A stretch of 64,000 bases of DNA, taken from Naegleria gruberi. Taxonomy: Eukaryota. Positions within the stretch are counted from its first letter, which is position 1. Each line of letters starts with the position of its first letter. Location of the stretch: the NCBI GenBank assembly GCA_000004985.1, contig GG738901.1; one strand, 5' to 3'. Under the pieces are notes generated by a model that was not told where the DNA came from, searched no databases, and saw only the letters and a list, made by a program, of their open reading frames with translations. The position numbers and the translations under genes were made by a program. Shown here one piece after another: positions 1 through 64,000 of the stretch.

Positions 1-2
1 TC

Positions 3-341
3 AAATTTTTACTCACAAGAGAACAAATTTTGGAACTTTCCACACTCGCAACCAGTTCAATTGCCTTTGTGTTGAAGAAGGTTGCTGAGGGAACAAGACT
101 TCCACTCCCAAACAGTACATCTAGTCACCTCAAATGGATTAGAGCTTTCATGCCTGAACATTCCAGTAATGATGAACATTGTAAAGTTATTGTAAAGGTG
201 GTAGAGAAGTATTTTACTCTGATGGTAGAATGTTGGGATAACGATCACAGCAAGCGTCCTGGATTCAGAGATATTATGTATAGATTGAAGGAAATGGTGG
301 ATTTGCTTTATTTTGATGAGTGTACAGTGAGAACTTTGTAA
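3..341 (+). CDS. Protein kinase, C-terminal fragment (TKL/tyrosine-kinase-like); the 5' part lies upstream of the window
   Basis: The frame is open from the window edge. It carries kinase subdomain X-XI-like motifs (VAEGTRLPLP ... CWDNDHSKRPGFRDI) and ends at TAA 339-341. Confidence 0.6.
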   Translation, partial: KFLLTREQILELSTLATSSIAFVLKKVAEGTRLPLPNSTSSHLKWIRAFMPEHSSNDEHCKVIVKVVEKYFTLMVECWDNDHSKRPGFRDIMYRLKEMVDLLYFDECTVRTL

Positions 342-586
342 ATTTTGATCATCATCATTAGCCATTGTTGTGGATTATTATACACTGTGAAATCCAGTTT
401 ATCGTGTTATCTCTTGGTTGCTGTTTAGTGATTGGGTTGCTTTCTGTACATTATTCGTTTTCCAAATATGGAAATCAGATAACAGTAACATAGATTGTGG
501 TCGACTGGACGCTCGCATTCTTTTGCTTCAATACTCCTCAAAACGCACCGATTATCGTTAACATCACCTCAAAAAAAGTTCGAATA

Positions 587-1744
587 ATGAGTGCACCATC
601 AACTACCAATAATTTCCTTGCAAATGTTTTGCAAACGCTTTCGAATAACTTTTTTGCAGACCTCAATAATACCAGCATCAGCACTCCAACCCTGAATATC
701 CTTTCCAATGAAACTGTACCAAATACAAGTCCTCCAACACCAACTCTTCATCCTCTTTCATACCCTTCTCTGGTAGCAAGTTTCAATAATTTTGATAATT
801 CTTCCATGTCTATGCGATCAGAGAGAGGAAACATGACTATTCGAAGAATGGTGAGTCCTCCAACTACAGATCCAGCACAAAACAATACCATTACACCTCC
901 ACCAACAGTTGCCATACCAATTGTTCCTCCAGTGTTGGCTGGAGGTGCTCATCCACCTCCTGCTCACTTGTTGGGTGGAGCAGCTGCTAATGCTCCATTC
1001 ACACCAGATAGTTTGCCTTGCATTCAATTTACCACTAATCTTTCGAATAGTTATTCAACCATTGTATCGACTAGACATAGCCGAACAATTGAGACTCACT
1101 CCTGTGGAGCTTCTACTCAACCAAACACCTCGGTTGAATACATTTTTTATACGAAACACACTCATCCTCAATACACTTATTTTGAGGTAAAGCTGGCAGA
1201 TAAACTCTTTTCTAATGCGCAGTCATCTGCTCCTGAAGTAGCTCTTGGTTTTGCACCTTTTGGATACAAGGGAATGGTCGGTTGGATGAAAAACTCAATT
1301 GGTTTCCATGTTGATAATGGACGAGTTTATGACGAGAGAGATGCAACAAACGGTATTGCAGATCGTGTATATTTAGGAAGTGTCAGTAGAGGAGATGTCA
1401 TTGGATGTTTGCTCAATCACAAGAATGGAGAATTTTTGGTTGTAAAGAATGGTCAAGAATTGCACAATCTTTCACATGGAACTGTCTTTAAGCATGACCA
1501 CTTTAAACAATCTCATCAATTTTTGCCAACCATTTCATGTTCAGATATTCACTTGGAAATGGAGGTGAATTTGGGATTGGACATGGTACGAAAACCATTC
1601 CTCTATCCAAGAGTTGTTCACTTTAGACAATTGGACAGATTATTGGCCATGGTCATTTCAGAAGATCAACAAGTAACTTGTTCGAGTTTTAATTTCACAG
1701 ATTTGAAAATCACCACACAAACCAATATTGTGCAATTTGATTAA
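587..1744 (+). CDS. SPRY (B30.2) domain protein with a low-complexity P/T/N-rich N-terminus
   Basis: 386-aa ORF starting at ATG 587. The C-terminal half reads as a typical SPRY domain (GFAPFGYKGMVGWMKNSIGFHVDNGRVYDE...GDVIGCLLNHKNGEFLVVKNG). Confidence 0.7.
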   Translation: MSAPSTTNNFLANVLQTLSNNFFADLNNTSISTPTLNILSNETVPNTSPPTPTLHPLSYPSLVASFNNFDNSSMSMRSERGNMTIRRMVSPPTTDPAQNNTITPPPTVAIPIVPPVLAGGAHPPPAHLLGGAAANAPFTPDSLPCIQFTTNLSNSYSTIVSTRHSRTIETHSCGASTQPNTSVEYIFYTKHTHPQYTYFEVKLADKLFSNAQSSAPEVALGFAPFGYKGMVGWMKNSIGFHVDNGRVYDERDATNGIADRVYLGSVSRGDVIGCLLNHKNGEFLVVKNGQELHNLSHGTVFKHDHFKQSHQFLPTISCSDIHLEMEVNLGLDMVRKPFLYPRVVHFRQLDRLLAMVISEDQQVTCSSFNFTDLKITTQTNIVQFD

Positions 1745-1875
1745 TATTTCTCTGTTCAATTGAAATAATAAAAATGTAAATATTTAAAATACTTTCCTTT
1801 TTATTGATGATTTGTTGTATCAAAATTCAAATCTAAGATGACGTTTGTATTACATACAGATACCAAAAAGTCAAC

Positions 1876-1948
1876 CGCCCCACGTGGGGCTCGAACCCAC
1901 GACCGTTGGATTAAAAGTCCAACGCTCTACCGACTGAGCTAGCGGGGC
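1876..1948 (-). tRNA. tRNA-Lys (anticodon UUU)
   Basis: The reverse complement folds as a cloverleaf: acceptor GCCCCGC/GTGGGGC, anticodon stem TTGGA/TCCAA with loop CTTTTAA, T-arm GTGGG-TTCGAGC-CCCAC. It is 73 nt. Confidence 0.9.
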
Positions 1949-2141
1949 TGCTCATTATCTGTCCTATCAAGTTAAATTTCCGATGGTTGATTTTATTTAC
2001 GTCTTGTTGGTACTATCAATGTAACTGCAGATTGCACTTATTCCTTCATACTTTAATTCCTTCATAATAAGGTTTCAAATTGGGTTCACTGTTGATTGAA
2101 TGCTTCAATGCTTTAATTAATTTAAATATTATTTAAAAAAA

Positions 2142-3152
2142 ATGAAACAACTTGTCTTGGCTATTTTCCTCTTGTTTTTCCTTGCTTTATTAACAACAAT
2201 GGAAGGAAAATCAATGAAAAACAACATGAATAATCGACCAGTGATTGGAATTTTAGCACAACCTACACTTACCGGAAAGATATCAATTTATGGAAAGTAT
2301 TATATTGATGCAGCCTATGTAAAGTTTGTAGAGAGTTCGGGTGCTCGAGTTGTTCCTCTGAGGTTTGATTTACCTCGTGATGAGATGAGAAGTTATTTTG
2401 ATCAGTTGAATGGAATTTTGTTTGCTGGAGGTGGAGTTGATTTGGTGGAGAAGAATGGAGATTTGACTCCCTATATGAAATCACAACAAATGTTGGTAAA
2501 TTGGGCTATTGAAGCCTATGAGAAGAATGGTGATTATATGCCAATGTGGGGAACTTGTTTGGGATTTCAGGGATTGGCTATTGCTTTGGCTAATGATAGC
2601 TCTGTAATGCAAAGTGGATTTGATTCAGAGAATATGGCCATTCCATTGGATTTTACAATGCCAGAGTCAAAAATTATAGAATCAACAAGATTATTCAATC
2701 CTAAAGAGGTGGACTCTGTTCAAATGAGGGATATTGTCTATTTGTTAGGAAATAAGAATGTTACTTTCAATGCTCACCATGATGGTATTCCAATAGATAG
2801 ATGGATCAGTAATTCAAATTTAAACAAACAAGTAAGACTCATATCAACAAATCTCGATAGAAATGGAAGGAAATATGCTAGTCTTTTGGAACATTCCAAA
2901 TACCCAATTTATGGAAGTCAATTCCATCCTGAAAAGAGCATGTTTGAGTGGAATCCAAATGAAGTCATTAATCACTCTTTAGAAAGCGTTAAGGTCAATT
3001 CATATTTTGGAAAATTCTTTATTAATGAATGCAGAAAGAACTCTCACACCTTCAAATCTGAACAATTTTTAGAAAAGTCTCTCATTTACCAATTCACCCC
3101 AGTTTACACTTATCCACTCGTAAATGATTTTGAGCAATGCTACTTTGTATAA
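2142..3152 (+). CDS. Gamma-glutamyl hydrolase (peptidase C26) with an N-terminal signal peptide
   Basis: The 336-aa ORF has a hydrophobic N-terminus, the catalytic Cys motif MWGTCLGFQ, and the His motif YGSQFHPEKS, which are conserved in GGH. Confidence 0.8.
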   Translation: MKQLVLAIFLLFFLALLTTMEGKSMKNNMNNRPVIGILAQPTLTGKISIYGKYYIDAAYVKFVESSGARVVPLRFDLPRDEMRSYFDQLNGILFAGGGVDLVEKNGDLTPYMKSQQMLVNWAIEAYEKNGDYMPMWGTCLGFQGLAIALANDSSVMQSGFDSENMAIPLDFTMPESKIIESTRLFNPKEVDSVQMRDIVYLLGNKNVTFNAHHDGIPIDRWISNSNLNKQVRLISTNLDRNGRKYASLLEHSKYPIYGSQFHPEKSMFEWNPNEVINHSLESVKVNSYFGKFFINECRKNSHTFKSEQFLEKSLIYQFTPVYTYPLVNDFEQCYFV

Positions 3153-3214
3153 TATTTATTAACAAGTTATTATTTATTTGAAATATGTTAGTGAGAGTTG
3201 TTGTTGGACCTGTT

Positions 3215-4807
3215 TCAAAATTGGTTTAATATCTCAAAATCTATTTGAAGATTTGACGAGTTATTGTTAGTGGAATTCTCCCATTCTTTCATGACCTCGT
3301 GTGGATTGATAGGCCTTAAAGGCAAAAATTGATCATCGTCGTTTCTTTCATGATCATCATTCCCTGAAAGGAAGAAGTTATCCATGTCTGTAATTAATGA
3401 TTGATCTTGTTCTTTATCTTCTTCCTTATAAAAGAATGATAGAGGTGAAGATGGAGCATTGGATTGTGGGGGAGGATTATTATTTACATTATCAAATGAA
3501 AGATCACCGACGTCTTCATTGAGAAGAGAATCAAGCATGTCATCAAAATCAGATTGGCCATTCATATTATTATTATTGGCAGATTGTTGAGGAGTATTGT
3601 TAGGATAGGAGGTTGACATTTGTTGAAATACTCCTGGCTCTGAATTCTGGGCAAAGATACTATTAAAGAGAGCTTGTTGATGAAATTCTTGAAGTTCTGG
3701 AGTACTTTGGGCCATAATGCCATTTTGATGGGCTGTTCTATTGTACAATAATTGTTGATTGGCATCAGGGTTCAATACTGTATGTCCACTCGTATTCATA
3801 TTAACAGGTTGATTACTGTACAATGCATTTCCAATACCCATCAAGAATTTCTGATTCTCCACACTCATATCTGTCTCACTATATGAAAGACTGAACTTTT
3901 TGTTACCGACTTCTTGAAGTTGCTGATTGGGTTGAATATTGATATTATTCTGACTCAAAGCTGCAGCCAATGAATGACGATCCAAATTGAGCATGGAATT
4001 CTTCTTTGAAAAGCTGGGAGATTTTTCAATACCTCTTCTAGGAGACATATTTGGTGGAATTCCATTTGGACCCATTCCATTCATCATTGATTGAGCATGT
4101 AGTGAATTGGAATCACTCAAATCTAAATTATTCTTTGAACAACCAGCTTTTGGTTTCTTCTTCATTTCCAGTTCAAAGTAGTTTGCCTTGAAATTTCCCA
4201 AACCAGAGTGTTTCTTCATTCTCAAACTTGTGGTATTGTGAAGAGTGGAGGCTGAATTGTGCTTTTTCAGAGAGGGTGGACTCTTCAAGTGAGATAAAAG
4301 AGGAGAATTAAGATTCGAATAATTATTAGGTGGAGTAGAGTAATGACTATTCATCTTGCTATTCCTTGTTGGAGTAGATGGTGCATTTAAATCAAAAGTT
4401 GGAATAGTACCTCTATTGAGAACGTCAGCTGTTGTCTCATTAATGAACATTAATGTGTTTGATGGTGGAGCTTGATTGACTTGTGAATGATGAGAACCAC
4501 TGCCACTGCCACTACTATGACCTACACTACTATGATTACTAGAATGTCCGTTAGAAGATTGAGAAATTGGAGAAACAACCTGTTGCTGCTGTTGTTGCTG
4601 TTGCTGTTGCTGTTGTTGATATAAATTATTAATGTCTTGTTGATTGAGTAAGGAATTATAGAGTTGAGCTTGAGACGAAAGTTGTTGTTGTTGTTGTTGC
4701 ATTAGCATATTTTGAAATCCTTGAGGATTAGTTTGAGGAGAAAGTGCTGCACCTCGGCTTGATGCATTTAAAACTTGCAAAATGTTTGTCGAGTTTGATG
4801 CCATCAT
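3215..4807 (-). CDS. Q/N/S-rich low-complexity protein with a 13-residue polyglutamine tract; function unknown
   Basis: Long minus-strand ORF. The start was chosen at the tandem ATG ATG (4807) after A-rich upstream sequence. The (CAA/CAG)n tract lies near 4583-4621. Confidence 0.5.
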   Translation of the reverse strand: MMASNSTNILQVLNASSRGAALSPQTNPQGFQNMLMQQQQQQLSSQAQLYNSLLNQQDINNLYQQQQQQQQQQQQQVVSPISQSSNGHSSNHSSVGHSSGSGSGSHHSQVNQAPPSNTLMFINETTADVLNRGTIPTFDLNAPSTPTRNSKMNSHYSTPPNNYSNLNSPLLSHLKSPPSLKKHNSASTLHNTTSLRMKKHSGLGNFKANYFELEMKKKPKAGCSKNNLDLSDSNSLHAQSMMNGMGPNGIPPNMSPRRGIEKSPSFSKKNSMLNLDRHSLAAALSQNNINIQPNQQLQEVGNKKFSLSYSETDMSVENQKFLMGIGNALYSNQPVNMNTSGHTVLNPDANQQLLYNRTAHQNGIMAQSTPELQEFHQQALFNSIFAQNSEPGVFQQMSTSYPNNTPQQSANNNNMNGQSDFDDMLDSLLNEDVGDLSFDNVNNNPPPQSNAPSSPLSFFYKEEDKEQDQSLITDMDNFFLSGNDDHERNDDDQFLPLRPINPHEVMKEWENSTNNNSSNLQIDFEILNQF

Positions 4808-5530
4808 GGATGTTTGGCAGATATTTTTACAGTTAGGAAAATTAATTGTTGCGTGATGGAGGTTCGAATATTTGGAGGACCTCAGTAGGGAAAGTAAACT
4901 AGGAAACCGTAGACTAATTAATCTATTTTTAGAGATTCGAATTGTTGAAAAAGTTCCTATTCGAAAGTGATTGTTTTTCGAGTTCAATATTATGCTCTCG
5001 TAAATAATTGATAAAGAGAAAATTGTTTGCCTTTGTTTTTCAAATAACAGATGTAGAGACCTTTTTTTTAACTCACCAATTCTATCTCTGTTACAAAATC
5101 GTGGTTGGTGAGAGGACAAAACGAGAGGTAAAATTTTGGTGTTGACTGAAGTTGAGATATCAAACATTTTGCCTACCAACAAACAATTCGGAAGAGGACT
5201 CGATATTTGATATTGTGCATAGGTAAAGATTGTTTGAGGTGTTGTGATGGACTGGAAAAAGGCGCCAAAAAAAAACCTCAACTAGAGTCAAGAGTATTAG
5301 CTGAGAGATGATAATTTAAATTTGGGGGCCTTGTTGAGGGTGAAGAGATTAATATAGGAGAGATTGCATATTTTGAGTAATATAATAATTAAATGTTAAT
5401 TATTATGATATTCTTATTTCCAATATGAAAGAAAAGTTCATTAAAGAATTAAATAATCAAATGATATGGAATTCATTGGTTTATTCATTCTCATTGGAAT
5501 AAATTCCTTTCTCAGAAGACGAAGAAAAAA

Positions 5531-7618
5531 ATGGCAGATTTCGAACTGGAGATTGGTGAACCTGTCCATGACGTGGCTGAGCTCATTGCATGGATAGATG
5601 CGTGTGATCTCATCAATGATGATGAAGAGGAATCAACAAATGCTCCGAACGATCATTTACAGCACTCATCAAGTGTTCAAAATTATGATTTTCTCTTGAT
5701 TGGCTCGAAAGCATTGAAGAGTCATTGGCAAGAATTAAATAATTCAACAATGATGGTGATGAAGGAATCTTTGGCCAAACATTCTGGATTTGGAAAGAAA
5801 ATTATCAAGAATCATGTTGATCACCGTTTTGAGAAGGACTCGGATTGGGATTTAGTTTGTCTGAATAAGAAAGCACTGATGGAATTCTTGAAGAATGAAG
5901 AGATTGAGGAGATTTGTGTTAATTATATTGTACAATTGGAGGATTTTGAAGTGAGTGAGAATGATTATTGTGAATGGATGAACATTGGTGGTCAACCAAC
6001 GAGATGGAAAGAGTTTTCGCTTCGTTTAGAAATGAAGAATGGATTAATTATTGAGATTGAATACTGCACTCATCAATATCACCTGTTAAAGTATTTGAAT
6101 TCAAAGAAGATTAATAATGTGAAAGTTCCATTCATGAATGAGTTCAATTGTGCTCTTGCTCCTCTCGAATTGTTGGAAATTATCAAAAGATCTCATTTAT
6201 TCTTTAATATTCTTAACGATTCCTGGTTGAAGCACTTTCTTGATATAGAAATGATTCATTTGATTCAAAAAGTATCGGAAACTCACGATGTCTTATACTT
6301 GGGCACAGCTTTTGAAGATAACGAGCTCATTTGGTTAGTTTATTACGACAGGCTTACAAAACGAATTGTAAAAATGGCTCAAGATGAACAGGATTCGTAT
6401 GATAATTATATTGACATATACTGTTTCAATATAAGGGAGGAAGAGATCCGTCATGTTGCTCGTGATGGTTATTCAGAAAGTTTATTTTCTGTTTTTGGAG
6501 TGAATGAAATTCAATTAAATCCATCATTTTTGGGAGACAGCTCCCAATCTATTGAGTACATGTCTCAAGCTATAGCTGGAAACATTCTCAAAACAAGTAT
6601 ATTCCGTGTGGTCAACTCTGAAGAATTGGAAAAGTTGATCCTCAAATCAATGCAAAAAGCACTTGATTATAATTACAAGACCTATCTGTTTATGATTATT
6701 ATTGAAGTGTATTGGAAGATTTCTGAGAGAATATTTGACATGCTCCATCAACCCGAAAGACTTGAAGCATTATTTAACACTAAGACTGAAATGTTAGAAT
6801 TTAAATTCAAGAATTATCCAATTGATTTGGAGAAGGATGATGTGAAGGATATTTCACATCTGAATGGTCTCTATATTTGCAGTCATTACTTGCCAATTCA
6901 TTTAATTATGAATATCATATCATATTCCCATTCAGCTAGTGATATTATCCATCTTACTCAATTGGACAAGAGTTGGAATCAAATTTTTGAAATTCAGGAT
7001 GTCTGGAAGTATTTGTATTTCAGCAGATATCCTACTCCATCCCAATACTATTCTGTGAAATCTACTTTCCAAGCAAAGAGTTGGAAATTGCAAGTCCTAG
7101 CCAGATCCAAATTGAATAGAATTCCACTACTGTCCAGTCAAGGATGTAAGGGACTTGCCGAAGTATTCAAGAGCAAGTTTATTGGAAAATCAGAAGCTTT
7201 CAAACAATTCATTTCTGATTTTTATGCAAACACTTACATTGTGAGCAAGAAGGAAGTTAATAATTCTTCTGATGAATCCAAAACCTTAAAAGCAACTTTA
7301 ATGATTTTCTGGCCAAGACAAGCTCCACTCCAGGTTGACTTGGAAGTTTATCTTGATTATGCTGAGTACAGATCTGGAGATAGTAAAGGAGGTTTCGGTA
7401 GCAGAGAGAAGGTCACAGTTAGATACTTGGGAGGAAAGAGCTCATATTATTCAAATCAACCTTTAATTCTCAGGTCAATCACCAACCCTGAAGACTTTAT
7501 TGGAAGGTACTATCTTTCAATATTGAGTCAACAACAATATGCTTCTCTATTTTCAACTTTGGCAGTTTTAGGATTTGGAAAGAATTGGACAAGTGAAGTG
7601 TTGGGTTATTCGTGGTAG
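5531..7618 (+). CDS. Hypothetical protein, 695 aa, with an acidic N-terminus
   Basis: Uninterrupted ORF. The ATG has an A-rich Kozak-like context (aaaaaaATGg). I recognise no domain. Confidence 0.55.
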   Translation: MADFELEIGEPVHDVAELIAWIDACDLINDDEEESTNAPNDHLQHSSSVQNYDFLLIGSKALKSHWQELNNSTMMVMKESLAKHSGFGKKIIKNHVDHRFEKDSDWDLVCLNKKALMEFLKNEEIEEICVNYIVQLEDFEVSENDYCEWMNIGGQPTRWKEFSLRLEMKNGLIIEIEYCTHQYHLLKYLNSKKINNVKVPFMNEFNCALAPLELLEIIKRSHLFFNILNDSWLKHFLDIEMIHLIQKVSETHDVLYLGTAFEDNELIWLVYYDRLTKRIVKMAQDEQDSYDNYIDIYCFNIREEEIRHVARDGYSESLFSVFGVNEIQLNPSFLGDSSQSIEYMSQAIAGNILKTSIFRVVNSEELEKLILKSMQKALDYNYKTYLFMIIIEVYWKISERIFDMLHQPERLEALFNTKTEMLEFKFKNYPIDLEKDDVKDISHLNGLYICSHYLPIHLIMNIISYSHSASDIIHLTQLDKSWNQIFEIQDVWKYLYFSRYPTPSQYYSVKSTFQAKSWKLQVLARSKLNRIPLLSSQGCKGLAEVFKSKFIGKSEAFKQFISDFYANTYIVSKKEVNNSSDESKTLKATLMIFWPRQAPLQVDLEVYLDYAEYRSGDSKGGFGSREKVTVRYLGGKSSYYSNQPLILRSITNPEDFIGRYYLSILSQQQYASLFSTLAVLGFGKNWTSEVLGYSW

Positions 7619-7638
7619 ATTAATTTTCAAAATATTAT

Positions 7639-9341
7639 TTAATTAAATTCATCATTCAATTCGTTATCATCATACCCATCTTCTTCCTTTGGCAAATTCA
7701 AAGTCTTAAAGTTAATTCCTGACAGATTTTGAGATGCTGATGATACTTGTAATTGTCCTTCCAACCCTATATCTGGGAGAACTGTTTCCAATGCTTGCTG
7801 ATTACTAAGGAGGCATGTGTCGAAAGCATCTTGCTTTTCCTTGAAAATGACCTTGTGTTGAGCAAGTGAATCCAAGAATTGAAGTGGAGGAGTCATTGTT
7901 TGTTGGTATTGAATAAAATTGTTCATCCATTCCATCTCTTCAATTCTTCTTCTCATTTCAGTTTCTCTTGAGAGTAACTCACTCATCTTTAATTGTGAAA
8001 TGTCGTGCAAGGACACCAATGCACGCTTGTATTGTTCTTTGAGTTGAGTTTCCATTTCAACAACATTGGAGACAATCATTTGTCTTCTTTCCTCAATAGC
8101 AGCCAATTCTTGATCTGCTTGCTTGAATTGCTGCATTTGTGTGAACACTTCAGGAAGAAGAATGGTCTCATCGGTGGGAGGATTCATGGTTTGTTCTACA
8201 AAGTTCAAAGCCTTTCTGTAGGCCTTTCCAATAATCTTGTCACTTGTTTTGAAAAAGTCACGATAATGTTGAAGAGTTTGATTTCTCAATCTCTCATCGC
8301 CCATATTGTCAAACTCAACAATACAAACAAAATCGCAAAAGATGTGAGCTGGATTGAGCATTATAAATTCGTGATGGAATTCTGGATCTTGTTCCTCTAC
8401 ATTTTGAAAGATTGATATTTAAACATATGATAACCTTACAATAACCTACCAGGTTGATAATAAACACTGTCATAACCTTGTGGAATTGAAACAGGTCCAG
8501 TAGTTTTTTTTTCAATACAGAACGATTTTCCTGGATAGAACAAACAGTGCATGAGACGATAGAATTTTTGACGAGATCCTGAACTTTCTTCGTAATTGGC
8601 TCTAGAGTGCTCTTGAGGTGGTATAAGAGAGGTGCTGAATTGTTGGGTTTCTGGACTCAAGTTAACTCGTCCAACAGATAGTTTGATACCAGCTTCTGGA
8701 ACATTGAAACCGTCACAAACAATATTTTCCAAAGTATTCTGAGATCCAATAGCTTCCAAATCGTTCAGGTTAATCCAAACATCCATCAAACCACCGTCTC
8801 CAATTGTAGATCTAAACTGATGATATTCAGAAGACTCCTTCAAACTGTAAATTCTAAAAGCAGTACTTGAAACAGAACCAACAGCCAATCTCAATGAATA
8901 TTCCAAATAGTTATAGAATGGATCTTGTCTTGGTATTTGCTTTGTTTTCATATTGAGAATTTGAAGCTTTTCATTGTTGTACATTGGTAAATCTTCAGTA
9001 TTGTCCTCACTCGAATTCATTCTAGGAGAACCGTAGTGTGCTTGTTGATTCATCATGAGCTGCTGTTGTTGAGGTGGAAACTGTCTGTACATGAGATTGT
9101 TGTGGTGTGGAAAAACCTGTGGTTGTTGATTCATCATTTGTTGATGTTCATTATACAGATTTCTTCTAAAGCTTGCTGCTGGCTGATAACCTCCACTTCC
9201 CCCACCTGGATAACCAAGGGAATTAGAACCACCTCCCATACTACTTCCTCCATAGCCATTATTATGATTATTATTATAAGTATTATATTGATGCATCATC
9301 GATGATGATGAGGGCATGCCCGACGATGAGGTATTGTACAT
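7639..9341 (-). CDS. Two-exon gene, join(8450..9341, 7639..8396) on the minus strand: a Q/N/G-rich N-terminal region with a C-terminal coiled-coil; function unknown
   Basis: Two minus-strand ORFs are separated by a 53-nt AT-rich intron (GTAGGT...TGTAG, 8397-8449). Removing it fuses ...YYQP to EEQDPEFHHEFIMLNPAH... in frame. The start is at ATG 9341 (MYNTSSSG). Confidence 0.6.
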
Positions 9342-9756
9342 TTTTTTAATGTAAAAAAACAGCCTTAATTCTTTTTTAACGGTTTTATTTTTTTGGCGGG
9401 CCAACAAGAGCCTCTCTTAAAAGATTCTTCTCATTCCTCCATGAAAACGAAAATCATAATCTGATAATGAAGAAAGTTTGTGAATATATTATTAATAAGC
9501 TTTTGTTGAAAAATAGTAATTGATAACAAATAATGCGGAACACCAAACCAAGACAATTTTTGAAAATATTTTCCAATTAAAAAAATTTCAATTACTGCGC
9601 GCTTTTTTTTCTTCTCTTCGTTCAACTAGAAATTTTCCATCTTCAATTACCAGAAGCAGATAACTTGTTAGCAATTCAGATTAAAGTTGCAACACAAGAA
9701 CAAGAACACATTGCGGAAGAATATAGAGAGAGAATTTATTTGCATAAAACTCCAAT

Positions 9757-12315
9757 ATGTATTCACATAGTAGTAGCAATAATAATAACAATGTTAATGG
9801 GGGTGGTAGTTTGTTTTCTCCGAATAGTGTAGCATCATCAACACCTACAACACCATCTTCTCCTTCCATCATGATGAGTCCACCACCATCATCATCACAT
9901 CATCAACAACACCATCAGCATCACCATAATCATCATCATCTTCACCATTCAACTCTTCCACCATTAAATTCATTTCATAATTATACTGCTGGAGTGATGC
10001 AACATTTTGATGGTTTTCATGGAGGTTCTGCAACCTCTCCTTATGGTTCTCCTTCGTTCTCTCTACCTACAACACCTACATCAAACTATGGCCTTGGAAA
10101 TGGTCAATCATCGGTAGGCATTGCATCACCTCTTCCAAATGTATTGCATTCGCCTTCTTCAGTGGGGACATCTCCACAACTCAACAATGGATCGAATGTC
10201 ATGGTCAACAAACCATCAACTTCAGCCTTTGGTAAAGTTTCTACAGCTCCAACCCCTAGTGAAATTGTACCAAATTTTGTCATTGACCAAGTGAGTAAAA
10301 TTACGAATAGAGATGAATATGAACCAATCAGTCACGAGAATTTAATGTCAATAAGAAAGAGCAAGATTATTTCACCAAATAATGATATTTCTAAAAGTAA
10401 GAATCAATCTACTTCAGAGGATGAGGACTATGATGATGATGGATCAGATTCTGCACAAAAAACAAAATCCGATAAGAAGAAGTACCACCCTATTGCCTGT
10501 GTGCAGTGCAGGTCTTTACACAAAAAGGTTTGTTTAGTTTCGAATAATGCATTCTAACTCGGAAAAGTGTGACAAGAAATTACCTTCATGCTCAAAATGT
10601 ATTTCTAGAGGTGTGGAATGTACAGTATGTAGTTATATTGTTTTGGATTTATTGGAATTTCTAATCAATTGATAATAGTATAATACCCCAAGAAAGAGAG
10701 GAAAAGTCTCTAGAAAGGACACTGATAAAACTGATGTAAATAATGTTAATAACAATACTAATAATAACATGAATGGAAACTCATCCATGAACCAATCAGG
10801 TATTCCACCTTTTGTGAGGACTGAAAAACCAAATAACCATCTTCCTCCACCATCAGTGATTGATTCATACTTTGCAGTTTTATGTGGTGGCCATCCAGCC
10901 ATTGAAAAGAAAAAGCTAGAATATACTGTTCAAAATAATTACTCCTATATTAATGCACTCCTAGTGACGAATGACTACAATGTGAGGTTACCAATACCTG
11001 AAGGAGAAAATGCAGAGACAACATTTATTCTTGCCTTTTATTTATCCATTCAAGCTCTGTATGTTTTTTGATAATAATTTTAACAATGTTCAAACAATTT
11101 TAATTCAGATGTGAACAGCGATATGGGTTGTTGGATCTTGCTGAAGAATCCCACAAGCATGCGGAGAAGGAAGTTGCCAGATTGATAGACCACTTTACAA
11201 ACTTTTACATGGTTGCTTGTTATATCAATATGGCACTGTATGAATCAGGTGGTGGAAATTACAAAAAGGCAAGATTTTACTTGAACAATGTGAATTTTTA
11301 CTTTGAGGATGAGGAGAATATGAATAAGGATTTCAACTTTTACGAGCAAAATTTGAAAAAGTTTAGAGTATTTGTTGTTGGATCATGCCATTCGGATATT
11401 GATAATATTGGATCGTTGGGCACGTTTGTGGAAATGATGCCTCGAATGTTTAAACTGGCTTCTGGAGGACAAGATATGCAACTTCCTCCAGAATGTTGGC
11501 AAGTTTTCAATTCTAGGAACGTCACCCCCGATAATTACATGCTTTTCATGCAAATTATGGATATGGTGTCTAAAGCATTCGAAAAATATAGAGCTATCCT
11601 TTATGGTATGGCAACGGATTGTCACTCTCCAACATTCTTCAGATTCCAAGATTTACAAAGGGCCTTCATTAACAATGGTATTAGATTTTTACTATTGGAG
11701 AAGGTTGTCAATGTGGCCTCAAACTTTGCTGAAGAAACCGCTCTGAAAATTACACTTCTCACAGAACATGACCTGTTCCCGTAAGTATTTCACTTTTACA
11801 ATCTAATAATCCTCCGAAAATGAAGATATTGTGGACTTGGAGTCATTCTAGGAATAATTAATACTTGTAAATTTCATTTAAACATTGTGAAACAAATAGA
11901 GAGTGGAATGCGACCAACACATTCAACAATCATTTCATCAGCAACTAATAAGGCAATAACAGTTGACTACTTTTCCATTTTACAGAAGGATTTAAGAGCA
12001 TTACAAGTACTTGCAAAGAGATATAAGAGACTAACCCTCTACCACTCTCAAATGATGGATGAAATGGAACAAATCATTAGAAGAAAGCACAATGTCGATC
12101 CATTCCACACAGCTCTTCAAATCCAAACACTCTCCAATATGGCACCACCAGTACAGACAGGAACAGGCACTGATAACCCTAATGATGTTCTCCTATCAAC
12201 CATATTGGGCTATTTGAAGAAGGCAATCGAGAGTAATCAAAATCCACCTCCTTTCGCAGCAAACATGAGTCCTGTAAATGAAACACGTGCTGATTTTGGT
12301 TTTCCATGGGAATAA
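9757..12315 (+). CDS. Zn(2)-Cys(6) binuclear-cluster (Gal4-type) transcription factor. Five exons: join(9757..10527, 10568..10625, 10701..11058, 11109..11780, 11904..12315)
   Basis: The motif ACVQCRSLHKK | CDKKLPSCSKCISRGVECT is a perfect CX2CX6CX6CX2CX6C only after removing a 40-nt intron (10528-10567) that contains an in-frame TAA. Further introns keep the frame into a fungal-type transcription-factor middle region: GTATGT..AG 10626-10700, GTATGT..TTCAG 11059-11108, and GTAAGT..AG 11781-11903. The N-terminus is His/Gln/Ser-rich. Confidence 0.6.
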
Positions 12316-12471
12316 TGACCTCTCACCCTCAATAAATCCGTGATCAACATGGCTATGTTGTAATGACTACAGTATGGAACATCATGTTGAACATGTGAAA
12401 CTGTTCCATCTAGTTCCACAACCAGCAAGATTATCTCTACAGCTCACACAACTTTTACCACATCAAAAAAA

Positions 12472-13494
12472 ATGTCATCCTCATCAGCATCTTCCGAATC
12501 AAAGTTTGCAATTCTAGTCATTGACAGTGAACAAAACAATTGGGATTTGCTCTTCTCCGAGAATAATCTTCTCACCAAATATAATTTAGAAATTGAACAA
12601 ACCACGTGGGAGAATATTGCCTCTGTCACCTCCTTCAATGATGGAAATAATAAGAAGAGAGCATGTGAAATATCGTTGAGACCTTGGAAAACAACTTGTA
12701 CATTCAATGATCGTAGGAATAGACAACGAATTTTCCATGCTAATTTTGTATTGGTTAGGAAATTAGTTCAGGGATTGAAAATTGATCAACATAATTATGT
12801 CAATCACTTGTTGGGAATGATGCATTGTAATTTGCCTTCTATCAATTCATTGCATTCAATTTATTTGAATTTACAAAGACCATTCATTCATGGAATTTTA
12901 TCTGGAATTAGAGATGAGAAGGGAGCTGATAAATTCCCTCTCATTGATCAATATTATCATGGTGAACCAAATTCCATTCTTTTCACACCTTCATCCTCTG
13001 ATAAGGTTGTCATTAAAGTTGGAAGTGCAGAAGCTGGATTTGGAAAAGTACTCTTGGATAACAATAATGGAACATTACGTGATTTTGGAGGATGCATTAC
13101 GAGATATAATGATTTTTTCACAAGTGAACCTTTTATTGCCAATAGAAAGTGTGATATCAGATTGCAAAAGATTGGAAAGAATATTAGAGTTTATGAAAGA
13201 GTGAGTTCTAATTGGAAAGGCAATGTTGGAAATTCAATTCTTAAAGAAGTGGAAGTGAAAAAGCATTATAAGGAGTGGATTAAATGGGTTGATGAAGCTG
13301 TCAAGTCCAAAATGGGAAGTCCAATGGAAATTTTCACACTCGATGCCATTCAAGTTGAACCAGAACCTGGCAAGTTTGTAGAATATATTTTGGAGATCAA
13401 TGATTGTGCCAGTGGTCTAGCTCCAGATAATTTACAGGAGGATATTAGAAATATTAGAGATTTGGTAATTTCAAAAATTAGTGATCTCGTTTAA
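12472..13494 (+). CDS. Synapsin-like ATP-grasp protein (synapsin C-domain homologue)
   Basis: The 340-aa ORF aligns along the synapsin C domain: ILVIDSEQNNWDLLF, NFVLVRK, LPSINSLHSIYLNLQRPFIH, DKFPLIDQYYHGEP, KVVIKVGSAEAGFGKVLLDNNNG, SEPFIANRKCDIRLQKIGKNIRVYER, and EYILEINDCASGL. Confidence 0.65.
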   Translation: MSSSSASSESKFAILVIDSEQNNWDLLFSENNLLTKYNLEIEQTTWENIASVTSFNDGNNKKRACEISLRPWKTTCTFNDRRNRQRIFHANFVLVRKLVQGLKIDQHNYVNHLLGMMHCNLPSINSLHSIYLNLQRPFIHGILSGIRDEKGADKFPLIDQYYHGEPNSILFTPSSSDKVVIKVGSAEAGFGKVLLDNNNGTLRDFGGCITRYNDFFTSEPFIANRKCDIRLQKIGKNIRVYERVSSNWKGNVGNSILKEVEVKKHYKEWIKWVDEAVKSKMGSPMEIFTLDAIQVEPEPGKFVEYILEINDCASGLAPDNLQEDIRNIRDLVISKISDLV

Positions 13495-13681
13495 CTTTGA
13501 TTTAAGCATTGAAATCTATAGATCACAATCTGGATAACAGACAATATCATGATATTGAAATGTAAATAAATTGTTGTTTTGTATTGTTTATAAATTGTCA
13601 ATATTATTCAAAATATTGGCTGCAAAATAATAATAATTGAAAATAATAAAATTGAATCATCAGCTTCAAATATTCCAATTA

Positions 13682-14451
13682 TTATTTAGCAATTCTAGAA
13701 GCAGCAGCTGCGTAAGAAGCAATAATTGCAATGATAATAATGGCTGCAACAACAACTGACAAGATATTAAGTCCTAAAGTAATGAAAAATCCAATTTGTC
13801 CATATTGTCCATATTGTTTAGCTCTTGGATCTGATGAACGACGGAATTTCATAACTGGAACAAAGAAGAAACAACTGAAACAGAATCCAATTCCAAGGAA
13901 CCACATGACAAATGTCACTAACAAGGCAAACATTAAAGCTTCTTCAGCTTGTTTGCCTTCTCCAACTGCAGAAACACCATTCACAACAGTTGTAGTAGTT
14001 GTGGTGGCAACAGTTGGTTGAGCTACGATCACAGGTTGTGGAGTGTAGTATTGTGGTTGTGGTTGACCATAAGCTACAGGTACCTGTTGACTTGGATCAT
14101 AGTATGGTTGTTGTGGATATGGTTGACCATAGGCATTTGGTTGAGTTGGTTGACCATAGTATGCTTGTGGTTGTTGTTGATTTGGATCATATTGAGGAGG
14201 AGGTTGAGCATAGGTAGCTTCTTGCTTTACGTTAGGATCCTATCATTATTAGTAGTATTCGAAACATGTAAAATTTCATCACAACATCACGTTTTGAACA
14301 TTAGTTTTTAAATGTTGCATGTGTTGTTATTATCCAAACATTATTATCATTTTTGTATGTCATTTCCAAATAGTTTCGGTTAGATTTTAAAGTTTAGAAT
14401 AAACATTGTTCATAACAAAATTGCACTACCTACCACTGGTTGTTGATTCAT
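13682..14451 (-). CDS. Small Pro/Gln/Tyr-rich protein with two C-terminal transmembrane helices (dispanin/CD225-like?). Two exons: join(14434..14451, 13682..14239) on the minus strand
   Basis: Exon 1 is ATGAATCAACAACCAGTG followed by a GTAGGT donor. A 194-nt AT-rich intron (14240-14433) ends in GATAG. Exon 2 encodes YGQP/YPQQ repeats, then two hydrophobic segments separated by KFRRSSDPRAKQ. Confidence 0.5.
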
Positions 14452-15346
14452 GATGTTGTTATATTGATTGGTTTCGTCTTGTTTTTTTGTGATATGAAGC
14501 GAGAATTTGCGTGATGTTGAGTTGAAACTTTTCAGTGAATTTTCGAATAGAAATAGAACGCTCTTTCGAATTAAAAGTCCTTTTGGTTTGCAGGTTTCTG
14601 TTTCCAGGCATTGAGAGAAAATTAACGAGAGTGATTATAATGATATTAGTTGTAAAGTATTGATTGGGTCATTGTTCATGTGCCACAAATTAAATCAATT
14701 TCGAATAGTAATTATGAAAGTGTATGAAAGATGGATTTCGTAACCTATTAACCAATCGCATTGTTTGTGCGAAAGTTTGATTTGACAAGTTTAAAACTTC
14801 ATACTTGGACTTTGATAACTACAGTTCATTTCTTACTTTGTATTCGAAATAATGTTGTATTCTAACAGATAATGCCACCTATATTTCCATCTTGTTTCCA
14901 AATGACCATGGTCATTATTAATTGATTGTTACATTCTAACATGTTTGATACCTCAAAGAAAATCACAATCTAACAAATTGACGATTCGTTGTTTAGTAAA
15001 AACTAAACACAGATCTTGACAATTTCCATTACACACAAACACTAAAAAAATATGTTCAATAACAGAGATTCATATGGTGCTAGACAAGCCATCTTTACAG
15101 GTGGATTTTGAGAAGTTCCCAAAGCATGACTATAATTATTTCATTAATTCTGGAGGAGTGCATTCCGAAAATTTGTTAATGTTGCCAACTTTGATTTTAG
15201 ATTGAAAACCCATCAGTTGCAAGTGGATGAAATCAGCAGTAAATAAAATCCAACTTAACAAAGTAAATGCCTATATAAACTCTTAAATTATTTGTTCTCT
15301 AATTGTGTAAATGTAAAACAGGTAGTATCATTGACAAGTTCACTAA

Positions 15347-16441
15347 TTATCCAAAATACACAAAGAATCCGATATCCTTCTTTAGATATTCACTATTGAA
15401 GAGTTGATCCTTTTTCTTTTGAAACAACTCGTAGAGTTTTGTACATGTCATTCCTAATCTTGCTAATGTGAATGGATCTCCAATTATTTCCATAATTGAA
15501 ATCCAATAATCAGTGTGTAGCTCCTCATTCCAAATTCTTTGAATGGGACCTTTATCCATTACTGGTCTATCAATTAAAGAAAATACAAACTTTGGATTAT
15601 TGTAATATTGAAGCATGTCATCAAACGTGTCAATATCCATTTTAGAAGATATAAATTCCTCAATGGTCATCTTTGCTTTTTTCTCTTCTTGTTTGGACTT
15701 TTTCTTTTCAGGAGTATTCAAATATTCATCGTATGCATTCTGATAATTTTTAACCAATATAGACCTTGGAATTTGAGTTGAATGTTGAAAATGTTCACTC
15801 AACTCTCTCAATCGATTCGGATGAATGAAAGTAATACTAACATCGCCATCCATTCTAGAATTATGTTGAGTAGCCACCGACAATAAACTAAAATAAGGTT
15901 CCTCTCTAAATAATTTCTTCATTCTTTCAATTCCCTCACTATTCAAATCTTCGTACTTTCCATTCGAATCCTTCTTCAAATATTTACTATTCAGCTCCTC
16001 TTGCATATCACTCTTAAATATGGTATGACCACAAATCAAACCCTCAAACTCTTCTTCATTCGACCAACACTCATCCAAATCCAACTCATTCGCAAATTCA
16101 ACAAACAAATCAAAAGCATTAAAATTAAGAGTTGCAACATGAAAACAAGGCTTTAAATTATCGAGCAAATGTTTCCAATCCGTAATCTTACCCTCCTCTA
16201 TAAAATCCAAAGCCTTGTATTTTCTCTTACTCGCATCATACGGAATGTACTTCTTTTTAATTCTCTTATTGATTTGATCTTGTTCTTCTTCTTGATCGGA
16301 GAAAATTTGCTCCAAAACTTGCTCTAGTTTTTTATCATTGGTCTGATCTTCTGATTGTGAAGAAGCTTGTTGAATTTTTCTGATCCGATCTGCCAAATGC
16401 TTCAAATTAAAAAGCGTAAATTCTGCATAGAGTCCCATCAC
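15347..16441 (-). CDS. Hypothetical protein, 364 aa, with a possible C-terminal F-box-like motif
   Basis: Uninterrupted ORF with an acidic/lysine-rich middle. The C-terminal LHTDYWISIMEIIGDPFTLARLGMTCTKLYELF resembles an F-box. Confidence 0.45.
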   Translation of the reverse strand: MMGLYAEFTLFNLKHLADRIRKIQQASSQSEDQTNDKKLEQVLEQIFSDQEEEQDQINKRIKKKYIPYDASKRKYKALDFIEEGKITDWKHLLDNLKPCFHVATLNFNAFDLFVEFANELDLDECWSNEEEFEGLICGHTIFKSDMQEELNSKYLKKDSNGKYEDLNSEGIERMKKLFREEPYFSLLSVATQHNSRMDGDVSITFIHPNRLRELSEHFQHSTQIPRSILVKNYQNAYDEYLNTPEKKKSKQEEKKAKMTIEEFISSKMDIDTFDDMLQYYNNPKFVFSLIDRPVMDKGPIQRIWNEELHTDYWISIMEIIGDPFTLARLGMTCTKLYELFQKKKDQLFNSEYLKKDIGFFVYFG

Positions 16442-17401
16442 GAATTGTTTTTAATATTTTTTTTCACTAAATTTTTTTTTAAAATTTAATTTTTAAAATG
16501 TAACGGTTTTTTTGGATGTGAACAGAAATGGAATTTGAGGAAGGACCTCAATGTTTGGTGAAAATTCCTTACTTGGTGGTGATAATATTACTGTAATGAT
16601 GAGGAATAGTAAATATTTTTCATTGTAAAGTGATGAACTTGAATATTCAAATGATGAATATGGAAAGAGTGACACGTATTCTATCACATCTACAAATATC
16701 GAAAGCATTTGCATTTTTCAATCTTGAACGATTGATGTCTTGTTGTACTTGATCACGATACTTGTCATGCTTCTGGAGAAATATATTGACTTTCGAATAG
16801 AATGCATGCTGGTGCGGAATTTAATATTTGAACGAAATTAATTATTTGAAATTCTGTGCTATCAAAATTCATTTGTGAGAGTCCAGTAAGTGTTAACTAT
16901 TTCACCTTGCTCTTACCATTTAATTCTTGAGGTTTCGAATAAGTGAGCCCTTCAAATTATTCGAATTGTCTCTTTTGGCAATCTATTCCCAAACCATCAC
17001 AAACGAATATCGAAATATAAATTTGATGGCACAAGACAAACGGACTGTCAAAGCAAGTGAAAAAAGAAACAAGTTTATTGTTGGTATTGGTATTACATCA
17101 CCTACTTTCGAATAACGTTAAACGAAACAACAACAAGAAATTACTTGAATAACATTGTCTCTCGCTAGTCCTTTAAATATTGTGTTAGAAGACTAAATGT
17201 TTAAACTTTCGTCTAGTTTCCCAAAAGAATCGTTTTGTAGTAACCAAGTTATTAGAAAACAACAACAATAACAAAATTGTGGACGGTGAATTATTATTCA
17301 AATTAGTTAGATAACGAATACCATCGATATCCAAGAATCAAGTTCTCTTGTTACTCCTAATTTCACCAAAATTAATTATTCGAAACCTTTAATTTATCAT
17401 C

Positions 17402-18655
17402 ATGGTTCACGTGAACGATTTTTTACTAACAAACATCATCCCTTCAGCTCTAACAAACCTATTCGAAACTTCTTCTCTCACACCGAATGTAACTTTTATG
17501 CAAACTTGTGTGAGATTTGATCCAGCAGGTTTCGAATATGTTGGCTGGGTATGGGATATTTTCGGCGAATGTGTCCACGAACCAAGAGAAATAGCTTCCT
17601 TTGCAGTTGGCATGATTTCCATTGGATTTTGGATGTGTGCTCTCCTGCCACAAGTCATTGCGAATTTCAAAAATAGAGATGCCTCCTCCCTGTCAACTGG
17701 CTACTTGATACAAATCACTTTGGGTGATGCCTGTTCCATGACAGCTGGTATCATGAGTGGTCAATTGATTACTCAAATTTTATTGAGTGCTTACTTTGTA
17801 TTAATGGACGTTGTAATGATTGCTCAATATTTTTGTTTTGTGGTCATTCCAAAAATTTATAGAAAAGTCAAATCGAGGAAAATTCAACCTGAAAAAAATC
17901 AAGAAATTGCAAATTCTCAAAGTGAATTGGTGAATAAGGAGAAGGTTGAGGTAAAATGTGAGAATTCAAAGCAGCAGGAAACAATTTTGAAGAGTTCGAT
18001 TTGGATTTCAATTTTGGCAATTTTAGTATTGATTACATTCTTTACAACTTCAACAATGCTTTCGAATAATGTTGAGAATGCACAGAAAATGAATCAAAAA
18101 ACAATGAGAAAACTATTGCATGCCATTAATGAAGGACAAGAATACTCAACCACTCAACAAGATCACAACAGTTTCACCTTCCCTCCAAACACTCCAGTTT
18201 CCATTGTTGGTTTCTCATTGGGTTGTTTCTGTGCCATTCTCTACATGGGCAGTAGATTACCTCAAATCTTTTTGAATTTCAGAAGAAAAACATGTGATGG
18301 TCTCTCACCTATTTACTTTGGAATTGGTATTTTAGGAAATGTTTGTTATTGTGTTTCGATTTGGTTGTACTCTTCAGATTCGGCTTATTTAATGACACGT
18401 ATTCCTTGGTTAGTGGAATCGACTGTAAATATATTTTTGGATATTTTCATCATGTGGCAATTTGTGTATTACAATTACTTGTATAAGGGAAAGAAACCAG
18501 AAAGTAAGGAAGTAAAGAATAAGAAAGTGGAAGAATTGAAAGTTGTTTCTGCCATGAGTACAGTTTCAGATACTTCTCCAAAGGTGAATGCTCCAACAAA
18601 TGATGATTGGTCATCGAGTTCAACTTCTGCGAGTCCAAAGGAACAAATTGTGTAA
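17402..18655 (+). CDS. PQ-loop repeat transporter (PQLC2/Ypq-like lysosomal cationic amino-acid or cystine transporter family)
   Basis: Two PQ-loop motifs sit in predicted transmembrane regions: CALLPQVIANFKNR and GSRLPQIFLNFRRK. There are about 7 TM helices and a lysine-rich loop. Confidence 0.7.
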   Translation: MVHVNDFLLTNIIPSALTNLFETSSLTPNVTFMQTCVRFDPAGFEYVGWVWDIFGECVHEPREIASFAVGMISIGFWMCALLPQVIANFKNRDASSLSTGYLIQITLGDACSMTAGIMSGQLITQILLSAYFVLMDVVMIAQYFCFVVIPKIYRKVKSRKIQPEKNQEIANSQSELVNKEKVEVKCENSKQQETILKSSIWISILAILVLITFFTTSTMLSNNVENAQKMNQKTMRKLLHAINEGQEYSTTQQDHNSFTFPPNTPVSIVGFSLGCFCAILYMGSRLPQIFLNFRRKTCDGLSPIYFGIGILGNVCYCVSIWLYSSDSAYLMTRIPWLVESTVNIFLDIFIMWQFVYYNYLYKGKKPESKEVKNKKVEELKVVSAMSTVSDTSPKVNAPTNDDWSSSSTSASPKEQIV

Positions 18656-18923
18656 ATATTCAACAAATTATTTCTTTATCGAAATTTTAGTAATTAATTT
18701 TTTTGTAATGTTGATCAACATCTCTTAAACAGTTTACAATAGTTTAAGATAGCCTTTCAAATATTTGGTCCAAGGGGTTTTCTATTGAAAAATAGGTGGA
18801 AGAGTTGTGTTGTGTATTGTTTGATTTACTGTGTGGAAGGTCAAGTTTCGAATAGTTTAACTTGTCAAGGTCATACGTTGGTTGGATGAAAGCATTGAGA
18901 AATTGAGTGCACCAAAATTGATG

Positions 18924-19799
18924 TTAAACAAATGAAAGAGTTTGTCCACTGCTTACACTAACTGCTGGAACGAAGGGAGCAAATCTCACATCACCAAATG
19001 GATACCAAGGTCTCAATTCTTGATTTGTTTTGTCTCTAATTAGACTAAACCTCACTAATCCCATATATTTAACATCATCCTCTATATCAGAATATCTATT
19101 TGTAGTATGTTGGAATGGGATAACATTTGGAACATTTGTTAAATCAAATTCTATTTGAATGATATCACCAGTTTCAAAGTTTTGTTCCAACTTGCAACAT
19201 GTGTGTTTGTCGCTTAAAACTGCATGGATAATTTCTTTGGTTCCGGTAATTGAAGCAATTCCCTTTGATTCTGATTGCCAGCCAATGACCTCTCCACTAC
19301 GTTGATCATTGAAAGGGAAGAAATTGAGAGATTCAATTCCAATCATTATTTTGATTGAATTTGAAACAATTTCAGGATGATAATTATCCAATTTAATCTT
19401 CCACTTGTAATACCTGCCAGGTTTCAACAATCTGACCGATTTCACAGTATAAAATTCACCATGTGAAGGTCTTTCGATTGTTTTAAGAGTGTTAGATGTC
19501 AATTCAAACTTGTTGTAATACTGATATTCAGTATCCCACCTATATCCAAAACAAGAAATCAATTGGCACATGACAGAAAAATATAAATTCTTAAATCTTT
19601 CCTTTTTTACATTCTCAACAACCTTTCCATACTCACTTTCGGTAAGATCATTTAATTTACAATAAATTTTACATAATTTCATGAAAAAGTATTCACTCTC
19701 CATCAATAAACAATAAATCTCCCTGTTCAATGAAAAATATTTAGCAATTCTATGAAGGTAAATTGGCAAATATTTCGTAGAGCATCTCTGATGGCACAA
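18924..19799 (-). CDS. F-box-like plus SPRY domain protein. The N-terminus is uncertain; a possible frameshift against the upstream ATG at 19851
   Basis: The ORF has no ATG before the F-box-like LPIYLHRIAKYFSL. The C-terminal 180 aa is SPRY-like (GYRWDTEYQYY...GEVIGWQSESKGIASITG). An ATG 52 nt upstream is in the +1 frame. Confidence 0.45.
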   Translation of the reverse strand: MCHQRCSTKYLPIYLHRIAKYFSLNREIYCLLMESEYFFMKLCKIYCKLNDLTESEYGKVVENVKKERFKNLYFSVMCQLISCFGYRWDTEYQYYNKFELTSNTLKTIERPSHGEFYTVKSVRLLKPGRYYKWKIKLDNYHPEIVSNSIKIMIGIESLNFFPFNDQRSGEVIGWQSESKGIASITGTKEIIHAVLSDKHTCCKLEQNFETGDIIQIEFDLTNVPNVIPFQHTTNRYSDIEDDVKYMGLVRFSLIRDKTNQELRPWYPFGDVRFAPFVPAVSVSSGQTLSFV

Positions 19800-20377
19800 C
19801 GTTGTGTAATAGTAGACGATCGAGTGAGTGGGTACAGCCAGGGGATGTCATTTTTTGATCTGTTGTAATATCACACACTGAGAGGTGGTGAATCTTGCCG
19901 AATCAAAACTAAATTTTCCATTACTCTTATTGGATCAAAAGCAAGTCTTTAACTATCACATTTTCACTGGTGGACTGTTTCAATATAATACTTTACAAAA
20001 TTCCCTGAGCCTCTCAATACATTGACCTCATACGAAACACAACGTTGGGATCAAAATCCCCACAACAGAATCTAACCTTCAAACAAATAACTCAAGCATT
20101 GAGAATCAATTATTCCTGTTCCGCAACAATCAGCCTTAAAGATTTGGCGCCAAAATACTCAACAAACTTTCTTGCTGCTGAATTCCCAAACTTTTGCTTC
20201 TTCTTGTTTTAAAAAGTTTTTGATCGCAACACGTTCAAAAAAACAAAACAACTTTGATCAAAGGAACCTATTAAATAACTTCTTTATCAACAACAAGAAA
20301 CAAAATCAAATCCCCTTCCGAAATATTTCTAAATTTATTAGAATTTTAAATAGATCATATTGTATTAAAGTATCAAC

Positions 20378-23032
20378 ATGTTAGGTTATACTCCTCAGTA
20401 TTTAGCTCCTTCCACTTATGATGGAGGTAATAGTAGTAAAAAACGTAAATATCCCGACAAGCCATGGCATCACAAATTGAAGCCAAATACAAGAGTTGAA
20501 TTGGTAAATTATATTGTAGAAGTTACACAGGGAAATGCCCAAGTGATTCGGAAGAAGATTTTCGATTTGATCATTCAATCACAAGCTGTTGATGATTTTG
20601 CTAGAGATTTGGCTGAATATGCATGCAGTAGCAAAAGTAACCTTTCTATGGATACGATTAGAGACAGAGTGGAGGTCATGTTGGAACGTGATGTTAATGC
20701 ACTACCAACTCCAAATCTAGCACACCGCTTGAATCAAACTGTTAGGCCTTTATTCAATGATAGTAATGATATTGGGATGAGTGTGAGAGCTAACCAATTC
20801 AATAATGAATTGTTTGAAAAGTTGGTGGAAAGGAATAAGTTGTTCACTCATTCTTCTGTCAATAATACTGATGTAGATATTCCAGAATTAATGGAACAAT
20901 ACAAGTATTGTAACAAGCTGGCCAAGTTGTGGATCATGCAAGATTTGACTCGAAGGAGAGAGGAACTCTCAAAATCTAAACTGAATGCAATGCCTAATGA
21001 ACTGCATGATGATCAACTATTGCACAATTTACCATTTGATTTGATGTTTGAAATTGTTTCATACATTCCAGTAGACAACAAGTCAATTTGGTGGGCTCAA
21101 TTTCTCAAGTATAGAATTATTTCTAATTCCTTCAAGTTAAGATTGGAACAAGAAATTTTCACAAAATTTAGTAAGGAAGGCATTGACATTTCTCACTTTG
21201 ATGATAGCTTGTTAACATTGGAAGGTCTGACCTGTTTATTAGCAAGCCATTCTCAATATGAAAAACAAGGAAAACAGTTTAATGGTGACTTTATTCGATT
21301 ACATATTACTGAAAAACAAACAGAATTACAAAAATTAACTGCCCCAAAATTCAATGGAAACATTATTCCTCCAAATGAAGAAAGTAATTCAAATATTGTT
21401 GAGACTCAGATATTTGACGAAGAATACGTTGCTGAGGTATATTCTCAATCTGCTAACCAAGAAATTACTCCTCAAAGTCCTTTCCAGAGAAATTTTATCG
21501 CCAACAAAGAATCATTTGACAATACACCATTACCATTTATCAATGAACAATTTAATTCCTTTGAGTGTGAAGAATTTGAAAATCCTTACATTAAGTCCAT
21601 CACCATTTCCAGTTCAAGAGATTTTCACTTCATTATTCCTGGACTGGTCAATCTGGAAGAGCTGACCTTAATCGTTTCGACAGAGGATTTTATGTATTTG
21701 TTCTCCAAGATGTTTCAAACCATTTCACATCTCAAGCTAAAGAAGATTGTACTAGTTTATTATGGAGTTGTTCCAGCATCATTTACAAGACTTATTCTGG
21801 ATAAAGTTGAAATGCTTGATTATGGAGGAAGTTTCTATGTTTATTCAGCCATGGATACAACATTTATTAGCAATTTACGCATATCTTTGCCAAATGTAAA
21901 TATAATTTGTGAAGGTAGAGTGTTAAATAGAAGTAATGATTTTAGAGACTTGAAGGTTATACCTTGTAGAATTCAAAACTTTACTAACACCAAATTTATA
22001 TTGGATAATGGATGGTATAGACCTGTAGTACAACGAACCCGGTCATACGCACAAGGAGATGAAAAGTTTGCAACTATTTTTAATAATGATTGGTTTACAG
22101 TTAAGGAAAAGAAGGAGTTATTGAACTATTTTGTTGATAGATATTCCTTTAACTGGAAAGAAGAGCTCAAAACCAGCATCCATCAATCTCTCTTCCAATA
22201 CTATATTTACTTGTTAAATATTAATCAGAAACAATTTGAATACAATTCACCCACAAAATATGTAAATGAACCAAAGAACAAACCAAACCTTTTGGATTGT
22301 ATTGTGTGGGGTCTTGATGTTTCAAATTGCCCAGAACAAATCCTTAGATTATGTACTAACTTTGGTAAAATTGGCTTGAAATTAGTTATTGACAAGTTAG
22401 AAAAAGACCCTGATTATCTCACAATTGAACATATGCGAATTTTTTTTAAACAAGCTGCCCATAACAGTGATTATTTGCACTTGTTAGTTCAACTAATTCC
22501 CCACATTAACAATAGTGAGCATTTATTTGATGTTTATCAAAAGAATGGAGATAAGGTTAATATTCTGTTATCTGTCATTCCTAACAATCCCATTCTAGTT
22601 GAGCATATTATAGATAATTTTGTTACTAGTGCAAATCTTCAGAGTGAATTGCAACATGAGAAATCTCCCAAATCCCTTCTTCAAACTACAATTCAATCTC
22701 AACTCCCCAACTCTACAATTCTTAAAATTGCCCAGAAAAACCCTAAATTGCTCTATCAAAAATCAAAAAATGGTCGCATTCCACTCCACTATTGCTTTAC
22801 TCCTCACAGATATCAATTAATTAAGCCATTCCTTGAAATGGCTCCTGAAACATTTGAATATGAAGACGAAAATGGTTTCAAACCTTATCATTTCGTTCAA
22901 GAACATGAATTATCCGGTTATGGACGTATTTACGGTACGCCTGGTTTCAACTTTGAAGCATTTATTGATTTAGTCCTCCCAGATTTTGCCAAAGAGAGAT
23001 TGAGAGAGTATTTAGCTAATAATCAAGATTAA
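20378..23032 (+). CDS. Hypothetical protein, 884 aa, with an internal F-box-like motif and a C-terminal ankyrin-like segment
   Basis: Uninterrupted ORF from ATG 20378. The motif HNLPFDLMFEIVSYIP is F-box-like. No confident family assignment. Confidence 0.5.
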   Translation: MLGYTPQYLAPSTYDGGNSSKKRKYPDKPWHHKLKPNTRVELVNYIVEVTQGNAQVIRKKIFDLIIQSQAVDDFARDLAEYACSSKSNLSMDTIRDRVEVMLERDVNALPTPNLAHRLNQTVRPLFNDSNDIGMSVRANQFNNELFEKLVERNKLFTHSSVNNTDVDIPELMEQYKYCNKLAKLWIMQDLTRRREELSKSKLNAMPNELHDDQLLHNLPFDLMFEIVSYIPVDNKSIWWAQFLKYRIISNSFKLRLEQEIFTKFSKEGIDISHFDDSLLTLEGLTCLLASHSQYEKQGKQFNGDFIRLHITEKQTELQKLTAPKFNGNIIPPNEESNSNIVETQIFDEEYVAEVYSQSANQEITPQSPFQRNFIANKESFDNTPLPFINEQFNSFECEEFENPYIKSITISSSRDFHFIIPGLVNLEELTLIVSTEDFMYLFSKMFQTISHLKLKKIVLVYYGVVPASFTRLILDKVEMLDYGGSFYVYSAMDTTFISNLRISLPNVNIICEGRVLNRSNDFRDLKVIPCRIQNFTNTKFILDNGWYRPVVQRTRSYAQGDEKFATIFNNDWFTVKEKKELLNYFVDRYSFNWKEELKTSIHQSLFQYYIYLLNINQKQFEYNSPTKYVNEPKNKPNLLDCIVWGLDVSNCPEQILRLCTNFGKIGLKLVIDKLEKDPDYLTIEHMRIFFKQAAHNSDYLHLLVQLIPHINNSEHLFDVYQKNGDKVNILLSVIPNNPILVEHIIDNFVTSANLQSELQHEKSPKSLLQTTIQSQLPNSTILKIAQKNPKLLYQKSKNGRIPLHYCFTPHRYQLIKPFLEMAPETFEYEDENGFKPYHFVQEHELSGYGRIYGTPGFNFEAFIDLVLPDFAKERLREYLANNQD

Positions 23033-23080
23033 TTAATGAATTTTTCCAAGATATTAAGGCTTTCGTCACGCTTATTGTGC

Positions 23081-23154
23081 GCCTTCCTAGCTCAGTTGGC
23101 AGTAGCGCTGTCCTAGTAAGACAGAGGTCTTGGGTTCGATTCCCAAGGGAGGCA
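23081..23154 (+). tRNA. tRNA-Thr (anticodon AGU), copy 1
   Basis: Cloverleaf: acceptor GCCTTCC/GGGAGGC, anticodon stem CTGTC/GACAG with loop CTAGTAA, T-arm TTGGG-TTCGATT-CCCAA. It is followed immediately by a TTTT Pol III terminator. Confidence 0.85.
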
Positions 23155-23439
23155 TTTTGCCTTAATTCTAACACATTTGCTTTGGATAGATAAGCACAAT
23201 TTTGCAAATACAACAGTGCCTGGTAGAACCAATTTGAGTGGATGTAATTAGCAGGAAGATAGGTAAAATCAAAAAAGTAATGCTTTCCTCAGTAATTTCA
23301 TTTTTTTGCCAAATCTGATTTGGCGAATTGAAATGGACTAAAATCTTGTTGTAACAGTAAACCATGTAGGAAAGCATTGCTTTATTAGATTTTATTTATC
23401 TTTTTAGAAAATTAAGTGACACTCCAACCAAACAAAAAA

Positions 23440-26400
23440 ATGAGTGCAAACAACACCTCTTATCAAGATTTTAATAATTACATCAAGAGATCGTTTGACG
23501 AACAAGGCAATTTAACAATCTCAAACAAAACTGGTGAATCCAAGTTCAACAAATGGCGATTAGAGACTAAACACATGTCTGTTGAAACACCTGGCTTTCA
23601 CTTCTCAGACATTCTTTGGATGGCTTTTAAACCAAGAACAAAGGATAATTGTCCTGTTGAACATTCTTTGGATGTGTTGCATGTTAAACAAGAAGGTTCC
23701 TTGTTAATGGTTTCATACTTTTCTGAAGCCAAACCTCTTGCTGCCGCTATTCTTACCTCTACTTCTTTTGAATCTTATTCTGACCGACATGAATTCAAAT
23801 TCAAAGCTGAAGACTGCTGTAATGACCAGATTGGTGGGATGTCCAATCTTCTCGTTCAATTCTGTAAAGAATATCTTCGTAGTTCTTATCAAACAAACCT
23901 AACATTTCAAGAACTGTGCAGAAAATATGTTCATAAAAGGGATGCATTTGGTTTTTCTCTGTTGCACCACTTTATCTTTAATGGATTTACTGCAGAGATT
24001 ATCTATTTAGAAAGTATCATGGGATCATCTATTTTTCCGATGTTTTTGGAAATCGAACAAAAGAAACTGGTAAATAGCTCGAAAGAAGTTCTCTATTCAA
24101 CAAGCAAGAACTACTTTTTGAAGGAAAAGTGCAGAGAAATGCTAACAGAGTACTGCCAAGTTTTGAAAGGTAAGGCAGGTTTTGAAGATTTTGTTGCTCT
24201 TGAATTGGAAAGATTATCTGAAATCAGACTGTTGGGGGTTGCTACCGGAAACACAGAGTTCAAAACCAGGTTGTTGTATCTTTATAACTTTTTAACCATT
24301 TCAGGAAAGCTCATTTCTACAAAGAATCCAACCCTTGGCTTGGCCAGTAATCAAAAGATTAGGGAAAGAATATTCAATGTTGACCAAAACAAGTATATTG
24401 GAACCAAAAATGTTGAAGAGATCACCAGGTTCGAGATTATCATTGGATGTTTCTTATTATTCAATTATGGTCACTTGGGAGATGAGAGAGTTGTAGAAAG
24501 AAATATTCTTTACAACTTATGGAGGTCTTGCATTGAATTAGATGCAAAAAGAACTCCAAGGGAAGAAATCAAAACCTCAAAAGATGCCACATGTAATCCC
24601 ACGGAAGAACCAAGAACATCAAAACATTCAAAACAACCCTCAGATCAAATGGAATTTAGCCATAGCAAACCACTTGTTGAAACTCCAAAAAAAAAGCAAA
24701 AGAAAACCTCAGAGTCACCCAACACAACCCCAAAACTCACACCTCCTCCCTTGTTAATATCTACTCCAAACATTTCTTCTGTATCAACCAATATATTGGA
24801 GCCAACAACTCCTACCTTAAAAGACTACATACACTTGAAACAGCAAATGAATCTTTCAGACAAGTGCATTACGTTTTTAAAGCATTTCCCTGAAAAGTGC
24901 AGAGAGAGAGCAGAAGATTACATACGAAGCTCTGATTGGAATCATTTTCACAGAGCTTTAGCAATTTGGAGGCTAGTTAATAAGATGACTGGTGCACTTA
25001 AATTTGAGTTTGATTTCAAGACAATAGAAGGCACTCTACTTTTTATTGGGGAATATTTCTTTGAGTGTCTTTCAAAATCTACCAATTCATTACTTAAATC
25101 ATTTTTCATTGTGAGACAGCTAGCTTATTTACTAAGTGATAATCCAGAAAATAGTTTATTTATTTTGAATGCAGAAAAATTATCAGACATTTTCAAAGAT
25201 GAAAATATAATATCAAAACTTTATACAAGATCAGACCTTAGAGGAAGAACTTTACAGTTTGAAAATGAGTATTATCTCAACACTTCCTTAATGAACGAAA
25301 AATATGCATCCAAAATGCTTTTCCATTTGAAATCTAACAAGAAAGTATGTGAATTGAGTGAAGAATTGTTTAACAAAAAGACATCAGAAACACATGAAAC
25401 TAAAGAGAAGTATTTTGCCACTGTTGTCTATCCTGTGATCAATGGAGGAGATTTTGCTTTATATAGACAATTAAACTATCAATTTAGAGAGGAGTATGAA
25501 TTCTTAGTTCAGAAATGGGTTGGCGGACAATACCCAGATTTTTCATTGGTCTTCTTTTTCTTGAAGAAAAGTTTCTCGTTGCAACACTTGTTCAAAATTT
25601 TAGGGAACTCTTGTGCAATGTGGAAAAACAATCATAGCTCTTGTTTTTCTAAAATTTTAGAGTTGAGTCGTTCTTATAATATTATAACCAATAATTTGAA
25701 AAACATTGGAAATTTAATTTTGAAGGAATTTTTCGGTGGATCATATGTATTTGAAATAGATTGCAGCAATAACTTGGAAATAATGTGGACCCTTGCTTAT
25801 GGTAATGCAGAGTCAGTGGAAAATTTGACTCAATATTCTCAATTGTTTGGACAAAAAGATGAAATATTTGAATCTTTATCTTTGTGTCAGTCATATTTCT
25901 ATGATGTTGTTTCAACAGGTTACTCACCTGAAAATGATGAATCTGTTTTCATGTTTCTGTGGGGGAATTTGCTTGTCAAACAAAAGAAAAGTCATGAAGT
26001 GCAACAGTTCGATGTTTGCTGGGTGAAAATGGATAAACTGAAAGTCTCTTTGTATTTAGGTGAGGCAAAGAACAATACATCAGAGAATGCTCAAAACGTT
26101 TTTGATGGGAAGGTGGACGAATTGAGATTGCCATGTCCTAGATATCAAATGCAGGAGAAAAATTTAACAGTAGGTGTATGGGAGAAATCTTACAGGGACT
26201 TGAAAATTTACAAAATCACCAATTTTACGGTGGAAAAAGAAACAGGAGAATCGGTTAACACTCTTTCTGTATTCTTTGTATCTGACAGCAAAAAGGATAC
26301 ATTAGATTTTGTAACAAACACTTTCAAATTAACATTGGAAGAAAAAGAATTGGATGTCGATTCACCAATTCTTGAAAAGAAAGATCTCTCTTTGTGTGAC

Positions 26401-26580
26401 ATAAGTACTGTCAACTCTGTCAGATTTAAGAATGGGAATGGAAAGTTTATAATTGCTAGCTCTCTTTTAAAATCACCAAGGACCACCAAAGAAGATGGTA
26501 TTCCAGATAGAGTTGTTGTAAAAGAAGATGGTCGGTTGTTGTTTGTTATGGACCTTAACTACCAAAAAGAAAAAAAATAA
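23440..26580 (+). CDS. Hypothetical protein, about 1046 aa
   Basis: Long uninterrupted ORF. ATG 23440 sits in aaaaaaATGagt context. It has an internal S/T/P/K-rich linker; the rest is globular. No recognised domain. Confidence 0.5.
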   Translation: MSANNTSYQDFNNYIKRSFDEQGNLTISNKTGESKFNKWRLETKHMSVETPGFHFSDILWMAFKPRTKDNCPVEHSLDVLHVKQEGSLLMVSYFSEAKPLAAAILTSTSFESYSDRHEFKFKAEDCCNDQIGGMSNLLVQFCKEYLRSSYQTNLTFQELCRKYVHKRDAFGFSLLHHFIFNGFTAEIIYLESIMGSSIFPMFLEIEQKKLVNSSKEVLYSTSKNYFLKEKCREMLTEYCQVLKGKAGFEDFVALELERLSEIRLLGVATGNTEFKTRLLYLYNFLTISGKLISTKNPTLGLASNQKIRERIFNVDQNKYIGTKNVEEITRFEIIIGCFLLFNYGHLGDERVVERNILYNLWRSCIELDAKRTPREEIKTSKDATCNPTEEPRTSKHSKQPSDQMEFSHSKPLVETPKKKQKKTSESPNTTPKLTPPPLLISTPNISSVSTNILEPTTPTLKDYIHLKQQMNLSDKCITFLKHFPEKCRERAEDYIRSSDWNHFHRALAIWRLVNKMTGALKFEFDFKTIEGTLLFIGEYFFECLSKSTNSLLKSFFIVRQLAYLLSDNPENSLFILNAEKLSDIFKDENIISKLYTRSDLRGRTLQFENEYYLNTSLMNEKYASKMLFHLKSNKKVCELSEELFNKKTSETHETKEKYFATVVYPVINGGDFALYRQLNYQFREEYEFLVQKWVGGQYPDFSLVFFFLKKSFSLQHLFKILGNSCAMWKNNHSSCFSKILELSRSYNIITNNLKNIGNLILKEFFGGSYVFEIDCSNNLEIMWTLAYGNAESVENLTQYSQLFGQKDEIFESLSLCQSYFYDVVSTGYSPENDESVFMFLWGNLLVKQKKSHEVQQFDVCWVKMDKLKVSLYLGEAKNNTSENAQNVFDGKVDELRLPCPRYQMQEKNLTVGVWEKSYRDLKIYKITNFTVEKETGESVNTLSVFFVSDSKKDTLDFVTNTFKLTLEEKELDVDSPILEKKDLSLCDISTVNSVRFKNGNGKFIIASSLLKSPRTTKEDGIPDRVVVKEDGRLLFVMDLNYQKEKK

Positions 26581-27671
26581 CTTAACTTTATTAGTTGGTA
26601 GAAAATTTAAGCAAAGAGAGTATAATTTCCTGACTCTTGTATTTATTAAATACAGTATTACCTTGAAGTATTGTTAATACTTTAATACGGAGAAAATCTC
26701 CTTAAAATGAGATTTTCTCCTAAGGTCCAAATAAGGGTAGGATTCACACAACCTTAAACGAAAAGACATCATCTACTAAGTTTATTATTTAAACAATGAA
26801 TGGTGGAATATGAGCAATTAATATAGTTTGAAATAAACACACCAAGAATAAAACAAATTGAAAATTTATTGAAATCAAGGTGGAAAATCAACTCGATGAA
26901 TACTAAGTGGAAAAATTCAAACTCTCTTGATGGTGATGTTAGACATTCCCTACTAATGATACTATGTTGTTGAAATAACTCCAAATATCCAAAAACTATT
27001 GTTCGGAGTGTTGTTGATGATATATTTGAATAGTACTATTCGAAGAAAGTTTGGAAGATGATAAAGTACATGTTGAGTTGTGGCATATGTATAATTTCAA
27101 ATATACACGAAGCAAACTTGATGAAATGAGAAGATGAATTCCTTCTATTGATATTAAATTACTAGTAATATAATAGAGAAGGGCAGAGGATATTTCATTC
27201 CGTGATTGATGGCTTAACATTTTTTCTATTGTAATTTTATCCATTTGGAATTTGTTTAGATCATAATGAGGACATTATCATTTCAGAGCATCATGCAGGA
27301 ACGAGAGCCAATATTCACTTGCTTCAAAAGGCAGGTGAGTGTTCGTTACAAAGAAGAGTTTGTATGCTTCCTTCCCAACCTATCTCATGTTCGAGCGAGT
27401 GCAGAGATATATTTTCATTAGTGAGGAAGGAGATTCAATGATTAATATTATTGATTATGAGGGAAATAGTGTGAAACGAGTTAAAACATTTAAGGATTGC
27501 AATTCCTGATGGAATGTGTATTAATGATAAAACTGGAGAACTTTATCTTGTGAAAATAATCAACTATTGATTTTTAAATAAAAAAATGAGTAAAAACCAC
27601 ACAAAAGGTTTGTTGATGATTTTTTTGTGAAATTTCTAATAGGTTGATGATCAGAAATATTCTCGGATGAT

Positions 27672-28676
27672 ATGTGCCAAGAGATCTTGGCATTTGTTGA
27701 TGATTGGAAATTTATACTGACAAGTTGTTGTCTAGTTTCTAAACAATGGCTCGAAATTGTAAAAAAATATTCTAATCTACGGATTAGTATTAGAAAATTG
27801 GATGATGAAAGAATTCACACAATGACCAAAAGCTCTTTCATCAAATTATTTCGGGAATTGGAGTTATTTGAAGGAATTGATAATGAAATATCAAGTGATT
27901 TTTTAAAAGAATTCAAGTATTTGCGTGAGCTCACAATTATTCGAAACATGGCAAAGCATGAATCTATTCTTGATGGTGTGGGAAGAGCTAAATCAATCAG
28001 TGACTTAAAAAACCTGACTACTCTTGATATTGGATATAGTAGAATTGGTAATGAAGGTTTAGAGTCAATTGGTCAACTGGAAAATTTAACACGTCTTAAC
28101 ATTCGCTCTAATAATATAGGATTAGTCGAGCCAATAATTAATTTGAAAACATTAACAGCCCTCGATATTGGTGAAAATAGTATTGGAAACGAGGGAGTCA
28201 AATCAATAAGCAAATTGACTGAATTGACCAGTCTTTTTATTGATTACGATGATATAAATGAAGAGGGAGCGAAATATCTTTGTGAATTACCAAATTTAAC
28301 TATTTTAGATTTGACAGGAAGTAATATTGGCGATGAAGGTGCCAAGTTTATTGGTCAATCTACAAAATTGAAACATCTCTTCCTATCATTAGCAGATATT
28401 TCTAATGTAGGAGTAAATTATTTGAGTTCCTTGAATGAATTGGTTGATCTTATTCTTTCCCTTAATGATATTGGTGATGAGGGATTAAAGCACCTTAGTT
28501 CATTGAAGATGCTTAATTATCTCAATGTTTCAGGAAATCAAATCACTGATGAAGGAGTTGTATTTATAAGAGAGATGGAAAATTTGAAAAGAATTTCAAT
28601 AACGAATAATTTGTTGACAGCTGTAGGAGAAAATTTAATTCAAGAAATGTCAATTACTACTGATTTAGACTTATGA
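27672..28676 (+). CDS. F-box / leucine-rich-repeat protein (RNI-like LRRs)
   Basis: The N-terminal MCQEILAFVDDWKFILTSCCLVSKQWLEIV is an F-box. It is followed by about 10 repeats of the form L..L..L.I..N.IG.EG...I. Confidence 0.7.
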   Translation: MCQEILAFVDDWKFILTSCCLVSKQWLEIVKKYSNLRISIRKLDDERIHTMTKSSFIKLFRELELFEGIDNEISSDFLKEFKYLRELTIIRNMAKHESILDGVGRAKSISDLKNLTTLDIGYSRIGNEGLESIGQLENLTRLNIRSNNIGLVEPIINLKTLTALDIGENSIGNEGVKSISKLTELTSLFIDYDDINEEGAKYLCELPNLTILDLTGSNIGDEGAKFIGQSTKLKHLFLSLADISNVGVNYLSSLNELVDLILSLNDIGDEGLKHLSSLKMLNYLNVSGNQITDEGVVFIREMENLKRISITNNLLTAVGENLIQEMSITTDLDL

Positions 28677-28806
28677 TTATCATTTTGTATATAAGGAATT
28701 TAACAGCTGAAGGTTATATATATAGGATTCTATATATTAGATTTTGTTTTTTGCCAGTTTTTATCTGATTTCCAAGATATTAAGGCTTTCTAAACGCTTA
28801 TTGTGC

Positions 28807-28880
28807 GCCTTCCTAGCTCAGTTGGCAGTAGCGCTGTCCTAGTAAGACAGAGGTCTTGGGTTCGATTCCCAAGGGAGGCA
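28807..28880 (+). tRNA. tRNA-Thr (anticodon AGU), copy 2, identical to copy 1
   Basis: 74 nt, 100% identical to 23081-23154. About 35 bp of upstream flank and 13 bp of downstream flank are conserved, including the TTTT terminator. Confidence 0.85.
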
Positions 28881-29046
28881 TTTTGCCTTAATTTCTTAAC
28901 AATTCCTTAAAAGACATGTAAATGTTGAAGGCTTTTAATGCTCTTTAAAATTGAAAGCCTTGAAGGAAATATTTGAGAGGAACTCCATAAATGGAAGATC
29001 GATTATTTTCGTAATTTTGCAAAAATGGAAATACTTTAAAAATTTA

Positions 29047-30711
29047 ATGTCTAAAAAAATGAAATTATTCAACATCTTTCTAATTATCTGTATCGCCTGC
29101 TATCTGTTCTTACCAGTATTCTGTCTATCCACACAAGTTACTTCCAATGGCGTTACATATTTAGGATTTCAAAATGGAAACGTTTCTTCCTTTATTGGAA
29201 TTCGTTATGGACAAGAAACCTCTGGCAATAATAGATTCAAGATTACTGTACCCTTCCTCTATGATCAATCCTCTGTGGTCAATGCAACTTCATTTGGCCA
29301 CGTTTGTCCACAACCAACCACTGCCACAACTTTACTTTCGGCCATGAGTGAAGATTGTCTTAATCTGAATATTTGGACACCAATGTTGAATGAAAGTGTG
29401 CAAGTTATGGTTTGGATTCATGGTGGTTCATTCACAAGTGGTTCAGGTTCTATCTATGATGGTTCGTATTGGTGTTCGAAAGCAGCCGAAATGGGAATTC
29501 CAGTAGTTCTTGTAACTATTAATTATAGATTGGGATCTTTGGGTTTCTTATCTGATAAGACAAGTGGTGTGAATGGAAACTTTGGTTTATACGATCAATT
29601 AGAAGCTATCAGATGGGTCAAAGTAAATATTCGAAACTTTGGTGGAAACCCTGACAAGATTACCGTAGCAGGAGAATCAGCAGGTGGCATGTCCATAGCA
29701 TGTCTACTCTCCACCTCCATTTTCTCTTCAGAAAACCTCTTCCAACAATCAATCATTCAAAGTGGAATTCTTCCAAGCTCAGTTTTACAAAATACTTTGG
29801 ACGGAGCTCAAGCATTTACAAATATTTTGAAATCAAGAGTTTCCTGTTTCACACTAGCTTGTTTGAGACAATTACCATTTGCAGATTTCATTACAGCTCA
29901 GAGAAATATGACCTTTGTTCCAGTAGTTGATGGTCAACTTTTATCCGAAACTATTTATCAAAATTTAGACAAGGTCAATAATCCAATCTCCAATATTTCC
30001 ATGATGGTTGGAACGACCAGGAATGAAACCACTGCATTCACCTGTGATAGAGGATCTAATCTCAATATCTATCAATTATATGTCCTCTTCAGAACTCTCT
30101 TCAATATGGAACCTCTCTCATCAATTTTCGAGTTGTTGGCACAAGTGTCCATTCTCTATGGTGGACAGGGGACTTATTCGAGTATTTTGCAATTCTTTAA
30201 TGTGTTTATGACGGATGCATTGTTTTATTGTCCAGCTCGATATTATTCATCGGTGGTTTCAGAGATGCAGAAGAATGTTTCGTCTAAAAGTAGAGTGGAA
30301 AGGAATGTTTATCAGTATGTATTTTCGTATGTCCAACCGAAATTGGGTCCTTGTTATGGAGCTCCACATGCTTCTGAATTGCCTTATTTGTTTCCATCAA
30401 TTTTGGACGAAATTAAGAATAATCCAGATTTGAGTGGAATGTTTTCTGATTCTCAAAATTTAGAATTTTCAGATAAGGATCGAAAAATATCTGATTCAAT
30501 GATTTATTATTGGACTAATTTTATCAAATATGGAAAACCAGATGGAGAAAATCCAAAAGAAGAATTCCCAAATTGGATTTCGTTTAATAGATGTGAAGAG
30601 AAGTTATTGTATATTGACATCCCTCTCAAGATGGAACAAGCAATGAAAGAAACAATTTGTAACTTTTGGGACGATCAATTTGGAAGAAAGAAAATTGAGA
30701 AACATTGTTGA
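29047..30711 (+). CDS. Carboxylesterase type B (cholinesterase-like alpha/beta hydrolase), secreted
   Basis: Signal peptide MKLFNIFLIICIACYLFLPVFC. Oxyanion motif VWIHGGSF, nucleophile elbow GESAGG, and the family-conserved Cys pairs are present. The start is ATG 29047 or 29059. Confidence 0.8.
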   Translation: MSKKMKLFNIFLIICIACYLFLPVFCLSTQVTSNGVTYLGFQNGNVSSFIGIRYGQETSGNNRFKITVPFLYDQSSVVNATSFGHVCPQPTTATTLLSAMSEDCLNLNIWTPMLNESVQVMVWIHGGSFTSGSGSIYDGSYWCSKAAEMGIPVVLVTINYRLGSLGFLSDKTSGVNGNFGLYDQLEAIRWVKVNIRNFGGNPDKITVAGESAGGMSIACLLSTSIFSSENLFQQSIIQSGILPSSVLQNTLDGAQAFTNILKSRVSCFTLACLRQLPFADFITAQRNMTFVPVVDGQLLSETIYQNLDKVNNPISNISMMVGTTRNETTAFTCDRGSNLNIYQLYVLFRTLFNMEPLSSIFELLAQVSILYGGQGTYSSILQFFNVFMTDALFYCPARYYSSVVSEMQKNVSSKSRVERNVYQYVFSYVQPKLGPCYGAPHASELPYLFPSILDEIKNNPDLSGMFSDSQNLEFSDKDRKISDSMIYYWTNFIKYGKPDGENPKEEFPNWISFNRCEEKLLYIDIPLKMEQAMKETICNFWDDQFGRKKIEKHC

Positions 30712-30820
30712 GAATAAATATTCGAAATCATTCGAATCTTGTATTAAATCCCAACAATTCATTTTTTTAAATTATTAGAAACTAAAAGAATCTCACAAAC
30801 AATTTATTATCATTTCCTAA

Positions 30821-33800
30821 TTAAGCATCCACAACGGTTGAAACTTGGTTACAAGATTGATCGACAATTTCATTCATGGTTGATGATAAATCAGTCCAGG
30901 AAACTGTCATGGCTCTCGCTGGATCATAATTCATTCCTCTAATTTGTCTAGCACCCCAAGTGTTGGACATGGCAGAACCAACGGCCATAGCCACAATTTT
31001 CTATAAAAGGAAAATTAAAAATTTATCAAAATAGGAAATATTCAAAAATTAATGAAAATAAAAAATAAAAACATACCCATTGGACCTTATTATTTCCATT
31101 GTAAGGATTATCCAAATCATATGGAACAACTCCACTAGCATTACGTTTCCAACTATTAATCTTTTGAGCTGCAGGAAGAGCATCAGCACATGGCAAACAA
31201 TAAGCAGATTTGGAAGTACTACAATAATCACATTGAGTTCCATTGAGAACTGATGTATCATTATACTTGTAGGCACAAATATCATTCAATTGAGTGTTCA
31301 AAGCAGAACCAGTGTACTTGTTCAAGATATTGGTTTGGATAGAGTTGGAGAAGAGACTTGGTCTTGCTTGGTATTCATTTCTACAATCACCACATGAACA
31401 TGGAACGTTGGCAACACCATCAGTCAAAACTATTGTAAAATAAATTGAAAAATTATTTGTAAGAAATTGTAAGGGTGAAAAAAAACTTACTGAAAATAAC
31501 CTTATCAGCATCATCTCTACCTCCATTGGCAGGTCTCAAAGCATCTACAGCAACTCTCAATCCAGGAATAGTTCCAGTTGAAGAGGCTTCATAAGCCATA
31601 TTAGTTAAGGTATTATTAATTGTTGTTCCGTCATTCGAAAGTTTCAAAGCAAGTGTTGCATTCGAGTGGAATCTTACAATGGAAACCAATATGGAATCTG
31701 ATGAGATGGACATTCTTCCTGTAATTTGTTTACACAAAGTTCTCATTGAATTATAATTGGTTGTACCAATTGACCCAGAAGCATCAAGTAAAAAGACAAA
31801 GTCAATCTTGGCAGTGCAGTAACAATTCTTGAATTCAATGTAGACAGTTGCGTTTCTAGAGACGTTGAATGAAGTGATCATTGTGTATTGGAATTTATCT
31901 GCTTGACAGGTTGTGGTGTCAGAATCAACTTCGATAGCAGCAACTCCATTAACTGTCACTAATCTTGGAGTCTTGTGACAGTAATTGGAATTTGGACAAG
32001 AAATTGAGGTTAATTTCAAGGTAGTATTTGAACCAAATTCATCAATATCATTTTGGAGAATTTGCCAGACGTAGATTCTAATAGTTTGTCCTTGATTAAT
32101 TTCAAATCTGTCATCATTGGCAGTTGGTGTTGATGGTGACAAGACAAATGTAATGACAGCAGTATCAACTCCATTAGTTGGTAAATTGTTATCCGAAACC
32201 TTAACATTCATTGTACAAGTTCCAGTAATGACAGTTGGCAATCTTGTAAAAGTGACAACTCCAGAAGTAGAAATAGTCAAACTTGACACAATTGAGCCAC
32301 AACTATGACCAGTTTGACTGAAAGTCAACACATCAGAACCATCAGCATCTGTGGCCGTATAACCAAAAGTATGGACATTGCTCGTAGCAAGTGGAACCAC
32401 CGTAAAAGTCACATCATTTGCAACCGGAATTTGATTATAAATATTAACAGTCACTGAACAGGCACTGCTACTCGTAGCTTGAGAATCGGTGCTAGTGTAA
32501 GTGACTTGGAAAGTTCCACTGTTAGTGGATGAAGCTTTGAAAACAGTTCCTGTCAAGGTGCCAAATGTTGAAGAGATGGAATTGGTAATGGTGTTGGTGA
32601 TTGGATCATTGTTGGAATCGGTGGCGCTGAATAAGGTGGCCAAGTCAATTGAACCTTTCTTTAACAAGTCAATTGAGCTTGAAGAACAGATTGGAGCAGA
32701 ATTGAGGAAAGTGACACTGAATGTGAGATTTGATGTACTGTAATGAAGACCATCGAATAATCTGAATTGAATTGTCTTGAGACCAAGGATGAGTTTGTTA
32801 CTGGTGGTCAATCTGATACCAGTTCCAATATTAGAAACTGTAATACTTGAATCAGAAGAAACGAAATTGGTATAAGAAATGGAATCTCCATCAGCATCTG
32901 AAACTGTGGCAATTTGAGCCCAAGTGAAATCATAAGTAGAGGTTGTGTAATCTCTGTCAATTGATGTGGATTTTCCAGTACCTGTTGGAGCATTGTTAGT
33001 GACAGTTACAGTGACAGTTCCTGGATTATTGGCAGTTAACATACCATCAGTACATTGGAATTTGAAAGAACCTGTAGCAGAGTAAGCACCATTAGAACCA
33101 GTAAAGGTTAAAGAAGTTGCAGAAGGAGTATAACTAACAATCTTATTCGAAACTGAAACACTTCCACCAACAACACTTGAAGTAGCTCCATTGAAGTAGG
33201 CAGTATCCAATGAATCAGAATCAGTACAAGCACCTGATGATAAATCCACAGAAACAGATGATTTCCATTTGGTAGTTGCTGTCTTGTCAACACATTGTGG
33301 AGCATTGTCATAAACATTGACATTTACAACAGTGTTGCTATTTTCAAGGGATTGAGCACCATCTGTGAATTTATAGGTGACAACATCAGTTCCAATGTAG
33401 GTTCCCGGAGCATTGTAAGTAATGGTTGAAGTTCCAACTGAAACTGAACCCTTTTGAGCTGATGCACTAACAAGTGACAAGTTGTCATTATCTGGATCTT
33501 TCAAAGAAGGTGCAAATGTTGCGAATGGACTCAAGGTAACACCAGTTTCCTTCCAGTGAACATTCTTTGAGCTTGCAACTGGAACTGACATGTTATTATA
33601 AACAGTGACATAAACTGTACCTGGAGTTGACACAATTGAATCACTAGCTCCATAAGTGAATGAGAAAGTTCCCAAATAAACAGATGAACCAGCAGTAGCA
33701 ACAGCATTTGGTGAAGTTGGCATAGCAATAGATCCAGCCCCGGATGGAGAAACACTAGATACTTGAACTGAATAAGTTAATGCATTTCCTTCAACATCTG

Positions 33801-36800
33801 TTACTCCAGTACTCATGTCCATTTGATAACCCGTCTTGTGAGTAGCCCAGTGGACATTGAAATATTTGGTGTTGGTTACTGGAGCAGTATTAGTCATGGT
33901 GAATGTGACTGAGAAAGTAACTGTGGCCAAACCATCAGTTGCAGTTACCTTAAAAGAGTCTGGACCGACATATTTGGTAGGAGCAGTGTAAGTGATTGAA
34001 CTGCCAGTTACTGCAGAGACAGACCCCAAAGTTGATGAGCTATCAACGCTCTTGACTGTTCCCTTTGTTTCTCTACCAGCAGAATAATCATCATCAACAT
34101 AATTAGTTAACAAGTCAACTGTCTTTGAGCCTCCCCAATTAATAAATTGAGTAGCAAGACTGGCAGTTGGCACATTATTGTAAGTAGTAATAGTAACAGA
34201 AACAGTACTATCAAGACCAGTATCAGTAACAGTTACAGTGAACGTATCAATGTACAATTTTCTCAAAGGAGTAAAGTAAATCTTTCCACCTGACAAGGTG
34301 ACAGTTGGATTAGAAGTGGAACCAATTGCCTTAATAGTTGAAGTTGGCAAGTTAGTCAAGATTGGAACTTCATAATTGTTGGCATTCCAGTGGACATCAT
34401 AACTTTGATCATAATTTGAAGAGCTCAATGAACTGACAACAATGTTAATGTAACAAATTGATGAAGCTGTCAAACCATCAGTGACTGTGTAAGCATAGGT
34501 ACGAGCACCAATGTTTGCGTTTGGTTTAAAGTTCAAATATGCACCAACTACAGTGAAAGAATCACCAGGATAGGAATTTCCAATAATTTGAGCAGTTCCA
34601 GGAACTAAATATGGAATATCATTGGAATCTGGATCAGTAACTGATGATGAAATTGAATAGTTTTGACCACTTGTAACATAGATTGGTTTGAATGAAACGG
34701 TCATGTTTGAACATGTTGGTGCACTGTTTGTAATGGTCAATTGAGCAGTTTTACTTCCAGATGAAGCCAAACCATCAGAAACTGAGAATGAGCATGAGGC
34801 TGTACCAAGAGTATTAGGTGGAGCTGTAACTCTAACCTTTGGAACAGTGTCACTAGTCTTTGAACAAGAAGCTCCAGATAATCCTGAAGCAGTTGGATTG
34901 ACAGTCAAAGTAAGAGAATCACCATCATTGTCAGTTGTCTTTGCCATGACAGTGAAATCTTGATTAAGAGATTGAGACAACAAAGTTCTCCAATGAACAG
35001 AAGTAGCAACATTTGAAGCACTTGGTACATCATTATTAGTAAAACCAACGTTAACAGTAATTGTATCAGATTGTGAAACAGTGTCAGTAATAACATATTG
35101 GAAAGTATCAGCCAATCCATTCTTCTTGGCAGTATATTTAACAGAAGATCCACTAACAGAAGCAGCAGTACTTCCACTAACAGAGTAGAGTGAGATTGGA
35201 TCTCCATTTGGATCCATGTCATTGTCCAAAACTGAGAACAAGGTTGCAGGAGCAGCCCAATGGAGAGTGTATGATTCACCTGTACCAACTGGTTTAGTAT
35301 TGGTCACTTGAACGTTGACAGTTCCTTGAGTTTTCTTATTGTAATCATAAGCATAGTAAGTGAATGACTTTGAACCAACAGTGGCAGAGACAGTGTTTGG
35401 AATAAATTTGATAGTCTTGGAATCTGACAAGGTGACAGTTCCAACAGAGGAGTCAGCTGTAGTAGATTCTAAGACAAGAGCATCACCATCTGGATCACTA
35501 TCATTGGACAATGGATTAACCAAGACACCACTAGGATTTCTCCAGTGAGTTGTGATGGAATCATCAACAGTGACAGGAGCGTTATTGTTGACAGTAATAG
35601 TGACAGTAGCAGAGTTGGAATCAGCATTAGCAGAACTTCCATCATTTAACTTGTAAGTGAAAGAATCAGTTCCAACAAAACCATCAGTTGGTGTGTATCT
35701 GACAACACTTCCCAATACAACAACAGAACCATGAGTTGGATTTGTGGTAATGTGAACAGTGGATGTGGTCAAATCACCATTCTTATCAGAATCGTTATCC
35801 TTTACAGAGCAATCAACTGATCTATTCCACAATGTGGAGTAGGAATCATCAACAGCAACAGGAGCATCGTTAACAACTTGTAAAGTAACTGTAGCTCTAT
35901 AAGTTGAAGTCAAACCATCTTGATGGGTGACATCATAGGTCAAATAATCAGTATATTCAGCATTAGAAGCAGCATATGACAAAGTATTCTTAGTGCCAGG
36001 TACAATAGTAGCTTGAATATTCTTAATTGTAGAAGCAGAAACAAAGTTTACAATAAATACTGAACCAAGACCATCGTTTGGATCAGAATCATTATCCAAA
36101 ACATTCAAAATGGAAGTAACACCCTTTGAAATCTCGAATGTATCATCGGCAGGAGTTGGTGGATTATTGATAACAGTAACAGTGAGCTTTCCCTTTGAGA
36201 AACTTGTTGGATCAGCATTACCATTAGCATCAAGACTTTGATCAGAAATTACATATTGAGCAACGTCAGTTCCCAAGAAACCATTTGGAGCTGAGTAGAG
36301 AGCATGTGTTTCATTGAAGAGGGTCAAACTTCCTCCATTCAATGTTGTGGAATTCCAACCAACACTTGACAAGACGATCTTTGCAGTGTCACCACTGTTG
36401 ATATCATAATCATTGGCAACGAGATTGACATAAACTTGAAGATTCTTATTACATTCGGCAAGGTCATCAACTGCAACAGGTGGAGTATTGACAACGTTGA
36501 TGGTGATTATACCACTTCCTGTACCTTCACCATCTGACATGACAACAGTGAAAGTTTGAGTGTAAACTTGATTGGAAACTGGTGTGAAAAGGATAGTGTA
36601 ATTGTTTGTTTCAACACTAAGCCAATCACAACAATCAAAGAAAATATTGACATAATTAGTAGTCTTTTGTAAAGAAGAAGAAACAGATGCAAGAGAAGGA
36701 GTGATTGTACTTGGAACGATCAAATCCTTTCCATCTGCATCATAATAATCAATAGTAATTGAATTATTAGTGGATGACTTGGCAACAGTGACAGTTTTAG

Positions 36801-37999
36801 AATAGACAACTGGATTTTGATTGTAAACTGAGATTACAACAATACCAGATGAAGTAGCAACACCATCTGAAATGGTATATTCAAACGAATCAGAATATTT
36901 GGTATTGACACTACCACTTGTAATGTAAGTAATCTTCTTTTCACCAACATTGATAGCACCATAACCAGTACCCAAAGCACTTGTAATATTGAAATCATCA
37001 CCATTGATATCATAGTCATTAGCCAAAACATCCAAAACCAATGAACGGAATTTAGGAATTCTGTAAGTATCATCAACAGCAATTGGAGGATCGTTGGAGA
37101 CAGTGACAGTAATTATAGAGCTCGAAGTGTCATAGCCATCAGAAATGGAATAGGCAAATTGTTCAACACCATTGAAACCATATGCAGGAGTATAATAGAA
37201 ACCATTAGCTGGATCAACAGAAATTGAACCAGTTTCAGCACTATTTCCACTAACAATAGTTTGATTAGTGAAAGAAACTGCTTGAATTAAATCACCATTA
37301 TCTGGATCATTAATCTTCTCATCATTATCACCAACATAATCAAAAATGTTGATTACTGAATTCTTGGCATTCTTACTGACAGTTACACGAATAGGAACGG
37401 CTTCTGGTGGACGATTCAAAACTTGAATAGTAACAGATGCATTTGCTGTCTTGTAACCATTAGTAATTTGATAACTGAAAGTGTCATTTCCAGCAAAAGT
37501 ACCATTTGACTTGTAGAGAACTTGACTATTGGACTGAATTGAGGCTGAACCATGATTTGGATAGACAACAAATTGAACCAATGAAATGTTTGCTCCTTTA
37601 GGATCATAATCATTGGAAAGAACATTGATGGTCAATGGAATATTCTTGTAGGTGGAAGCTAAATCATTGACAGCAACTGGTCTTTGATAGGAAATCAAGG
37701 ACACCATCAAGATGGTGGCTACTGTGGAAGCAATAACCAAACCAGAGATGATAGCACCAATCTATTTGGTTTTTTAGAATATGCGAAAGATTATTCGAAA
37801 CTTACGATTGTTTGACTAATAGTACCTCCTTTCTATTAAATAGGTTAGAGCGCAAGTGGAGTTTGAAATATTTCATTGTTATTTTTCGACATTATTCACA
37901 TATTATCCACATGGATTGTCAACTGACACTTACTAATAACGAAACGTTGAAACCAAGAGATTGCTTGGACGCAGTTGAAGATCCAATAATTTCTGGCAT
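30821..37999 (-). CDS. Giant adhesin-like protein: a signal anchor, about 18 tandem ~100-aa Ig/cadherin-like (VCBS-type) repeats, and a C-terminal vWA domain. Five-exon model on the minus strand: join(37934..37999, 37806..37832, 31491..37761, 31077..31429, 30821..31000)
   Basis: The 6.3-kb ORF holds repeats of the form NxPVAVDDxY...YTP..GFxGxDxFxYxxxDG...A.VT.V. The vWA motifs DFVFLLDASGSIG and ILTDGVANVP are joined across a 61-nt GTAAGT..AG intron (31430-31490). The last exon is joined across a 76-nt GTATGT..ATAG intron (31001-31076). The main ORF opens directly after an acceptor AATAG and lacks an ATG. Two small upstream phase-0 exons are proposed: MPEIIGSSTASKQSLGFNVSLL and KGGTISQTI. Confidence 0.6.
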
Positions 38000-39079
38000 G
38001 GCTAATTTTTTTAAAGATGTGTAACAAAGCTGTCAATGGTTTGTTGGTTTTTATAACTAACTCATTCCAAATAATTAATGATTTCTGACATACCCTTAGA
38101 AGTGACATGACATTTTGACCCTTAAACTGGAATTTTAGAACTGAAAAATTGAACTGAAAATAAGAAATTGAATTTTCATTTTCAGACAATTACTTGCCTT
38201 GGAATTTTTCTAGTTTAAATAGAGTGCAAACAGTTAATATTAGATGTTCATTTCCCAAAGTATCAACATTAAAAGTAACTTGTAAAGCACTCACTGTATC
38301 GATGTGTATACAATGAAAGTACGAAACAACAACAATTAAGAACAATTTCTTGCAAACTATTCTACATAGCAAATGGTGTTAACAAACCGCCAAAAACCGT
38401 TTTGCTGTAAATTTCAAAAGAAAAAATGGCTTAAAAGCTTGTGCTGGAAAAATATTGTTTGCTTTGGAAAGAACCTTAGTAAATATTGCTTTGGCAGTAG
38501 TGCTCACCATTTGGAGAAAGAACCTTAGAAAAAATTGTTTAAAGGGTTGCGAGGATGGCTGCTTTTTGATTGAACCAACAATAAGGATGAACAGAAGAGA
38601 GTATCCGAGTAATTTCGTCATACAAGTTTTTCATCATCCAATCAACCTTTTATAACAAACGGATAACTTCAACATCTTCATCACTGAATTATCCAAATTA
38701 TCTTACTTCTTCTTTTCTTCACAAGAAGGCAATCATCACGATATTTACACTTCACCAACAACAATAATATTTTAGAAATTTTGTTTACATGTTTCCTTTA
38801 TTATGATGATAGCAATCAACATCTTATGAAGATTAAATTTGAGTATTGGAGAACTTTTTGATACAAAACTCGTCAAAGTGACATCAACTATCCACTTTCC
38901 TGATGAACGTGCTTGTGTGATCTTTCCTTGTTGCGAGCATGATGATAGACGACTCTTCAGCATCTACACTTCACTGCTGTCATCAATATGATTGACAGGC
39001 GATGTAAAATCATTTGAAGGATGATGGGTTAGATTGATAAATTTTCACACATTAAAAAAACAAATCAACAAAACCACTA

Positions 39080-42000
39080 ATGTCTCAAGAAAACGATAAT
39101 ATCGAAGTTGGTGACGAAAGCCAACGTCGTCGTAGAACAGCTCGTGGTGGCGCTGGTGCTGGAACCAAATCAGCAGCTTCAGCAACTCTCTTTACAAAAC
39201 TTGTTGATGCTCAATCAGATGAAAGTAACTGGAAAGTTTCAGGTGCCAACTTTATGTGGGTACCATGTAATGGTGAAGCACTTAATGCTTTCGAAGTTGG
39301 TGAAATTAAAGAACGTAAAGGAAAGGAAGTTGTTGTTGAAACAGAATCAGGTGATAAGAAGACACTCCCAATTGAAGAAGTTTTCCCAATGAATCCTCCA
39401 AAATTGACAGGTATTGAAGATATGGCTAGATTATCCCATCTGAATGAACCTTCTGTGCTTTTCAACTTGAAGAAGCGTTATGAAAGTGATAAAATCTACA
39501 CATACTCTGGTCTCTTTTTAGTTGCCGTCAATCCATACAAGAATTTACCAATCTATACTGATGAAATCATCAAGAAGCATAATGGTAAGAGACGTGAAGA
39601 TGCTGAACCACACGTTTTCACAGTTGCAGATGTTGCTTATAGACAAATGTTACAAAATCAATTGAATCAATCCATGTTGGTTACAGGTGAATCAGGTGCT
39701 GGTAAAACTGAAAATACCAAGAAGATTATCCAATATTTGACTGCTACAGCTGGTGCTTCACATGGTGCTGGTAAATTAGAAAACCAATTGTTGCAAACCA
39801 ATCCATTGTTGGAAGCTTTTGGTAACGCAAAGACACTTCGTAATAATAACTCATCTCGTTTTGGTAAATTCATTGAAGTTGACTTCAATGTAAGTGGTTA
39901 TATTGCTGGTTGTAAGATTCAACACTACTTATTAGAAACAACAAGAGTTACTGCTCAAGCTGGTGATGAAAGAAATTTCCACTTCTTCTATCAAATCCTT
40001 TCTGATGCTCAAGCTAGAAACAAGTATCACTTGACTAATGTTAACAGTTATGCCTATGTCTCTCAATCTGGTTGTACTTCTGTTCCAGGTATTAATGATG
40101 CTATGGAATTCCAAGAAACATTGAAGGCCATGCGTATTATTGGTATCAGTGAAGATGAAATTGATGCTACTTGTAGAATTGTTGCTTCAATTCTCCATTT
40201 GGGTAATTGTAAATTTGTAAAGGATGATGAAGATTTATCCATGTTACCAGAACGTTCACCACTCAATACTGCTTCTGAATTATTGTGTGTTGATCCAGAA
40301 GGTTTGGCAAAGGGTTTCATGAAGCCAAACATTATTACTCCAACTGATATCATTGAAACTCACGTCAATGTTGCTCAAGCTGGTTTCAATAGATCTGCTT
40401 TAGTCAAGTCAATGTATAATCGTTTGTTCGACTGGTTAGTTCGTTCCATTAATCAATCTTTGACATCAAAGGAAAAGATTAAGAACTTTATTGGTGTCTT
40501 GGATATTGCTGGTTTCGAAATCTTTGAATTGAACAGTTTTGAACAATTGTGTATCAATTATACTAACGAAAAGTTGCAACAATTCTTCAATCACCATATG
40601 TTCAAGAAGGAACAAGAAGAATACTTGAAGGAAAAGATTGAATGGAAGTTCATTGATTTTGGTTTGGACTTGCAACCAACTATTGACTTGATTGAAAAGC
40701 CATTGGGTATCTTGGCTATTTTGGACCAACAAACTTTCATGGCTCAACAATCTGAAGAAGGTTTGGTTCGTGAAATTAACAAGAATCATGGTACTAAGAA
40801 ACAATTCAAGACTTCTCGTTTCAATGAAAAGGAATTCATCCTTTCTCACTATGCTGGTGATGTTCCATACAATGTTGTTCAATGGTTCACTAAGAACGTT
40901 GATCCACTCAATGAAGATTGTAAATCAACTATGATTGCTTCTGGTAATACTTTGATTAAATCACTCTTTGATGTTCCAGGAGAAAGAACCAAGGCTAATG
41001 AAAAGAGATCTGTTGGTAGTGCTCGTTTCAAGACTGTTGCTACAAACTATAAGAATCAATTGAAGGATCTTATGGGATTGTTAGAATCAACTGAACCTCA
41101 CTTTATCCGTTGTATCAAACCAAACAATTTGCAAAAGCCAGCTATCATTGATGATCGTCTTGTTTTGCATCAATTGAAATGTAACGGTGTCTTGGAAGGT
41201 ATTCGTATTGCTCGTAAGGGTTATCCAGGTCGTATTCCATATGCTGAATTCGTCAAACGTTATGATTTGTTGGTTGAAGATAAACGTTCTTTGGAACAAC
41301 AACCAAATCTCCGTGGTAAGGCTCAAGTCATTCTTGATTCTATCAAGTTTGAAGAAACCACTCAATATAAATTGGGTGCCACAAAGGTCTTCTTGAAGGC
41401 CTCACAAGAAGCTCTCATTGAAGAATATCGTGAAGCTCAAATTTCAAAGATTATTGGTGTTGCTCAAGCTGCTGCTTTAGCCGCTTATGAAAGAGTTGCT
41501 TATAAGAAGTTGCAAGGACGTTTGGTTTCTATCAAGTTGATCCAAAGAAACTTCCGTGCCTACTTGAAGCTCAAGAATTGGGGTTGGTGGCAATTAATTA
41601 ACTTGACTCGTCCATATCTTAAGGAATTCTCAAGTGAACAAGTCACTAAGAAGTTGAAGGAAGATTTCGAACAACTCAAGAAGGATCTCGAAGGTGAAAA
41701 GGATTCTAAGAAGAAGCTTGAAACTGAAAAGAATGCTCTCGAACAATCTCGTAAGAAGCTCATTGATGACTTGGAAGAACAACGTAATCGTTTGGATACC
41801 ATGAATAATCACATGAACCAACTCGAAAAGGAGTTGAATGATAGAAAGAGAGAATTGGAACGTTCTCAAAAGGATAACGATGACAAGGACTCTGAAATCA
41901 CTCGTAACACTCAAGCTATTGCTGCTCTTAACCAAGCTCAAAAGAAGCTCGAAGAAGCCATTCGTGATATGAAGAATGAAATTGAACAACGTGAAAAGAT

Positions 42001-44920
42001 TATCAAATCTAAGGGTGGTGACTTGCAAAACAAGGATTTAGAAATTGAAACCTTGAACAAGAAGGCCAAGGATTTGGATAAGAGAATTGCTGATTTGGAA
42101 AATAATCTTGCTGATTCTCGTAATGAAATCAATAACAAGTCCAATGAAATTTCTAGACTCCAAATGGAGCTTTCTGACCAAGGTATTCAATTGGAAAATG
42201 AATCCAATAACCGTAAGGCTCGTGAAGAAGATTTGAAGAAGCGTGATAAGGACATCAAGGACTTGAAGAAGGAATTGACCGACTCTCAATTGGCTGGTGA
42301 TCAATTGGATTCTGAATTGAAGAAGACCAAGAAGGAAAAGCAAGGTTTGGAAGAAGATTTGGACAAGCAAAAGAAGTCTGCTGATAACTTGCAAAGAAAG
42401 TTAACTGCTACTGAACAAAGTGCTCAAAACTTGTCCAACCAATTGGATGAAGAAACTCGTAAGAGACAAGGTGCTGAAAATAAGAATCGTTCACTCCAAT
42501 CTGACTTGGATAATGCCAACTCCAAGGTTAATGATTTGGAAAACGCTGTTCATGACAGAGATGATTTGATTGCTCAACTTCAAGCTGAAATCAACAAGCT
42601 CAAGCAAAGAATTGCTGATCTTGAATCTGAAAACCAAAAGCTTTTGGAACGTAACAAGGATCTCGAAAGAGAACTCTCTGATACCAAGTTCAGAATGGAT
42701 GAAGAGTTGAAGAACAAGAATAACGAAATTGATCGTTTGAAGAAGCTCTCTGAATCATCAAAGGATGAATTAACTCTCCAATTGAACAGAACCAATGATG
42801 AAAAGAATGATCTCCTCAACAAGTTGAAGAAGGCTGATAAGGACTTGAAGAACTTGAAGAAGAACAAGGATGATCTTCAACAAGAAAAGGATGATGCTGA
42901 TAACCGTATCAGAAAGCTTGAATCTGACCTCAAGGAAAAGGAACAACAAGCTGATGCTCTTCAAAAGAAGATTGCTGACTTGGAAAATGAAGGTCGTAAT
43001 AAGGATGCCCAAAAGAAGCAAACCGATTTGGAATTGCAAGCTGCCAAGGATGAATTGAACAGAACCAAGCAACGTGCTGATCAATTACAAACTGATTTGG
43101 ATAACCAAAAGGAACGTGCCAACGAATTGGAATCTGCCCTTTCTGACACTGAAGGTGGTAAGAATCAATTGGACAACCAATTCAAACAACTCCAAACTGA
43201 TTTGAATAATGAAAGAAACAATGTCAACAAGTTGAAGACTGAAGCTGAAAAGCTCCAACGTCAATTGGATGAAGCTACTCGTGCTCTCTCTGATAAGTCA
43301 TCTGAATCCTCTAATTTGGATGCTAAGGTTAGAGCTTTGGAAGAAAAGATCCGTGAATTGACTGCTCTCTTGGAATCTGAAAGATCATCCAAGTCTGAAT
43401 CTGACAAGAAGAAGAGCAAGTCCGATAAGGAAATTAAGAGATTGGCTGAACAATTGCAAGGTGTTGAATCCCAATTGAAATCTGAAACTCAAAAGAAGAA
43501 TGATGCTGATAACCGTGTTAAACAATTAGAAAATGAATTGAACACTGTTAAGAATGAACGTGACAGATTGAACAAGGATTTGACTAACCAATCTGGTGAT
43601 GTTTCTGGTGCCAAGAGACAACTTGAAGAAGCTAATACTCAAATTGCTAGATTGAAGGCTGATATCTTGAAGCTTACCAAGGACTTGCAAGAACGTGATG
43701 GTGATAAGGATGAAGCTGATGAACAATTGGACGGTTTGAGAAAGCAAATTCAAGATTTGACTTCTCGTCTTGGTGATGCTAATAACAAGCAACAACAAGA
43801 AGCTTCCTCTCGTCAATCTATTGAATCTGAAAACAACAGATTGAAGACTGATATTGCTCGTCTCCGTGATGATCTTGAAAAGGAAAACAAGAGACTCAAG
43901 CAAGAAGTTGAACGTGTTTTGGCTGAATCTGATAATGACAAGAATGACTTGTTGACTCAATTGAAGAAGATTCAAGAACAATACTCTGAACTTAAGGATG
44001 AATTCAAGGATTTGCAAAAGCAACCACGTGGTGGTGTTGCAGGTGGTGTTGACTCTGCTGAAGTTGAAAAGCTCAGACGTGAATACGAAATGCAACTTGC
44101 CCAATTGAAGGCTCGTGTTGAAGAAGTTACTAATCAACGTGTTGAAGTTGAAAACAAGAAGCGTTCTGTTGAAATGGACTTGACTGAATTGAAGACTCGT
44201 CTCCAAACTGAAGAAAGATTGAGAAAGAAGGCTGAACAACAAAAGAAGTCTGCTGAATTGGAATGTGATGAATTGAGAGAATTAGCTGAAGAATCTGAAG
44301 ATTTGAGAGATGAATTGAATCGTAACAAGTTAGAACAACAAGCTTTGATTCAACAATTGAGAACTGACTTGTTGCAAGAACGTAATCAACGTGCTTCTGC
44401 TGATGAAGTTTCTTCTCGTGTTAGACGTGAAAATGAAGAATTGAAGCAAGATTTGGAACAAGAAAGATCCAAGTTGGACGAAGCTGCTCGTAGATTGAAG
44501 CAACAATATGAAAATGAATTGTTGGACTTGAATAACCAAGTTGCCCAAGCCAAGAAGGAAAGAGCTTCTGCTTCTCGTGAACAAAAGAAGGCTGATCGTG
44601 ATCTCCGTGAATTCCAACGTCGTTTGCAAGAAGAATCTCGTTCTAAGCAAGATTTGGAACAAAAGTTGACCAAGACTGAACGTGAAAACAAGTTGTTGCA
44701 ATCTCAATCCCAATCAGATGCCTCCAAGTTGCAAAAGTCTGAACAAGACAAGTCCAAGTTGGAAGCTGAAAATCGTCAACAAAAGGACAAGCTCCTCGAA
44801 TTGCAAGATGATTTGGAAAAGTTGAGACAACAAGTTGATAGTGAAAGAAAGAAGACTCAACGTCTTGCTCGTAAGGCTTCCCCATTCTCTGCTAGTCAAT
44901 TGGTTGATGATCTCCAATAA
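39080..44920 (+). CDS. mhcA: Myosin II heavy chain (conventional non-muscle myosin), 1946 aa, with no introns
   Basis: The motor domain carries the P-loop GESGAGKTENTKK, switch motifs, LDIAGFE, an IQ motif, and then about 1100 aa of heptad coiled-coil. It has high similarity to Dictyostelium myosin II. Confidence 0.95.
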   Translation: MSQENDNIEVGDESQRRRRTARGGAGAGTKSAASATLFTKLVDAQSDESNWKVSGANFMWVPCNGEALNAFEVGEIKERKGKEVVVETESGDKKTLPIEEVFPMNPPKLTGIEDMARLSHLNEPSVLFNLKKRYESDKIYTYSGLFLVAVNPYKNLPIYTDEIIKKHNGKRREDAEPHVFTVADVAYRQMLQNQLNQSMLVTGESGAGKTENTKKIIQYLTATAGASHGAGKLENQLLQTNPLLEAFGNAKTLRNNNSSRFGKFIEVDFNVSGYIAGCKIQHYLLETTRVTAQAGDERNFHFFYQILSDAQARNKYHLTNVNSYAYVSQSGCTSVPGINDAMEFQETLKAMRIIGISEDEIDATCRIVASILHLGNCKFVKDDEDLSMLPERSPLNTASELLCVDPEGLAKGFMKPNIITPTDIIETHVNVAQAGFNRSALVKSMYNRLFDWLVRSINQSLTSKEKIKNFIGVLDIAGFEIFELNSFEQLCINYTNEKLQQFFNHHMFKKEQEEYLKEKIEWKFIDFGLDLQPTIDLIEKPLGILAILDQQTFMAQQSEEGLVREINKNHGTKKQFKTSRFNEKEFILSHYAGDVPYNVVQWFTKNVDPLNEDCKSTMIASGNTLIKSLFDVPGERTKANEKRSVGSARFKTVATNYKNQLKDLMGLLESTEPHFIRCIKPNNLQKPAIIDDRLVLHQLKCNGVLEGIRIARKGYPGRIPYAEFVKRYDLLVEDKRSLEQQPNLRGKAQVILDSIKFEETTQYKLGATKVFLKASQEALIEEYREAQISKIIGVAQAAALAAYERVAYKKLQGRLVSIKLIQRNFRAYLKLKNWGWWQLINLTRPYLKEFSSEQVTKKLKEDFEQLKKDLEGEKDSKKKLETEKNALEQSRKKLIDDLEEQRNRLDTMNNHMNQLEKELNDRKRELERSQKDNDDKDSEITRNTQAIAALNQAQKKLEEAIRDMKNEIEQREKIIKSKGGDLQNKDLEIETLNKKAKDLDKRIADLENNLADSRNEINNKSNEISRLQMELSDQGIQLENESNNRKAREEDLKKRDKDIKDLKKELTDSQLAGDQLDSELKKTKKEKQGLEEDLDKQKKSADNLQRKLTATEQSAQNLSNQLDEETRKRQGAENKNRSLQSDLDNANSKVNDLENAVHDRDDLIAQLQAEINKLKQRIADLESENQKLLERNKDLERELSDTKFRMDEELKNKNNEIDRLKKLSESSKDELTLQLNRTNDEKNDLLNKLKKADKDLKNLKKNKDDLQQEKDDADNRIRKLESDLKEKEQQADALQKKIADLENEGRNKDAQKKQTDLELQAAKDELNRTKQRADQLQTDLDNQKERANELESALSDTEGGKNQLDNQFKQLQTDLNNERNNVNKLKTEAEKLQRQLDEATRALSDKSSESSNLDAKVRALEEKIRELTALLESERSSKSESDKKKSKSDKEIKRLAEQLQGVESQLKSETQKKNDADNRVKQLENELNTVKNERDRLNKDLTNQSGDVSGAKRQLEEANTQIARLKADILKLTKDLQERDGDKDEADEQLDGLRKQIQDLTSRLGDANNKQQQEASSRQSIESENNRLKTDIARLRDDLEKENKRLKQEVERVLAESDNDKNDLLTQLKKIQEQYSELKDEFKDLQKQPRGGVAGGVDSAEVEKLRREYEMQLAQLKARVEEVTNQRVEVENKKRSVEMDLTELKTRLQTEERLRKKAEQQKKSAELECDELRELAEESEDLRDELNRNKLEQQALIQQLRTDLLQERNQRASADEVSSRVRRENEELKQDLEQERSKLDEAARRLKQQYENELLDLNNQVAQAKKERASASREQKKADRDLREFQRRLQEESRSKQDLEQKLTKTERENKLLQSQSQSDASKLQKSEQDKSKLEAENRQQKDKLLELQDDLEKLRQQVDSERKKTQRLARKASPFSASQLVDDLQ

Positions 44921-44958
44921 ATTATAAACTTTAATTAATTATCAAAATTTACAAAAAA

Positions 44959-47187
44959 ATGAGCACACGTATTATTCTAGATCATGAGCTTTGTTTTTCT
45001 CAATCGGAATGGCGTCACCAATTTTACGCTCATCACACTGGTTATCAATTATTGAAAATTAAAAAAGTTTTAGATTGTAAATTTAACATTGAAAAACATC
45101 ATTATTTGGAAAAAGTGTACAGTTTGGATTTTAAAAAGATTGGAAAATTTGTGAAGGAAAATCCTCCACCCGATGAAAATGATGAAGTTTTTATTAAAAA
45201 ATTGGTGCTTCTTAAAGGAAGATTTATTAGATATGCAAGCAATCGATTGAAAGATGACAAGGAGTTTATTTTGGATTTGGTGAAACGAAAACAAGTGGTT
45301 TTTGTGTATGCTTCTGAGAGATTGAGAGCTGATAGACAAGTTTTGGAAATGGCTTTGGATTTGAGTGAATGTGGAAATGATTTATTTACAATTCTTGATA
45401 GGATTGATTTTTCTGATATTCCAAACAAGGGTATTGTGAACTTGTTTAAACATTCTAATCGATTATTCAATTATTGTACTTCTAGTGAGCTCCGTATTGA
45501 TAAAAAATTAAGGAATATGATTAGTTATAAGAATGACAGAGATTTAATCCTGCAATCAGTCAAACATCATGGAAACATACTAAATTACGTAGATAGGATA
45601 TTTTCAGAAGATCCTGAATTGATCTTTGAAGCACTCAAAACATGTCCAAGTATGATCAGTAAACTCCCACCTTCTCACTTGAAGAATACTGATTTTGCAT
45701 TAAGAATGGCTTCTCGATTCACATATTTCTGGTTTCCTTCCTTCTATTTAAATCAAGATGAGGAATTCTGGTATCAGGCAGTTATTGTCCACAAGTTCCT
45801 TGCGATTCAGGATTTGCCTATAAAACCATATCACTACTTGGAGCTAAAGAAAATAGTGCTGTCTAGAAAAGGATTCCTATTAGAATTATTTTCTGACAAG
45901 GACAGGGAGGATATTGAGTTGGTATTGTGTGCAATGCAGATTCCAAAATACTTTAAATTTGCTTCTGAAAGATTGCAAAACTCAGAGCAGTTTGCCTCTT
46001 GCATTTTCTCAATCTATTCATCCAATTCTCTATTTGGTGTGAATTCTTTTCCATATATTATACCAGAGCTCAAAAATAATTTTACATTTATGAAATTGAG
46101 TTGCCTGAAGTTTAACCCGTCTCTGTTCAAACATGCTTCTCCTGAGCTGAGAGGAAATATTGAATTTATCAAGTGTATTATCAATGATTGCTTTTCAAGA
46201 AGTATGAAAGCTAGCTATGTGCGAGAAAATATCATCCTGAACATTATGGGAAGGAAAGAAGACAGAGATGAGCTCATTAAGGTACACAACCATTGCAAGG
46301 CAGAGTATCCCAATCAAAAATTATTATTCTTTGCTAGTCCACTTTTGTTCTTTGACGAAAGTTTTATTAGAAATGAAACTGCTCAATTACTTCCTAAGAA
46401 TGAGGAGTTCTCTATTGAGAAATTGTACGCATCAGCCTTTAAACAAAGAGAGATTATGGTTTGTGCAGCTTGTTCGCTTATTGAACCATCTCTGTATTCT
46501 AATGACCATTATCAATTTTCTTCAACATTCTTTCACTATATGAACGAAAGCCATGTTAAAATTATCTATTATGAGTGCTATTCATGGAAGGATCAATCAA
46601 AGTATGATTCACTTACACAGGAAACCAAAAACAGTATTGACAGCACATTATTTGAAATGACAAGATCCATTTCTTCTTCTTTGGAACATGTTTGTTGGGA
46701 TGATATGTCAGATTCATTACTTTTTTCAGAATTGGAACGATTCTTTTCACAAGGATTCACCTTAGTTGGAGAATATACCAAGAATCTCATTGGAAAGTCA
46801 TTCACAAAAAGATTTGGAAATGATCGAAGCTTTTTCAAAAATTTTATAGTTTCGAATAAGAGAGTGCCCATTCTCCAATATGCTTCTGATGAAATTAAGG
46901 ACGATTTGAGTTTCTTTCTTGCACTTACTTATTTACCATGTTGTATTCAATATGCTTCCGAGAAATTGAGGTCAAATAAGGAATTTGTGAAGAAAGTTGT
47001 AATGAAAGATGATAACATGTTCCAATACGCCTCTGAAACAATCAGAAATGATTATGAATTTGTTTTGGAACTATTAATTGAAAAAAAATATGGACTTGAA
47101 TGTTTCTATCAATTTTCCACACGAGAGGTAAAGATTCAGTTGTTCCAAAATCAACCAGATTTAATGAAGCAAATAAGCCGTATTTAA
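44959..47187 (+). CDS. DUF4116-repeat protein, 742 aa
   Basis: At least 7 repeats of YAS(E/D)xL(R/K)xDxEF(V/I)LxLV, for example YASERLRADRQVLEMAL, YASEKLRSNKEFVKKVV and YASETIRNDYEFVLELL. The ATG lies only 38 bp after the myosin stop. Confidence 0.65.
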   Translation: MSTRIILDHELCFSQSEWRHQFYAHHTGYQLLKIKKVLDCKFNIEKHHYLEKVYSLDFKKIGKFVKENPPPDENDEVFIKKLVLLKGRFIRYASNRLKDDKEFILDLVKRKQVVFVYASERLRADRQVLEMALDLSECGNDLFTILDRIDFSDIPNKGIVNLFKHSNRLFNYCTSSELRIDKKLRNMISYKNDRDLILQSVKHHGNILNYVDRIFSEDPELIFEALKTCPSMISKLPPSHLKNTDFALRMASRFTYFWFPSFYLNQDEEFWYQAVIVHKFLAIQDLPIKPYHYLELKKIVLSRKGFLLELFSDKDREDIELVLCAMQIPKYFKFASERLQNSEQFASCIFSIYSSNSLFGVNSFPYIIPELKNNFTFMKLSCLKFNPSLFKHASPELRGNIEFIKCIINDCFSRSMKASYVRENIILNIMGRKEDRDELIKVHNHCKAEYPNQKLLFFASPLLFFDESFIRNETAQLLPKNEEFSIEKLYASAFKQREIMVCAACSLIEPSLYSNDHYQFSSTFFHYMNESHVKIIYYECYSWKDQSKYDSLTQETKNSIDSTLFEMTRSISSSLEHVCWDDMSDSLLFSELERFFSQGFTLVGEYTKNLIGKSFTKRFGNDRSFFKNFIVSNKRVPILQYASDEIKDDLSFFLALTYLPCCIQYASEKLRSNKEFVKKVVMKDDNMFQYASETIRNDYEFVLELLIEKKYGLECFYQFSTREVKIQLFQNQPDLMKQISRI

Positions 47188-47905
47188 TGAACAATACTCC
47201 ACAGTAAGAGAGAAATTCATATTGGAAAGACACTGTCCACAATCTCAAAGTCATGTGTGTCAATTCTCAAATGTTGGAATGCCTTGGTTAAATTCATGGA
47301 AAATTCATCATTTTTACAAAAGAATATGATCTCTATCCTCAATTTAATTTTGCTCTCGTAATATCTGTTTGATAAATATTCATTAAATGTTATCAATTTC
47401 CAAAAATATTTCAATTTCCTAAAAAGAATATTGAAATCAATTCCAAGCAATGAATACAGTAATTGAAGATTAGCACTCTTCTGTTCACCATTAGTGTTTA
47501 TTTGAATAGAAGATTCTTCTCCTATTGAAGACTTTAGTTTGGATATCATTTGTTGTCTGTTCATTCCAAGGAGAGGAAGAATAACTTTGTTCCATTCCCT
47601 CGACAATAACAATAACAAATAACACTAGAGGTATTCCTCTCTTAATAATCCCTATTTATCCTGTATCATGTTAATGCACAAATTATCCAAATTAGGAATC
47701 ACCCATTCCTTTTCATTTACATCTCACTTCCTCAATATTTTGTAAACAAACATTTCACAGTGCTAATCTTCTCGGAGAGCGTGTGTTTTCGATTTGCGAA
47801 TACCATTGAGGAGAAGCGATATTCATACAAAACCTAATGTTAAAATCCTATTTAAATTATTCACACAAGGAAACACAAGTTTGTGAAAAAACAAATTGCA
47901 AAACA

Positions 47906-49131
47906 ATGTCTTTATTCCTCCTTGGTGTTGTGTCCATTGTAGTTATTGGATTCGTGGTCTATTTGTTCAAGTTTAAGAATCAAATCAAGGGTTATCACTT
48001 GACAAATGAAAATGTGACAGGAACCTATCAAGATTTATTCGCACAAGATACCAAAGATACTCATGATAAGAGAAAGAATGCTGGATGGGATGTTGCTGGT
48101 AAATATTATGATATGGTGACTGATTTTTACTTGTATGGTTGGGGAAGATCTTTCCATTTTGCTCCAAGGTTAGTATTTTTGTAAAGTTTTCACATTTTCT
48201 TACATTTTTTCATATGAATTCAATGAAATGCATGCTTTTCATTATGATACTTGACTGTGTCTTTTTGGAATATTGTGGACATGTGTACAGACACAAGAAG
48301 GAAAGCATGATTGAATCCATTCAAAGACATGAATACTGGTTGGCCAAACAAATGGATCTCAAAAAGGGAATGAAATGTTTAGATCTCGGTTGTGGAGTCA
48401 TGGGTCCAGCCACCAACATTTCTCGTTTCACAGGAGCTCACATCACAGGTGTCAACAATCATCCTTATCAATCTCAACAAGCCAAAGAATACATTTCACA
48501 AATGGGTCTCTCAGAACAATGTCAAATTGTCAGAGGTGATTTCAACAATTTAGATGACAACTCAGATCTCCCATCTGAATCCTACGATGCTGCCTACACA
48601 ATCGAAGCTTCCTGTCATGCCAAAGATCGTCCACATTGTTACAAACAAATTTACAACAAACTCAAACCAGGTGCAATTTTTGCAGGTTACGAATGGGTCA
48701 TGATTTCTGGAAAATATGATTCGAAAAATGAAGAACATAACAAGATTAAATTTGACATTATGAAAGGAGATGGTTTACCAGAAATTCTCATGGATAAGGA
48801 GATTGATGAATCATTGAGAAAGGCAGGATTTGAAGTTATCAAAACTGAAGATGTAGGTGTCACTGATCAAATTCATCCAGTGCCTTGGTATCAACCAATT
48901 GACAATGGTGGTTGGGATTTTACAAGTTGGTTCCAAACTTCATATGGAAGATTTATTGTTCACAAATTGGTTGGAATTTTGGAAAGTGTTGGTTTAGTCC
49001 CAAAATCTTCACAACAAGCTTATGAATTTTTGATGGCTGGAGCTAGTGGATTGGTTGCTGGTGGAAAGACTGGAATTTTTACACCTTGTTATTTCTTTAT
49101 GGCTAGAAAACCATTAACTGCTGCAGAATAA
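47906..49131 (+). CDS. Sterol 24-C-methyltransferase (ERG6/SMT1 family). Two exons: join(47906..48168, 48291..49131)
   Basis: Exon 1 ends ...GWGRSFHFAPR. A 122-nt GTTAGT..ACAG intron follows. Exon 2 continues HKKESMIESIQRHEYWLA...LDLGCGVMGPA...YEWVM, aligning along ERG6 including the SAM-binding motif. Confidence 0.85.
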
Positions 49132-49832
49132 ATGTTTAGTTTCTTTTAGTAAGAGTGGATTGAGGATTTGGACCTATTTCATAACTTGAAAAAGTCACCA
49201 TTTCTACCATCTTAATATTTTTCTGTTTCACAAATATACAAAATTGGTCGAATGATTTGTATATTTGTGAAATTATTCGAATATGTCCTCTCACTAACTA
49301 AACAGAGATGATGATTCATTGTTTGGAAATTACAGCCGGTTTCACACCAATTCATGAAAATCTTTTACAATCACCGCTATACAACACTATTTCGAATACT
49401 CAGGTTTCGAATATTGCATCAAAAGTTTACAACAATAATACCGTTATTATTTTTATTCATTTTACTAAATAGTCCTGGTTATCCCAGTAATATGTTGACA
49501 AGCAACAAAATTCCCAGAAAGGTAATGTTTTTGTCTTTTGTATCACGATCTTAGACCAGTATTAGGCCAGTTTCGTATTTTAGTTCTGGATTTATTGTCG
49601 CATGTAATACACCTAAATTCTTAATAAGAGAAACTACAGCTCACAATGTAAATCGCACTCTATTGACTAGGTTTCTTGGGATGTTTATTTGTGCTCAAAT
49701 ATGATAAATATTAGATTCGTTTAGTTTCAAGTGCTCAAAAAAATTGGCTAAACTTGTTGTTAACGAAACACTAATTGATTTATCTATTAGTGGAACAAAT
49801 TGTTGAAGGGAAATATACAAGATTACTAACTC

Positions 49833-50969
49833 ATGAATATGGAAGAATTCTTCAAGTTTGATGTCGAAACTCAACGAAAGATCATAACCAACCTTATTTT
49901 TAACTATTCGACAAACTCGTCTCAGAATACAATGAATGAAATACCACCCCCAGGATTTAACATCTTCACTCAGAATGATTCTTCTCTTCCACTGAACCAG
50001 TTTGAGAAACCAAACGAAAGTAGTTTAAACTTGTTTCATCAGTCTCTGTTTCATTCCAACAACAATTTCAATAGCAATACGAACTCCACTTGTATTCCAC
50101 ATAGACAAACCTCTGATCTTTGTATCAATGGATTACAATCATGTGAAAGTCAACCAACACTGGACGAATCTCCAAACTTGATGTTGAAACTTGACATTTT
50201 CGATTTTTATCAATCTTACTTGAATACCCTAGACGATTACAACCAAGGAGTAACTATGAAACATCACTTGTTGGATAACATTCATCCAGAAATGAGCATT
50301 AGCAACGTTTGCGAAAATACCAATTTGTCGTTTATTCGAAACCAAGATGCAAATCGAATCAGTGTTGATTCCCAAGCAATTTCCTTGAGATCTTCTACAA
50401 GAATTGTCAGCTCCTCGCCAATCATGAATTGCCTTCTTTCCAATAATCATGCTTCGAATAGTTCTCAAATGCATGATGAATCGCCAACTCTTTCCAATTG
50501 CAGCTTTCCCATAACTAAAGATGTGAGCAATACAACAACAACATCAAGTCAGTCTTCATCCTCTCCAACAATGTCATGTTCTTCCATTCCTTTCGAATAT
50601 GGTTTCAATAATAATGAAAGAAGTAAACTTGAAACTCATTCCAGTTCTATCCTCCAACAAAATAAGAATCCTAAACCTTCCAAATCCTCCAAAACATGTA
50701 ACAATATTCAAATCAAGCCCTTCTCCTATAAACATTCATCCAAGTCAAATGTCAAGCTCAGTTCAACCATTTATACGAGATTTTCAATGAATACAAACTC
50801 GAATGATAACTCGAATACAAACCAGAATGTATTGCACTTGAGAAGAAGAGGTTTTCCACTTACGAAAATCTCCAAGTCATCTGCCAAACAATCTGCCATG
50901 CAATTTCATTTTCCAGTTTGGACTTTTCATTCTTCCTCTTCAATGAAAACAAACAAAATGAATAAATAA
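49833..50969 (+). CDS. S/N-rich protein, member A of a tandem paralogue pair (shared motifs LKLDxxDFxQSY and C-terminal MQFxFxxWTFH)
   Basis: 378-aa ORF, mostly low complexity. The conserved segments are shared with the ORF at 51224-51916. Confidence 0.5.
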   Translation: MNMEEFFKFDVETQRKIITNLIFNYSTNSSQNTMNEIPPPGFNIFTQNDSSLPLNQFEKPNESSLNLFHQSLFHSNNNFNSNTNSTCIPHRQTSDLCINGLQSCESQPTLDESPNLMLKLDIFDFYQSYLNTLDDYNQGVTMKHHLLDNIHPEMSISNVCENTNLSFIRNQDANRISVDSQAISLRSSTRIVSSSPIMNCLLSNNHASNSSQMHDESPTLSNCSFPITKDVSNTTTTSSQSSSSPTMSCSSIPFEYGFNNNERSKLETHSSSILQQNKNPKPSKSSKTCNNIQIKPFSYKHSSKSNVKLSSTIYTRFSMNTNSNDNSNTNQNVLHLRRRGFPLTKISKSSAKQSAMQFHFPVWTFHSSSSMKTNKMNK

Positions 50970-51223
50970 GAATCGGGATGGTTGTCATTCATTATAACAC
51001 CGTTACTTTTTCGATTTTTGGTGACAAATCAATATTTCAACAACCAAAAGTCAATTGACCAAAAATGACAGTTTACAGCCACCTTTGTTAGTTGTAAAGT
51101 AGTGATGTGAAATGGCCATGATGTTCATTCGTGTCAGATTTGTGATTCGACAATTAATGTACGGCATTGTACTGAGCTGATGGACAACTGACATTCATGA
51201 AAAAAAAGTAAACACGCCAAACC

Positions 51224-51916
51224 ATGATATCATATAACCAGACTTTTGCTAATTCGTATTTGCTTTATCTTGCGTTGAAGCATGCTTCCAATTTGACTGC
51301 TCAATCTAATTTCTATGACTTTCAGCAAGTTTCTGATCTAGTTTCGTATTTAACAAGATCTTTGGAAATGAAAGAAATAGAAGTCAATCAATCTCGCTAT
51401 TCTCAATTGAATTATAATATTGATTCTGTTCAAGAATTTGATGCTTGTCATCTCAAACTAGATATGGAAGACTTTCTTCAATCCTATTCTTCTCTACAGG
51501 AATCCTTTCAATATTCGAAACCAACGACTCCCCAAGAAACCACCTTTCAAATTCTCGATACTCAACTGCAAACTCCACTACCGATCAACACCGATAGCAA
51601 TTCCACCATCAATTCATCTGTAAATACAACAAGTTCTGAACAAATTAAGATATCCGTTAAAAAACCAAACTTCTCTAAGGTTAACCAAAAAAGAACAACC
51701 TCTATACTGAAACGTACTAGAAGTGTATCGAATGAAGTTGATCAATCTCACTTGGATGGAAATGAAGAGAATCTCATGATAGTGCAGACGAAACGAACGA
51801 AAAGCGTGAAGAAACAGCCATCCAATAGCCCTATCCGAAAGAAGAGAGTGGCAACTCCACAATCAATGATGCAATTTAAATTCAACAGATGGACGTTTCA
51901 TACTGTGAAACAATAA
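51224..51916 (+). CDS. S/N/T-rich protein, member B of the tandem paralogue pair
   Basis: The 230-aa ORF shares LKLDMEDFLQSYSSLQESF and the C-terminal KKRVATPQSMMQFKFNRWTFHTV with the upstream gene. Confidence 0.5.
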   Translation: MISYNQTFANSYLLYLALKHASNLTAQSNFYDFQQVSDLVSYLTRSLEMKEIEVNQSRYSQLNYNIDSVQEFDACHLKLDMEDFLQSYSSLQESFQYSKPTTPQETTFQILDTQLQTPLPINTDSNSTINSSVNTTSSEQIKISVKKPNFSKVNQKRTTSILKRTRSVSNEVDQSHLDGNEENLMIVQTKRTKSVKKQPSNSPIRKKRVATPQSMMQFKFNRWTFHTVKQ

Positions 51917-52724
51917 AGATATTAAGTTAGTTCAACACACTTGAGTGACAGTAAGCTTGTTGTCTATATCCATTCACTTGATGTTTCTAGTAACTTATCT
52001 ATTAATCTACCATTAGAACAACAACACTCATTGCCAAGTGTAAAAAAACAAGATTTGCATGTTGATGATGGTGAATGTTCCAACTTGTATTTTTCCATCA
52101 TTCTTGAAACACAATTTCCAACAGTCATTACTACAATTCAGATAATGTTGAAATGATGATGTGAAATTCTTGGAGTGTCATCTTGTTAAACCACTCCTTG
52201 GAATAAACATGTTAACGATGGAGTTCAAACCCCGCCAATCTTGTAAACAAAAACCGTTAGAAATTTTATATTTTCAAAACAAAAAAAACATAAAAACAAC
52301 CAATAATGTTGAATAGGTAATGAATCCAATGCTATAGGAATAGAGGTCCCAACAAATAAGTTAACTATTCAAACCGACCATAATAAGACCCCATCAATAA
52401 GTAGGAGCACGAAGACACTTTTAAGTTCATTAGAGGAGCGATCGAATGTTCAACAGGCAAAACATTTAAAACATCGTGAGGTTGCAAGTAACACAATCAA
52501 AAACAAATACAACAAGAATGAGCTACTTTATTGGACAACCTAGCTGGCTTCCTCCAAATTTCCAAGTGGTACGTGTTTTTATTACACGATGTATCTAATA
52601 TTCACCATCATCACGAATATTTATTATTTTTTATTATATTTGATCTTCTTCCGTACTTCTTCAAACCTACCTCATCTACATTTAATTGATTAATGGTTAT
52701 ACTGAATAACAACAGCCACCACAT

Positions 52725-53344
52725 ATGGCTATGCAAGGACAAATGTATTCTTCCCAGGCACAACAAGTCTATTACCAATATGATAAAGATCGTAATGGTG
52801 TCCTCAAGAAGAAAGAATTCAAGAAGGCTATGCAAGGTATGTTATTATTGTTCTTTTTCGTGATTGTTGTAACAATGAATCATGTTAATCTTTCATAATA
52901 GCCCTCGGTGCACACAAAGATGAATGTAAACATTTATTCAAGATGGTTGATGTAGACCACAACAAGGTGATTACCATGAATGAATTCTTGAATGCCTATC
53001 TGTTCTTACAGGCAGGTGGTATGAAGTATAAAGGTACTGGATATCATGGAGCTTGTGGTACTGTGGGATCAACAACTACAACCACAACAATGATGGGAGG
53101 TCAACCTGGCATGATGCCTCAACAAGGATATCCACAACAATATCCACCTCAACAAGGTTACCCTCAACAACCTTATGGACAACCAGGTATGGGATATCCT
53201 CAGCAACCATACGGACAACCTGGAATGATGCCACAACAACAACAATATCCACCACAAGGATATCCACAACAATATCCACCTCAACAAGGATACCCTCAAC
53301 AATATCCACCTCAACAAGGAGGTTATCCACCATCATATCAATAA
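52725..53344 (+). CDS. Small calcium-binding protein: two EF-hands followed by a YPQQ/GQPG-repeat tail. Two exons: join(52725..52836, 52902..53344)
   Basis: Exon 1 encodes the EF-loop [13 protein letters not shown] 65-nt GTATGT..ATAG intron follows. Exon 2 encodes the EF-loop [12 protein letters not shown], then poly-Thr, then 8 repeats of YPQQ/PQQGYP. A possible extra 5' exon lies at 52502-52552. Confidence 0.6.
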
Positions 53345-53923
53345 GTCTTTCTAGAATTAATACTGTAAATAAAGTATTAACTAATCAACAGTAATACCAT
53401 TTTACAATCAAACGAAGTTTATCCGATAGGTCGACTGAATTTCAACTTCAGGTTGGTTCTTAGTTTCAGTTTGTGATTTTTCAATTTCAATGATTTTACA
53501 AAACATCAAATCAGAATGTTAAATTACAACAGAGAAAAGATCGCAATGAATATTAACAATTGGATAGTCCTCTCTATTTCAGAGATATAATATTATTCTA
53601 AACCTAAGATACTTTCGTATTGTGTTAAGAATACAAATTATTTTCACAGCTCTTGAGTTCTTCTATGAAATGGTAGTCCCTCACAACAGTTTCATTAATA
53701 TTCCAAAGATCATACTACGTCACTTTTCAAATTCCATATCATTAAAAAATGTCAAAACAACTCTTTGATGATGATCGTGTCATTTTCGAAGAGAGTACAC
53801 AACAATTACCAATTACCAAAAAGCAAGTTGATGATGAAAATTTCAATCTTAACAGAGTTGAATATTGTGAAAATTCCGACACCAATCAATGCGAAGAATA
53901 CACTTATCTAGACGAAAAGGAAA

Positions 53924-55858
53924 TTGAAAAGGATTTACTGTTCTATTTGTTATTTACCACTGATTGATCCGATCATGCACTCTTTGTGTGAAAATATGTT
54001 TTGTTCTGGTTGTGCAAGGAAGATTGTTGATAATAGATGTCCACTTTGTAGAGCTGATAAGTTACTTGAAAATTGTTCATCTGTTCCAAAGTATATTACC
54101 AACAAGTTACATCAGCTGAAAGTGAAATGTTCAATGTGTAAGGGAGCAGTGGAGAGAGGTCAATTGAAGGATCATGAGGAAAAGCATTGTCCTCTTCATG
54201 AAGCTTATAAACAAGTTGATGAATTGAAAAATAGATTAGAGGAAGAATTCAAGAAGAAGAATGAATCTCAACAAATCCAAAATGAAAATATCTTGAGCAT
54301 AGAAAAGCAAAATTTAAAGAAAATTAAACTAGACCTTATCAAACAATACCAATTAAAAGAAGAAGCATTAGAGAAGAGGGTTAAAGAATTTGAAAATCAA
54401 CAATTGGTCAGATTAAAACTGGAGGCCAGTAACAAACCAATTTATCTCAATGTTGGTGGAACTATCATGACAGTCTCATTAGGAACATTTATTCACAACG
54501 AAAGAGAACCTGATAATTTATTCAAGAAAATGTTCACTGCTGAATATCCATTGTATCAAACATCAAATCAATTCAATGAGCCAGTATACTTTATTGATTG
54601 TGATTTGTTCATTTTCAAGCATATTCTTGATTGGTTAAAGTATGGAATATTAGACAGGGAGATAAATGTAGATTTGAGGAAATTATTGATTATATCTCAA
54701 TCTTTTGGAATTGATTTGAGGAGAGTTATTGTACAACATGTTAACTTGGCAGGAAAGGAAATTATTGGATTTGATTTTCGTGGAATGAACTTGGTTGATG
54801 TAAATTTCAAGGCAAGTTATTTTAAGGATTGTCATTTTTCAAATGTGGCAATTGGCTCTCAATTTAAAAAGGCACAATTTGAAAGTGTAACATTTGAAAA
54901 GTGTACAATTCAAATGCATTTTAAAAATAATAATTTGAAGAATTGCAAATGTATTGAATGTGAATTTAATGGATCTGTTTTTGAAAAAGCTAATTTCAAA
55001 TTAATTGAACTTGTTCTCACAACAAATAATTCATTTAATTGCTTAATTAAGAATACTGATTTAAGAGAAATGAGAGATTTATCAAAATTCAAAGGATTTA
55101 AATTTGATTCATGTTTATTTGATTTTTCTAAACTTTCAAACAAACAAATTAATTCTATCATGTTTGAAAATATTAATCTGGATGCACAAGATTTATCCAC
55201 CTTCATTTTTATTAATAGCACATTTGCACATACATCTTTCGCACATGTTAAACTGGATTCTAATTTTGGTATTGGACTTTCGAATATTATTAATAATTAT
55301 GGAAGTTTTGTATCAATTCCTCTATATATGCAAACTAAAAGTAAATCTATTCCTCAATTATTATACAGAGGAACAAGAGATGGATTCCATGCAAATGATT
55401 TTCATTCCAAATGTGATAATCAAGGCGCAACATTGACCATTATCAAATCAGAACATAATCAAGTATTTGGTGCTTTTACTAGTCAATCTTGGAAATCAAA
55501 CAAAGATAATTTCAACTTTGTTATGGACGATTCAGCATTTATTTTCAAAATTGTAACAGATCATAATGGAAATTATCAAGTTCAACACTTTAACATTAAC
55601 CAAAATAAGAAACAATATGCGATTGAAGCACATCATAAGTATTTGGTAATATTTGGAGGAACTACTGAGATTGAAGGGGATATATGTATATACAGTGATT
55701 GCAATTTGAATAATGCTTCATACTCGAACTTTGGATTGACATATGAATTACCCACAGGATACAATTATGGAACTGATGAAGCTAAAAGTTATTTGGCAGG
55801 ATGTTACACATTTAAAGTTATTGAAATTGAAGTTTTTAAAATTAATCCCTGGGAATAA
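53924..55858 (+). CDS. Multidomain protein: RING-type zinc finger, TRAF-type zinc finger, coiled-coil, BTB/T1 (KCTD-like), pentapeptide repeats, and a TLDc domain. The N-terminus is probably in ORF 53749-53967, in another frame
   Basis: The Cys/His spacing fits a RING (CSICYLPLIDPIMHSLCENMFCSGC...CPLC). The BTB/T1 segment is IYLNVGGTIMTVSLGTFIHNEREPDNLFKKMF. Pentapeptide-like repeats run from 54720 to 55260. TLDc signature: LLYRGTRDGFHANDFHSKCDNQGATLTIIKSEHNQVFGAFTSQSW. This frame opens just after a stop and has no ATG before the RING. Confidence 0.6.
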   Translation: MKRIYCSICYLPLIDPIMHSLCENMFCSGCARKIVDNRCPLCRADKLLENCSSVPKYITNKLHQLKVKCSMCKGAVERGQLKDHEEKHCPLHEAYKQVDELKNRLEEEFKKKNESQQIQNENILSIEKQNLKKIKLDLIKQYQLKEEALEKRVKEFENQQLVRLKLEASNKPIYLNVGGTIMTVSLGTFIHNEREPDNLFKKMFTAEYPLYQTSNQFNEPVYFIDCDLFIFKHILDWLKYGILDREINVDLRKLLIISQSFGIDLRRVIVQHVNLAGKEIIGFDFRGMNLVDVNFKASYFKDCHFSNVAIGSQFKKAQFESVTFEKCTIQMHFKNNNLKNCKCIECEFNGSVFEKANFKLIELVLTTNNSFNCLIKNTDLREMRDLSKFKGFKFDSCLFDFSKLSNKQINSIMFENINLDAQDLSTFIFINSTFAHTSFAHVKLDSNFGIGLSNIINNYGSFVSIPLYMQTKSKSIPQLLYRGTRDGFHANDFHSKCDNQGATLTIIKSEHNQVFGAFTSQSWKSNKDNFNFVMDDSAFIFKIVTDHNGNYQVQHFNINQNKKQYAIEAHHKYLVIFGGTTEIEGDICIYSDCNLNNASYSNFGLTYELPTGYNYGTDEAKSYLAGCYTFKVIEIEVFKINPWE

Positions 55859-57985
55859 CAATAATTTATCCAACAATACACCAATAAATTCGGAAATTAT
55901 GAGCTTTATTCTACTACACGCACCTAATAGAATATTTTCAACACTGAACAACCACAAAAACCAATTTCTACTAATCTATTATCCTTGAAATACTAGCAAA
56001 CCGAATAATGGTTGAAAAACTTGAAAATATTTATCCAAATAAAACAATAAAGAATTTCATTGATAAACCAATGGGTTAGTCTAGAGAAAATAGAGTGTTA
56101 GTGAAGTTCTTGCCAGCTAGGCCTTCAGATCTAAGGTCTTGTACCGACCATTAGATGGGTTTGGGTTTGGGAACCTCGGATACCTCTTACTCCAATCTCT
56201 TATTGATTTAAGATTTTGAAATTGTTTATTATTGAATTTTTATAAAGAGTGTTGATACGAATCAGAAGCTTCTTATTGTGACAACACTTGATAGAAGAAT
56301 GGGAAAGTGGCTGCATTAATTCAACATTTTGAAAGTGAACAAGGTTCTCATCTCAAGATTTGGAACTCTTCTTCATTAAGAGGAGGTTATAGGGTGGTGA
56401 CTAGAGAGAAACATTTCCTTGTAGCTTTTCTACTAAAATGATTAATTGACCAAGATCTTGACCTATAATATGGAAACACAATAAAATTCAATAATACTGA
56501 TAAATACAGTAGTAAATCTGAATGGTAATCATAAATCACTGAAAAAATCATGATTGGATCCATTTTGAGACTTTTGGAAGTCAACTTGGATGGCAATAGG
56601 GGAGCTTTCGATGTGGTTAACTTTTAAATGGATATGAATATTTTATTGGATAATATATGTCATCGCTGTACTTTATCACTAAATGTTGAACATCATGATG
56701 TTATAATCTATATTTCCAATTTGGGAAATGTTGTAATGTCAATGTTTAATTGAAATATTGCCATCATACCAATAATTGATTTTATACTACAAAACTGGTA
56801 TTATACACTATAATTGATATATATATGAATATATGATTGAAATATTTCAATTTTAACATTTATTAATGACGTGGGTTGTTCACTAAGGTAGTAACTTTGT
56901 CATATGATAACTATCTAAGATTATATTGAAATCATTCCAAAATTGATTCTATGACAGTATTTGATGATTATAACATGATAATATTGAATTGGTATTCATT
57001 CTTACCATTCATGACATGTAAGAATGTTACCTTTTTGTCAATTGCGACAGTAGATTGACAGATATTCCAATTATATAGATATTGATTTCTATCACTCAGA
57101 AACGTTATCAATATCAGTTATAAGAGTAGTGGTATGATATTCTATCTTGTTGTACATCTTGATATTGACTTGTCATATTATCATGAGTAGTTAGTGACAT
57201 GGTTAAATGACATGAATACTGAATGATGTCCAAATGATTTGAAATTGATAGGAACCTCATTATATGATGTTAATAACATATTGTATCAATTTGGTATTGA
57301 ATCTCATTGTCCTTAGGGTACTTCCCTATTGAGGAACCTTAATTGACCTTCTCTATATTTAAATTGAGATGTGATATTTATTTCAATTGTATCATCATTT
57401 TGTAAATGATGGATAAGTAGCCAAGTTGTGTATGGTGTAGAATTGGTATAACATTATTTTCAACATTTACAAGTGCCATTTCTCATCATCTGTTGGACCA
57501 AAACAAAAAATTTTGTTATAGTGGTGGTTTTTTTTACTAATATCCACATGTACAATATAGGAACAAGGAGATGCTTTATAGTTGTGCAGAATCATTCCAC
57601 CAACAATTAGTTTTTGAAATATTCTTTTCTTAGTGAACTTTGCTTACATCATTTTTATTAAGGAATTGTTTCAAGTAGATGGAAAGTGTTCTAAAATTGC
57701 TGTAGATGGTAACATTCCGTTACAGCATAGTTAAATTCTAAGAAATGATTGAGATTTGTGATTTTTTCACAACTGCTATCTTTTAAACAATGTTTGTCAT
57801 CCAACCCGATGTAAAAACTTTTTGAAATTGTTTCAAATGAGCTTGGAGTGGCTCAAACCCGTTGCTTCTTTTCAAAAAAGTTCCTGATCGAGCAATGTGA
57901 TGAGGCTGTAATATACTATTCAACAAAGTAAATTGTTTGCAATCTTACTGAACTTTGAATATTTCAAAATTATTAAGGAATTTTT

Positions 57986-58035
57986 NNNNNNNNNNNNNNN
58001 NNNNNNNNNNNNNNNNNNNNNNNNNNNNNNNNNNN
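57986..58035. other. Assembly gap (50 N)
   Basis: Run of n characters. Confidence 1.
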
Positions 58036-59169
58036 TTCAAATGTTGCACAGAGTCCTTATTTTTTTTTTGCTAGTAAGTTCGTTTATTTAAACATAGTTG
58101 TTTGGTAAAGTTGCTGGTTGATGTATGTGGTTGCATCTTTCTATCCACATTGCGTGAGTGAATTTAATTATTTCTATTTGGATTTCTTGTGCTTTATCCC
58201 AGGCCTCTAATGTTTGGTAGACTTCTTTGGGAAGTATTCCAATATAAATGGTTGAATATTTAGGGATAGTGTTGGATTTCAAGTGGGTTACTAGTATTTT
58301 TCTGATTGTTTCTAAAGGTTTTTTGGTTATTTGTTGGATATTGTCTTCTAGGCTTCTCCATAATCTTTCACGAAGATATTCAGTTTTTTTGCAGTTAAAA
58401 ATGGCGTGTTGAGTGTTCTCCTCTTCCTTGCAATCTCTTATAGGGCATCCATTACCTGGTGTAAAGATGTTGTTTGTTGGGAGACTGTTAAAAGCAGCTC
58501 TAGTGGCAATGTTGATTTGGTTTTTTGTGATGGTTTTGTTTTTAGGGATTATTCTAGATTTTCTAATCTTGCTAAATGCATTTAGGTTTGCTTTCGCTAC
58601 TTCTTCTTTAAATATTTCCGAGTATAGAATTGTATCTATTTTGTCATAGATTATTTTCTCATTAAAAGTAAAAAGGTATCTGTCTAACTCTTGAGCTGGG
58701 GGGATTGCTTTGGTCTTGTTTCTATTCTTGCGTCCTCTATTTGCTTCTATGTCAGCTTCATTATTGAGTTGAATTAAGACTTTTTCCTCATGGGTCATCT
58801 GTTGTGTTTCCACTTGGTGGGATTTAATGTGTCTTAGGGTAATCCTTTGCTTCTCTTTCCTGATGGCTTTCACATAGGGGTTATTCGTCTTTCTATCTCC
58901 TTCAATAATTTTAATACTTGCCATCGAATCTGTAAGAATTTGGATATTTCCTTTTGTCATTTTGCATGCTATATAGATTGCTTGAATTTCACAGTCAAAC
59001 GACGATGCTGCTGCGAAGGCATTCATATTGATTTTTTCTCCTTTTTCGGTGACTATACCAATTCCTCCTTCATTGTCTTTGAAGGATCCGTCTGTAGCAA
59101 TTATCATGTTCTCTTCTTCCATCAAAGAACCCATCTCTATATCTTTGGCTTTGGAAGGGCTTTTTTAAT
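58036..59169 (-). mobile_element. 3' portion of a non-LTR (LINE) retrotransposon: RNase H domain, CCHC zinc knuckle, a short 3' UTR with an A10 tract. It is truncated by a gap on its 5' side
   Basis: The minus-strand ORF 58088-59169 carries RNase H motifs (IIATDGS, FDCEIQAIYIA, ILTDSMASIK) followed by CPIRDCx7Hx4C. The frame stays open into the gap. A poly-A tract (plus-strand T10 at 58059-58069) lies 20 nt after the stop. Confidence 0.8.
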
Positions 59170-61733
59170 NNNNNNNNNNNNNNNNNNNNNNNNNNNNNNN
59201 NNNNNNNNNNNNNNNNNNNNNNNNNNNNNNNNNNNNNNNNNNNNNNNNNNNNNNNNNNNNNNNNNNNNNNNNNNNNNNNNNNNNNNNNNNNNNNNNNNNN
59301 NNNNNNNNNNNNNNNNNNNNNNNNNNNNNNNNNNNNNNNNNNNNNNNNNNNNNNNNNNNNNNNNNNNNNNNNNNNNNNNNNNNNNNNNNNNNNNNNNNNN
59401 NNNNNNNNNNNNNNNNNNNNNNNNNNNNNNNNNNNNNNNNNNNNNNNNNNNNNNNNNNNNNNNNNNNNNNNNNNNNNNNNNNNNNNNNNNNNNNNNNNNN
59501 NNNNNNNNNNNNNNNNNNNNNNNNNNNNNNNNNNNNNNNNNNNNNNNNNNNNNNNNNNNNNNNNNNNNNNNNNNNNNNNNNNNNNNNNNNNNNNNNNNNN
59601 NNNNNNNNNNNNNNNNNNNNNNNNNNNNNNNNNNNNNNNNNNNNNNNNNNNNNNNNNNNNNNNNNNNNNNNNNNNNNNNNNNNNNNNNNNNNNNNNNNNN
59701 NNNNNNNNNNNNNNNNNNNNNNNNNNNNNNNNNNNNNNNNNNNNNNNNNNNNNNNNNNNNNNNNNNNNNNNNNNNNNNNNNNNNNNNNNNNNNNNNNNNN
59801 NNNNNNNNNNNNNNNNNNNNNNNNNNNNNNNNNNNNNNNNNNNNNNNNNNNNNNNNNNNNNNNNNNNNNNNNNNNNNNNNNNNNNNNNNNNNNNNNNNNN
59901 NNNNNNNNNNNNNNNNNNNNNNNNNNNNNNNNNNNNNNNNNNNNNNNNNNNNNNNNNNNNNNNNNNNNNNNNNNNNNNNNNNNNNNNNNNNNNNNNNNNN
60001 NNNNNNNNNNNNNNNNNNNNNNNNNNNNNNNNNNNNNNNNNNNNNNNNNNNNNNNNNNNNNNNNNNNNNNNNNNNNNNNNNNNNNNNNNNNNNNNNNNNN
60101 NNNNNNNNNNNNNNNNNNNNNNNNNNNNNNNNNNNNNNNNNNNNNNNNNNNNNNNNNNNNNNNNNNNNNNNNNNNNNNNNNNNNNNNNNNNNNNNNNNNN
60201 NNNNNNNNNNNNNNNNNNNNNNNNNNNNNNNNNNNNNNNNNNNNNNNNNNNNNNNNNNNNNNNNNNNNNNNNNNNNNNNNNNNNNNNNNNNNNNNNNNNN
60301 NNNNNNNNNNNNNNNNNNNNNNNNNNNNNNNNNNNNNNNNNNNNNNNNNNNNNNNNNNNNNNNNNNNNNNNNNNNNNNNNNNNNNNNNNNNNNNNNNNNN
60401 NNNNNNNNNNNNNNNNNNNNNNNNNNNNNNNNNNNNNNNNNNNNNNNNNNNNNNNNNNNNNNNNNNNNNNNNNNNNNNNNNNNNNNNNNNNNNNNNNNNN
60501 NNNNNNNNNNNNNNNNNNNNNNNNNNNNNNNNNNNNNNNNNNNNNNNNNNNNNNNNNNNNNNNNNNNNNNNNNNNNNNNNNNNNNNNNNNNNNNNNNNNN
60601 NNNNNNNNNNNNNNNNNNNNNNNNNNNNNNNNNNNNNNNNNNNNNNNNNNNNNNNNNNNNNNNNNNNNNNNNNNNNNNNNNNNNNNNNNNNNNNNNNNNN
60701 NNNNNNNNNNNNNNNNNNNNNNNNNNNNNNNNNNNNNNNNNNNNNNNNNNNNNNNNNNNNNNNNNNNNNNNNNNNNNNNNNNNNNNNNNNNNNNNNNNNN
60801 NNNNNNNNNNNNNNNNNNNNNNNNNNNNNNNNNNNNNNNNNNNNNNNNNNNNNNNNNNNNNNNNNNNNNNNNNNNNNNNNNNNNNNNNNNNNNNNNNNNN
60901 NNNNNNNNNNNNNNNNNNNNNNNNNNNNNNNNNNNNNNNNNNNNNNNNNNNNNNNNNNNNNNNNNNNNNNNNNNNNNNNNNNNNNNNNNNNNNNNNNNNN
61001 NNNNNNNNNNNNNNNNNNNNNNNNNNNNNNNNNNNNNNNNNNNNNNNNNNNNNNNNNNNNNNNNNNNNNNNNNNNNNNNNNNNNNNNNNNNNNNNNNNNN
61101 NNNNNNNNNNNNNNNNNNNNNNNNNNNNNNNNNNNNNNNNNNNNNNNNNNNNNNNNNNNNNNNNNNNNNNNNNNNNNNNNNNNNNNNNNNNNNNNNNNNN
61201 NNNNNNNNNNNNNNNNNNNNNNNNNNNNNNNNNNNNNNNNNNNNNNNNNNNNNNNNNNNNNNNNNNNNNNNNNNNNNNNNNNNNNNNNNNNNNNNNNNNN
61301 NNNNNNNNNNNNNNNNNNNNNNNNNNNNNNNNNNNNNNNNNNNNNNNNNNNNNNNNNNNNNNNNNNNNNNNNNNNNNNNNNNNNNNNNNNNNNNNNNNNN
61401 NNNNNNNNNNNNNNNNNNNNNNNNNNNNNNNNNNNNNNNNNNNNNNNNNNNNNNNNNNNNNNNNNNNNNNNNNNNNNNNNNNNNNNNNNNNNNNNNNNNN
61501 NNNNNNNNNNNNNNNNNNNNNNNNNNNNNNNNNNNNNNNNNNNNNNNNNNNNNNNNNNNNNNNNNNNNNNNNNNNNNNNNNNNNNNNNNNNNNNNNNNNN
61601 NNNNNNNNNNNNNNNNNNNNNNNNNNNNNNNNNNNNNNNNNNNNNNNNNNNNNNNNNNNNNNNNNNNNNNNNNNNNNNNNNNNNNNNNNNNNNNNNNNNN
61701 NNNNNNNNNNNNNNNNNNNNNNNNNNNNNNNNN
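59170..61733. other. Assembly gap (2564 N); it presumably hides the RT and upstream part of the LINE
   Basis: Run of n characters. The flanking ORFs 'X...X' are artifacts. Confidence 1.
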
Positions 61734-62507
61734 AAATCTGTAAATATGAATGTGAAAATAAACTTGATATTCTATCTCTACACACCGAATGGAGCATTTT
61801 CATGTATAATTTGTTGATTGAAGTGATATATTTGATAGACTTGATCTGACTTGTCTTTCCTTTCAGTCAACTTTGTAAAATCAACATTTACATTCCCATG
61901 GTACCATTTCTAATTCTTATGATATGAAATTGAATTCTATATCACTATAGATCATATAAATCATTTTGGTAAAGTTTCAATAGGTGGTCCTTTATCAAGA
62001 TTTCCCACCTTTTCATCATAGTTGACCATGTGTGGTTGAGGGAAGAAATCTTTAAATATGAAAGTTAAAATAAATTTGATATTCGATGTTTACTAATCAA
62101 ATGGAACATTTTCATATTAGGATTCAATATGTTTTGATGAGAAACTCAAAACCTATAGTTGACCTCTTTTACCTCACAACTTCCCTTTTCACTTGATACT
62201 TTATATCTACCGACATGAAGTTTAGAAATTTCATATGAGAGTGATTATGAATGTTGTTAGTGAAGATATATACTATATAATCTCATTAAAGGATTTTGAA
62301 ATTATCATTCTTCCTATGGTTTCATTTTATAATTTTTAATCTGACATTATTTACAAAGTTAATATTTTATAAATTGAAAAACTAAATATAATACATTGTT
62401 CTACTCATCATTTACAATCGAATGATATAATATTCAATAATTTGGGCTAGGGTTTGAACTTTGAAACATTGGGTCTGGTATTTCAATTTTAGGTTCAAAG
62501 GTTTAGA

Positions 62508-62591
62508 TTTTTAGGCTTGGGTTTTTAGGCTTGGGTTTTTAGGCTTGGGTTTTTAGGCTTGGGTTTTTAGGCTTGGGTTTTTAGGCTTGGG
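62508..62591 (+). repeat. Six tandem copies of a 14-bp telomere-associated variant repeat, TTTTTAGGCTTGGG
   Basis: Direct reading shows six exact units. They sit immediately proximal to the canonical TTTGGG array. Confidence 0.9.
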
Positions 62592-62897
62592 TTTGGGTTT
62601 GGGTTTGGGTTTGGGTTTGGGTTTGGGTTTGGGTTTGGGTTTGGGTTTGGGTTTGGGTTTGGGTTTGGGTTTGGGTTTGGGTTTGGGTTTGGGTTTGGGT
62701 TTGGGTTTGGGTTTGGGTTTGGGTTTGGGTTTGGGTTTGGGTTTGGGTTTGGGTTTGGGTTTGGGTTTGGGTTTGGGTTTGGGTTTGGGTTTGGGTTTGG
62801 GTTTGGGTTTGGGTTTGGGTTTGGGTTTGGGTTTGGGTTTGGGTTTGGGTTTGGGTTTGGGTTTGGGTTTGGGTTTGGGTTTGGGTTTGGGTTTGGG
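62592..62897 (+). repeat. Telomeric repeat array (TTTGGG)n, internal block of about 51 units
   Basis: A perfect hexamer array ending at a 50-N gap. The G-rich strand runs 5'->3' toward the window end. Confidence 0.9.
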
Positions 62898-62947
62898 NNN
62901 NNNNNNNNNNNNNNNNNNNNNNNNNNNNNNNNNNNNNNNNNNNNNNN
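62898..62947. other. Assembly gap (50 N)
   Basis: Run of n characters. Confidence 1.
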
Positions 62948-63420
62948 GGAATTATATCTGAGTTGATTATTTTGATGGCTTGCTCTATTGTGAAGAACCA
63001 AGTTTTGATATTTCCTAGTTTTGCTTTGACTCTCTCAATCGCTTGAGTAGTTCTTTGTTTCCCTACTTGATCTTCAAAGTCCCCTAATTTTCTTATCCAA
63101 GGTTTTGTTTCAATCTTGGTTTCTCCAATTAGGATGTGTTTTTTATCACTGTTTGTGAAGTATTCAGTCTTCTTTTCATTCAATTCCATTCCATATTTTG
63201 CTAGTATGTTGTTATTGAATCTGTTCCATAGTGCAATCAATCTCTCTTGTGTATTTGCTATGAAGTCAGTGTCGTCCATGTTTGCTGAGTTGTTAATTGT
63301 AAATCCTATACTATCATATTTCATTTTGTAGTCGAAGCCTTCTAGATCAAACAATTGTTGAAGGATAAAATCTAGTGCGAGGACGAAAATTAATGGGGAT
63401 AGTGAATCTCCTTGTTTGAC
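62948..63420 (-). mobile_element. 5'-truncated non-LTR retrotransposon reverse-transcriptase fragment (RT motifs 4-7) abutting telomeric repeats
   Basis: The minus-strand translation [20 protein letters not shown]...[11 protein letters not shown]...KKTEYF...KLGDFE matches LINE RT motifs B', C (xMDD) and D/E. Its 5' end joins (CCCAAA)n with a 2-nt junction at 63420/63423. Confidence 0.8.
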
Positions 63421-63422
63421 AC

Positions 63423-64000
63423 TTGGGTTTGGGTTTGGGTTTGGGTTTGGGTTTGGGTTTGGGTTTGGGTTTGGGTTTGGGTTTGGGTTTGGGTTTGGGT
63501 TTGGGTTTGGGTTTGGGTTTGGGTTTGGGTTTGGGTTTGGGTTTGGGTTTGGGTTTGGGTTTGGGTTTGGGTTTGGGTTTGGGTTTGGGTTTGGGTTTGG
63601 GTTTGGGTTTGGGTTTGGGTTTGGGTTTGGGTTTGGGTTTGGGTTTGGGTTTGGGTTTGGGTTTGGGTTTGGGTTTGGGGGGGGGTTTGGGTTTGGGTTT
63701 GGGTGGTTTGGGTTTGGGTTTGGGTTTGGGTTTGGGTTTGGGTTTGGGTTTGGGTTTGGGTTTGGGTTTGGGTTTGGGTTTGGGTTTGGGTTTGGGTTTG
63801 GGTTTGGGTTTGGGTTTGGGTTTGGGTTTGGGTTTGGGTTTGGGTTGGGTTTGGGTTTGGGTTTGGGTTTGGGTTTGGGTTTGGGTTTGGGTTTGGGTTT
63901 GGGCCCGGGTTTGGGTTTGGGTTTGGGTTTGGGTTTGGGTTTGGGTTTGGGTTTGGGTTTGGGTTTGGGTTTGGGTTGGGTTTGGGTTTGGGTTTGGGTC
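63423..64000 (+). repeat. Terminal telomeric repeat array (TTTGGG)n of about 96 units, with a few degenerate units, running to the window end
   Basis: Hexamer array with variant units near 63676, 63703, 63845 and 63901. This is consistent with a chromosome terminus. Confidence 0.9.

What the first reader, a model, noticed from the sequence alone, without database searches (positions are those of the whole stretch)
12472..13494. A synapsin-like ATP-grasp protein in a unicellular, amoebozoan-like genome
The 340-aa product aligns along the whole synapsin C domain, including the ATP-grasp fold and the nucleotide-binding segments. It lacks the A, B, D and E domains.

Synapsins are regarded as neuronal, metazoan proteins. 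Stand-alone C-domain homologues outside animals are rare and poorly characterised. A conserved, compact copy here suggests an ancestral ATP-grasp enzyme that metazoan synapsins were built from. Alternatively it may have a vesicle- or cytoskeleton-related role in the amoeba.

Its start lies only about 156 bp downstream of the Zn2Cys6 factor gene.
Basis: partly seen in the sequence, partly recalled or inferred. Interest (0 to 1): 0.6.

Follow-up and report, generated by a model that had tools for sequence, protein, structure and literature searches.

The report
Second synapsin-like ATP-grasp gene in Naegleria
This is a real, intact gene for a stand-alone relative of the animal nerve-terminal protein synapsin, but it sits in the amoeboflagellate Naegleria gruberi, where such proteins were reported in 2010, so it is a mis-annotated second copy of a known protein family and not a new discovery.

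Summary

The context is wrong. The window is Naegleria gruberi NEG-M (Heterolobosea, Discoba), not an amoebozoan.

The rarity claim fails. Candiani et al. 2010 already reported stand-alone synapsin C-domain proteins in N. gruberi and Entamoeba. Named homologues exist in seven amoeboid genera. A profile search finds 378 clusters at E<=1e-30, and at least 108 lie outside the animal clade.

Three things are new.
- This gene is a second paralogue, only 34% identical to the published copy (AM20). It groups with Willaertia and Acrasis proteins.
- GenBank hides it inside a 797-aa chimeric model (NAEGRDRAFT_52582) fused to the upstream Zn2Cys6 gene.
- Non-animal members strictly keep the canonical ATP-grasp metal triad (D291, E308, N310) and R230, which animal synapsins have relaxed.

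The gene is under purifying selection (6 synonymous, 0 non-synonymous differences). It most likely binds Mg-ATP and is plausibly an active ligase. Its function is untested.

The parts
12472..13494 (+). Complete single-exon CDS of the stand-alone synapsin-family (C-domain) ATP-grasp protein, 340 aa plus stop
12499..12840 (+). N-terminal lobe (residues 10-123), Pfam PF02078 Synapsin
   Evidence: 50.4 bits, profile positions 4-103 of 103.
12844..13482 (+). ATP-binding lobes (residues 125-337), Pfam PF02750 Synapsin_C
   Evidence: 116.5 bits, profile positions 1-202 of 203.
13015..13017 (+). Codon of K182, the ATP-binding lysine (equivalent to K269 in human SYN1 and SYN2 as numbered in the Candiani sequences; rat SynII K270 by recollection)
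   Evidence: Invariant in all 142 aligned family members. Codon read directly.
13036..13047 (+). Glycine-rich phosphate-binding loop G189-F-G191-K192 (SynI G276-M-G278-K279)
   Evidence: G189, G191 and K192 are invariant or nearly invariant in every clade.
13213..13230 (+). Core of the 'multifunctional loop' W248-K249-G-N251-V-G253 (SynI W335-K336-T-N338-T-G340)
   Evidence: W and K are invariant; N and G are near-invariant. Loop residues 330-343 are defined in PMC9678998.
13342..13401 (+). Metal-binding strands: D291 (13342-13344; SynI E373), E308 (13393-13395; SynI E386) and N310 (13399-13401; V388 in SynI, M388 in SynII)
   Evidence: D, E and N are >=95% conserved in 108 non-metazoan representatives. 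In animals D is replaced (0% D) and N is kept in only 44%. E373 and E386 as Ca2+ ligands: PMC9678998.
12316..12471 (.). 156-bp intergenic spacer and 5' leader. It is not coding, although the JGI model reads 12414-12471 as protein.
   Evidence: Eight substitutions plus 2-nt and 3-nt indels against L001, including 6 substitutions in 12439-12449, compared with 6 silent changes in the 1023-nt ORF. In-frame stop at 12388-12390.
9757..12315 (+). Separate upstream multi-exon gene for a Zn2Cys6 (GAL4-type) protein. The finger is split by a 40-nt intron (10528-10567). The last intron is 11781-11825 (45 nt) and the last exon is 11826-12315.
   Evidence: The spliced finger CX2CX6CX6CX2CX6C gives Zn_clus 39.4 bits. 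GTAAGT donor and in-frame 45-nt intron. The last exon shows 2 synonymous and 1 non-synonymous change against L001. No homologue lies upstream of the orthologues in L002, L003 or L004. The 5' limit was not verified.

Best explanation
What it is. Window 12472-13494 is an independent, functional, single-exon gene of Naegleria gruberi NEG-M. It encodes a stand-alone member of the synapsin C-domain family of ATP-grasp proteins. It is a second paralogue, distinct from the published N. gruberi copy AM20 (NAEGRDRAFT_66720). It belongs to a clade shared with Willaertia and Acrasis. In GenBank it is buried in a chimeric 797-aa model (NAEGRDRAFT_52582 / EFC39231.1) that wrongly splices it to the upstream Zn2Cys6 gene.

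Shown. Family membership and fold, gene boundaries, purifying selection, and conservation of every nucleotide- and metal-binding residue.

Inferred mechanism. The protein clamps Mg-ATP between its central and C-terminal lobes. K182 and the G189-x-G191-K192 loop would hold the phosphates. E219 would lie at the hinge near the nucleotide. D291, E308 and N310 would chelate the metal ions, with the W248-K249 loop closing over the site. Non-animal members keep the full canonical ATP-grasp triad and R230, whereas animal synapsins have relaxed them. The nearest enzymes by fold are RimK, LysX/ArgX and glutathione synthetase. I therefore think it most likely still works as an ATP-dependent carboxylate-amine ligase acting through an acyl-phosphate intermediate, perhaps on a peptide or protein C-terminus. 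The substrate is unknown.

Confidence by part. About 0.9 that it is a functional ATP-binding synapsin-family protein. About 0.5 that it is catalytically active.
For: Family and fold.

Source organism and annotation: exact matches of flanking ORFs to EFC39230.1 and EFC39232.1; the locus is EFC39231.1, 797 aa; the sequence of the chimera.

Independent gene: there is an in-frame stop at 12388-12390 and the upstream gene has its own stop at 12313-12315. A 45-nt GTAAGT...AG intron completes the upstream gene. The spacer is fast-evolving with out-of-frame indels. Orthologues are 338-428 aa stand-alone proteins. There is no Zn2Cys6 gene upstream in L002, L003 or L004.

Functional: 6 synonymous and 0 non-synonymous differences plus one in-frame indel against L001.

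Paralogy: 34% identity to AM20. The clade of the window protein, Willaertia, Acrasis and four unnamed proteins has 84% bootstrap, and AM20 falls elsewhere.

Active-site conservation.

Against: No enzymatic activity has ever been shown for any synapsin (PMC3249071). Invertebrate synapsins also keep E-E-N, so an intact metal triad does not prove catalysis.

The substrate-side residues of this family are undefined, so they could not be checked.

The window protein has Ser at position 176, where Pro is 96-100% conserved elsewhere.

The orthologue in a related Naegleria-like organism appears to be pseudogenised, so the gene is dispensable in at least one lineage.

No expression data for this locus could be accessed. 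The tree is a simple NJ tree with an unresolved backbone.
Confidence: 0.6

Rival explanations
1. It is a non-catalytic, ATP-regulated scaffold, as animal synapsins are thought to be. ATP (with or without Ca2+) binding would drive dimer or tetramer formation and reversible tethering of vesicles or actin in the amoeba, with no chemistry performed.
For: This is the only function documented for the family. ATP and Ca2+ binding control SynI oligomerisation and vesicle clustering (PMC9678998). Synapsin is listed as an ATP-grasp protein without apparent enzymatic activity (PMC3249071). The multifunctional-loop residues that gate the site and contribute to oligomer contacts are conserved (W248, K249, N251, G253). 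The sister paralogue carries the name AM20, one of the amoeboid-locomotion gene families. All named non-animal holders are amoeboid organisms.
Against: It is hard to see why a pure binding role would hold D291, E308, N310, R230 and G315 at >=93% identity across 108 divergent clusters while the same positions drift in animals. The vesicle- and actin-binding functions of animal synapsins depend partly on domains A, B, D and E, which are absent here.
Confidence: 0.33
2. The GenBank/JGI model is right: the ORF is the C-terminal half of a 797-aa Zn2Cys6-synapsin fusion protein.
For: The deposited model EFC39231.1 / XP_002671975.1 reads through from the upstream gene. All exons share one frame, and an AG lies at 12412-12413.
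Against: The model needs a 633-nt intron that discards a 142-codon open ORF showing coding-like conservation (2 synonymous, 1 non-synonymous). Its 'linker' 12414-12471 carries 6 substitutions in 11 nt between strains, and the spacer has 2-nt and 3-nt indels. The model also skips the exon that completes the zinc finger, so it has no Zn_clus hit. Every orthologue is a stand-alone protein, and none has the Zn2Cys6 gene upstream. A 45-nt intron gives a complete upstream gene with its own stop.
Confidence: 0.03
3. It is contamination, or a recent horizontal transfer of an animal synapsin fragment.
For: Synapsin was found only in animals among the opisthokonts surveyed (PMC7934909). That makes the distribution patchy.
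Against: The gene lies between bona fide N. gruberi genes on a 309-kb contig and has local GC content. It is only 28-34% identical to the animal proteins compared (24% to C. elegans) and lies outside the 98%-supported animal clade. It has orthologues in Willaertia (58%) and Acrasis (46%). No prokaryotic relative was found with two motif patterns across 185,579 species genomes (weak negative evidence).
Confidence: 0.02

Closest known systems
Naegleria gruberi AM20 (NAEGRDRAFT_66720; EFC45496.1 / XP_002678240.1 / D2VCX0), the 'NaegleriaSyn' of Candiani et al. 2010
   Same: It comes from the same organism and has the same architecture: a single synapsin C domain (320 aa against 340 aa), with Pfam Synapsin plus Synapsin_C and the same K, G-x-G-K and D...E-x-N residues.
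   Different: Identity is only 34% and the two fall in different clades. AM20 scores higher on Synapsin_C (170.7 against 116.5 bits) and is closer to animal synapsins (33-40% against 28-34%). It lies on a different scaffold (scaffold_19 in JGI coordinates). AM20 is published, whereas I found no paper that mentions this copy.
Willaertia magna ABK040_005737 and Acrasis kona 'Syn2, partial' (heterolobosean orthologues)
   Same: They share a clade with the window protein (100% bootstrap with Willaertia; 84% for the clade that includes Acrasis). They are 58% and 46% identical, are stand-alone proteins of 362-365 aa, and share subfamily features such as the insert around residues 58-85 and the 'SNWKGNVGNS' loop.
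   Different: The Willaertia gene has one short intron of roughly 47 nt, whereas the N. gruberi gene has none. The neighbouring genes differ.
Entamoeba histolytica EHI_127220 / XP_652171 'Synapsin', with other amoebozoan homologues (Arcella A0A6B2L7J1, Planoprotostelium PROFUN_09664, Pelomyxa 'synapsin II')
   Same: These are stand-alone C-domain proteins of 314-428 aa with the same conserved site residues. They are annotated, and the Entamoeba gene is transcribed.
   Different: Identity is 26-37%. They fall in separate clades and come from a different eukaryotic supergroup.
Metazoan synapsins I, II and III (C domain; PDB 1i7l, 1pk8, 2p0a, 1auv)
   Different: The window protein has no A, B, D or E domains and no PKA/CaMKI site region. 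It lies outside the animal clade. It keeps Asp/Glu/Asn metal ligands and R230, whereas vertebrate proteins have E or K at 373 and V or M at 388, and many invertebrate proteins have His at 315. A role at synaptic vesicles cannot apply in a unicellular organism.
RimK, LysX/ArgX and glutathione synthetase (bacterial and archaeal ATP-grasp carboxylate-amine ligases)

Membership tests
Synapsin family in the broad (Pfam) sense: synapsin C-domain ATP-grasp proteins | Scores above the curated cut-off on both Pfam models that make up the C domain (PF02078 and PF02750) | tested here: met
   50.4 bits (cut-off 23) and 116.5 bits (cut-off 22.5), covering both profiles almost completely.
Synapsin family in the broad (Pfam) sense: synapsin C-domain ATP-grasp proteins | Three-dimensional fold superposes on a solved synapsin C domain better than on any other ATP-grasp protein | tested here: met
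Synapsin family in the broad (Pfam) sense: synapsin C-domain ATP-grasp proteins | ATP-site residues: Lys269 equivalent, Gly-rich phosphate loop, Glu305, Glu386, and Trp335-Lys336 of the multifunctional loop | tested here: met
   K182, G189/G191/K192, E219, E308 and W248/K249 are all present and invariant or near-invariant.
Synapsin family in the broad (Pfam) sense: synapsin C-domain ATP-grasp proteins | Actual binding of ATP, and ATP-dependent oligomerisation | not testable with these tools
   This needs purified protein.
Synapsin sensu stricto (metazoan neuronal phosphoprotein) | N-terminal domain A with the conserved phosphorylation site, plus C-terminal proline-rich and E domains | tested here: not met
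   There is no PF10581 hit, although the vertebrate synapsins all carry it. Only 12 residues lie before the C domain and 1 after it.
Synapsin sensu stricto (metazoan neuronal phosphoprotein) | Phylogenetic position inside the metazoan synapsin clade | tested here: not met
   The metazoan clade has 98% NJ bootstrap and excludes the window protein.
Synapsin sensu stricto (metazoan neuronal phosphoprotein) | Association with synaptic vesicles or actin and regulation of neurotransmitter release | not testable with these tools
   The organism has no neurons. Localisation would need experiments.
AM20 orthogroup (the published N. gruberi synapsin-like protein) | Orthology: the same gene or its closest relative | tested here: not met
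   Identity is 34%. AM20 pairs with P0124 (100% bootstrap) and the window protein pairs with Willaertia (100%). The two are different loci.
Catalytically active ATP-grasp ligases (RimK/LysX/GshB type) | ATP-grasp fold with the acidic-acidic-Asn metal triad and the conserved Lys | tested here: met
Catalytically active ATP-grasp ligases (RimK/LysX/GshB type) | Sequence-profile membership in a characterised ligase family | tested here: not met
   There is no Pfam hit other than the synapsin models at E<=1, and no NCBIfam hit. IMG's label 'glutathione synthase/RimK-type ligase-like' on relatives is a generic automated name.
Catalytically active ATP-grasp ligases (RimK/LysX/GshB type) | ATP-dependent ligation through an acyl-phosphate intermediate | not testable with these tools
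   This needs a biochemical assay.

The most novel reading that the evidence does not exclude
The stand-alone synapsin-family proteins of amoeboid protists, including this one, are active ATP-grasp ligases that covalently modify a peptide or a cytoskeletal or vesicle protein. Animal synapsins would then be their catalytically decayed descendants, which kept only ATP-gated oligomerisation and gained domains A, B, D and E. That would identify the long-missing ancestral enzymatic activity of synapsin. N. gruberi, with two divergent paralogues, and Entamoeba would become tractable systems in which to find it.
Probability: 0.35. Interest if true: 0.7.

Novelty: new member of a known kind. Interest (0 to 1): 0.3.

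Why it matters
The headline claim, a synapsin relative in a protist, has been in the literature since 2010 and in sequence databases for several amoeboid genera. The finding does not change the picture of synapsin origins.

Three modest points have value.
- N. gruberi has two deeply diverged copies, and heteroloboseans share this second subfamily.
- The reference annotation of this locus is a chimera. It hides both a stand-alone synapsin-like protein and a Zn2Cys6 factor, so domain-architecture surveys will mis-score both.
- The canonical ATP-grasp catalytic residues are strictly conserved in more than 100 non-animal clusters and relaxed in animals. This gives a concrete, testable argument that the ancestral protein was an enzyme.

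If an activity were found, it would explain why synapsins bind ATP at all, which is an old unresolved question.

Tried and rejected
- NCBIfam scan: no family hit.
- Exact look-up of the 340-aa product: absent from the collection, because GenBank holds only the 797-aa fusion.
- Word-indexed homologue searches: few protist hits and no N. fowleri hit. The index is too insensitive to read that as absence.
- Fritz-Laylin et al. 2010 (Cell), requested by DOI and by PMID: not held. The meaning of 'AM' was confirmed indirectly through PMC9928731.
- Literature search by locus tags and accessions: nothing found.
- The Acrasis genome paper and the Naegleria pangenome paper: neither mentions synapsin.
- GTDB genome scan with two motif patterns: 27 pattern matches, none confirmed. 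This is weak evidence against close prokaryotic relatives.
- AFDB50 Foldseek, intended to obtain organism names: library not installed.
- Synteny with the Zn2Cys6 gene in relatives: none. I therefore rejected any functional link from the 156-bp adjacency.
- Pseudogene: rejected (intact ORF, 6:0 silent changes).
- Contamination or recent HGT from animals: rejected.
- The special significance I first gave to the 'EIND' motif: dropped once invertebrate synapsins were seen to carry 'EVND' too.

Full report
**1. The observation**

Window 12472..13494 (+) is an uninterrupted 340-codon ORF starting at ATG, with an in-frame stop 84 nt upstream at 12388-12390.

- Pfam. The product scores 116.5 bits on Synapsin_C (cut-off 22.5; profile positions 1-202 of 203) and 50.4 bits on the Synapsin N-terminal model (cut-off 23). 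No other family appears at E<=1, and no NCBIfam family appears.
- Solved structures. The best matches are rat synapsin II (E 9.6e-42; residues 13-339 against chain positions 4-306 of 309), synapsin III and synapsin I.
- Missing domains. Twelve residues precede the domain and one follows it, so domains A, B, D and E are absent.

**2. Where the window comes from**

GC content is about 33-36%. The sterol C-24 methyltransferase ORF at 48139-49131 is 78% identical to Naegleria fowleri and 61-65% identical to Willaertia.

Exact-sequence look-ups settle the source. The ORFs at 5531-7615 and 17402-18652 are identical to N. gruberi NEG-M proteins EFC39230.1 and EFC39232.1, on a 309,005-bp contig. N. 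gruberi belongs to Heterolobosea within Discoba, so the 'amoebozoan-like' label is wrong.

**3. The existing annotation is a chimera**

The locus between those two genes is EFC39231.1 / XP_002671975.1 / NAEGRDRAFT_52582, a 797-aa 'predicted protein'. That model does three things:

- It joins the first exon of the upstream gene directly to a later exon.
- It skips the exon that completes the zinc finger.
- It uses the GTAAGT donor at 11781 with an acceptor at 12413, which reads the 5' leader of the synapsin-like ORF as protein.

Several results argue against the fusion.

- A 45-nt intron (11781-11825) keeps the upstream frame open to its own TAA at 12313-12315.
- The segment discarded by the JGI intron contains a 142-codon ORF. 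Against a near-identical environmental strain (L001) it shows 2 synonymous and 1 non-synonymous change.
- The 156-bp spacer carries 8 substitutions plus 2-nt and 3-nt indels. Six of the substitutions fall within 12439-12449, inside the supposed linker.
- All full-length relatives are stand-alone proteins of 338-428 aa.
- Neither Willaertia nor a Naegleria-like relative has the Zn2Cys6 gene upstream.

With its 40-nt intron (10528-10567) removed, the upstream gene reads ACVQCRSLHKK|CDKKLPSCSKCISRGVEC. This gives Zn_clus at 39.4 bits, and the JGI model lacks that hit. The adjacency is specific to N. gruberi, and I attach no functional meaning to it.

**4. Is the gene functional?**

Between the window and L001, the 1023-nt ORF has six substitutions, all synonymous, and one in-frame 6-nt indel in the N-terminal serine run. 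If roughly a quarter of random changes are silent, six out of six has a probability of about 2e-4. That figure is my own rough estimate. No expression data for this locus could be reached.

**5. What is already known**

- Candiani et al. 2010 (PMC2825198) reported that N. gruberi and Entamoeba histolytica each encode a protein consisting of a single domain similar to the synapsin C domain. They proposed that further domains were added later in evolution.
- Their N. gruberi sequence (JGI scaffold_19:385514-386710) is EFC45496.1 / NAEGRDRAFT_66720, named 'AM20'.
- 'AMs' are the amoeboid-locomotion gene families defined in the N. gruberi genome paper (PMC9928731).
- The Entamoeba protein (EHI_127220 / XP_652171) is annotated 'Synapsin' and is transcribed.
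- Göhde et al. 2021 found synapsin only in animals among the opisthokonts they surveyed, so the distribution is patchy.

**6. This copy is a second paralogue**

- Identity. The window protein is only 34% identical to AM20. AM20 is 33-40% identical to the animal synapsins compared, against 28-34% for the window protein. The divergent C. elegans protein gives about 25% and 24%. AM20 also scores higher on Synapsin_C (170.7 bits).
- Family size. A profile search of 1.84 billion cluster representatives returned 2051 hits at E<=1e-3, 1039 at E<=1e-10 and 378 at E<=1e-30.
- Tree. I built an NJ tree of 142 near-full-length sequences (305 columns, 200 bootstraps).
  - Animal synapsins form one clade (98%).
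  - The window protein pairs with Willaertia (100%).
  - It lies in a clade with Acrasis 'Syn2' and four unnamed proteins (84%).
  - AM20 pairs with a different protein (100%).
  - The Entamoeba type forms its own clade (90%).
  - The backbone is unresolved.
- Non-animal diversity. At least 108 of these 50%-identity clusters lie outside the animal clade.
- Named holders. These are Naegleria, Willaertia and Acrasis (Heterolobosea), and Entamoeba, Arcella, Planoprotostelium and Pelomyxa (Amoebozoa). All are amoeboid organisms.

The family is therefore neither rare nor unannotated.

**7. Anatomy of the site**

SynI residues are from PMC9678998.

| Human SYN1 | Window protein | Conservation |
|---|---|---|
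| K269 | K182 | invariant in all 142 sequences |
| G276 / G278 / K279 | G189 / G191 / K192 | invariant or near-invariant |
| E305 | E219 | near-invariant |
| R315 / Q317 | R230 / Q232 | see contrast below |
| R328 | R243 | conserved |
| W335 / K336 / N338 / G340 | W248 / K249 / N251 / G253 | W, K invariant; N, G near-invariant |
| E373 | D291 | see contrast below |
| E386 | E308 | see contrast below |
| V388 (M388 in SYN2) | N310 | see contrast below |

A contrast between the 108 non-animal and 34 animal representatives is informative. Six positions are at least 93% conserved outside animals but relaxed or replaced within them.

| Window residue | State in animal representatives |
|---|---|
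| R230 | 59% R, often His |
| R239 | mostly Lys |
| D291 | 0% D; Glu, or Lys in synapsin II |
| E308 | 82% E |
| N310 | 44% N, lost in vertebrates |
| G315 | 6% G |

D...E-x-N is the canonical pair-of-metals site of ATP-grasp enzymes. That assignment is general knowledge of the superfamily and was not tested here.

This pattern is what one would expect if non-animal members are still under catalytic constraint and animal synapsins are not. It does not prove catalysis. Invertebrate synapsins keep E-E-N, and no synapsin has a known activity (PMC3249071).

**8. Mechanism**

- Shown: an intact, selected, synapsin-fold protein with a complete nucleotide and metal site.
- Inferred: it binds Mg-ATP, and the W-K loop closes over the site.
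- My preferred reading (about 0.5) is that it still acts as a carboxylate-amine ligase through an acyl-phosphate intermediate. The substrate may be a peptide or a protein C-terminus, because RimK and LysX/ArgX are its nearest enzymatic folds.
- The main rival (about 0.33) is an ATP-gated oligomeric scaffold like animal synapsins. This rival is supported by the AM20 naming and by the family's restriction, among named taxa, to amoeboid cells.

**9. A degenerate orthologue elsewhere**

Two independent assemblies (L002 and L003, differing at 2 of 1150 nt) carry a copy about 69% identical to the window protein.

- A 24-codon deletion removes the glycine-rich loop.
- An in-frame stop replaces the conserved Gly of 'EINDSASG'.
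- There is a frame break near the N-terminus.

It looks like a pseudogene, so this paralogue is dispensable in at least one relative. The organism is unidentified.

**10. Verdict**

The gene and the family assignment are real. The taxonomic context and the claim of rarity are wrong. The central idea has been published since 2010.

Three things are added here: a second heterolobosean paralogue, a corrected gene model, and a residue-level argument for an enzymatic ancestor. This is a new member of a known kind, of modest interest.

Noticed in passing
window 9757-13494 (GenBank EFC39231.1 / NAEGRDRAFT_52582): The reference gene model is a 797-aa chimera of a Zn2Cys6 factor gene and the synapsin-like gene. 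It also skips the 57-nt exon (10568-10624) that completes the zinc finger, so neither protein is correctly represented in databases.
   Followed up: yes
L002 ~334-1420 and L003 ~248-1334 (ENA ERZ2098899 NODE_469; Logan SRR29240419): The orthologue in an unidentified Naegleria-like organism (about 69% aa identity) has a 24-codon deletion removing the Gly-rich ATP loop, an in-frame stop inside the conserved EINDSASG motif, and a frame break. It is probably a pseudogene. This may relate to the absence of any N. fowleri hit in the homologue searches.
   Followed up: partly
window 62508-63999: Perfect (TTGGGT)n arrays lie at 62587-62897 (52 copies) and 63423-63999 (97 copies), preceded by a 14-mer repeat, TTTTTAGGCTTGGG x6. 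The G-rich strand runs towards the window end, GC is 21-25% and GC skew is +0.55. This looks like a chromosome end with a telomere-type repeat and an interstitial block.
   Followed up: partly
window 58088-61803 (-): There are subtelomeric ORFs: one of 348 aa with an RNase H domain (E 1.5e-8), followed by one of 888 aa with no Pfam hit. A long ORF on the opposite strand overlaps them. This may be a retroelement or a low-complexity artefact.
   Followed up: no
window 31453-37740 (-): A 2095-aa ORF is built from about 15 Big_9, 13 Cadherin_4 and 8 Cadherin_5 bacterial-type Ig/cadherin-like repeats plus a C-terminal VWA domain. This is an unusual, bacterial-looking adhesin architecture in a eukaryote and is a possible horizontal transfer.
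   Followed up: no
window 39080-44920 (+): This is a myosin-II-type heavy chain (Myosin_head 872 bits plus coiled-coil tail), 1946 aa in a single ORF. It is relevant to recent work on myosin 2 contractility in Naegleria.
   Followed up: no
window 13682-14032 (-): A small 116-aa ORF lies immediately downstream and convergent to the synapsin-like gene. It is hydrophobic and looks like a membrane protein, has no Pfam hit, and is 100% identical at the protein level in strain L001.
   Followed up: partly
window residue S176 of the synapsin-like protein (12997-12999): The window protein has Ser where Pro is 96% conserved in non-animal members and 100% in animal members. This is the 'FP' just before the ATP-lysine strand. 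It is the only strongly conserved family position at which this copy deviates.
   Followed up: no

Follow-up and report, generated by a model that had tools for sequence, protein, structure and literature searches.

Positions 30821-37999 on the minus strand of the window (the whole 64,000-nucleotide stretch of Naegleria gruberi contig GG738901.1 analyzed here) contain an intact five-exon gene. Its joined exons give a coding sequence of 6,897 nt and a protein of 2,298 residues, with zero internal stops. The protein begins with a conserved 31-residue tail, followed by a single transmembrane helix, a tandem array of 20 repeats and, at the C-terminal end, a VWA domain. We lean, by a little, toward interpreting it as a type II single-pass plasma-membrane glycoprotein that functions as a long-reach adhesin or receptor. 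The features of the gene and its product are as follows.

37934-37999, minus strand: exon 1, 66 nt, with the ATG at 37997-37999; its product (MPEIIGSSTASKQSLGFNVSLL) aligns with the N-termini of database proteins P0001-P0004 and P0008
37833-37933, minus strand: intron 1, 101 nt, GTAAGT...TAG, phase 0
37806-37832, minus strand: exon 2, a 27-nt micro-exon with the product KGGTISQTI
37762-37805, minus strand: intron 2, 44 nt, GTAAGT...TAG, phase 0
31491-37761, minus strand: exon 3, 6,271 nt, running from the transmembrane helix through the whole 20-repeat array into the VWA domain, of which it encodes the first half
37693-37761, minus strand: transmembrane helix or signal anchor, residues 32-54, IGAIISGLVIASTVATILMVSLI
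31825-37707, minus strand: 20 contiguous cadherin-like β-sandwich repeats, residues 50-2010, ~100 residues each
30848-31824, minus strand: complete VWA domain, residues 2011-2290, with a Cys-rich insertion; introns 3 and 4 interrupt its coding sequence
31771-31785, minus strand: MIDAS motif D2024-A-S2026-G-S2028, completed by T2093 (31576-31578) and D2125 (31419-31421)
31430-31490, minus strand: intron 3, 61 nt, GTAAGT...TAG, phase 1, within codon I2122 just ahead of LTDG
31077-31429, minus strand: exon 4, 353 nt, encoding ILTDG and the Cys-rich insertion
31080-31415, minus strand: Cys-rich insertion, residues 2127-2238, mostly helical, between β4 and β5, with ~8 conserved Cys
31001-31076, minus strand: intron 4, 76 nt, GTATGT...TAG, phase 0
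30821-31000, minus strand: exon 5, 180 nt, encoding β5-α7 of the VWA domain (KIVAMAVG...EIVDQSCN), with the TAA stop at 30821-30823

A Kyte-Doolittle scan of the whole protein shows residues 32-54 to be its sole hydrophobic peak (19-residue mean of up to 2.35), in keeping with the N-terminal signal anchor proposed in the initial annotation, and finds no hydrophobic C-terminus. The charges flanking the helix are weak, with Lys12 and Lys23 on one side and Arg58 on the other. The preceding tail (MPEIIGSSTASKQSLGFNVSLLKGGTISQTI) contains no NPxY and no recognizable talin/actin-linking or signaling motif. The composition is Ser/Thr/Asn-rich and acidic (T 13.1%, S 13.0%; 188 Asp + Glu versus 118 Lys + Arg), and 12-13 of the 30 cysteines in the protein are invariant residues of the C-terminal module. 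The 27 N-x-S/T sequons after residue 55, which like the cysteines suit an extracellular location, fall below the ~46 expected from composition and thus do not imply heavy glycosylation. The hydrophobic segment could alternatively be a cleaved signal, which would give a secreted protein.

The repeats, initially counted as ~18, form 20 contiguous units (R1-R20) in an HMM built from the array itself, with the consensus vtvtV.N..PvAvdD...w...l.ND.D.dGd...gSvsv...i.Yt....Gtd.FtY..tDG...s..tvtvtv.N. Pfam profile searches assign Big_9 (PF17963; E = 1.6e-120, 394.7 bits against a cutoff of 23.6, 12 stretches), Cadherin_4 (PF17803; E = 1.9e-86, 285 bits against 25.1) and Cadherin_5 (PF17892; E = 1.7e-40, 137 bits against 26.5), and the NCBIfam tandem-95 profile (tand_rpt_95, NF012211) matches nine stretches with 266 bits against a cutoff of 90. 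By the curated cutoffs the array therefore belongs to the tandem-95/Big_9 families; the tandem-95 score and the predicted cadherin-like fold agree with the consensus and the bacterial-type family originally suggested. An AF2 model of R7-R8 consists of two seven-stranded sandwiches (pLDDT 93.5, pTM 0.81), and a Foldseek search with this model retrieves cadherin/protocadherin EC tandems, the SraP adhesin and the MfFcnA4 cadherin-like domains. As modeled, each repeat is an Ig-like/cadherin-like β-sandwich. Identity among the repeats of the protein is only 23%, and the acidic linker motifs fade in R10-R20.

The VWA domain is matched by Pfam PF00092 (E = 1.8e-16, 61.3 bits against a cutoff of 23.8) over profile positions 1-117 of 174, the match stopping there because of the insertion. 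What had been described as a separate Cys-rich C-terminus is, according to the alignment and an AF2 model, a disulfide-rich insertion within the VWA fold, between β4 and β5. The model was built on the VWA segment of N. lovaniensis P0001 (pLDDT 84.9), which is 85% identical to that of N. fowleri P0002, itself 60% identical to the VWA domain in the window, and it places β1-β6 and the flanking helices around the insertion (model residues 224-340). The modeled domain is thus a complete α/β VWA fold from β1 to α7. Across an alignment of 19 family members the MIDAS aspartates, the threonine and the last serine are invariant and the middle serine is at least 90% conserved. The top Foldseek matches of the model are Toxoplasma gondii MIC2 and the Porphyromonas gingivalis Mfa5 tip adhesin; the fold also matches ANTXR2, TRAP, collagen VI, the integrin αX/αM I domains and vWF A3, the last with a TM-score of 0.82 on the target. 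Outside its own family the nearest sequence relatives of the domain are metazoan collagen VI/XII-type A domains, as befits the eukaryotic-type VWA of the initial annotation, and vWF A domains also match. Among MIDAS VWA adhesins (vWF A1/A3, integrin α I, TRAP/MIC2, ANTXR2, Mfa5 and collagen VI), the likeness lies in the Rossmann-like fold and the D-x-S-x-S/T/D MIDAS, which is intact here. Those adhesins lack the ~110-residue helical insertion with conserved Cys, whereas their TSR, integrin β-propeller and collagen helix are absent from the Naegleria protein.

Full-length relatives of ~2,310 residues, with 51% identity over 100% of the length, are present in N. fowleri and N. lovaniensis. All 20 repeats are collinear with those of both proteins, and each matches its positional counterpart (best scores 60-138 bits, second-best 25-56 bits). 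Three heterolobosean genomes besides this one encode full-length collinear relatives, and more distant relatives of the same frame are found in Willaertia and on eukaryotic metagenome contigs. Only eukaryotic relatives share the N-terminal tail and anchor, the repeat order across R1-R8 and R16-R20 and the VWA domain with its Cys-rich insertion. We define here a heterolobosean TM-repeat-VWA family, for which there is no curated definition, by the tail motif, the transmembrane helix, the collinear R1-R8/R16-R20 and an insert-bearing VWA domain ending in ...D-x-x-C-N, all of which the protein displays. The Naegleria and Willaertia relatives share the whole architecture, an MPE...N-x-S-L-L-K-G-G-T-I-x-Q-T-I tail and the intron after ...QTI. 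They include N. fowleri FDP41_006209 and FDP41_010565, N. lovaniensis C9374_008469 and C9374_006824 and W. magna ABK040_005755, which are labeled as 'VWFA domain-containing' or 'tandem-95 repeat' proteins and are uncharacterized; literature searches found no paper on the family. The protein in the window is distinct, being 75% identical to one truncated N. gruberi model, and its own exact sequence is absent from the protein collection searched. The gene is one more member of a family already in public databases without a name. This is a multigene family with stalks of variable length (proteins of ~1,180 to 3,560 residues), and the larger Naegleria and Willaertia paralogues (~3,400-3,560 residues) carry an additional C-type lectin domain (PF00059), which fits a family concerned with ligand recognition. 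A Pfam search did not find this domain in the protein described here.

The architecture fits a role in adhesion, which the protein probably has. The 31-residue cytoplasmic tail and the single transmembrane helix would hold it in the membrane with the N-terminus inside and the C-terminus outside. The 20 cadherin-like domains would form a stalk of ~80-90 nm, assuming ~4-4.5 nm per domain, probably stiffened by Ca2+ at the N..P..DD and ND.D.DGD linkers; owing to the fading of the acidic linkers in R10-R20, such stiffening may apply to the proximal half only. At the far end, the VWA head with its intact MIDAS (D2024-x-S-x-S, T2093 and D2125) and putatively disulfide-braced insertion may use a metal ion to bind a ligand on the substrate, on prey or on other cells, by analogy with integrin I domains, vWF A domains, TRAP/MIC2 and pilus-tip VWA adhesins.

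It is unlikely that the protein is instead a secreted or shed structural component of the glycocalyx, matrix or cyst wall, in which the VWA domain would cross-link matrix in the manner of collagen VI/matrilin A domains, after either cleavage of the N-terminal segment as a signal or release of the ectodomain. The collagen VI/XII-like matrix proteins nearest to the VWA half-domain outside the family, the Ser/Thr/Asn-rich acidic composition and a tail devoid of recognizable cytoskeleton-linking motifs are consistent with such a protein. However, the 31 residues before the helix are conserved, with an N-[LVI]-S-L-x-K...QT-like motif in Naegleria, Willaertia, P0013, P0014, P0017 and P0024, and conservation of the tail across such distant members is hard to explain if it belongs to a discarded signal peptide. 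Moreover, the hydrophobic segment has 23 residues, a length typical of an anchor and not of a signal h-region.

Naegleria is a bacterivore, and in a further reading, which we consider distinctly unlikely, the same geometry would serve a pattern-recognition or phagocytic receptor for bacterial prey, with the VWA domain (and the lectin domain in paralogues) recognizing microbes and triggering uptake. The lectin-bearing paralogues, the multigene family with its variable stalk and the Dictyostelium Sib proteins, which serve both adhesion and phagocytosis (PMC9197732), are compatible with this role. Nevertheless, nothing in the sequence separates prey recognition from substrate adhesion, this gene has no lectin domain and the tail is short and has no signaling motif.

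The adhesin or receptor that we favor resembles several known systems. Dictyostelium SibA-E ('similar to integrin beta') combine a VWA domain, 'bacterial-like repeats' and a transmembrane segment, and SibA acts as an adhesion receptor (PMC2651865, PMC9197732); Sib proteins have been shown to mediate adhesion to substrate and particles (table of PMC2651865; PMC9197732). PMC2651865 terms the repeats 'bacterial-like (RTX family/adhesin-like)'. Sib proteins have been reported from dictyostelids only (bioRxiv 10.1101/2020.04.29.069435). Judged from published descriptions of Sib proteins, the shared plan comprises a membrane-distal VWA domain, bacterial-type repeats and one transmembrane helix, so that the design is not unique among amoebae. 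However, Sib proteins are of type I, with an N-terminal VWA domain and a transmembrane segment near the C-terminus, whereas the Naegleria order (transmembrane helix, repeats, VWA) is reversed (putative type II); they have four repeats rather than 20, and their tail binds talin through two NPxY motifs, which the 31-residue Naegleria tail lacks. By order and tail the protein is therefore not of the Sib type.

RTX adhesins likewise have Ca2+-stiffened β-sandwich extenders (PMC7493085, PMC5550230). The giant members MpIBP, LapA, FrhA and Legionella RtxA show the same succession of an N-terminal anchor, tandem extenders with acidic linkers and distal C-terminal ligand-binding domains (PMC5550230, PMC7493085, PMC12077191), and repeats of these families are also found in bacterial proteins labeled 'retention module-containing' by NCBI (P0384). 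In contrast to these adhesins, the Naegleria gene has a eukaryotic transmembrane anchor, spliceosomal introns and native codon usage. A Pfam search found no RTX nonapeptide (GGxGxD) repeats (PF00353, HemolysinCabind), the protein finishes with the VWA domain rather than with a T1SS secretion signal, and no Pfam or NCBIfam profile matches the N-terminus, where the 31-residue tail and the helix stand in place of a retention module. The protein is analogous to Sib proteins and RTX adhesins and is a member of neither family. With cadherins and protocadherins it shares the predicted tandem β-sandwich fold, and its N-x-x-P-x-A-x-D-D motif recalls the cadherin Ca2+-binding linker, but the metazoan Cadherin family (PF00028) is absent from the Pfam matches, which are to Cadherin_4, Cadherin_5 and Big_9. 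The solved cadherins in the fold search are 12-19% identical to the Naegleria repeats, and classical cadherins differ from the protein, which has a putative type II topology and no catenin-binding tail.

Little is established about the molecules with which Naegleria attaches to surfaces, prey and host matrix, and adhesion is regarded as part of N. fowleri pathogenesis in the introduction of PMC9928731. Speculatively, the family may represent an old, integrin-independent class of adhesion or prey-capture receptors of amoeboid protists, assembled in inverted (type II) order from bacterial-derived cadherin-like extenders and a matrix-type MIDAS VWA domain. It would then be a mirror image of the Sib proteins and a eukaryotic counterpart of the bacterial RTX adhesins, the second, independently arranged amoeba adhesion receptor after Sib to be made of bacterial-type repeats and VWA, and would bear on the origin of cell-adhesion machinery outside animals. 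The family, which includes full-length N. fowleri proteins, is built as one would expect of a primary adhesin, with an anchor, a long stalk and a putative metal-dependent head; were it the main trophozoite surface adhesin, it would be a candidate receptor by which N. fowleri attaches to host matrix. Its range so far includes Naegleria, with the pathogenic N. fowleri, Willaertia and several metagenome eukaryotes.

The five-exon model of the initial annotation is borne out almost to the base by an uninterrupted frame through four GT-AG introns; its 5' micro-exons of 66 and 27 nt are exact and their product aligns with relatives, while the protein is somewhat longer than the ~2,280 residues first given. 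The joined N-terminus (MPE...GFNVSLL / KGGTISQTI / IGAII...) aligns residue for residue with the N. fowleri, N. lovaniensis and Willaertia proteins, the exon 2 product being conserved as KGGTI[ST]QTI in Naegleria and Willaertia. Intron 2, after ...QTI, has a counterpart at the same protein position in the annotated genes of N. fowleri (L005) and N. lovaniensis (L006) and is the only one in a common position; the first intron of those two species lies 11 codons before the intron 1 site. Intron 3 falls between the DxSxS and TDG motifs as had been described, more precisely 97 residues after the former and three before the latter, and if left unspliced it would bring a stop into frame at 31453 and cut the VWA domain ahead of TDG. 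Protein conservation supports the predicted splicing of all four introns. A pseudogene or a gene-model artifact, with a real long ORF and flanking exons not joined as proposed, is very improbable: intron positions do vary across species except for that after ...QTI, and the two closest N. gruberi database models are truncated or internally skipped (P0005, 1,343 residues; P0007, 1,515 residues), which shows automated annotation of the family to be fallible, but 2,298 codons run without a stop in a genome of 34-38% GC, the product of each exon is conserved in relatives (including the nine-residue micro-exon and the β5-α7 exon) and the VWA domain is completed past TDG only when intron 3 is removed.

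The initial annotation had also suggested a domesticated horizontal acquisition. Native codon usage and composition and an architecture confined to eukaryotes leave no place for a recent or whole-gene import; at most, the repeat module could have been acquired long ago. Any such transfer predates the Naegleria/Willaertia split, as indicated by the low inter-repeat identity and the one-to-one orthology with N. fowleri. The gene is no recent bacterial import. The initial annotation had named membership of the repeats in a common eukaryotic family, with no special bacterial affinity, as a finding against its claim. Half of this applies: SibA-E supply a characterized amoebozoan precedent, but the bacterial affinity of the repeats is real. 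Bacteria share the generic repeat type only, and not the tail, anchor, repeat order or VWA head. The proposed comparison with neighboring genes gave no sign of transfer (GC 0.378, GC3 0.26, synonymous-codon profile correlating at 0.94, on par with any native gene). Recent transfer from a bacterium, or bacterial assembly contamination mis-modeled with introns, is scarcely credible and, for practical purposes, refuted by native codons, introns and collinear heterolobosean relatives: Big_9, Cadherin_4 and tandem-95 are overwhelmingly bacterial families, bacterial proteins reach E ~1e-270 and a repeat pair is no less similar to bacterial pairs (33-37%) than to other pairs within the protein (27-34%), yet the bacterial matches are not collinear and leave the N-terminus and VWA head unmatched (<30 bits), the four introns restore conserved protein sequence, and the locus is gap-free, flanked by a carboxylesterase gene on one side and a myosin II gene devoid of introns on the other.

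The giant gene is encoded on the minus strand of the window in five exons, which were obtained by reading and joining the flanks of an open frame of 2,095 codons (31453–37740) located in an ORF scan of the window:

37934–37999, minus strand, exon 1
37806–37832, minus strand, exon 2
31491–37761, minus strand, exon 3
31077–31429, minus strand, exon 4
30821–31000, minus strand, exon 5

Introns 1–4 (101, 44, 61 and 76 nt; phases 0, 0, 1 and 0) start with GTAAGT or GTATGT and end with TAG, and the joined CDS of 6,897 nt (2,298 codons) contains no internal stops. The rebuilt frame agrees exactly with the coordinates of the initial annotation, including its two micro-exons of 66 and 27 nt, and is not attributable to chance because it is so long in DNA of 34–38% GC. 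Support for the model comes from conservation of the encoded protein in relatives. The best protein matches, from N. lovaniensis and N. fowleri (2,309–2,315 aa), cover 100% of the query at 50–51% identity. For the 31 residues encoded by the micro-exons (MPEIIGSSTASKQSLGFNVSLL followed by KGGTISQTI), the alignment with MPETITLGSTTAARQVVGFNLSLLKGGTITQTI of N. fowleri is gapless, as are those with the N. lovaniensis and Willaertia proteins (64–65% identity, 67–75 bits). Mapping of annotated proteins onto their genomic loci places an intron directly after …QTI in the window, N. fowleri and N. lovaniensis genes. The other intron positions differ between the window gene and the loci of N. fowleri (L005, 10001–17369, three annotated introns) and N. 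lovaniensis (L006, 10001–17426, five annotated introns); either introns in this TM-repeat-VWA family change position rapidly or some of the public models lack precision. If intron 3 is left unspliced, a stop at 31453 precedes the conserved LTDG; once it is removed, the protein runs on as KVIF-ILTDGVANVPCSC, matching KVIYILTDGLANEPCSC in relatives. The only in-frame ATG of exon 3 lies inside the hydrophobic helix, and a start there would therefore destroy the anchor. On this comparative sequence evidence, we regard the gene as real and conserved.

The next-best matches are truncated N. gruberi models, one of which is 75% identical over 30% of the query in its best local alignment. The N. gruberi database models of the two closest relatives are clearly defective: P0005 begins within the TM helix, omits ∼950 repeat residues and jumps the LTDG exon, and P0007 lacks internal repeats. 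The five-exon pattern could guide their re-annotation. The annotation of family members in Naegleria and Willaertia goes no further than 'hypothetical', 'VWFA domain-containing' or 'tandem-95 repeat' protein, and literature searches on Naegleria and the relatives' genes found no published work on the family. At least six members are present in N. lovaniensis (∼1,180, 2,315 and 3,430–3,540 aa), and the Willaertia magna match has 3,559 aa. In per-repeat BLAST comparisons, each of the 20 repeats (R1–R20) has a positional partner in N. fowleri; in Willaertia, collinearity extends to R1–R8, R16, R19–R20 and the VWA head, and in the relatives P0014 and P0051 to subsets of these. Two VWA-bearing relatives lie on metagenomic contigs that also carry RGS, Arf, rhomboid and cullin genes and are considered eukaryotic because of these neighbours. 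The family gene is alone on the contig of P0051.

The HMM search proposed in the initial annotation, run on the 2,298-aa protein, matched Big_9 (E 1.6e-120, 12 stretches), Cadherin_4, Cadherin_5 and VWA in Pfam, and the NCBIfam tandem-95 repeat domain scored 266 bits (cutoff 90). Iterative HMM building with the protein's own units delineates 20 contiguous repeats from residue 50 to 2010 with zero spacers and the consensus vtvtV.N..PvAvdD...w...l.ND.D.dGd...gSvsv...i.Yt....Gtd.FtY..tDG...tvtvtv.N, in which the repeat motif of the initial annotation is recovered. The repeats are old, with a mean pairwise identity of 23%. In an AF model of the window's own R7–R8 (pLDDT 93.5) the pair forms two seven-stranded sandwiches in line, with EC tandems of cadherin and protocadherin, the SraP adhesin and MfFcnA4 cadherin-like modules as the nearest solved folds. 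The protein is not a classical cadherin: it has no PF00028 match, and its topology does not fit. A Kyte–Doolittle scan found a single hydrophobic segment (residues 32–54) and none at the C-terminus, and GPI anchoring was therefore rejected.

The C-terminal module was aligned for 19 family members. Asp126 and Ser130 of D-x-S-x-S, Thr195, Asp224 of TDG (numbering of the N. lovaniensis P0001 segment) and 12 cysteines are invariant, and Ser128 is conserved in at least 90% of members. The corresponding MIDAS residues of the window protein are Asp2024, Ser2026, Ser2028, Thr2093 and Asp2125. The P0001 segment was modelled as a stand-in for the window's sequence (VWA identity 85% between P0001 and the N. 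fowleri relative P0002, and 60% between P0002 and the window). The model (pLDDT 84.9, pTM 0.77) displays the last repeat as a β-sandwich, followed by a complete VWA fold with a Cys-rich, mostly helical insert of ∼115 residues between β4 (ILTDG) and β5 (KIVAMAVG). This insert is why the Pfam VWA match ends at profile position 117 of 174. The Cys-rich C-terminus described in the initial annotation is thus not a separate tail, as in the P0001 model the insert lies within the VWA domain, which extends to the end of the protein. The top Foldseek matches of the model in the PDB are adhesin VWA domains (T. gondii MIC2, P. gingivalis Mfa5, ANTXR2, mussel PTMP1, the integrin αX/αM I domains, vWF A3 with a TM-score of 0.82 on the target, TRAP and collagen VI). 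At the sequence level, the PDB matches are collagen VI and vWF only. Among the HMMER matches listed for the module, full-length ones are confined to the family; those beyond it cover half the domain, and the named ones are metazoan collagen VI/XII-like proteins. No bacterial match was found among those checked by name in the 150 listed, ∼2,370 further significant matches lying beyond these.

The order of the parts, together with conserved cysteines and NxS/T sites in the ectodomain, suggests a type II surface protein with a distal binding head. The short conserved tail and single helix would hold the protein in the membrane, and the 20 sandwich domains would keep the metal-dependent head far from it, with a predicted reach of roughly 80–90 nm. 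The linker motifs N..P.A.DD and ND.D.DGD, which are clearest in R1–R9 and weaker in later repeats, are similar to the Ca2+ sites by which cadherins and the extenders of RTX adhesins are made stiff (PMC7493085) and may likewise stiffen the stalk via Ca2+. The head would bind a ligand, giving the protein a probable role in adhesion. That the protein is instead secreted or shed, as part of a matrix or coat, is an unlikely alternative to this membrane-held arrangement, and we consider a prey-recognition receptor slightly less probable still, the latter being favored by the extra C-type lectin domain gained by the larger paralogues.

We recognise in the giant gene a known kind of protein, the long-stalk adhesin that carries a VWA head, arranged in a way unusual for eukaryotes, and it matters mainly as a candidate adhesion receptor of Naegleria. 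The closest characterised eukaryotic system is SibA–E of Dictyostelium, described in PMC2651865 and PMC9197732 as demonstrated adhesion receptors that bind talin and combine a VWA domain, four repeats resembling those of bacteria and a TM helix. The Naegleria protein is not a Sib protein, because its parts are in reversed order, it has five times the repeats and it lacks NPxY. Bacterial RTX adhesins are closest in design, but the Naegleria protein has neither their retention module nor their RTX repeats. The gene would also be a second case in which an amoeba has assembled an adhesion receptor out of repeats of bacterial type.

R1–R20 themselves belong to a mainly bacterial repeat family. Matches at 26–31% identity and with very low E-values include proteins of cyanobacteria, Bipolaricaulota and Mangrovibacter as well as many from metagenomes, and a window repeat pair is as similar to bacterial pairs (33–37%) as to other pairs within its own protein. 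In three bacterial proteins tested by per-repeat BLAST, best and second-best repeat hits are equal and scattered, and neither the N-terminal tail nor the VWA head gave anything above 30 bits. In these comparisons, the likeness to bacteria ends at the generic repeat unit. The composition of the gene (GC 0.378, GC3 0.26), examined for signs of transfer, is native, with a synonymous-codon profile correlated with that of neighbouring genes (r = 0.94). A paper on the Vermamoeba genome reports that the top-expressed 'bacterial-like' gene there is homologous to a tandem-95 protein of bacteria (PMC7125106), which hints that such proteins are also in use in Amoebozoa. We conclude from the sequences that the whole architecture is a eukaryotic invention common to several amoeboid lineages. 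The initial annotation, whose observations stand with small corrections, had suggested that the gene may be an ancient, domesticated horizontal acquisition. This interpretation is supported in part and does not hold for the gene as a whole, given its eukaryotic architecture and native codons; at most, the repeat module came from bacteria, long before the divergence of Naegleria and Willaertia. Native composition, genomic context and collinearity with eukaryotic relatives led us to reject contamination or recent HGT, to which we assign very little weight, as we do to the idea that this uninterrupted, conserved frame is a pseudogene.

The genes flanking the giant gene are as follows:

27672–28676, plus strand, LRR protein
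28951–30711, plus strand, carboxylesterase-family protein, its gene and the giant gene being convergent
39080–44920, plus strand, intronless myosin II heavy chain of 1,946 aa (Myosin_head E 3e-262, long coiled-coil tail)
44959–47187, plus strand, 742-aa ORF consisting largely of DUF4116 repeats (E 1.8e-47)
48139–49131, plus strand, sterol C-methyltransferase-like protein

The LRR, carboxylesterase-family and sterol C-methyltransferase-like genes are ordinary eukaryotic neighbours. ORFs 20378–23032, 23416–26580 and 49833–50969 have no Pfam match. The myosin II gene is divergent from the giant gene across a 1.08 kb spacer, and the DUF4116 ORF starts only 39 bp past its stop. Unlike in the window, no myosin II gene adjoins the relatives at L005 and L006.

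Towards its right end the window contains assembly gaps, and the end itself (62508–63999) is telomere-like:

57986–58035, 59170–61733 and 62898–62947, runs of N
62508–62594, six copies of the 14-nt unit TTTTTAGGCTTGGG, ahead of the 6-nt array
62587–62897, perfect 6-nt array TTGGGT (i.e. TTTGGG), 52 copies
62948–63424, minus strand, 135-aa open frame (…NMDDTDF…) between the two arrays
63423–63999, the same perfect 6-nt array, 97 copies

The apparent low GC (0.04–0.2) at 58–62 kb and the long ORFs 58847–61849 and 59137–61803 are artefacts of the runs of N. Given this telomere-like sequence, the giant gene lies only ∼25 kb from what is probably the end of a chromosome. The 135-aa frame has a weak, sub-threshold match to the reverse transcriptase family RVT_1 (E 0.0013; 18.9 bits, cutoff 29.6) and is possibly a piece of a retroelement associated with telomeres.

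What the first reader, a model, noticed from the sequence alone, without database searches (positions are those of the whole stretch)
53749..55858. A RING-TRAF-BTB(T1)-pentapeptide-TLDc gene has its N-terminus in a different frame, pointing to a frameshift or sequencing indel
The RING-containing frame opens directly after a TAG at 53909-53911 and has no ATG before the first Cys pair.

An ATG-initiated ORF at 53749-53967 (MSKQLFDDDRVIFEE..., acidic) overlaps it in the -1 frame and ends at 53967. No AT-rich intron fits between them. A single-base indel in the A-runs around 53914-53930 would fuse them.

The call is either an assembly error, which would be useful for judging assembly quality, or a genuine pseudogene or programmed frameshift.

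The domain combination is itself unusual. KCTD9-like BTB plus pentapeptide repeats is known. Adding an N-terminal RING/TRAF E3 module and a C-terminal TLDc domain is not something I recognise.
Basis: partly seen in the sequence, partly recalled or inferred. Interest (0 to 1): 0.5.

Follow-up and report, generated by a model that had tools for sequence, protein, structure and literature searches.

The report
Frameshifted subtelomeric Naegleria RING–BTB–TLDc gene
An unannotated copy of an amoeba-specific (Naegleria) putative ubiquitin-ligase gene, about 7 kb from a chromosome end, is intact except for one small indel just before its RING finger, which is either a very young inactivating mutation or a draft-assembly error: an ordinary finding.

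Summary
The window is Naegleria gruberi and ends in (TTGGGT)n telomere arrays.

- **The two frames.** The ATG ORF at 53749-53967 and the long ORF at 53912-55858 are two halves of one gene.
  - Frame A, up to Leu 53935-37, is homologous to the N-terminus of paralogue P0005. It carries the pre-RING motif Y-x-Y…[IV][DE]..L-x-C, shared by the family and by LNX1/LNX2.
  - Frame B takes over at the first RING Cys (53939).
- **The lesion.** Only base 53938 is left of the spacer codon. This points to a 2-nt deletion, or less likely a 1-nt insertion.
- **Alternatives rejected.** No GT-AG intron rescues the gene, and there is no frameshift-stimulating structure. ATG 53975 lies inside the RING, so starting there removes two zinc ligands.
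- **State of the gene.** The other ~640 codons are open. They keep 133 of 142 family-invariant residues, so the lesion is very recent or artefactual. Reads are needed to decide; I lean slightly toward a real mutation.
- **Architecture.** LNX/TRAF6-like RING plus zinc finger, coiled coil, KCTD9-like BTB, pentapeptide β-helix, TLDc. It is an uncharacterised family found in Naegleria and Willaertia, and is not unique to this locus.

The parts
53749..53937 (+). N-terminal coding segment in frame A (Met1-Leu63). It is acidic and ends in the pre-RING motif EYTYLDEKEIEKDL.
   Evidence: ORF list. tblastn of P0005 aa 1-70, 39-41% identity, with the start MSK conserved. Family and LNX2 motif alignment.
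53938..53938 (+). Lesion site. A single C is all that remains of the one-residue spacer codon between the invariant Leu (-2) and the first RING Cys. The inferred change is a 2-nt deletion, for example CTG TGT to CTGT, or ATC to C.
   Evidence: Frame arithmetic. All 6 homologues, and LNX1/2, have L-x-C here.
53939..55858 (+). Main coding segment in frame B, from the first RING Cys to stop TAA 55856-58 (639 codons plus the stop). It is collinear with the N. gruberi paralogues to their C-termini.
   Evidence: 133 of 142 otherwise-invariant family columns are kept.
53965..53967 (+). Premature TGA that ends frame A, after 9 non-homologous codons (LFYLLFTTD).
53909..53911 (+). TAG that closes frame B upstream of the RING.
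53975..53977 (+). First ATG in frame B. It lies inside the RING, between ligands C2 and the invariant His. It is 8 nt after the frame-A stop. The annotated paralogue P0002 starts at the equivalent Met.
53939..54049 (+). RING finger, C-x2-C-x9-H-x2-C-x4-C-x2-C-x8-C-x2-C. The canonical fourth-ligand His is replaced by Asn, and an invariant His sits three residues before ligand C3.
   Evidence: Sub-threshold Pfam RING hits. phmmer against PDB: LNX2, TRIM21, BARD1, RAG1, TRAF6. Family profile against LNX2, E 7.3e-17. Invariant columns.
54128..54190 (+). C2HC zinc finger (C-x2-C-x11-H-x4-C) following the RING. It corresponds to the C-terminal zinc finger of the LNX2 Zn-RING-Zn domain and to TRAF6 ZF1.
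   Evidence: Alignments. LNX2 paper PMC4741457. No Pfam zf-TRAF hit.
54197..54430 (+). Long predicted helix (coiled-coil linker).
   Evidence: AF2 model, helix at residues 96-173, pLDDT about 70-82.
54440..54685 (+). BTB/T1 (KCTD-type) domain.
   Evidence: Pfam BTB_2, 24.4 bits against a 21.4 cut-off. KCTD9 BTB 5bxh is the best BTB match among solved structures, E 1.3e-4.
54728..55228 (+). Pentapeptide-repeat β-helix, the shortest in the family.
   Evidence: Pfam Pentapeptide and Pentapeptide_4. AF2 β-rungs at residues 273-439. Foldseek and phmmer hits to AlbG, MfpA and QnrB1.
55304..55843 (+). TLDc domain.
   Evidence: Pfam TLD, E 1.1e-22, 81 bits. Foldseek hits to NCOA7, TBC1D24, OXR2 and mEAK7 TLDc, E about 2e-6, TM (target) 0.62-0.69.

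Best explanation
**What the locus is.** This is an unannotated paralogue of a Heterolobosea-specific multigene family. The family encodes putative oligomeric RING E3 ligases with this architecture: LNX/TRAF6-like RING plus C2HC zinc finger, coiled coil, KCTD9-like BTB, pentapeptide β-helix, TLDc. The gene lies about 6.7 kb from the telomere repeats of a Naegleria gruberi chromosome end.

**What is wrong with it.** Its reading frame is broken once, at base 53938. The one-residue spacer codon between the invariant Leu and the first RING Cys has been reduced to a single base. The most likely change is a 2-nt deletion, for example loss of one TG from CTG-TGT.

**Consequence as written.** Translation from ATG 53749 ends after 72 codons. 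Any product started at ATG 53975 would lack two zinc ligands of the RING.

**Age and cause.** Everything else in the gene is intact and conserved, so the lesion is extremely young. I judge a genuine recent mutation somewhat more likely than a consensus error in the draft assembly. That mutation could be a young subtelomeric pseudogene or a null allele captured from a heterozygous genome.

**Shown versus inferred.**
- Shown: that the two frames form one gene, the position of the lesion, the absence of an intron or recoding signal, and family membership.
- Inferred: deletion rather than insertion, real rather than artefact, and all biochemistry (E3 activity, BTB oligomerisation, a TLDc-mediated partner such as V-ATPase).

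**Confidence.** About 0.9 for a single indel at 53938 in an otherwise intact family member. About 0.55 for the lesion being real in the organism; the confidence field gives this lower figure.
For: **Source organism and location**
- ORF 5531-7615 is identical to NAEGRDRAFT_59331.
- (TTGGGT)n arrays run from 62587, and there are assembly gaps at 57987-58036, 59171-61733 and 62899-62948.

**One gene in two frames**
- P0005 aa 1-70 matches frame A and aa 62-523 matches frame B.
- The start MSK and the motif [DE]Y.YLDE..IEKDL are conserved.

**Position and type of the lesion**
- L-x-C before the RING is invariant in all six homologues with N-termini, from N. gruberi, N. fowleri and Willaertia.
- It is also present in LNX2 and LNX1, which the family profile hits at E 7e-17 and 3e-13 across the pre-RING motif.
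- Only a 2-nt gain at 53938 restores it.

**Not an intron**
- Of 21 GT-AG joins that keep an open frame, none keeps both the motif and the eight zinc ligands, and none has a GTAWGT donor.
- The neighbouring gene has a clean 65-nt GTATGT...TAATAG intron.

**Not recoding**
- The region downstream of the site folds no better than shuffled sequence: z = +0.96.

**A young lesion**
- Frame B has no other stop in 648 codons.
- The gene keeps 93.7% of columns that are invariant in the other members, as good as the annotated paralogues at 69-98%.

**Leaning toward a real mutation**
- A 2-nt loss in a non-homopolymer context is atypical of base-calling error.
- Subtelomeric location.
- Most N. gruberi family models are fragmentary (P0002, P0004, P0005, P0007, P0033, P0034). 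This is consistent with birth-and-death turnover.
- Naegleria is described as mainly a heterozygous diploid (PMC9928731).
Against: **No read-level evidence**
- No reads, traces, transcripts or second assembly could be reached. A metagenome scan for either allele found nothing.

**Points favouring an assembly error**
- The gene is an old paralogue, only about 50% identical to its nearest relatives, yet still fully conserved. The chance of catching it just after inactivation is small. A consensus error would explain a single lesion in a perfect gene equally well.
- The locus lies in the last ~10 kb of a gapped scaffold end. The terminal repeats there show obvious base-calling glitches (GGGGGGG, GGGCCC).

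**A 1-nt insertion is not excluded**
- An extra G in AAGGAT would give ...EKIYCSIC, which keeps a hydrophobic residue at -2.

**The fragmentary paralogue models** may reflect poor gene calling rather than decay.
Confidence: 0.55

Rival explanations
1. Assembly or base-calling error. The organism's gene is intact (about 704 aa, MSKQ...EKDL-x-CSIC...), and the draft consensus dropped two bases, or gained one, at 53938.
For: - There is a single lesion in an otherwise flawless, conserved 2.1-kb gene.
- The gene is 2.1 kb from the first of three assembly gaps, at a scaffold end where the telomere repeats carry evident sequencing glitches.
- The locus has no model in the public N. gruberi protein set, although its 644-aa ORF has E 1e-170 paralogues.
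Against: - The context is not a homopolymer.
- The change that best restores the invariant L-x-C spacing is 2 nt, which is unusual for a consensus error.
- The rest of the gene shows no sign of poor sequence.
Confidence: 0.35
2. A functional RING-less or RING-crippled isoform. The gene is now expressed from ATG 53975, with the 72-codon frame-A ORF acting as an overlapping upstream ORF that ends 8 nt before that ATG. The protein acts through its zinc finger, coiled coil, BTB, pentapeptide and TLDc parts only.
For: - The annotated paralogue P0002 (NAEGRDRAFT_80657) starts at exactly the homologous Met.
- A RING-less relative exists: P0006, whose contig shows no RING exon in the 365 nt upstream and whose BTB is preceded by a hydrophobic N-terminus.
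- The downstream ORF is fully conserved.
Against: - Starting at 53975 leaves six of the eight RING ligands as an unfoldable stub.
- From general knowledge of eukaryotic translation, reinitiation after a 72-codon ORF is inefficient.
- The frame-A segment and its start codon are still conserved with P0005, which is not expected if it had long been a mere uORF (0.2% of shuffles stay open).
- The P0002 start may simply be a truncated gene model.
Confidence: 0.06
3. Programmed +1 (or -2) ribosomal frameshifting, or another recoding event, joins frame A to frame B near 53938.
For: Only the geometry supports this. The two frames overlap by 56 nt (53912-53967) and both halves are conserved.
Against: - There is no slippery heptamer, rare-codon or stop-codon pause at TTA-CTG-T.
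- Frame A continues for 9 more sense codons.
- There is no stable downstream structure: z = +0.96, and 166 of 200 shuffles fold at least as well.
- Paralogues P0001, P0003, P0005, P0033 and the N. fowleri and Willaertia homologues read straight through this motif in one frame.
Confidence: 0.02
4. A short or non-canonical spliceosomal intron restores the frame.
For: Three GT...AG intervals ending at the TAG 53909-11 (133, 85 and 55 nt) would join the frames while keeping the RING.
Against: - All three delete the conserved [DE]Y.YLDE..IEKDL motif and replace it with basic TKRKLKRIY.
- Their donors are GTCATT, GTTGAT and GTTGAA. The local genuine intron has GTATGT...TAATAG.
- The joins that keep the motif delete RING ligands.
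- To keep both, an intron would have to be 1 nt long.
Confidence: 0.02

Closest known systems
N. gruberi paralogues NAEGRDRAFT models P0001 (927 aa), P0003 (710 aa), P0002 (NAEGRDRAFT_80657) and P0005; N. fowleri FDP41_001763 (1099 aa)
   Same: - Collinear architecture: RING, C2HC zinc finger, coiled coil, BTB_2, pentapeptide repeats, TLDc.
- 48-55% identity over aligned columns.
- Same pre-RING motif, same unusual RING ligand pattern, and same C-terminal ...EIEVFKI ending.
   Different: - This copy has the shortest pentapeptide region and lacks the BTB-to-β-helix linker.
- It is frameshifted at 53938.
- It has no gene model in the public protein set.
- None of the family has been studied experimentally; all are named 'predicted protein' or 'TLDc domain-containing protein'.
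LNX1/LNX2 Zn-RING-Zn domain (PDB 5din, 5h7r); more distantly TRAF6 RING-ZF1, RAG1 RING-ZFA, SIAH1
   Same: - The family N-terminal profile hits LNX2 at E 7.3e-17 and LNX1 at 2.6e-13 over about 97 positions.
- The match covers the Y-x-Y...D-D-L-x-C lead-in, the RING and the following C2HC zinc finger.
- TRAF6 scores E 3e-5.
- The LNX2 paper names TRAF6 as the closest structural homologue of its RING plus C-terminal zinc finger (PMC4741457).
   Different: - There is no LNX N-terminal C2H2 'open-circle' zinc finger: no conserved Cys or His lies upstream of the Y-x-Y motif.
- There are no PDZ domains, and no TRAF-C/MATH domain.
- The canonical fourth ligand His is Asn, Gln or Tyr throughout the family, with an invariant His three residues before C3 instead.
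KCTD9 (KHA-BTB-pentapeptide CUL3 adaptor)
   Same: - A T1-type BTB directly followed by a pentapeptide-repeat β-helix.
- KCTD9 BTB (5bxh) is the best BTB match among solved structures, E 1.3e-4.
- KCTD9 is described as a KCTD member with a pentapeptide-repeat domain (PMC6019787).
   Different: - No KHA domain was detected.
- This protein has its own RING E3 module at the N-terminus and a TLDc domain at the C-terminus.
- CUL3 binding is untested.
TLDc proteins OXR1, NCOA7, TBC1D24, mEAK7 (TLDC1), and yeast Oxr1p and Rtc5p
   Same: - The C-terminal domain is a clear TLDc: Pfam 81 bits, and Foldseek hits to NCOA7, TBC1D24 and OXR2 TLDc and to mEAK7 and NCOA7 bound to V-ATPase.
- In animals and yeast, TLDc domains bind V-ATPase and regulate its assembly (PMC8608904, PMC8804929).
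   Different: - 17-19% identity only.
- Whether the V-ATPase-contacting surface is kept was not tested.
- None of the characterised TLDc proteins carries RING, BTB or pentapeptide modules.

Membership tests
Heterolobosean RING-ZnF-CC-BTB-pentapeptide-TLDc family (N. gruberi P0001/P0003 type) | Collinear full-length similarity to the family members. | tested here: met
   E 1e-165 to 1e-177 to N. gruberi members, with 97-99% query coverage for P0002 and P0003. tblastn and alignment.
Heterolobosean RING-ZnF-CC-BTB-pentapeptide-TLDc family (N. gruberi P0001/P0003 type) | Pre-RING motif Y-x-Y...[IV][DE]..L-x-C and eight invariant zinc-ligand positions in the RING. | tested here: met
   Both are present, but split between frame A (motif up to Leu 53935-37) and frame B (Cys from 53939).
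Heterolobosean RING-ZnF-CC-BTB-pentapeptide-TLDc family (N. gruberi P0001/P0003 type) | A single uninterrupted reading frame from the start codon to the TLDc domain. | tested here: not met
   There is a frame break at 53938. Frame A stops at 53965-67.
RING-type E3 ligase (C3HC4 RING-HC) | Sequence or profile similarity to solved RING domains. | tested here: met
   Family profile against LNX2 E 7e-17, TRIM21 4e-12, RING2/BMI1 3e-10, BARD1 3e-8. For the single sequence, Pfam RING models are below their cut-offs.
RING-type E3 ligase (C3HC4 RING-HC) | Canonical ligand pattern C-x2-C-x(9-39)-C-x(1-3)-H-x(2-3)-C-x2-C-x(4-48)-C-x2-C. | tested here: not met
   The fourth-ligand position is Asn here, and Asn, Gln or Tyr in all homologues. 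An invariant His lies three residues before C3, giving C-x2-C-x9-H-x2-C-x4-C-x2-C-x8-C-x2-C.
RING-type E3 ligase (C3HC4 RING-HC) | E2-dependent ubiquitin transfer. | not testable with these tools
   This needs an in vitro ubiquitination assay.
TRAF family / TRAF-type zinc finger (Pfam PF02176) | A match to the zf-TRAF model. | tested here: not met
   No zf-TRAF hit at E <= 0.1 in this protein or in five paralogues.
TRAF family / TRAF-type zinc finger (Pfam PF02176) | A C2HC zinc finger immediately after the RING, as in TRAF6 RING-ZF1. | tested here: met
   C-x2-C-x11-H-x4-C at 54128-54190 aligns with the C-terminal zinc finger of LNX2 and falls within the TRAF6 match (residues 17-104, E 3e-5).
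TRAF family / TRAF-type zinc finger (Pfam PF02176) | A C-terminal TRAF-C/MATH domain. | tested here: not met
   No MATH hit. The C-terminus is BTB, pentapeptide and TLDc.
KCTD9-like proteins | A T1-type BTB (Pfam BTB_2) followed by pentapeptide repeats. | tested here: met
   BTB_2 24.4 bits against 21.4; Pentapeptide 25.3 bits against 20.2. KCTD9 BTB E 1.3e-4. β-helix fold hits.
KCTD9-like proteins | An N-terminal KHA domain. | tested here: not met
   No such Pfam hit. The N-terminus is a RING, a zinc finger and a coiled coil.
TLDc proteins | A TLDc domain by sequence and by fold. | tested here: met
   Pfam TLD E 1.1e-22. Foldseek hits to NCOA7, TBC1D24 and OXR2, E about 2e-6, TM (target) 0.62-0.69.
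TLDc proteins | Binding to V-ATPase. | not testable with these tools
   Known for animal and yeast TLDc proteins (PMC8608904, PMC8804929). Here it is only an inference.
Programmed ribosomal frameshift site | A shift-prone site with a pause signal and/or a stimulatory RNA structure, conserved in relatives. | tested here: not met
   There is no slippery or pause motif at TTA-CTG-T. Folding z = +0.96. Homologues are in a single frame.
Spliceosomal intron | A GT-AG interval whose removal restores a frame that keeps the conserved residues. | tested here: not met
   21 candidates were enumerated and none qualifies. For comparison, the neighbouring gene has a GTATGT...TAATAG 65-nt intron.

The most novel reading that the evidence does not exclude
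The family, of which this locus is one recently broken copy, may be a Heterolobosea-specific class of self-contained, oligomeric E3 ubiquitin ligases. In this reading a non-canonical LNX/TRAF6-like RING-zinc-finger module is targeted to V-ATPase, or to another TLDc client, by a KCTD9-like BTB-pentapeptide scaffold and a TLDc domain. That would be a direct link between ubiquitination and TLDc-mediated V-ATPase regulation, which has not been described in any organism. A much less likely novel reading is that the frame break itself is a conserved recoding site.
Probability: 0.12. Interest if true: 0.55.

Novelty: new member of a known kind. Interest (0 to 1): 0.27.

Why it matters
**For this locus**
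- It flags an unannotated, single-lesion gene in the N. gruberi reference.
- It is a cheap test case for consensus quality at a gapped subtelomeric scaffold end.
- If the lesion is real, it is an example of very recent gene inactivation, or a segregating null allele, in a subtelomeric multigene family.

**For the family**
- It combines four modules that are each well studied elsewhere: an LNX/TRAF6-type RING plus zinc finger, a KCTD9-type BTB with pentapeptide repeats, and TLDc.
- I found no description of this order. No paper in the searched library contains TLDc, pentapeptide and BTB together.
- It could give people who study TLDc proteins and V-ATPase a natural fusion that hints at a ubiquitin connection.

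None of this is surprising enough to rank highly without experiments.

Tried and rejected
**Led nowhere**
1. Fetching N. gruberi DNA for the paralogues, to see whether they carry the same break. P0002 was the main target, because its model starts at the equivalent Met. The look-up of encoding contigs returned nothing for P0002, P0003, P0005 or for window ORFs, including the one that exactly matches NAEGRDRAFT_59331.
2. Exact look-up of ten window ORFs. Only one is in the collection. That identified the species but gave no model for this locus.
3. A metagenome scan for either allele, using the pattern with N{0,4} at the lesion: 0 hits.
4. The N. gruberi genome paper (PMID 20211133) is not held. 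Statements about its Sanger draft nature therefore rest on my own knowledge.
5. The AF2 model of the 648-aa frame-B product is mediocre: pLDDT 65, pTM 0.33, with the BTB region below 50. I used it only for the coiled coil, the β-helix and TLDc.

**Considered and rejected**
2. *Intron rescue*.
3. *Programmed frameshift*.
4. *A +1 shift at the TGA stop (GAT TGA T).* It would skip the first Cys pair.
5. *Repeat-mediated rearrangement.* Only chance-level 14-17-nt repeats occur in 53600-56200.
6. *A second family copy in the window.* There is none.
Full report
**Source and setting**

The window is gene-dense, about 34% GC, and carries eukaryote-style split ORFs. One ORF (5531-7615) is identical to Naegleria gruberi NAEGRDRAFT_59331, so the window is N. 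gruberi.

Its right end is a chromosome end:
- a 14-nt repeat (TTTTTAGGCTTGGG x6, 62508-62594);
- two (TTGGGT)n arrays (62587-62897 and 63423-63999);
- three runs of N (57987-58036, 59171-61733, 62899-62948).

The gene in the finding is therefore subtelomeric. Its stop codon is 2.1 kb from the first assembly gap and about 6.7 kb from the telomere repeats.

Frame B opens after TAG 53909-11 and reads TKRKLKRIYCSIC... with no ATG before the first Cys pair. It stays open for 648 codons to TAA 55856-58. An ATG ORF (53749-53967, 72 aa) overlaps it one base out of register.

Across 53749-55858 frame B has 2 stops, against 90 and 45 in the other frames. Frame A stays open in 0.2% of shuffles.

**The two ORFs are one gene**

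The 644-aa ORF has strong paralogues in N. gruberi (P0001-P0005, P0007; E 1e-74 to 1e-177; 39-51% identity). No identical or near-identical protein exists in 5.8 billion clusters, so this locus has no public gene model.

tblastn of P0005 against the window gives two collinear hits:
- aa 1-70 in frame A (53749-53955, 41% identity);
- aa 62-523 in frame B.

The start (MSKQ against MSKE), an EES motif, VEYCENS against VEYHENS, and above all EYTYLDEKEIEKDL against DYIYLDENNIEKDL all lie in frame A. CSICYLPLIDPIMHSLCENMFCSGC against CSLCYHPFIDPIMHSTCENMFCSSC lies in frame B.

**Where the lesion is**

Frame A codons GAT (53932-34) and TTA (53935-37) give the conserved D-L. Frame B's first Cys is TGT 53939-41. 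Only base 53938 (C) lies between them.

Every homologue with an N-terminus has exactly one residue there, preceded by an invariant Leu. These are N. gruberi P0001, P0003, P0005 and P0033, N. fowleri FDP41_001763 and Willaertia magna ABK040_001432.

A profile of the family N-terminus hits the solved LNX2 and LNX1 Zn-RING-Zn domains at E 7.3e-17 and 2.6e-13. The alignment starts at the Y-x-Y motif and includes LNX's DDDL-V/I-C. This is evidence from outside the family that the frame-A residues belong to the RING module.

The simplest repair is therefore two extra bases at 53938. Examples are CTG TGT to CTGT by loss of one TG, or ATC to C. A 1-nt insertion is possible but gives poorer fits:
- D-L-C or D-Y-C loses the hydrophobic residue at -2;
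- an extra G in AAGGAT gives EK-IYC, which requires the exact D-L match to be a coincidence.

**Not an intron, not recoding**

I enumerated all GT...AG intervals that join frame A to frame B with an open frame, and found 21.
- The three that keep the RING delete the conserved pre-RING motif. Their donors are GTCATT, GTTGAT and GTTGAA.
- Those that keep the motif delete RING ligands.

The neighbouring EF-hand gene shows what a local intron looks like: 52837-52901, 65 nt, GTATGT...TAATAG. That intron is inferred from frame continuity.

The RNA downstream of the site folds no better than shuffled sequence (z = +0.96). There is no slippery or pause motif. Frame A runs on through 9 non-homologous codons before its stop, and a +1 shift at that stop would skip the first Cys pair. 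Repeats in the region are chance-level.

**State of the rest of the gene**

In a leave-one-out test I took columns where at least four other family members are identical. This gene agrees at 133 of 142 such columns (93.7%). The annotated members score 69-98%.

The gene is about equally distant (48-55% over aligned columns) from all its N. gruberi paralogues. It is therefore an old, constrained paralogue with exactly one lesion. The lesion is either very young or not real.

**ATG 53975**

This Met is residue 22 of frame B. It lies after RING ligands C1 and C2 and immediately before the invariant His. A product starting there has a crippled RING.

The annotated paralogue P0002 begins at the equivalent Met (MHSECGQMFC). 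I could not obtain its DNA to see why.

A RING-less relative does exist. P0006, from a public run assembly, has only 365 nt upstream with no RING, zinc-finger or coiled-coil coding.

**Real mutation or assembly error?**

This cannot be settled with these tools.

For an error:
- a single lesion in a perfect gene;
- a gapped scaffold end with visible base-calling glitches in the terminal repeats.

For a real lesion:
- a non-homopolymer context and a probable 2-nt change;
- a subtelomeric multigene family whose other models are mostly fragmentary;
- a genus described as mainly heterozygous diploid (PMC9928731), so a null allele could have been captured.

I put it at roughly 0.55 real, 0.35 error and 0.1 everything else.

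**What the protein is**

Window coordinates are given in the parts list.
- **RING (53939-54049).** All eight ligand positions are invariant in the family, but the pattern is non-canonical. The fourth-ligand His is Asn, Gln or Tyr, and an invariant His lies three residues before C3.
- **C2HC zinc finger (54128-54190).** It aligns with the C-terminal zinc finger of LNX2 and with TRAF6 ZF1 (PMC4741457). There is no Pfam zf-TRAF hit and no MATH domain.
- **Helix of about 78 residues**.
- **T1-type BTB.** Pfam BTB_2 is above its cut-off, and KCTD9 is the best BTB match among solved structures.
- **Short pentapeptide β-helix**.
- **TLDc domain.** Pfam 81 bits, with Foldseek hits to NCOA7, TBC1D24, OXR2 and mEAK7.

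**How it probably works**

This part is inferred, not shown. By analogy with LNX and TRAF6, the RING-zinc-finger module recruits an E2. The coiled coil and the BTB domain oligomerise the protein. The β-helix and TLDc domains provide the binding surface.

In animals and yeast, TLDc domains bind V-ATPase and regulate its assembly (PMC8608904, PMC8804929). A V-ATPase-directed ligase is therefore a reasonable guess, but it is untested.

**How unusual the architecture is**

An exhaustive HMMER scan found 8,598 relatives at E <= 1e-3, almost all matching only the TLDc domain.

The full architecture recurs in:
- N. gruberi, in several models;
- N. fowleri FDP41_001763 (1099 aa);
- Willaertia magna ABK040_001432, in a modified form (RING, zinc finger, coiled coil, 2x BTB, partial TLDc).

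Other TLDc combinations turned up as well: RING-kinase-5xTLDc in Anaeramoeba ignava, BTB_2-2xTLDc, and proteins with 7-8 TLDc repeats.

No paper in the searched library contains TLDc, pentapeptide and BTB together. The family is thus real, lineage-restricted and uncharacterised, but already present in public protein sets.

**Verdict**

This is a correctly spotted frame break, relocated to 53938, in a new and unannotated member of a known but unstudied heterolobosean gene family. It is either a very young null lesion or a draft-consensus error. It is of modest interest.

Noticed in passing
window 62508-64000: The window ends in a chromosome end: a 14-nt repeat TTTTTAGGCTTGGG x6, then (TTGGGT)n at 62587-62897, an N gap, and a second (TTGGGT)n array at 63423-63999. 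The second array contains base-calling glitches (GGGGGGG, GGGCCC). The telomere unit here is TTTGGG or its permutation.
   Followed up: partly
window 62949-63420 (minus strand) and 58088-59134 (minus strand): A 5'-truncated reverse-transcriptase-like fragment (...NMDD..., ...GMELNEKKT...) sits between the two telomere arrays and abuts the distal one directly. An RNase H ORF (Pfam PF00075, E 1.5e-8) lies next to the 2.56-kb N gap. Together they suggest a telomere-associated non-LTR retroelement, or alternatively a scaffolding chimera.
   Followed up: partly
window 56157-56171: A short interstitial telomere-like tract, GGGTTTGGGTTTGGG, lies 300 nt downstream of the gene's stop codon.
   Followed up: no
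window 53939-54049 and alignment A3: The family RING is non-canonical. The usual fourth ligand His is Asn, Gln or Tyr in all seven sequences, while a His three residues (five in P0001) before ligand C3 is invariant. This suggests a relocated zinc ligand, giving a C2-H-C5 pattern.
   Followed up: partly
proteins P0002, P0004, P0005, P0007, P0033, P0034 (N. gruberi): Most annotated N. gruberi members of the family are partial. P0002 starts at the Met inside the RING, the same Met as window 53975. P0004 starts inside the BTB domain. P0005 lacks TLDc. P0033 is a 277-aa N-terminal piece. P0007 is 98% identical to P0004 but sits on a 7.5-kb contig. The cause is either systematic mis-modelling or widespread decay and haplotigs.
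   Followed up: partly
window 52725-53344: The upstream neighbour is an EF-hand-like gene with a clean 65-nt intron (52837-52901, GTATGT...TAATAG). It has a C-terminal low-complexity ([10 protein letters not shown])n tail, encoded by 15- and 30-nt tandem repeats at 53117-53320.
   Followed up: partly
L001 (Logan SRR12418004 contig, 4341 bp), gene 366-1862: This is a RING-less relative (P0006, 41-45% identity). A hydrophobic N-terminal segment directly precedes the BTB domain, followed by pentapeptide repeats and TLDc. It shares with the window gene the absence of the BTB-to-β-helix linker. The source organism is unknown; the contig is 33% GC.
   Followed up: partly
proteins P0030, P0032, P0042, P0043: Other unusual TLDc architectures appear among the hits: 7-8 tandem TLDc domains in metagenome proteins, RING-protein kinase-5xTLDc in Anaeramoeba ignava (M0811_02672), and BTB_2-2xTLDc.
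   Followed up: no
window 23081-23154 and 28807-28880; 1876-1948: There are two copies of tRNA-Thr(AGT) 5.7 kb apart on the + strand, and a tRNA-Lys(TTT) on the - strand.
   Followed up: no
window 48139-49131 and 44959-47187: Neighbouring genes include a sterol C-methyltransferase (Sterol_MT_C, E 3e-25; the ORF starts at TTG, so an upstream exon is likely) and a 742-aa protein with nine DUF4116 repeats.
   Followed up: no

What the first reader, a model, noticed from the sequence alone, without database searches (positions are those of the whole stretch)
58036..64000. The chromosome end is built from LINE retrotransposon fragments interleaved with (TTTGGG)n telomere arrays
Reading the minus strand from the distal end inward, the order is:
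1. a (CCCAAA)n array;
2. a 5'-truncated RT fragment whose 5' end joins the repeat precisely;
3. a second (CCCAAA)n block;
4. six 14-bp variant repeats;
5. roughly 0.8 kb of unique sequence plus a 2.5-kb gap;
6. an RNase H-CCHC-polyA 3' end.

Both retroelement pieces face the same way. Their 3' ends point toward the centromere and their 5' ends toward the terminus. This resembles telomere-specific LINE arrays, such as the SART/TRAS type in Bombyx, GilT/GilM in Giardia, Zepp in Chlorella, or HeT-A/TART-like maintenance in Drosophila. I have not seen it described for an AT-rich amoebozoan-like genome with a TTTGGG telomere.

The RNase H plus C-terminal CCHC order suggests an I/Tad/R1-like clade. 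The element may insert site-specifically into telomeric repeats and may contribute to end maintenance.
Basis: partly seen in the sequence, partly recalled or inferred. Interest (0 to 1): 0.8.

Follow-up and report, generated by a model that had tools for sequence, protein, structure and literature searches.

The report
LINE pieces at a Naegleria telomere
The window ends in a real Naegleria gruberi chromosome end where pieces of one young LINE retrotransposon family sit next to, and in one case directly capped by, TTTGGG telomere repeats, but the "interleaved" layout rests on assembly gaps and nothing shows that the element targets or maintains telomeres.

Summary
The sequence features are real. 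There are two (TTTGGG)n arrays (52 and 97 units), six 14-bp variant repeats, a minus-strand RT fragment joined base-for-base to the distal array, and a minus-strand RNase H-CCHC 3' end.

The genome is Naegleria gruberi (Heterolobosea), not an amoebozoan. TTTGGG was already proposed as its telomere repeat in 2013.

Near-identical metagenome contigs carry RT, RNase H and CCHC in one continuous stretch. Both window pieces therefore belong to one LINE family. Its closest full-length relative has APE-RT-RNase H-CCHC. Substitutions between copies are mostly synonymous, so the family is young and was recently active.

Three things weaken the telomere-specific reading:
- The order "array, LINE piece, array" depends on 50-N scaffold joins.
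- The two pieces do not overlap and could be one copy.
- The proximal copy's short A-tail abuts non-telomeric DNA, and the closest relative lies beside a long ORF, not a telomere.

Best reading: an ordinary LINE that has accumulated in a subtelomere, with one truncated copy capped by telomerase. This could follow breakage and healing or end/array-primed insertion. Telomere targeting remains possible (about 0.2) but unshown. The LINE clade is unresolved.

The parts
57986..58035 (.). 50-N scaffold gap between the unique AT-rich intergenic DNA and the LINE 3'-end contig
58036..58059 (.). 24 nt flanking the LINE 3' end (minus sense TAAGGACTCTGTGCAACATTTGAA). It is non-telomeric and is probably target DNA.
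   Evidence: It has no similarity to L002/L003 element sequence.
58060..58069 (-). A10 run, probably the short poly(A) tail of the proximal LINE copy
   Evidence: It lies 13 nt after an AATAAA-like signal. The relative in L003 has the same layout: AATAAA, 12 nt, then an A-run. This is an inference.
58070..58087 (-). 18-nt 3' UTR of the LINE
58088..59169 (-). C-terminal 360 codons of LINE ORF2. Contains the RNase H domain (ATDGS 59084-59098 to NNEAD 58742-58765), the CCHC motif 58391-58447 and the stop codon 58088-58090. From 59134 down it is annotated as XP_002672050.1 (NAEGRDRAFT_52591).
   Evidence: Pfam RNase_H E=1.6e-8. 100% match to N. gruberi predicted protein P0001. 37% identity to residues 1015-1333 of P0004.
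59170..61733 (.). 2564-N gap. It must hold the 5' continuation of the proximal LINE copy. It is too short for a full-length element, which needs at least 4.3 kb upstream of 59169.
   Evidence: Size argument from P0004/L003 (ORF2 4.0 kb plus ORF1 1.2 kb).
61734..62442 (.). AT-rich non-coding subtelomeric DNA with a 70-nt repeat (83% identical) spaced 312 bp apart. It has no LINE homology.
62443..62507 (+). Degenerate telomere-like units (TTTGGGCTAGGGTTTGAAC...TTAGGTTCAAAGGTTTAGA) forming a natural subtelomere-to-telomere transition
62508..62594 (+). 6.2 identical copies of the 14-bp variant repeat TTTTTAGGCTTGGG
   Evidence: TRF score 174, 100% matches
62587..62897 (+). Proximal telomere array B, 52 perfect TTTGGG units, ending at a contig end
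62898..62947 (.). 50-N scaffold gap. The join between array B and the RT contig is not supported by sequence.
62948..63422 (-). 475-nt LINE RT fragment (motif [13 protein letters not shown] 63385-63420; catalytic box reads NMDD at 63268-63282 against YMDD in L002). It is 5'-truncated at 63422 and its 3' side is cut by the contig end.
   Evidence: Pfam RVT_1 E=2e-8. Continuous with L002 347-827, which runs on 5' past the junction. 40% identity to P0004 residues 623-779.
63423..64000 (+). Distal telomere array A, about 97 TTTGGG units. The first 42 are perfect and start directly at the LINE junction (GACAC|TTGGGTTTGGG).

Best explanation
**What it is**
This is a genuine Naegleria gruberi chromosome end. 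It carries telomerase-type (TTTGGG)n repeats and a normal subtelomere-to-telomere transition. The last 6 kb hold pieces of one young LINE family whose closest full-length relative reads APE-RT-RNase H-CCHC.

**The proximal copy**
It is 5'-truncated. Its short A-tail abuts ordinary AT-rich DNA, which is what a generic target-primed insertion into the gene-poor subtelomere would leave.

**The distal piece**
It is a LINE copy whose antisense strand runs 3'->5' of the element along the G-strand. It stops inside the RT domain, and telomerase repeats start at that exact base.

**Most likely mechanism**
A chromosome end came to terminate inside a LINE copy, and telomerase extended that 3' end. There are two routes to this:
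- (a) terminal breakage of a subtelomeric copy followed by healing;
- (b) a 5'-truncated target-primed insertion at or in the telomere, followed by telomerase extension.

The apparent array-LINE-array alternation may be real under route (b). It may instead come from the scaffolder chaining two alternative ends through pure-repeat mate pairs. In that case the RT-telomere contig would be either a healed version of the proximal copy or a different chromosome end.

**Shown versus inferred**
- Shown: the features, the family identity, the true 5' truncation and the purifying selection.
- Inferred: the healing or extension step, the A10 being the tail, and the scaffold artefact.
For: **Organism and repeat**
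- The organism is N. gruberi.
- TTTGGG was already proposed as its telomere repeat (PMC3622300).

**One family, truly truncated**
- RT and RNase H were confirmed by Pfam.
- Contigs L001/L002 carry RT, a 682-nt linker, RNase H and CCHC in one continuous stretch. They differ from the window pieces by 5/468 and 7/891 substitutions, so this is one family.
- L002 continues 5' past the junction (element GACAC|CTGATGTTTGGGTGAA; window GACAC|TTGGGTTTGGG). This shows a true truncation with no microhomology.

**Recent activity**
- There are 9 synonymous and 3 nonsynonymous differences (pN/pS about 0.08; binomial P=5.6e-5). pS is equal in both pieces (0.033 and 0.034).

**Architecture and context of the relative**
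- P0004 has APE-RT-RNase H-CCHC with an ORF1 upstream.
- It sits beside a 1778-aa ORF with no flanking array.

**Window anatomy**
- The proximal 3' end reads AATAAA, 13 nt, A10, then non-telomeric DNA.
- The 0.77-kb region is non-coding with no LINE homology.
- All three gaps border LINE contigs, as expected for a multi-copy repeat that breaks an assembly.
- Degenerate and variant repeats precede array B only. That is the signature of an original chromosome end.
Against: - Only one LINE-telomere junction is visible.
- Healing and end-primed insertion give the same sequence and cannot be told apart here.
- Both pieces point the same way, with 3' ends toward the centromere. End-primed or G-strand-nicked insertion requires this. 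Random insertion would give it half the time for one piece, or automatically if both pieces are one copy.
- Both known N. gruberi pieces of this family lie within 6 kb of a chromosome end. Only one annotated N. gruberi protein matches the family. This hints at a non-random telomeric association.
- If the scaffold is right, a LINE is truly embedded between two arrays, which favours insertion over breakage.
Confidence: 0.55

Rival explanations
1. The LINE family is telomere-targeting. Either its endonuclease nicks the TTTGGG strand, or the free G-strand 3' end primes reverse transcription. Copies therefore insert into or onto telomeres in one orientation and telomerase then extends them. The array-LINE-array order would be real.
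For: - Orientation fits: the antisense LINE is continuous with the G-strand, and the 3' end faces the centromere.
- The truncated 5' end is capped directly by 42 perfect repeats.
- Both N. gruberi pieces lie at a chromosome end, and only one annotated N. gruberi protein matches the family.
- The family is under purifying selection, so it was recently active.
- The scaffold places the RT contig distal to an array that has its own natural subtelomeric boundary.
Against: - The only visible 3' junction (A10, 58060-58069) abuts non-telomeric DNA.
- The distal piece's 3' junction is hidden in a gap.
- The join rests on 50 N.
- The 38%-identical relative lies beside a long ORF, not in an array.
- About 30 terminal TTTGGG contigs from metagenomes carry no relative of the element. 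None of them is N. gruberi-like, though.
- There was no hit to TRAS1 or R1Bm endonuclease chains at E<=10.
Confidence: 0.2
2. The RT-telomere contig is an artefact, such as a chimeric clone or a mis-assembly of repeat-containing Sanger reads. No LINE is joined to a telomere in the cell.
For: - The contig is only 1053 bp, about one to two Sanger reads.
- Its distal array shows read-end-type errors.
- It is attached by a 50-N join.
- No independent sequence with the same junction was found.
Against: - The junction is clean.
- The 42 repeats next to it are perfect.
- The array has the correct telomeric polarity at a scaffold end.
- LINE-to-telomere junctions of this form are a known biological outcome (Zepp; healing events).
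Confidence: 0.15
3. The LINE has been recruited for chromosome-end maintenance, working with or substituting for telomerase as HeT-A/TART do in Drosophila.
For: Only the orientation and the terminal position of the pieces.
Against: - The terminus itself is a long telomerase-type array.
- There are no tandem head-to-tail LINE arrays.
- The pieces are truncated, and the distal RT has NMDD in place of YMDD.
- There is no evidence from any other chromosome end.
Confidence: 0.05

Closest known systems
Zepp, the LINE-like element of Chlorella vulgaris that accumulates at telomeres (Higashiyama 1997; Yamamoto 2003; cited in PMC10088271 and PMC1635262; structural details from my own knowledge)
   Same: - It is an APE-type LINE in an organism with telomerase repeats.
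- It has 5'-truncated copies with poly(A) toward the centromere.
- Telomeric repeats are found directly on a truncated copy.
   Different: - Zepp forms nested clusters by inserting into itself. Here the flanks are not LINE sequence.
- Zepp is assigned to the L1-like clade, whereas this family's clade is unresolved.
- Only one end and one junction are seen here.
TRAS/SART telomeric-repeat-specific LINEs of Bombyx and Tribolium (R1 clade)
   Same: These are LINE copies intercalated in telomerase-made arrays, each family in a fixed orientation.
   Different: - TRAS/SART 3' ends join a fixed nucleotide of the repeat. Here the one visible 3' end abuts non-telomeric DNA.
- There was no sequence hit to TRAS1 or R1Bm endonucleases.
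- This family carries RNase H.
Chromosome healing: de novo telomere addition by telomerase at a broken end (known in Plasmodium, yeasts, ciliates and human terminal deletions; my own knowledge)
   Same: Non-telomeric sequence is joined abruptly to perfect repeats with little or no microhomology, exactly as at 63422|63423.
   Different: Healing has no orientation requirement and does not involve retrotransposition. It would not by itself give a LINE flanked by arrays on both sides.
Endonuclease-independent LINE-1 insertion at dysfunctional telomeres (Morrish 2007), and HeT-A/TART/TAHRE end-primed transposition in Drosophila (PMC5537684, PMC3698924)
   Same: The chromosome's 3' end primes reverse transcription, so the element's 3' end faces the centromere and its 5' end becomes the new terminus.
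   Different: Drosophila lacks telomerase repeats and has head-to-tail arrays of specialised Jockey-clade elements. Neither is seen here.
GilM/GilT of Giardia (CRE-clade telomeric LINEs; PMC10088271)
   Same: These are protist LINEs located at telomeres alongside short telomerase repeats.
   Different: GilM/GilT group with the CRE clade (PMC10088271), whose members lack an APE domain (my own knowledge), and they form tandem arrays. The present family's relative has an N-terminal APE domain.

Membership tests
Non-LTR (LINE) retrotransposon, APE type | LINE-type reverse transcriptase | tested here: met
   - RVT_1 scores 34.7 bits against a cutoff of 29.6.
- The best solved-structure hits are the R2 and LINE-1 ORF2p RTs.
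- 13,575 RT relatives were found, and the nearest are APE+RT proteins.
Non-LTR (LINE) retrotransposon, APE type | N-terminal apurinic/apyrimidinic-like endonuclease | tested here: inconclusive
   It is not present in the window, because that part of the element is missing or in the gap. It is present in the 38%-identical full-length relative P0004 (Exo_endo_phos 38 bits, Exo_endo_phos_2 34 bits).
Non-LTR (LINE) retrotransposon, APE type | 5' truncation and an A-rich 3' end from target-primed reverse transcription | tested here: met
   - The 5' truncation at 63422 is shown by L002 continuing upstream.
- A10 lies 13 nt after an AATAAA-like signal at the proximal copy's end.
- Target-site duplications cannot be tested because of the gaps.
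TRAS/SART-type telomeric-repeat-specific LINEs | The 3' end is joined to a fixed position of the telomeric repeat | tested here: not met
   In the proximal copy, A10 is followed by TAAGGACTCTGTGCAACATTTGAA, which is not CCCAAA. The distal piece's 3' junction lies in the 50-N gap, so it is untested for that copy.
TRAS/SART-type telomeric-repeat-specific LINEs | Copies confined to telomeric arrays genome-wide | not testable with these tools
   - The N. gruberi genome could not be scanned.
- Only one annotated N. gruberi protein matches the family.
- The distant relative in L003 is not in an array.
TRAS/SART-type telomeric-repeat-specific LINEs | R1-clade RT and endonuclease | tested here: inconclusive
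   P0004 gave no hit to TRAS1 or R1Bm endonuclease chains at E<=10, while it hits human L1 ORF2p and R2 about equally. No reference phylogeny was possible.
Zepp-like telomere-accumulating LINEs | Truncated copy capped directly by telomeric repeats, with poly(A) toward the centromere | tested here: met
   The junction is at 63422|63423 and both pieces are on the minus strand. This holds only if the junction is not an artefact.
Zepp-like telomere-accumulating LINEs | Nested clusters from self-insertion | tested here: not met
   The flanks 55859-57985, 58036-58059 and 61734-62507 have no similarity to L002, to ORF1/ORF2 of L003, or to each other.
HeT-A/TART-type telomere maintenance | Head-to-tail arrays of elements form the terminus in place of telomerase repeats | tested here: not met
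   The terminus is about 97 TTTGGG units. There is no tandem LINE array.
   - The domain order RT-RNase H-CCHC is confirmed.
- There was no zf-RVT hit.
- The RT is isolated: only 3 proteins score below E=1e-30 among 1.84 billion.
- Source names are uninformative.
- Neighbours have mixed architectures.

The most novel reading that the evidence does not exclude
Naegleria gruberi, a heterolobosean with TTTGGG telomeres, harbours an active APE-RT-RNase H-CCHC LINE family. The family inserts preferentially into or onto telomeric arrays in one orientation and is then extended by telomerase. It would be the first telomere-associated retrotransposon described in Heterolobosea, and an independent origin of the Zepp or TRAS/SART lifestyle.
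Probability: 0.2. Interest if true: 0.6.

Novelty: new member of a known kind. Interest (0 to 1): 0.33.

Why it matters
Suppose long reads confirm that this LINE sits inside or caps Naegleria telomeres at several ends. That would add a deep-branching eukaryotic lineage to the short list of organisms where retrotransposons and telomerase share chromosome ends: insects, Chlorella, Giardia, Magnaporthe, rotifers and the anole. It would bear on how often this association evolves.

As it stands, the finding gives three things:
- a clean LINE|telomere junction;
- a partial consensus of an uncharacterised Naegleria LINE family;
- a warning that this scaffold end is stitched across three gaps.

Tried and rejected
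- **Other copies in the window.** tblastn and blastn with the two pieces, L001/L002 and ORF1/ORF2 of L003 found none.
- **The 0.77-kb stretch as LINE 5' UTR, ORF1 or APE.** Rejected. It has no open frame and no similarity.
- **Flanks as one subtelomeric satellite, or a nested LINE cluster.** Rejected.
- **More copies from public data.** Word-indexed protein searches gave only the N. gruberi protein itself and one metagenome (ERR1078381). A scan of JGI metagenomes with a composite ORF2 found nothing. Exact-protein look-ups of two neighbouring ORFs, meant to reach other assemblies of this end, found nothing on record.
- **Scan for (TTTGGG)6 in metagenomes.** It gave 120 loci, about 30 of them with terminal arrays. 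None carries this LINE or resembles N. gruberi. This is uninformative for N. gruberi itself.
- **Clade assignment.** Tried with PDB chains, a full HMMER search of 1.84 billion representatives, source names, and the Pfam architecture of neighbours. It remains unresolved.
- **Ciliate origin.** I considered it because Paramecium uses TTTGGG/TTGGGG. I dropped it once the ORFs read open in the standard code and the protein matched N. gruberi.
- **Literature.** I found no paper on Naegleria telomeric retroelements. The Cell 2010 genome paper and the Zepp and Giardia primary papers are not held.
- **The interstitial TGGGTTTGGGTTTGGG at 56156 as an RNA gene.** There was no Rfam hit and no unusual folding.

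Full report
**1. What is in the sequence**

The window's last 6 kb contain the following, read on the + strand:
- a 50-N gap (57986-58035);
- an 1134-bp contig (58036-59169);
- a 2564-N gap;
- 0.77 kb of AT-rich DNA (61734-62507), which ends in degenerate telomere-like units;
- 6.2 identical copies of TTTTTAGGCTTGGG (62508-62594);
- 52 perfect TTTGGG units (62587-62897);
- a 50-N gap;
- a 475-bp unique stretch (62948-63422);
- about 97 TTTGGG units running to the window end (63423-64000).

TTTGGG dimers with up to one mismatch occur 140 times, against 0.57 expected. Only one lies in the interior, at 56160. The G-rich strand points 5'->3' to the right end, which is the polarity of a chromosome terminus.

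On the minus strand both unique stretches are open reading frames.
- 62948-63422 encodes RT motifs ([13 protein letters not shown], then NMDD). It passes Pfam's RVT_1 threshold.
- 58088-59169 encodes an RNase H domain, also above threshold. A C-x4-C-x7-H-x4-C motif (58391-58447) and a stop codon follow.

- The 'polyA' is A10 (58060-58069). It lies 18 nt after the stop codon and is followed by 24 non-telomeric bases before the gap.
- The 0.77-kb stretch has no coding capacity on either strand.

**2. Whose genome**

The RNase H ORF is 100% identical to XP_002672050.1 (NAEGRDRAFT_52591) of Naegleria gruberi NEG-M, on a 309-kb scaffold. Naegleria is a heterolobosean (Discoba), not an amoebozoan. 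TTTGGG was already named as the candidate N. gruberi telomere repeat by Fulneckova et al. 2013 (PMC3622300). I found no paper on retroelements at Naegleria telomeres. A 2023 catalogue of telomere-intercalated retrotransposons does not mention the genus (PMC10088271).

**3. The two pieces are one LINE family, and it is young**

Two contigs from one metagenome (ERR1078381; L001 and L002, identical to each other where they overlap) carry the RT, a 682-nt linker, RNase H and CCHC in one continuous stretch.

Substitutions against the window are 5/468 in the RT piece and 7/891 in the RNase H piece. Nine are synonymous and three nonsynonymous. pS is 0.033 and 0.034 for the two pieces, pN/pS is about 0.08, and the binomial P is 5.6e-5. 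The copies therefore descend from a lineage under selection, meaning a recently active element.

L002 continues 5' of the point where the window switches to telomere repeats. The element reads ...GACAC|CTGATGTTTGGGTGAA and the window reads ...GACAC|TTGGGTTTGGG. The window copy is thus truly 5'-truncated, and there is no microhomology at the junction.

The closest full-length relative is P0004 (38% identity over 824 aa). Its ORF2 has 1335 aa and reads APE-RT-RNase H-CCHC, and a 409-aa ORF1 lies upstream.

The family is isolated. A full HMMER scan of 1.84 billion representatives gave only three proteins below E=1e-30.

The clade could not be assigned:
- PDB hits to human L1 ORF2p and to R2 are comparable.
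- There is no hit to TRAS1 or R1Bm endonucleases.
- Source names are uninformative.
- Neighbours have mixed architectures.

**4. How far the 'interleaved' picture can be trusted**

Only one LINE/telomere junction (63422|63423) is read in continuous sequence. The link between array B and the RT contig is a 50-N join, and all three gaps border LINE contigs. That pattern is typical of a multi-copy repeat breaking a Sanger assembly.

The two pieces do not overlap on the element (positions 355-827 and 1510-end of L002) and have equal pS. They could therefore be parts of one copy.

Three layouts fit the data.
- (i) The scaffold is right. A LINE then lies between two arrays, and at least 2 kb of its 3' part is hidden in the '50-N' gap.
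- (ii) The RT-telomere contig is a healed, terminally deleted version of the proximal copy (another homologue or a subpopulation). The real order would be RNase H, 682 nt, RT, telomere.
- (iii) The contig belongs to another chromosome end and was chained on through mate pairs that fall in pure TTTGGG sequence.

Array B is preceded by degenerate and variant repeats, the usual signature of an original terminus. Array A is not. This fits any of the three layouts. The 2564-N gap is too short for a full-length element, which needs at least 4.3 kb upstream of 59169. The proximal copy is therefore 5'-truncated as well.

**5. Is the element telomere-specific?**

Evidence for:
- Both pieces have their 3' ends toward the centromere. 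That is the orientation produced when the G-strand 3' end, or a nick in it, primes reverse transcription.
- The only two pieces known from N. gruberi lie within 6 kb of a terminus.
- Only one annotated N. gruberi protein matches the family.

Evidence against:
- The one visible 3' junction is not in telomeric repeats. The sequence reads AATAAA-like signal, 13 nt, A10, then TAAGGACTCTGTGC.... The relative in L003 has the same signal-spacer-A-run layout, so A10 is probably the tail.
- That relative lies directly upstream of a 1778-aa cadherin-like ORF with no flanking array.
- The flanks in the window are not LINE sequence, so there is no Zepp-like nesting.
- Metagenome contigs with terminal TTTGGG arrays carry no relative. 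None of them is N. gruberi-like, so this weighs little.

Nothing speaks for a maintenance role. The terminus is a long telomerase-type array, and the distal RT piece has NMDD in place of YMDD.

**6. Verdict**

Best explanation (about 0.55): an ordinary, recently active LINE family has accumulated in this subtelomere. One copy ends at a point that telomerase extended, either after breakage and healing or right after a truncated insertion at the telomere.

Rivals:
- Telomere-targeted insertion, about 0.2.
- An artefactual junction, about 0.15.
- A maintenance function, about 0.05.

The closest known parallels are Chlorella Zepp (in structure) and chromosome healing (in mechanism). Membership in the TRAS/SART type fails on the one junction that can be read.

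The finding is a new member of a known kind at most. It needs long reads, which exist (PMC12695648), to decide.

Noticed in passing
window 56153-56171 (+); L003 11076-11094: An interstitial telomere-like 16-mer, TGGGTTTGGGTTTGGG, lies about 300 nt downstream of the last gene, in a locally GC-richer island. It is the only interior match in 62 kb. The identical 19-mer AGATGGGTTTGGGTTTGGG occurs in the unrelated metagenome contig that carries the LINE relative, with no flank similarity. It could be a short interstitial telomeric sequence, a telobox-like motif, or, on the minus strand, a telomerase-RNA-template-like stretch. There was no Rfam hit and folding was unremarkable.
   Followed up: partly
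window 62508-62594: Six perfectly identical 14-bp units, TTTTTAGGCTTGGG, lie directly proximal to the canonical array. Degenerate units (TTTGGGCTAGGGTTTGAAC...) precede them at 62443-62507. The perfect identity suggests recent slippage or amplification. Whether other N. gruberi ends share this variant is unknown.
   Followed up: no
window 61734-61803 and 62046-62115; also 57628-57670 and 57943-57985: Short direct repeats are spaced 312-315 bp apart on both sides of the LINE-containing gap (83% over 70 nt; 79% over 43 nt). The two regions are not similar to each other.
   Followed up: partly
window 63268-63282 vs L002: The telomere-capped RT piece reads NMDD where the metagenome copy reads YMDD in the catalytic box. 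It also has a 3-nt insertion (NNN against NN). The metagenome copy L002 itself carries frameshifts and a 20-nt deletion.
   Followed up: partly
L001, L002 (ERR1078381 / ERZ929261, PRJEB11402): A public metagenome contains a Naegleria strain whose LINE copy differs from NEG-M by only about 1% substitutions. It is a possible source of independent subtelomere sequence.
   Followed up: partly
L009, L031, L033, L044, L056, L079, L080 (contigs JAESGV01...): Seven contigs of one WGS project end in correctly oriented terminal TTTGGG arrays (GC 0.22-0.38). This is an unidentified organism with the same telomere repeat. It is not N. gruberi-like by blastn and carries no relative of this LINE.
   Followed up: partly
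window 52943-53344 (+): An ORF contains a PQQGYP-type low-complexity repeat (TRF period 30, 2.8 copies, 90% matches).
   Followed up: no
window 55859-57985: 2.1 kb of non-coding DNA at 29% GC lies between the last gene (53924-55858) and the first gap. It has no ORF of at least 70 aa apart from one that overlaps the last gene's 3' end (55743-55988), and no TE homology. The gene-dense part of the scaffold stops about 8 kb from the terminus.
   Followed up: partly
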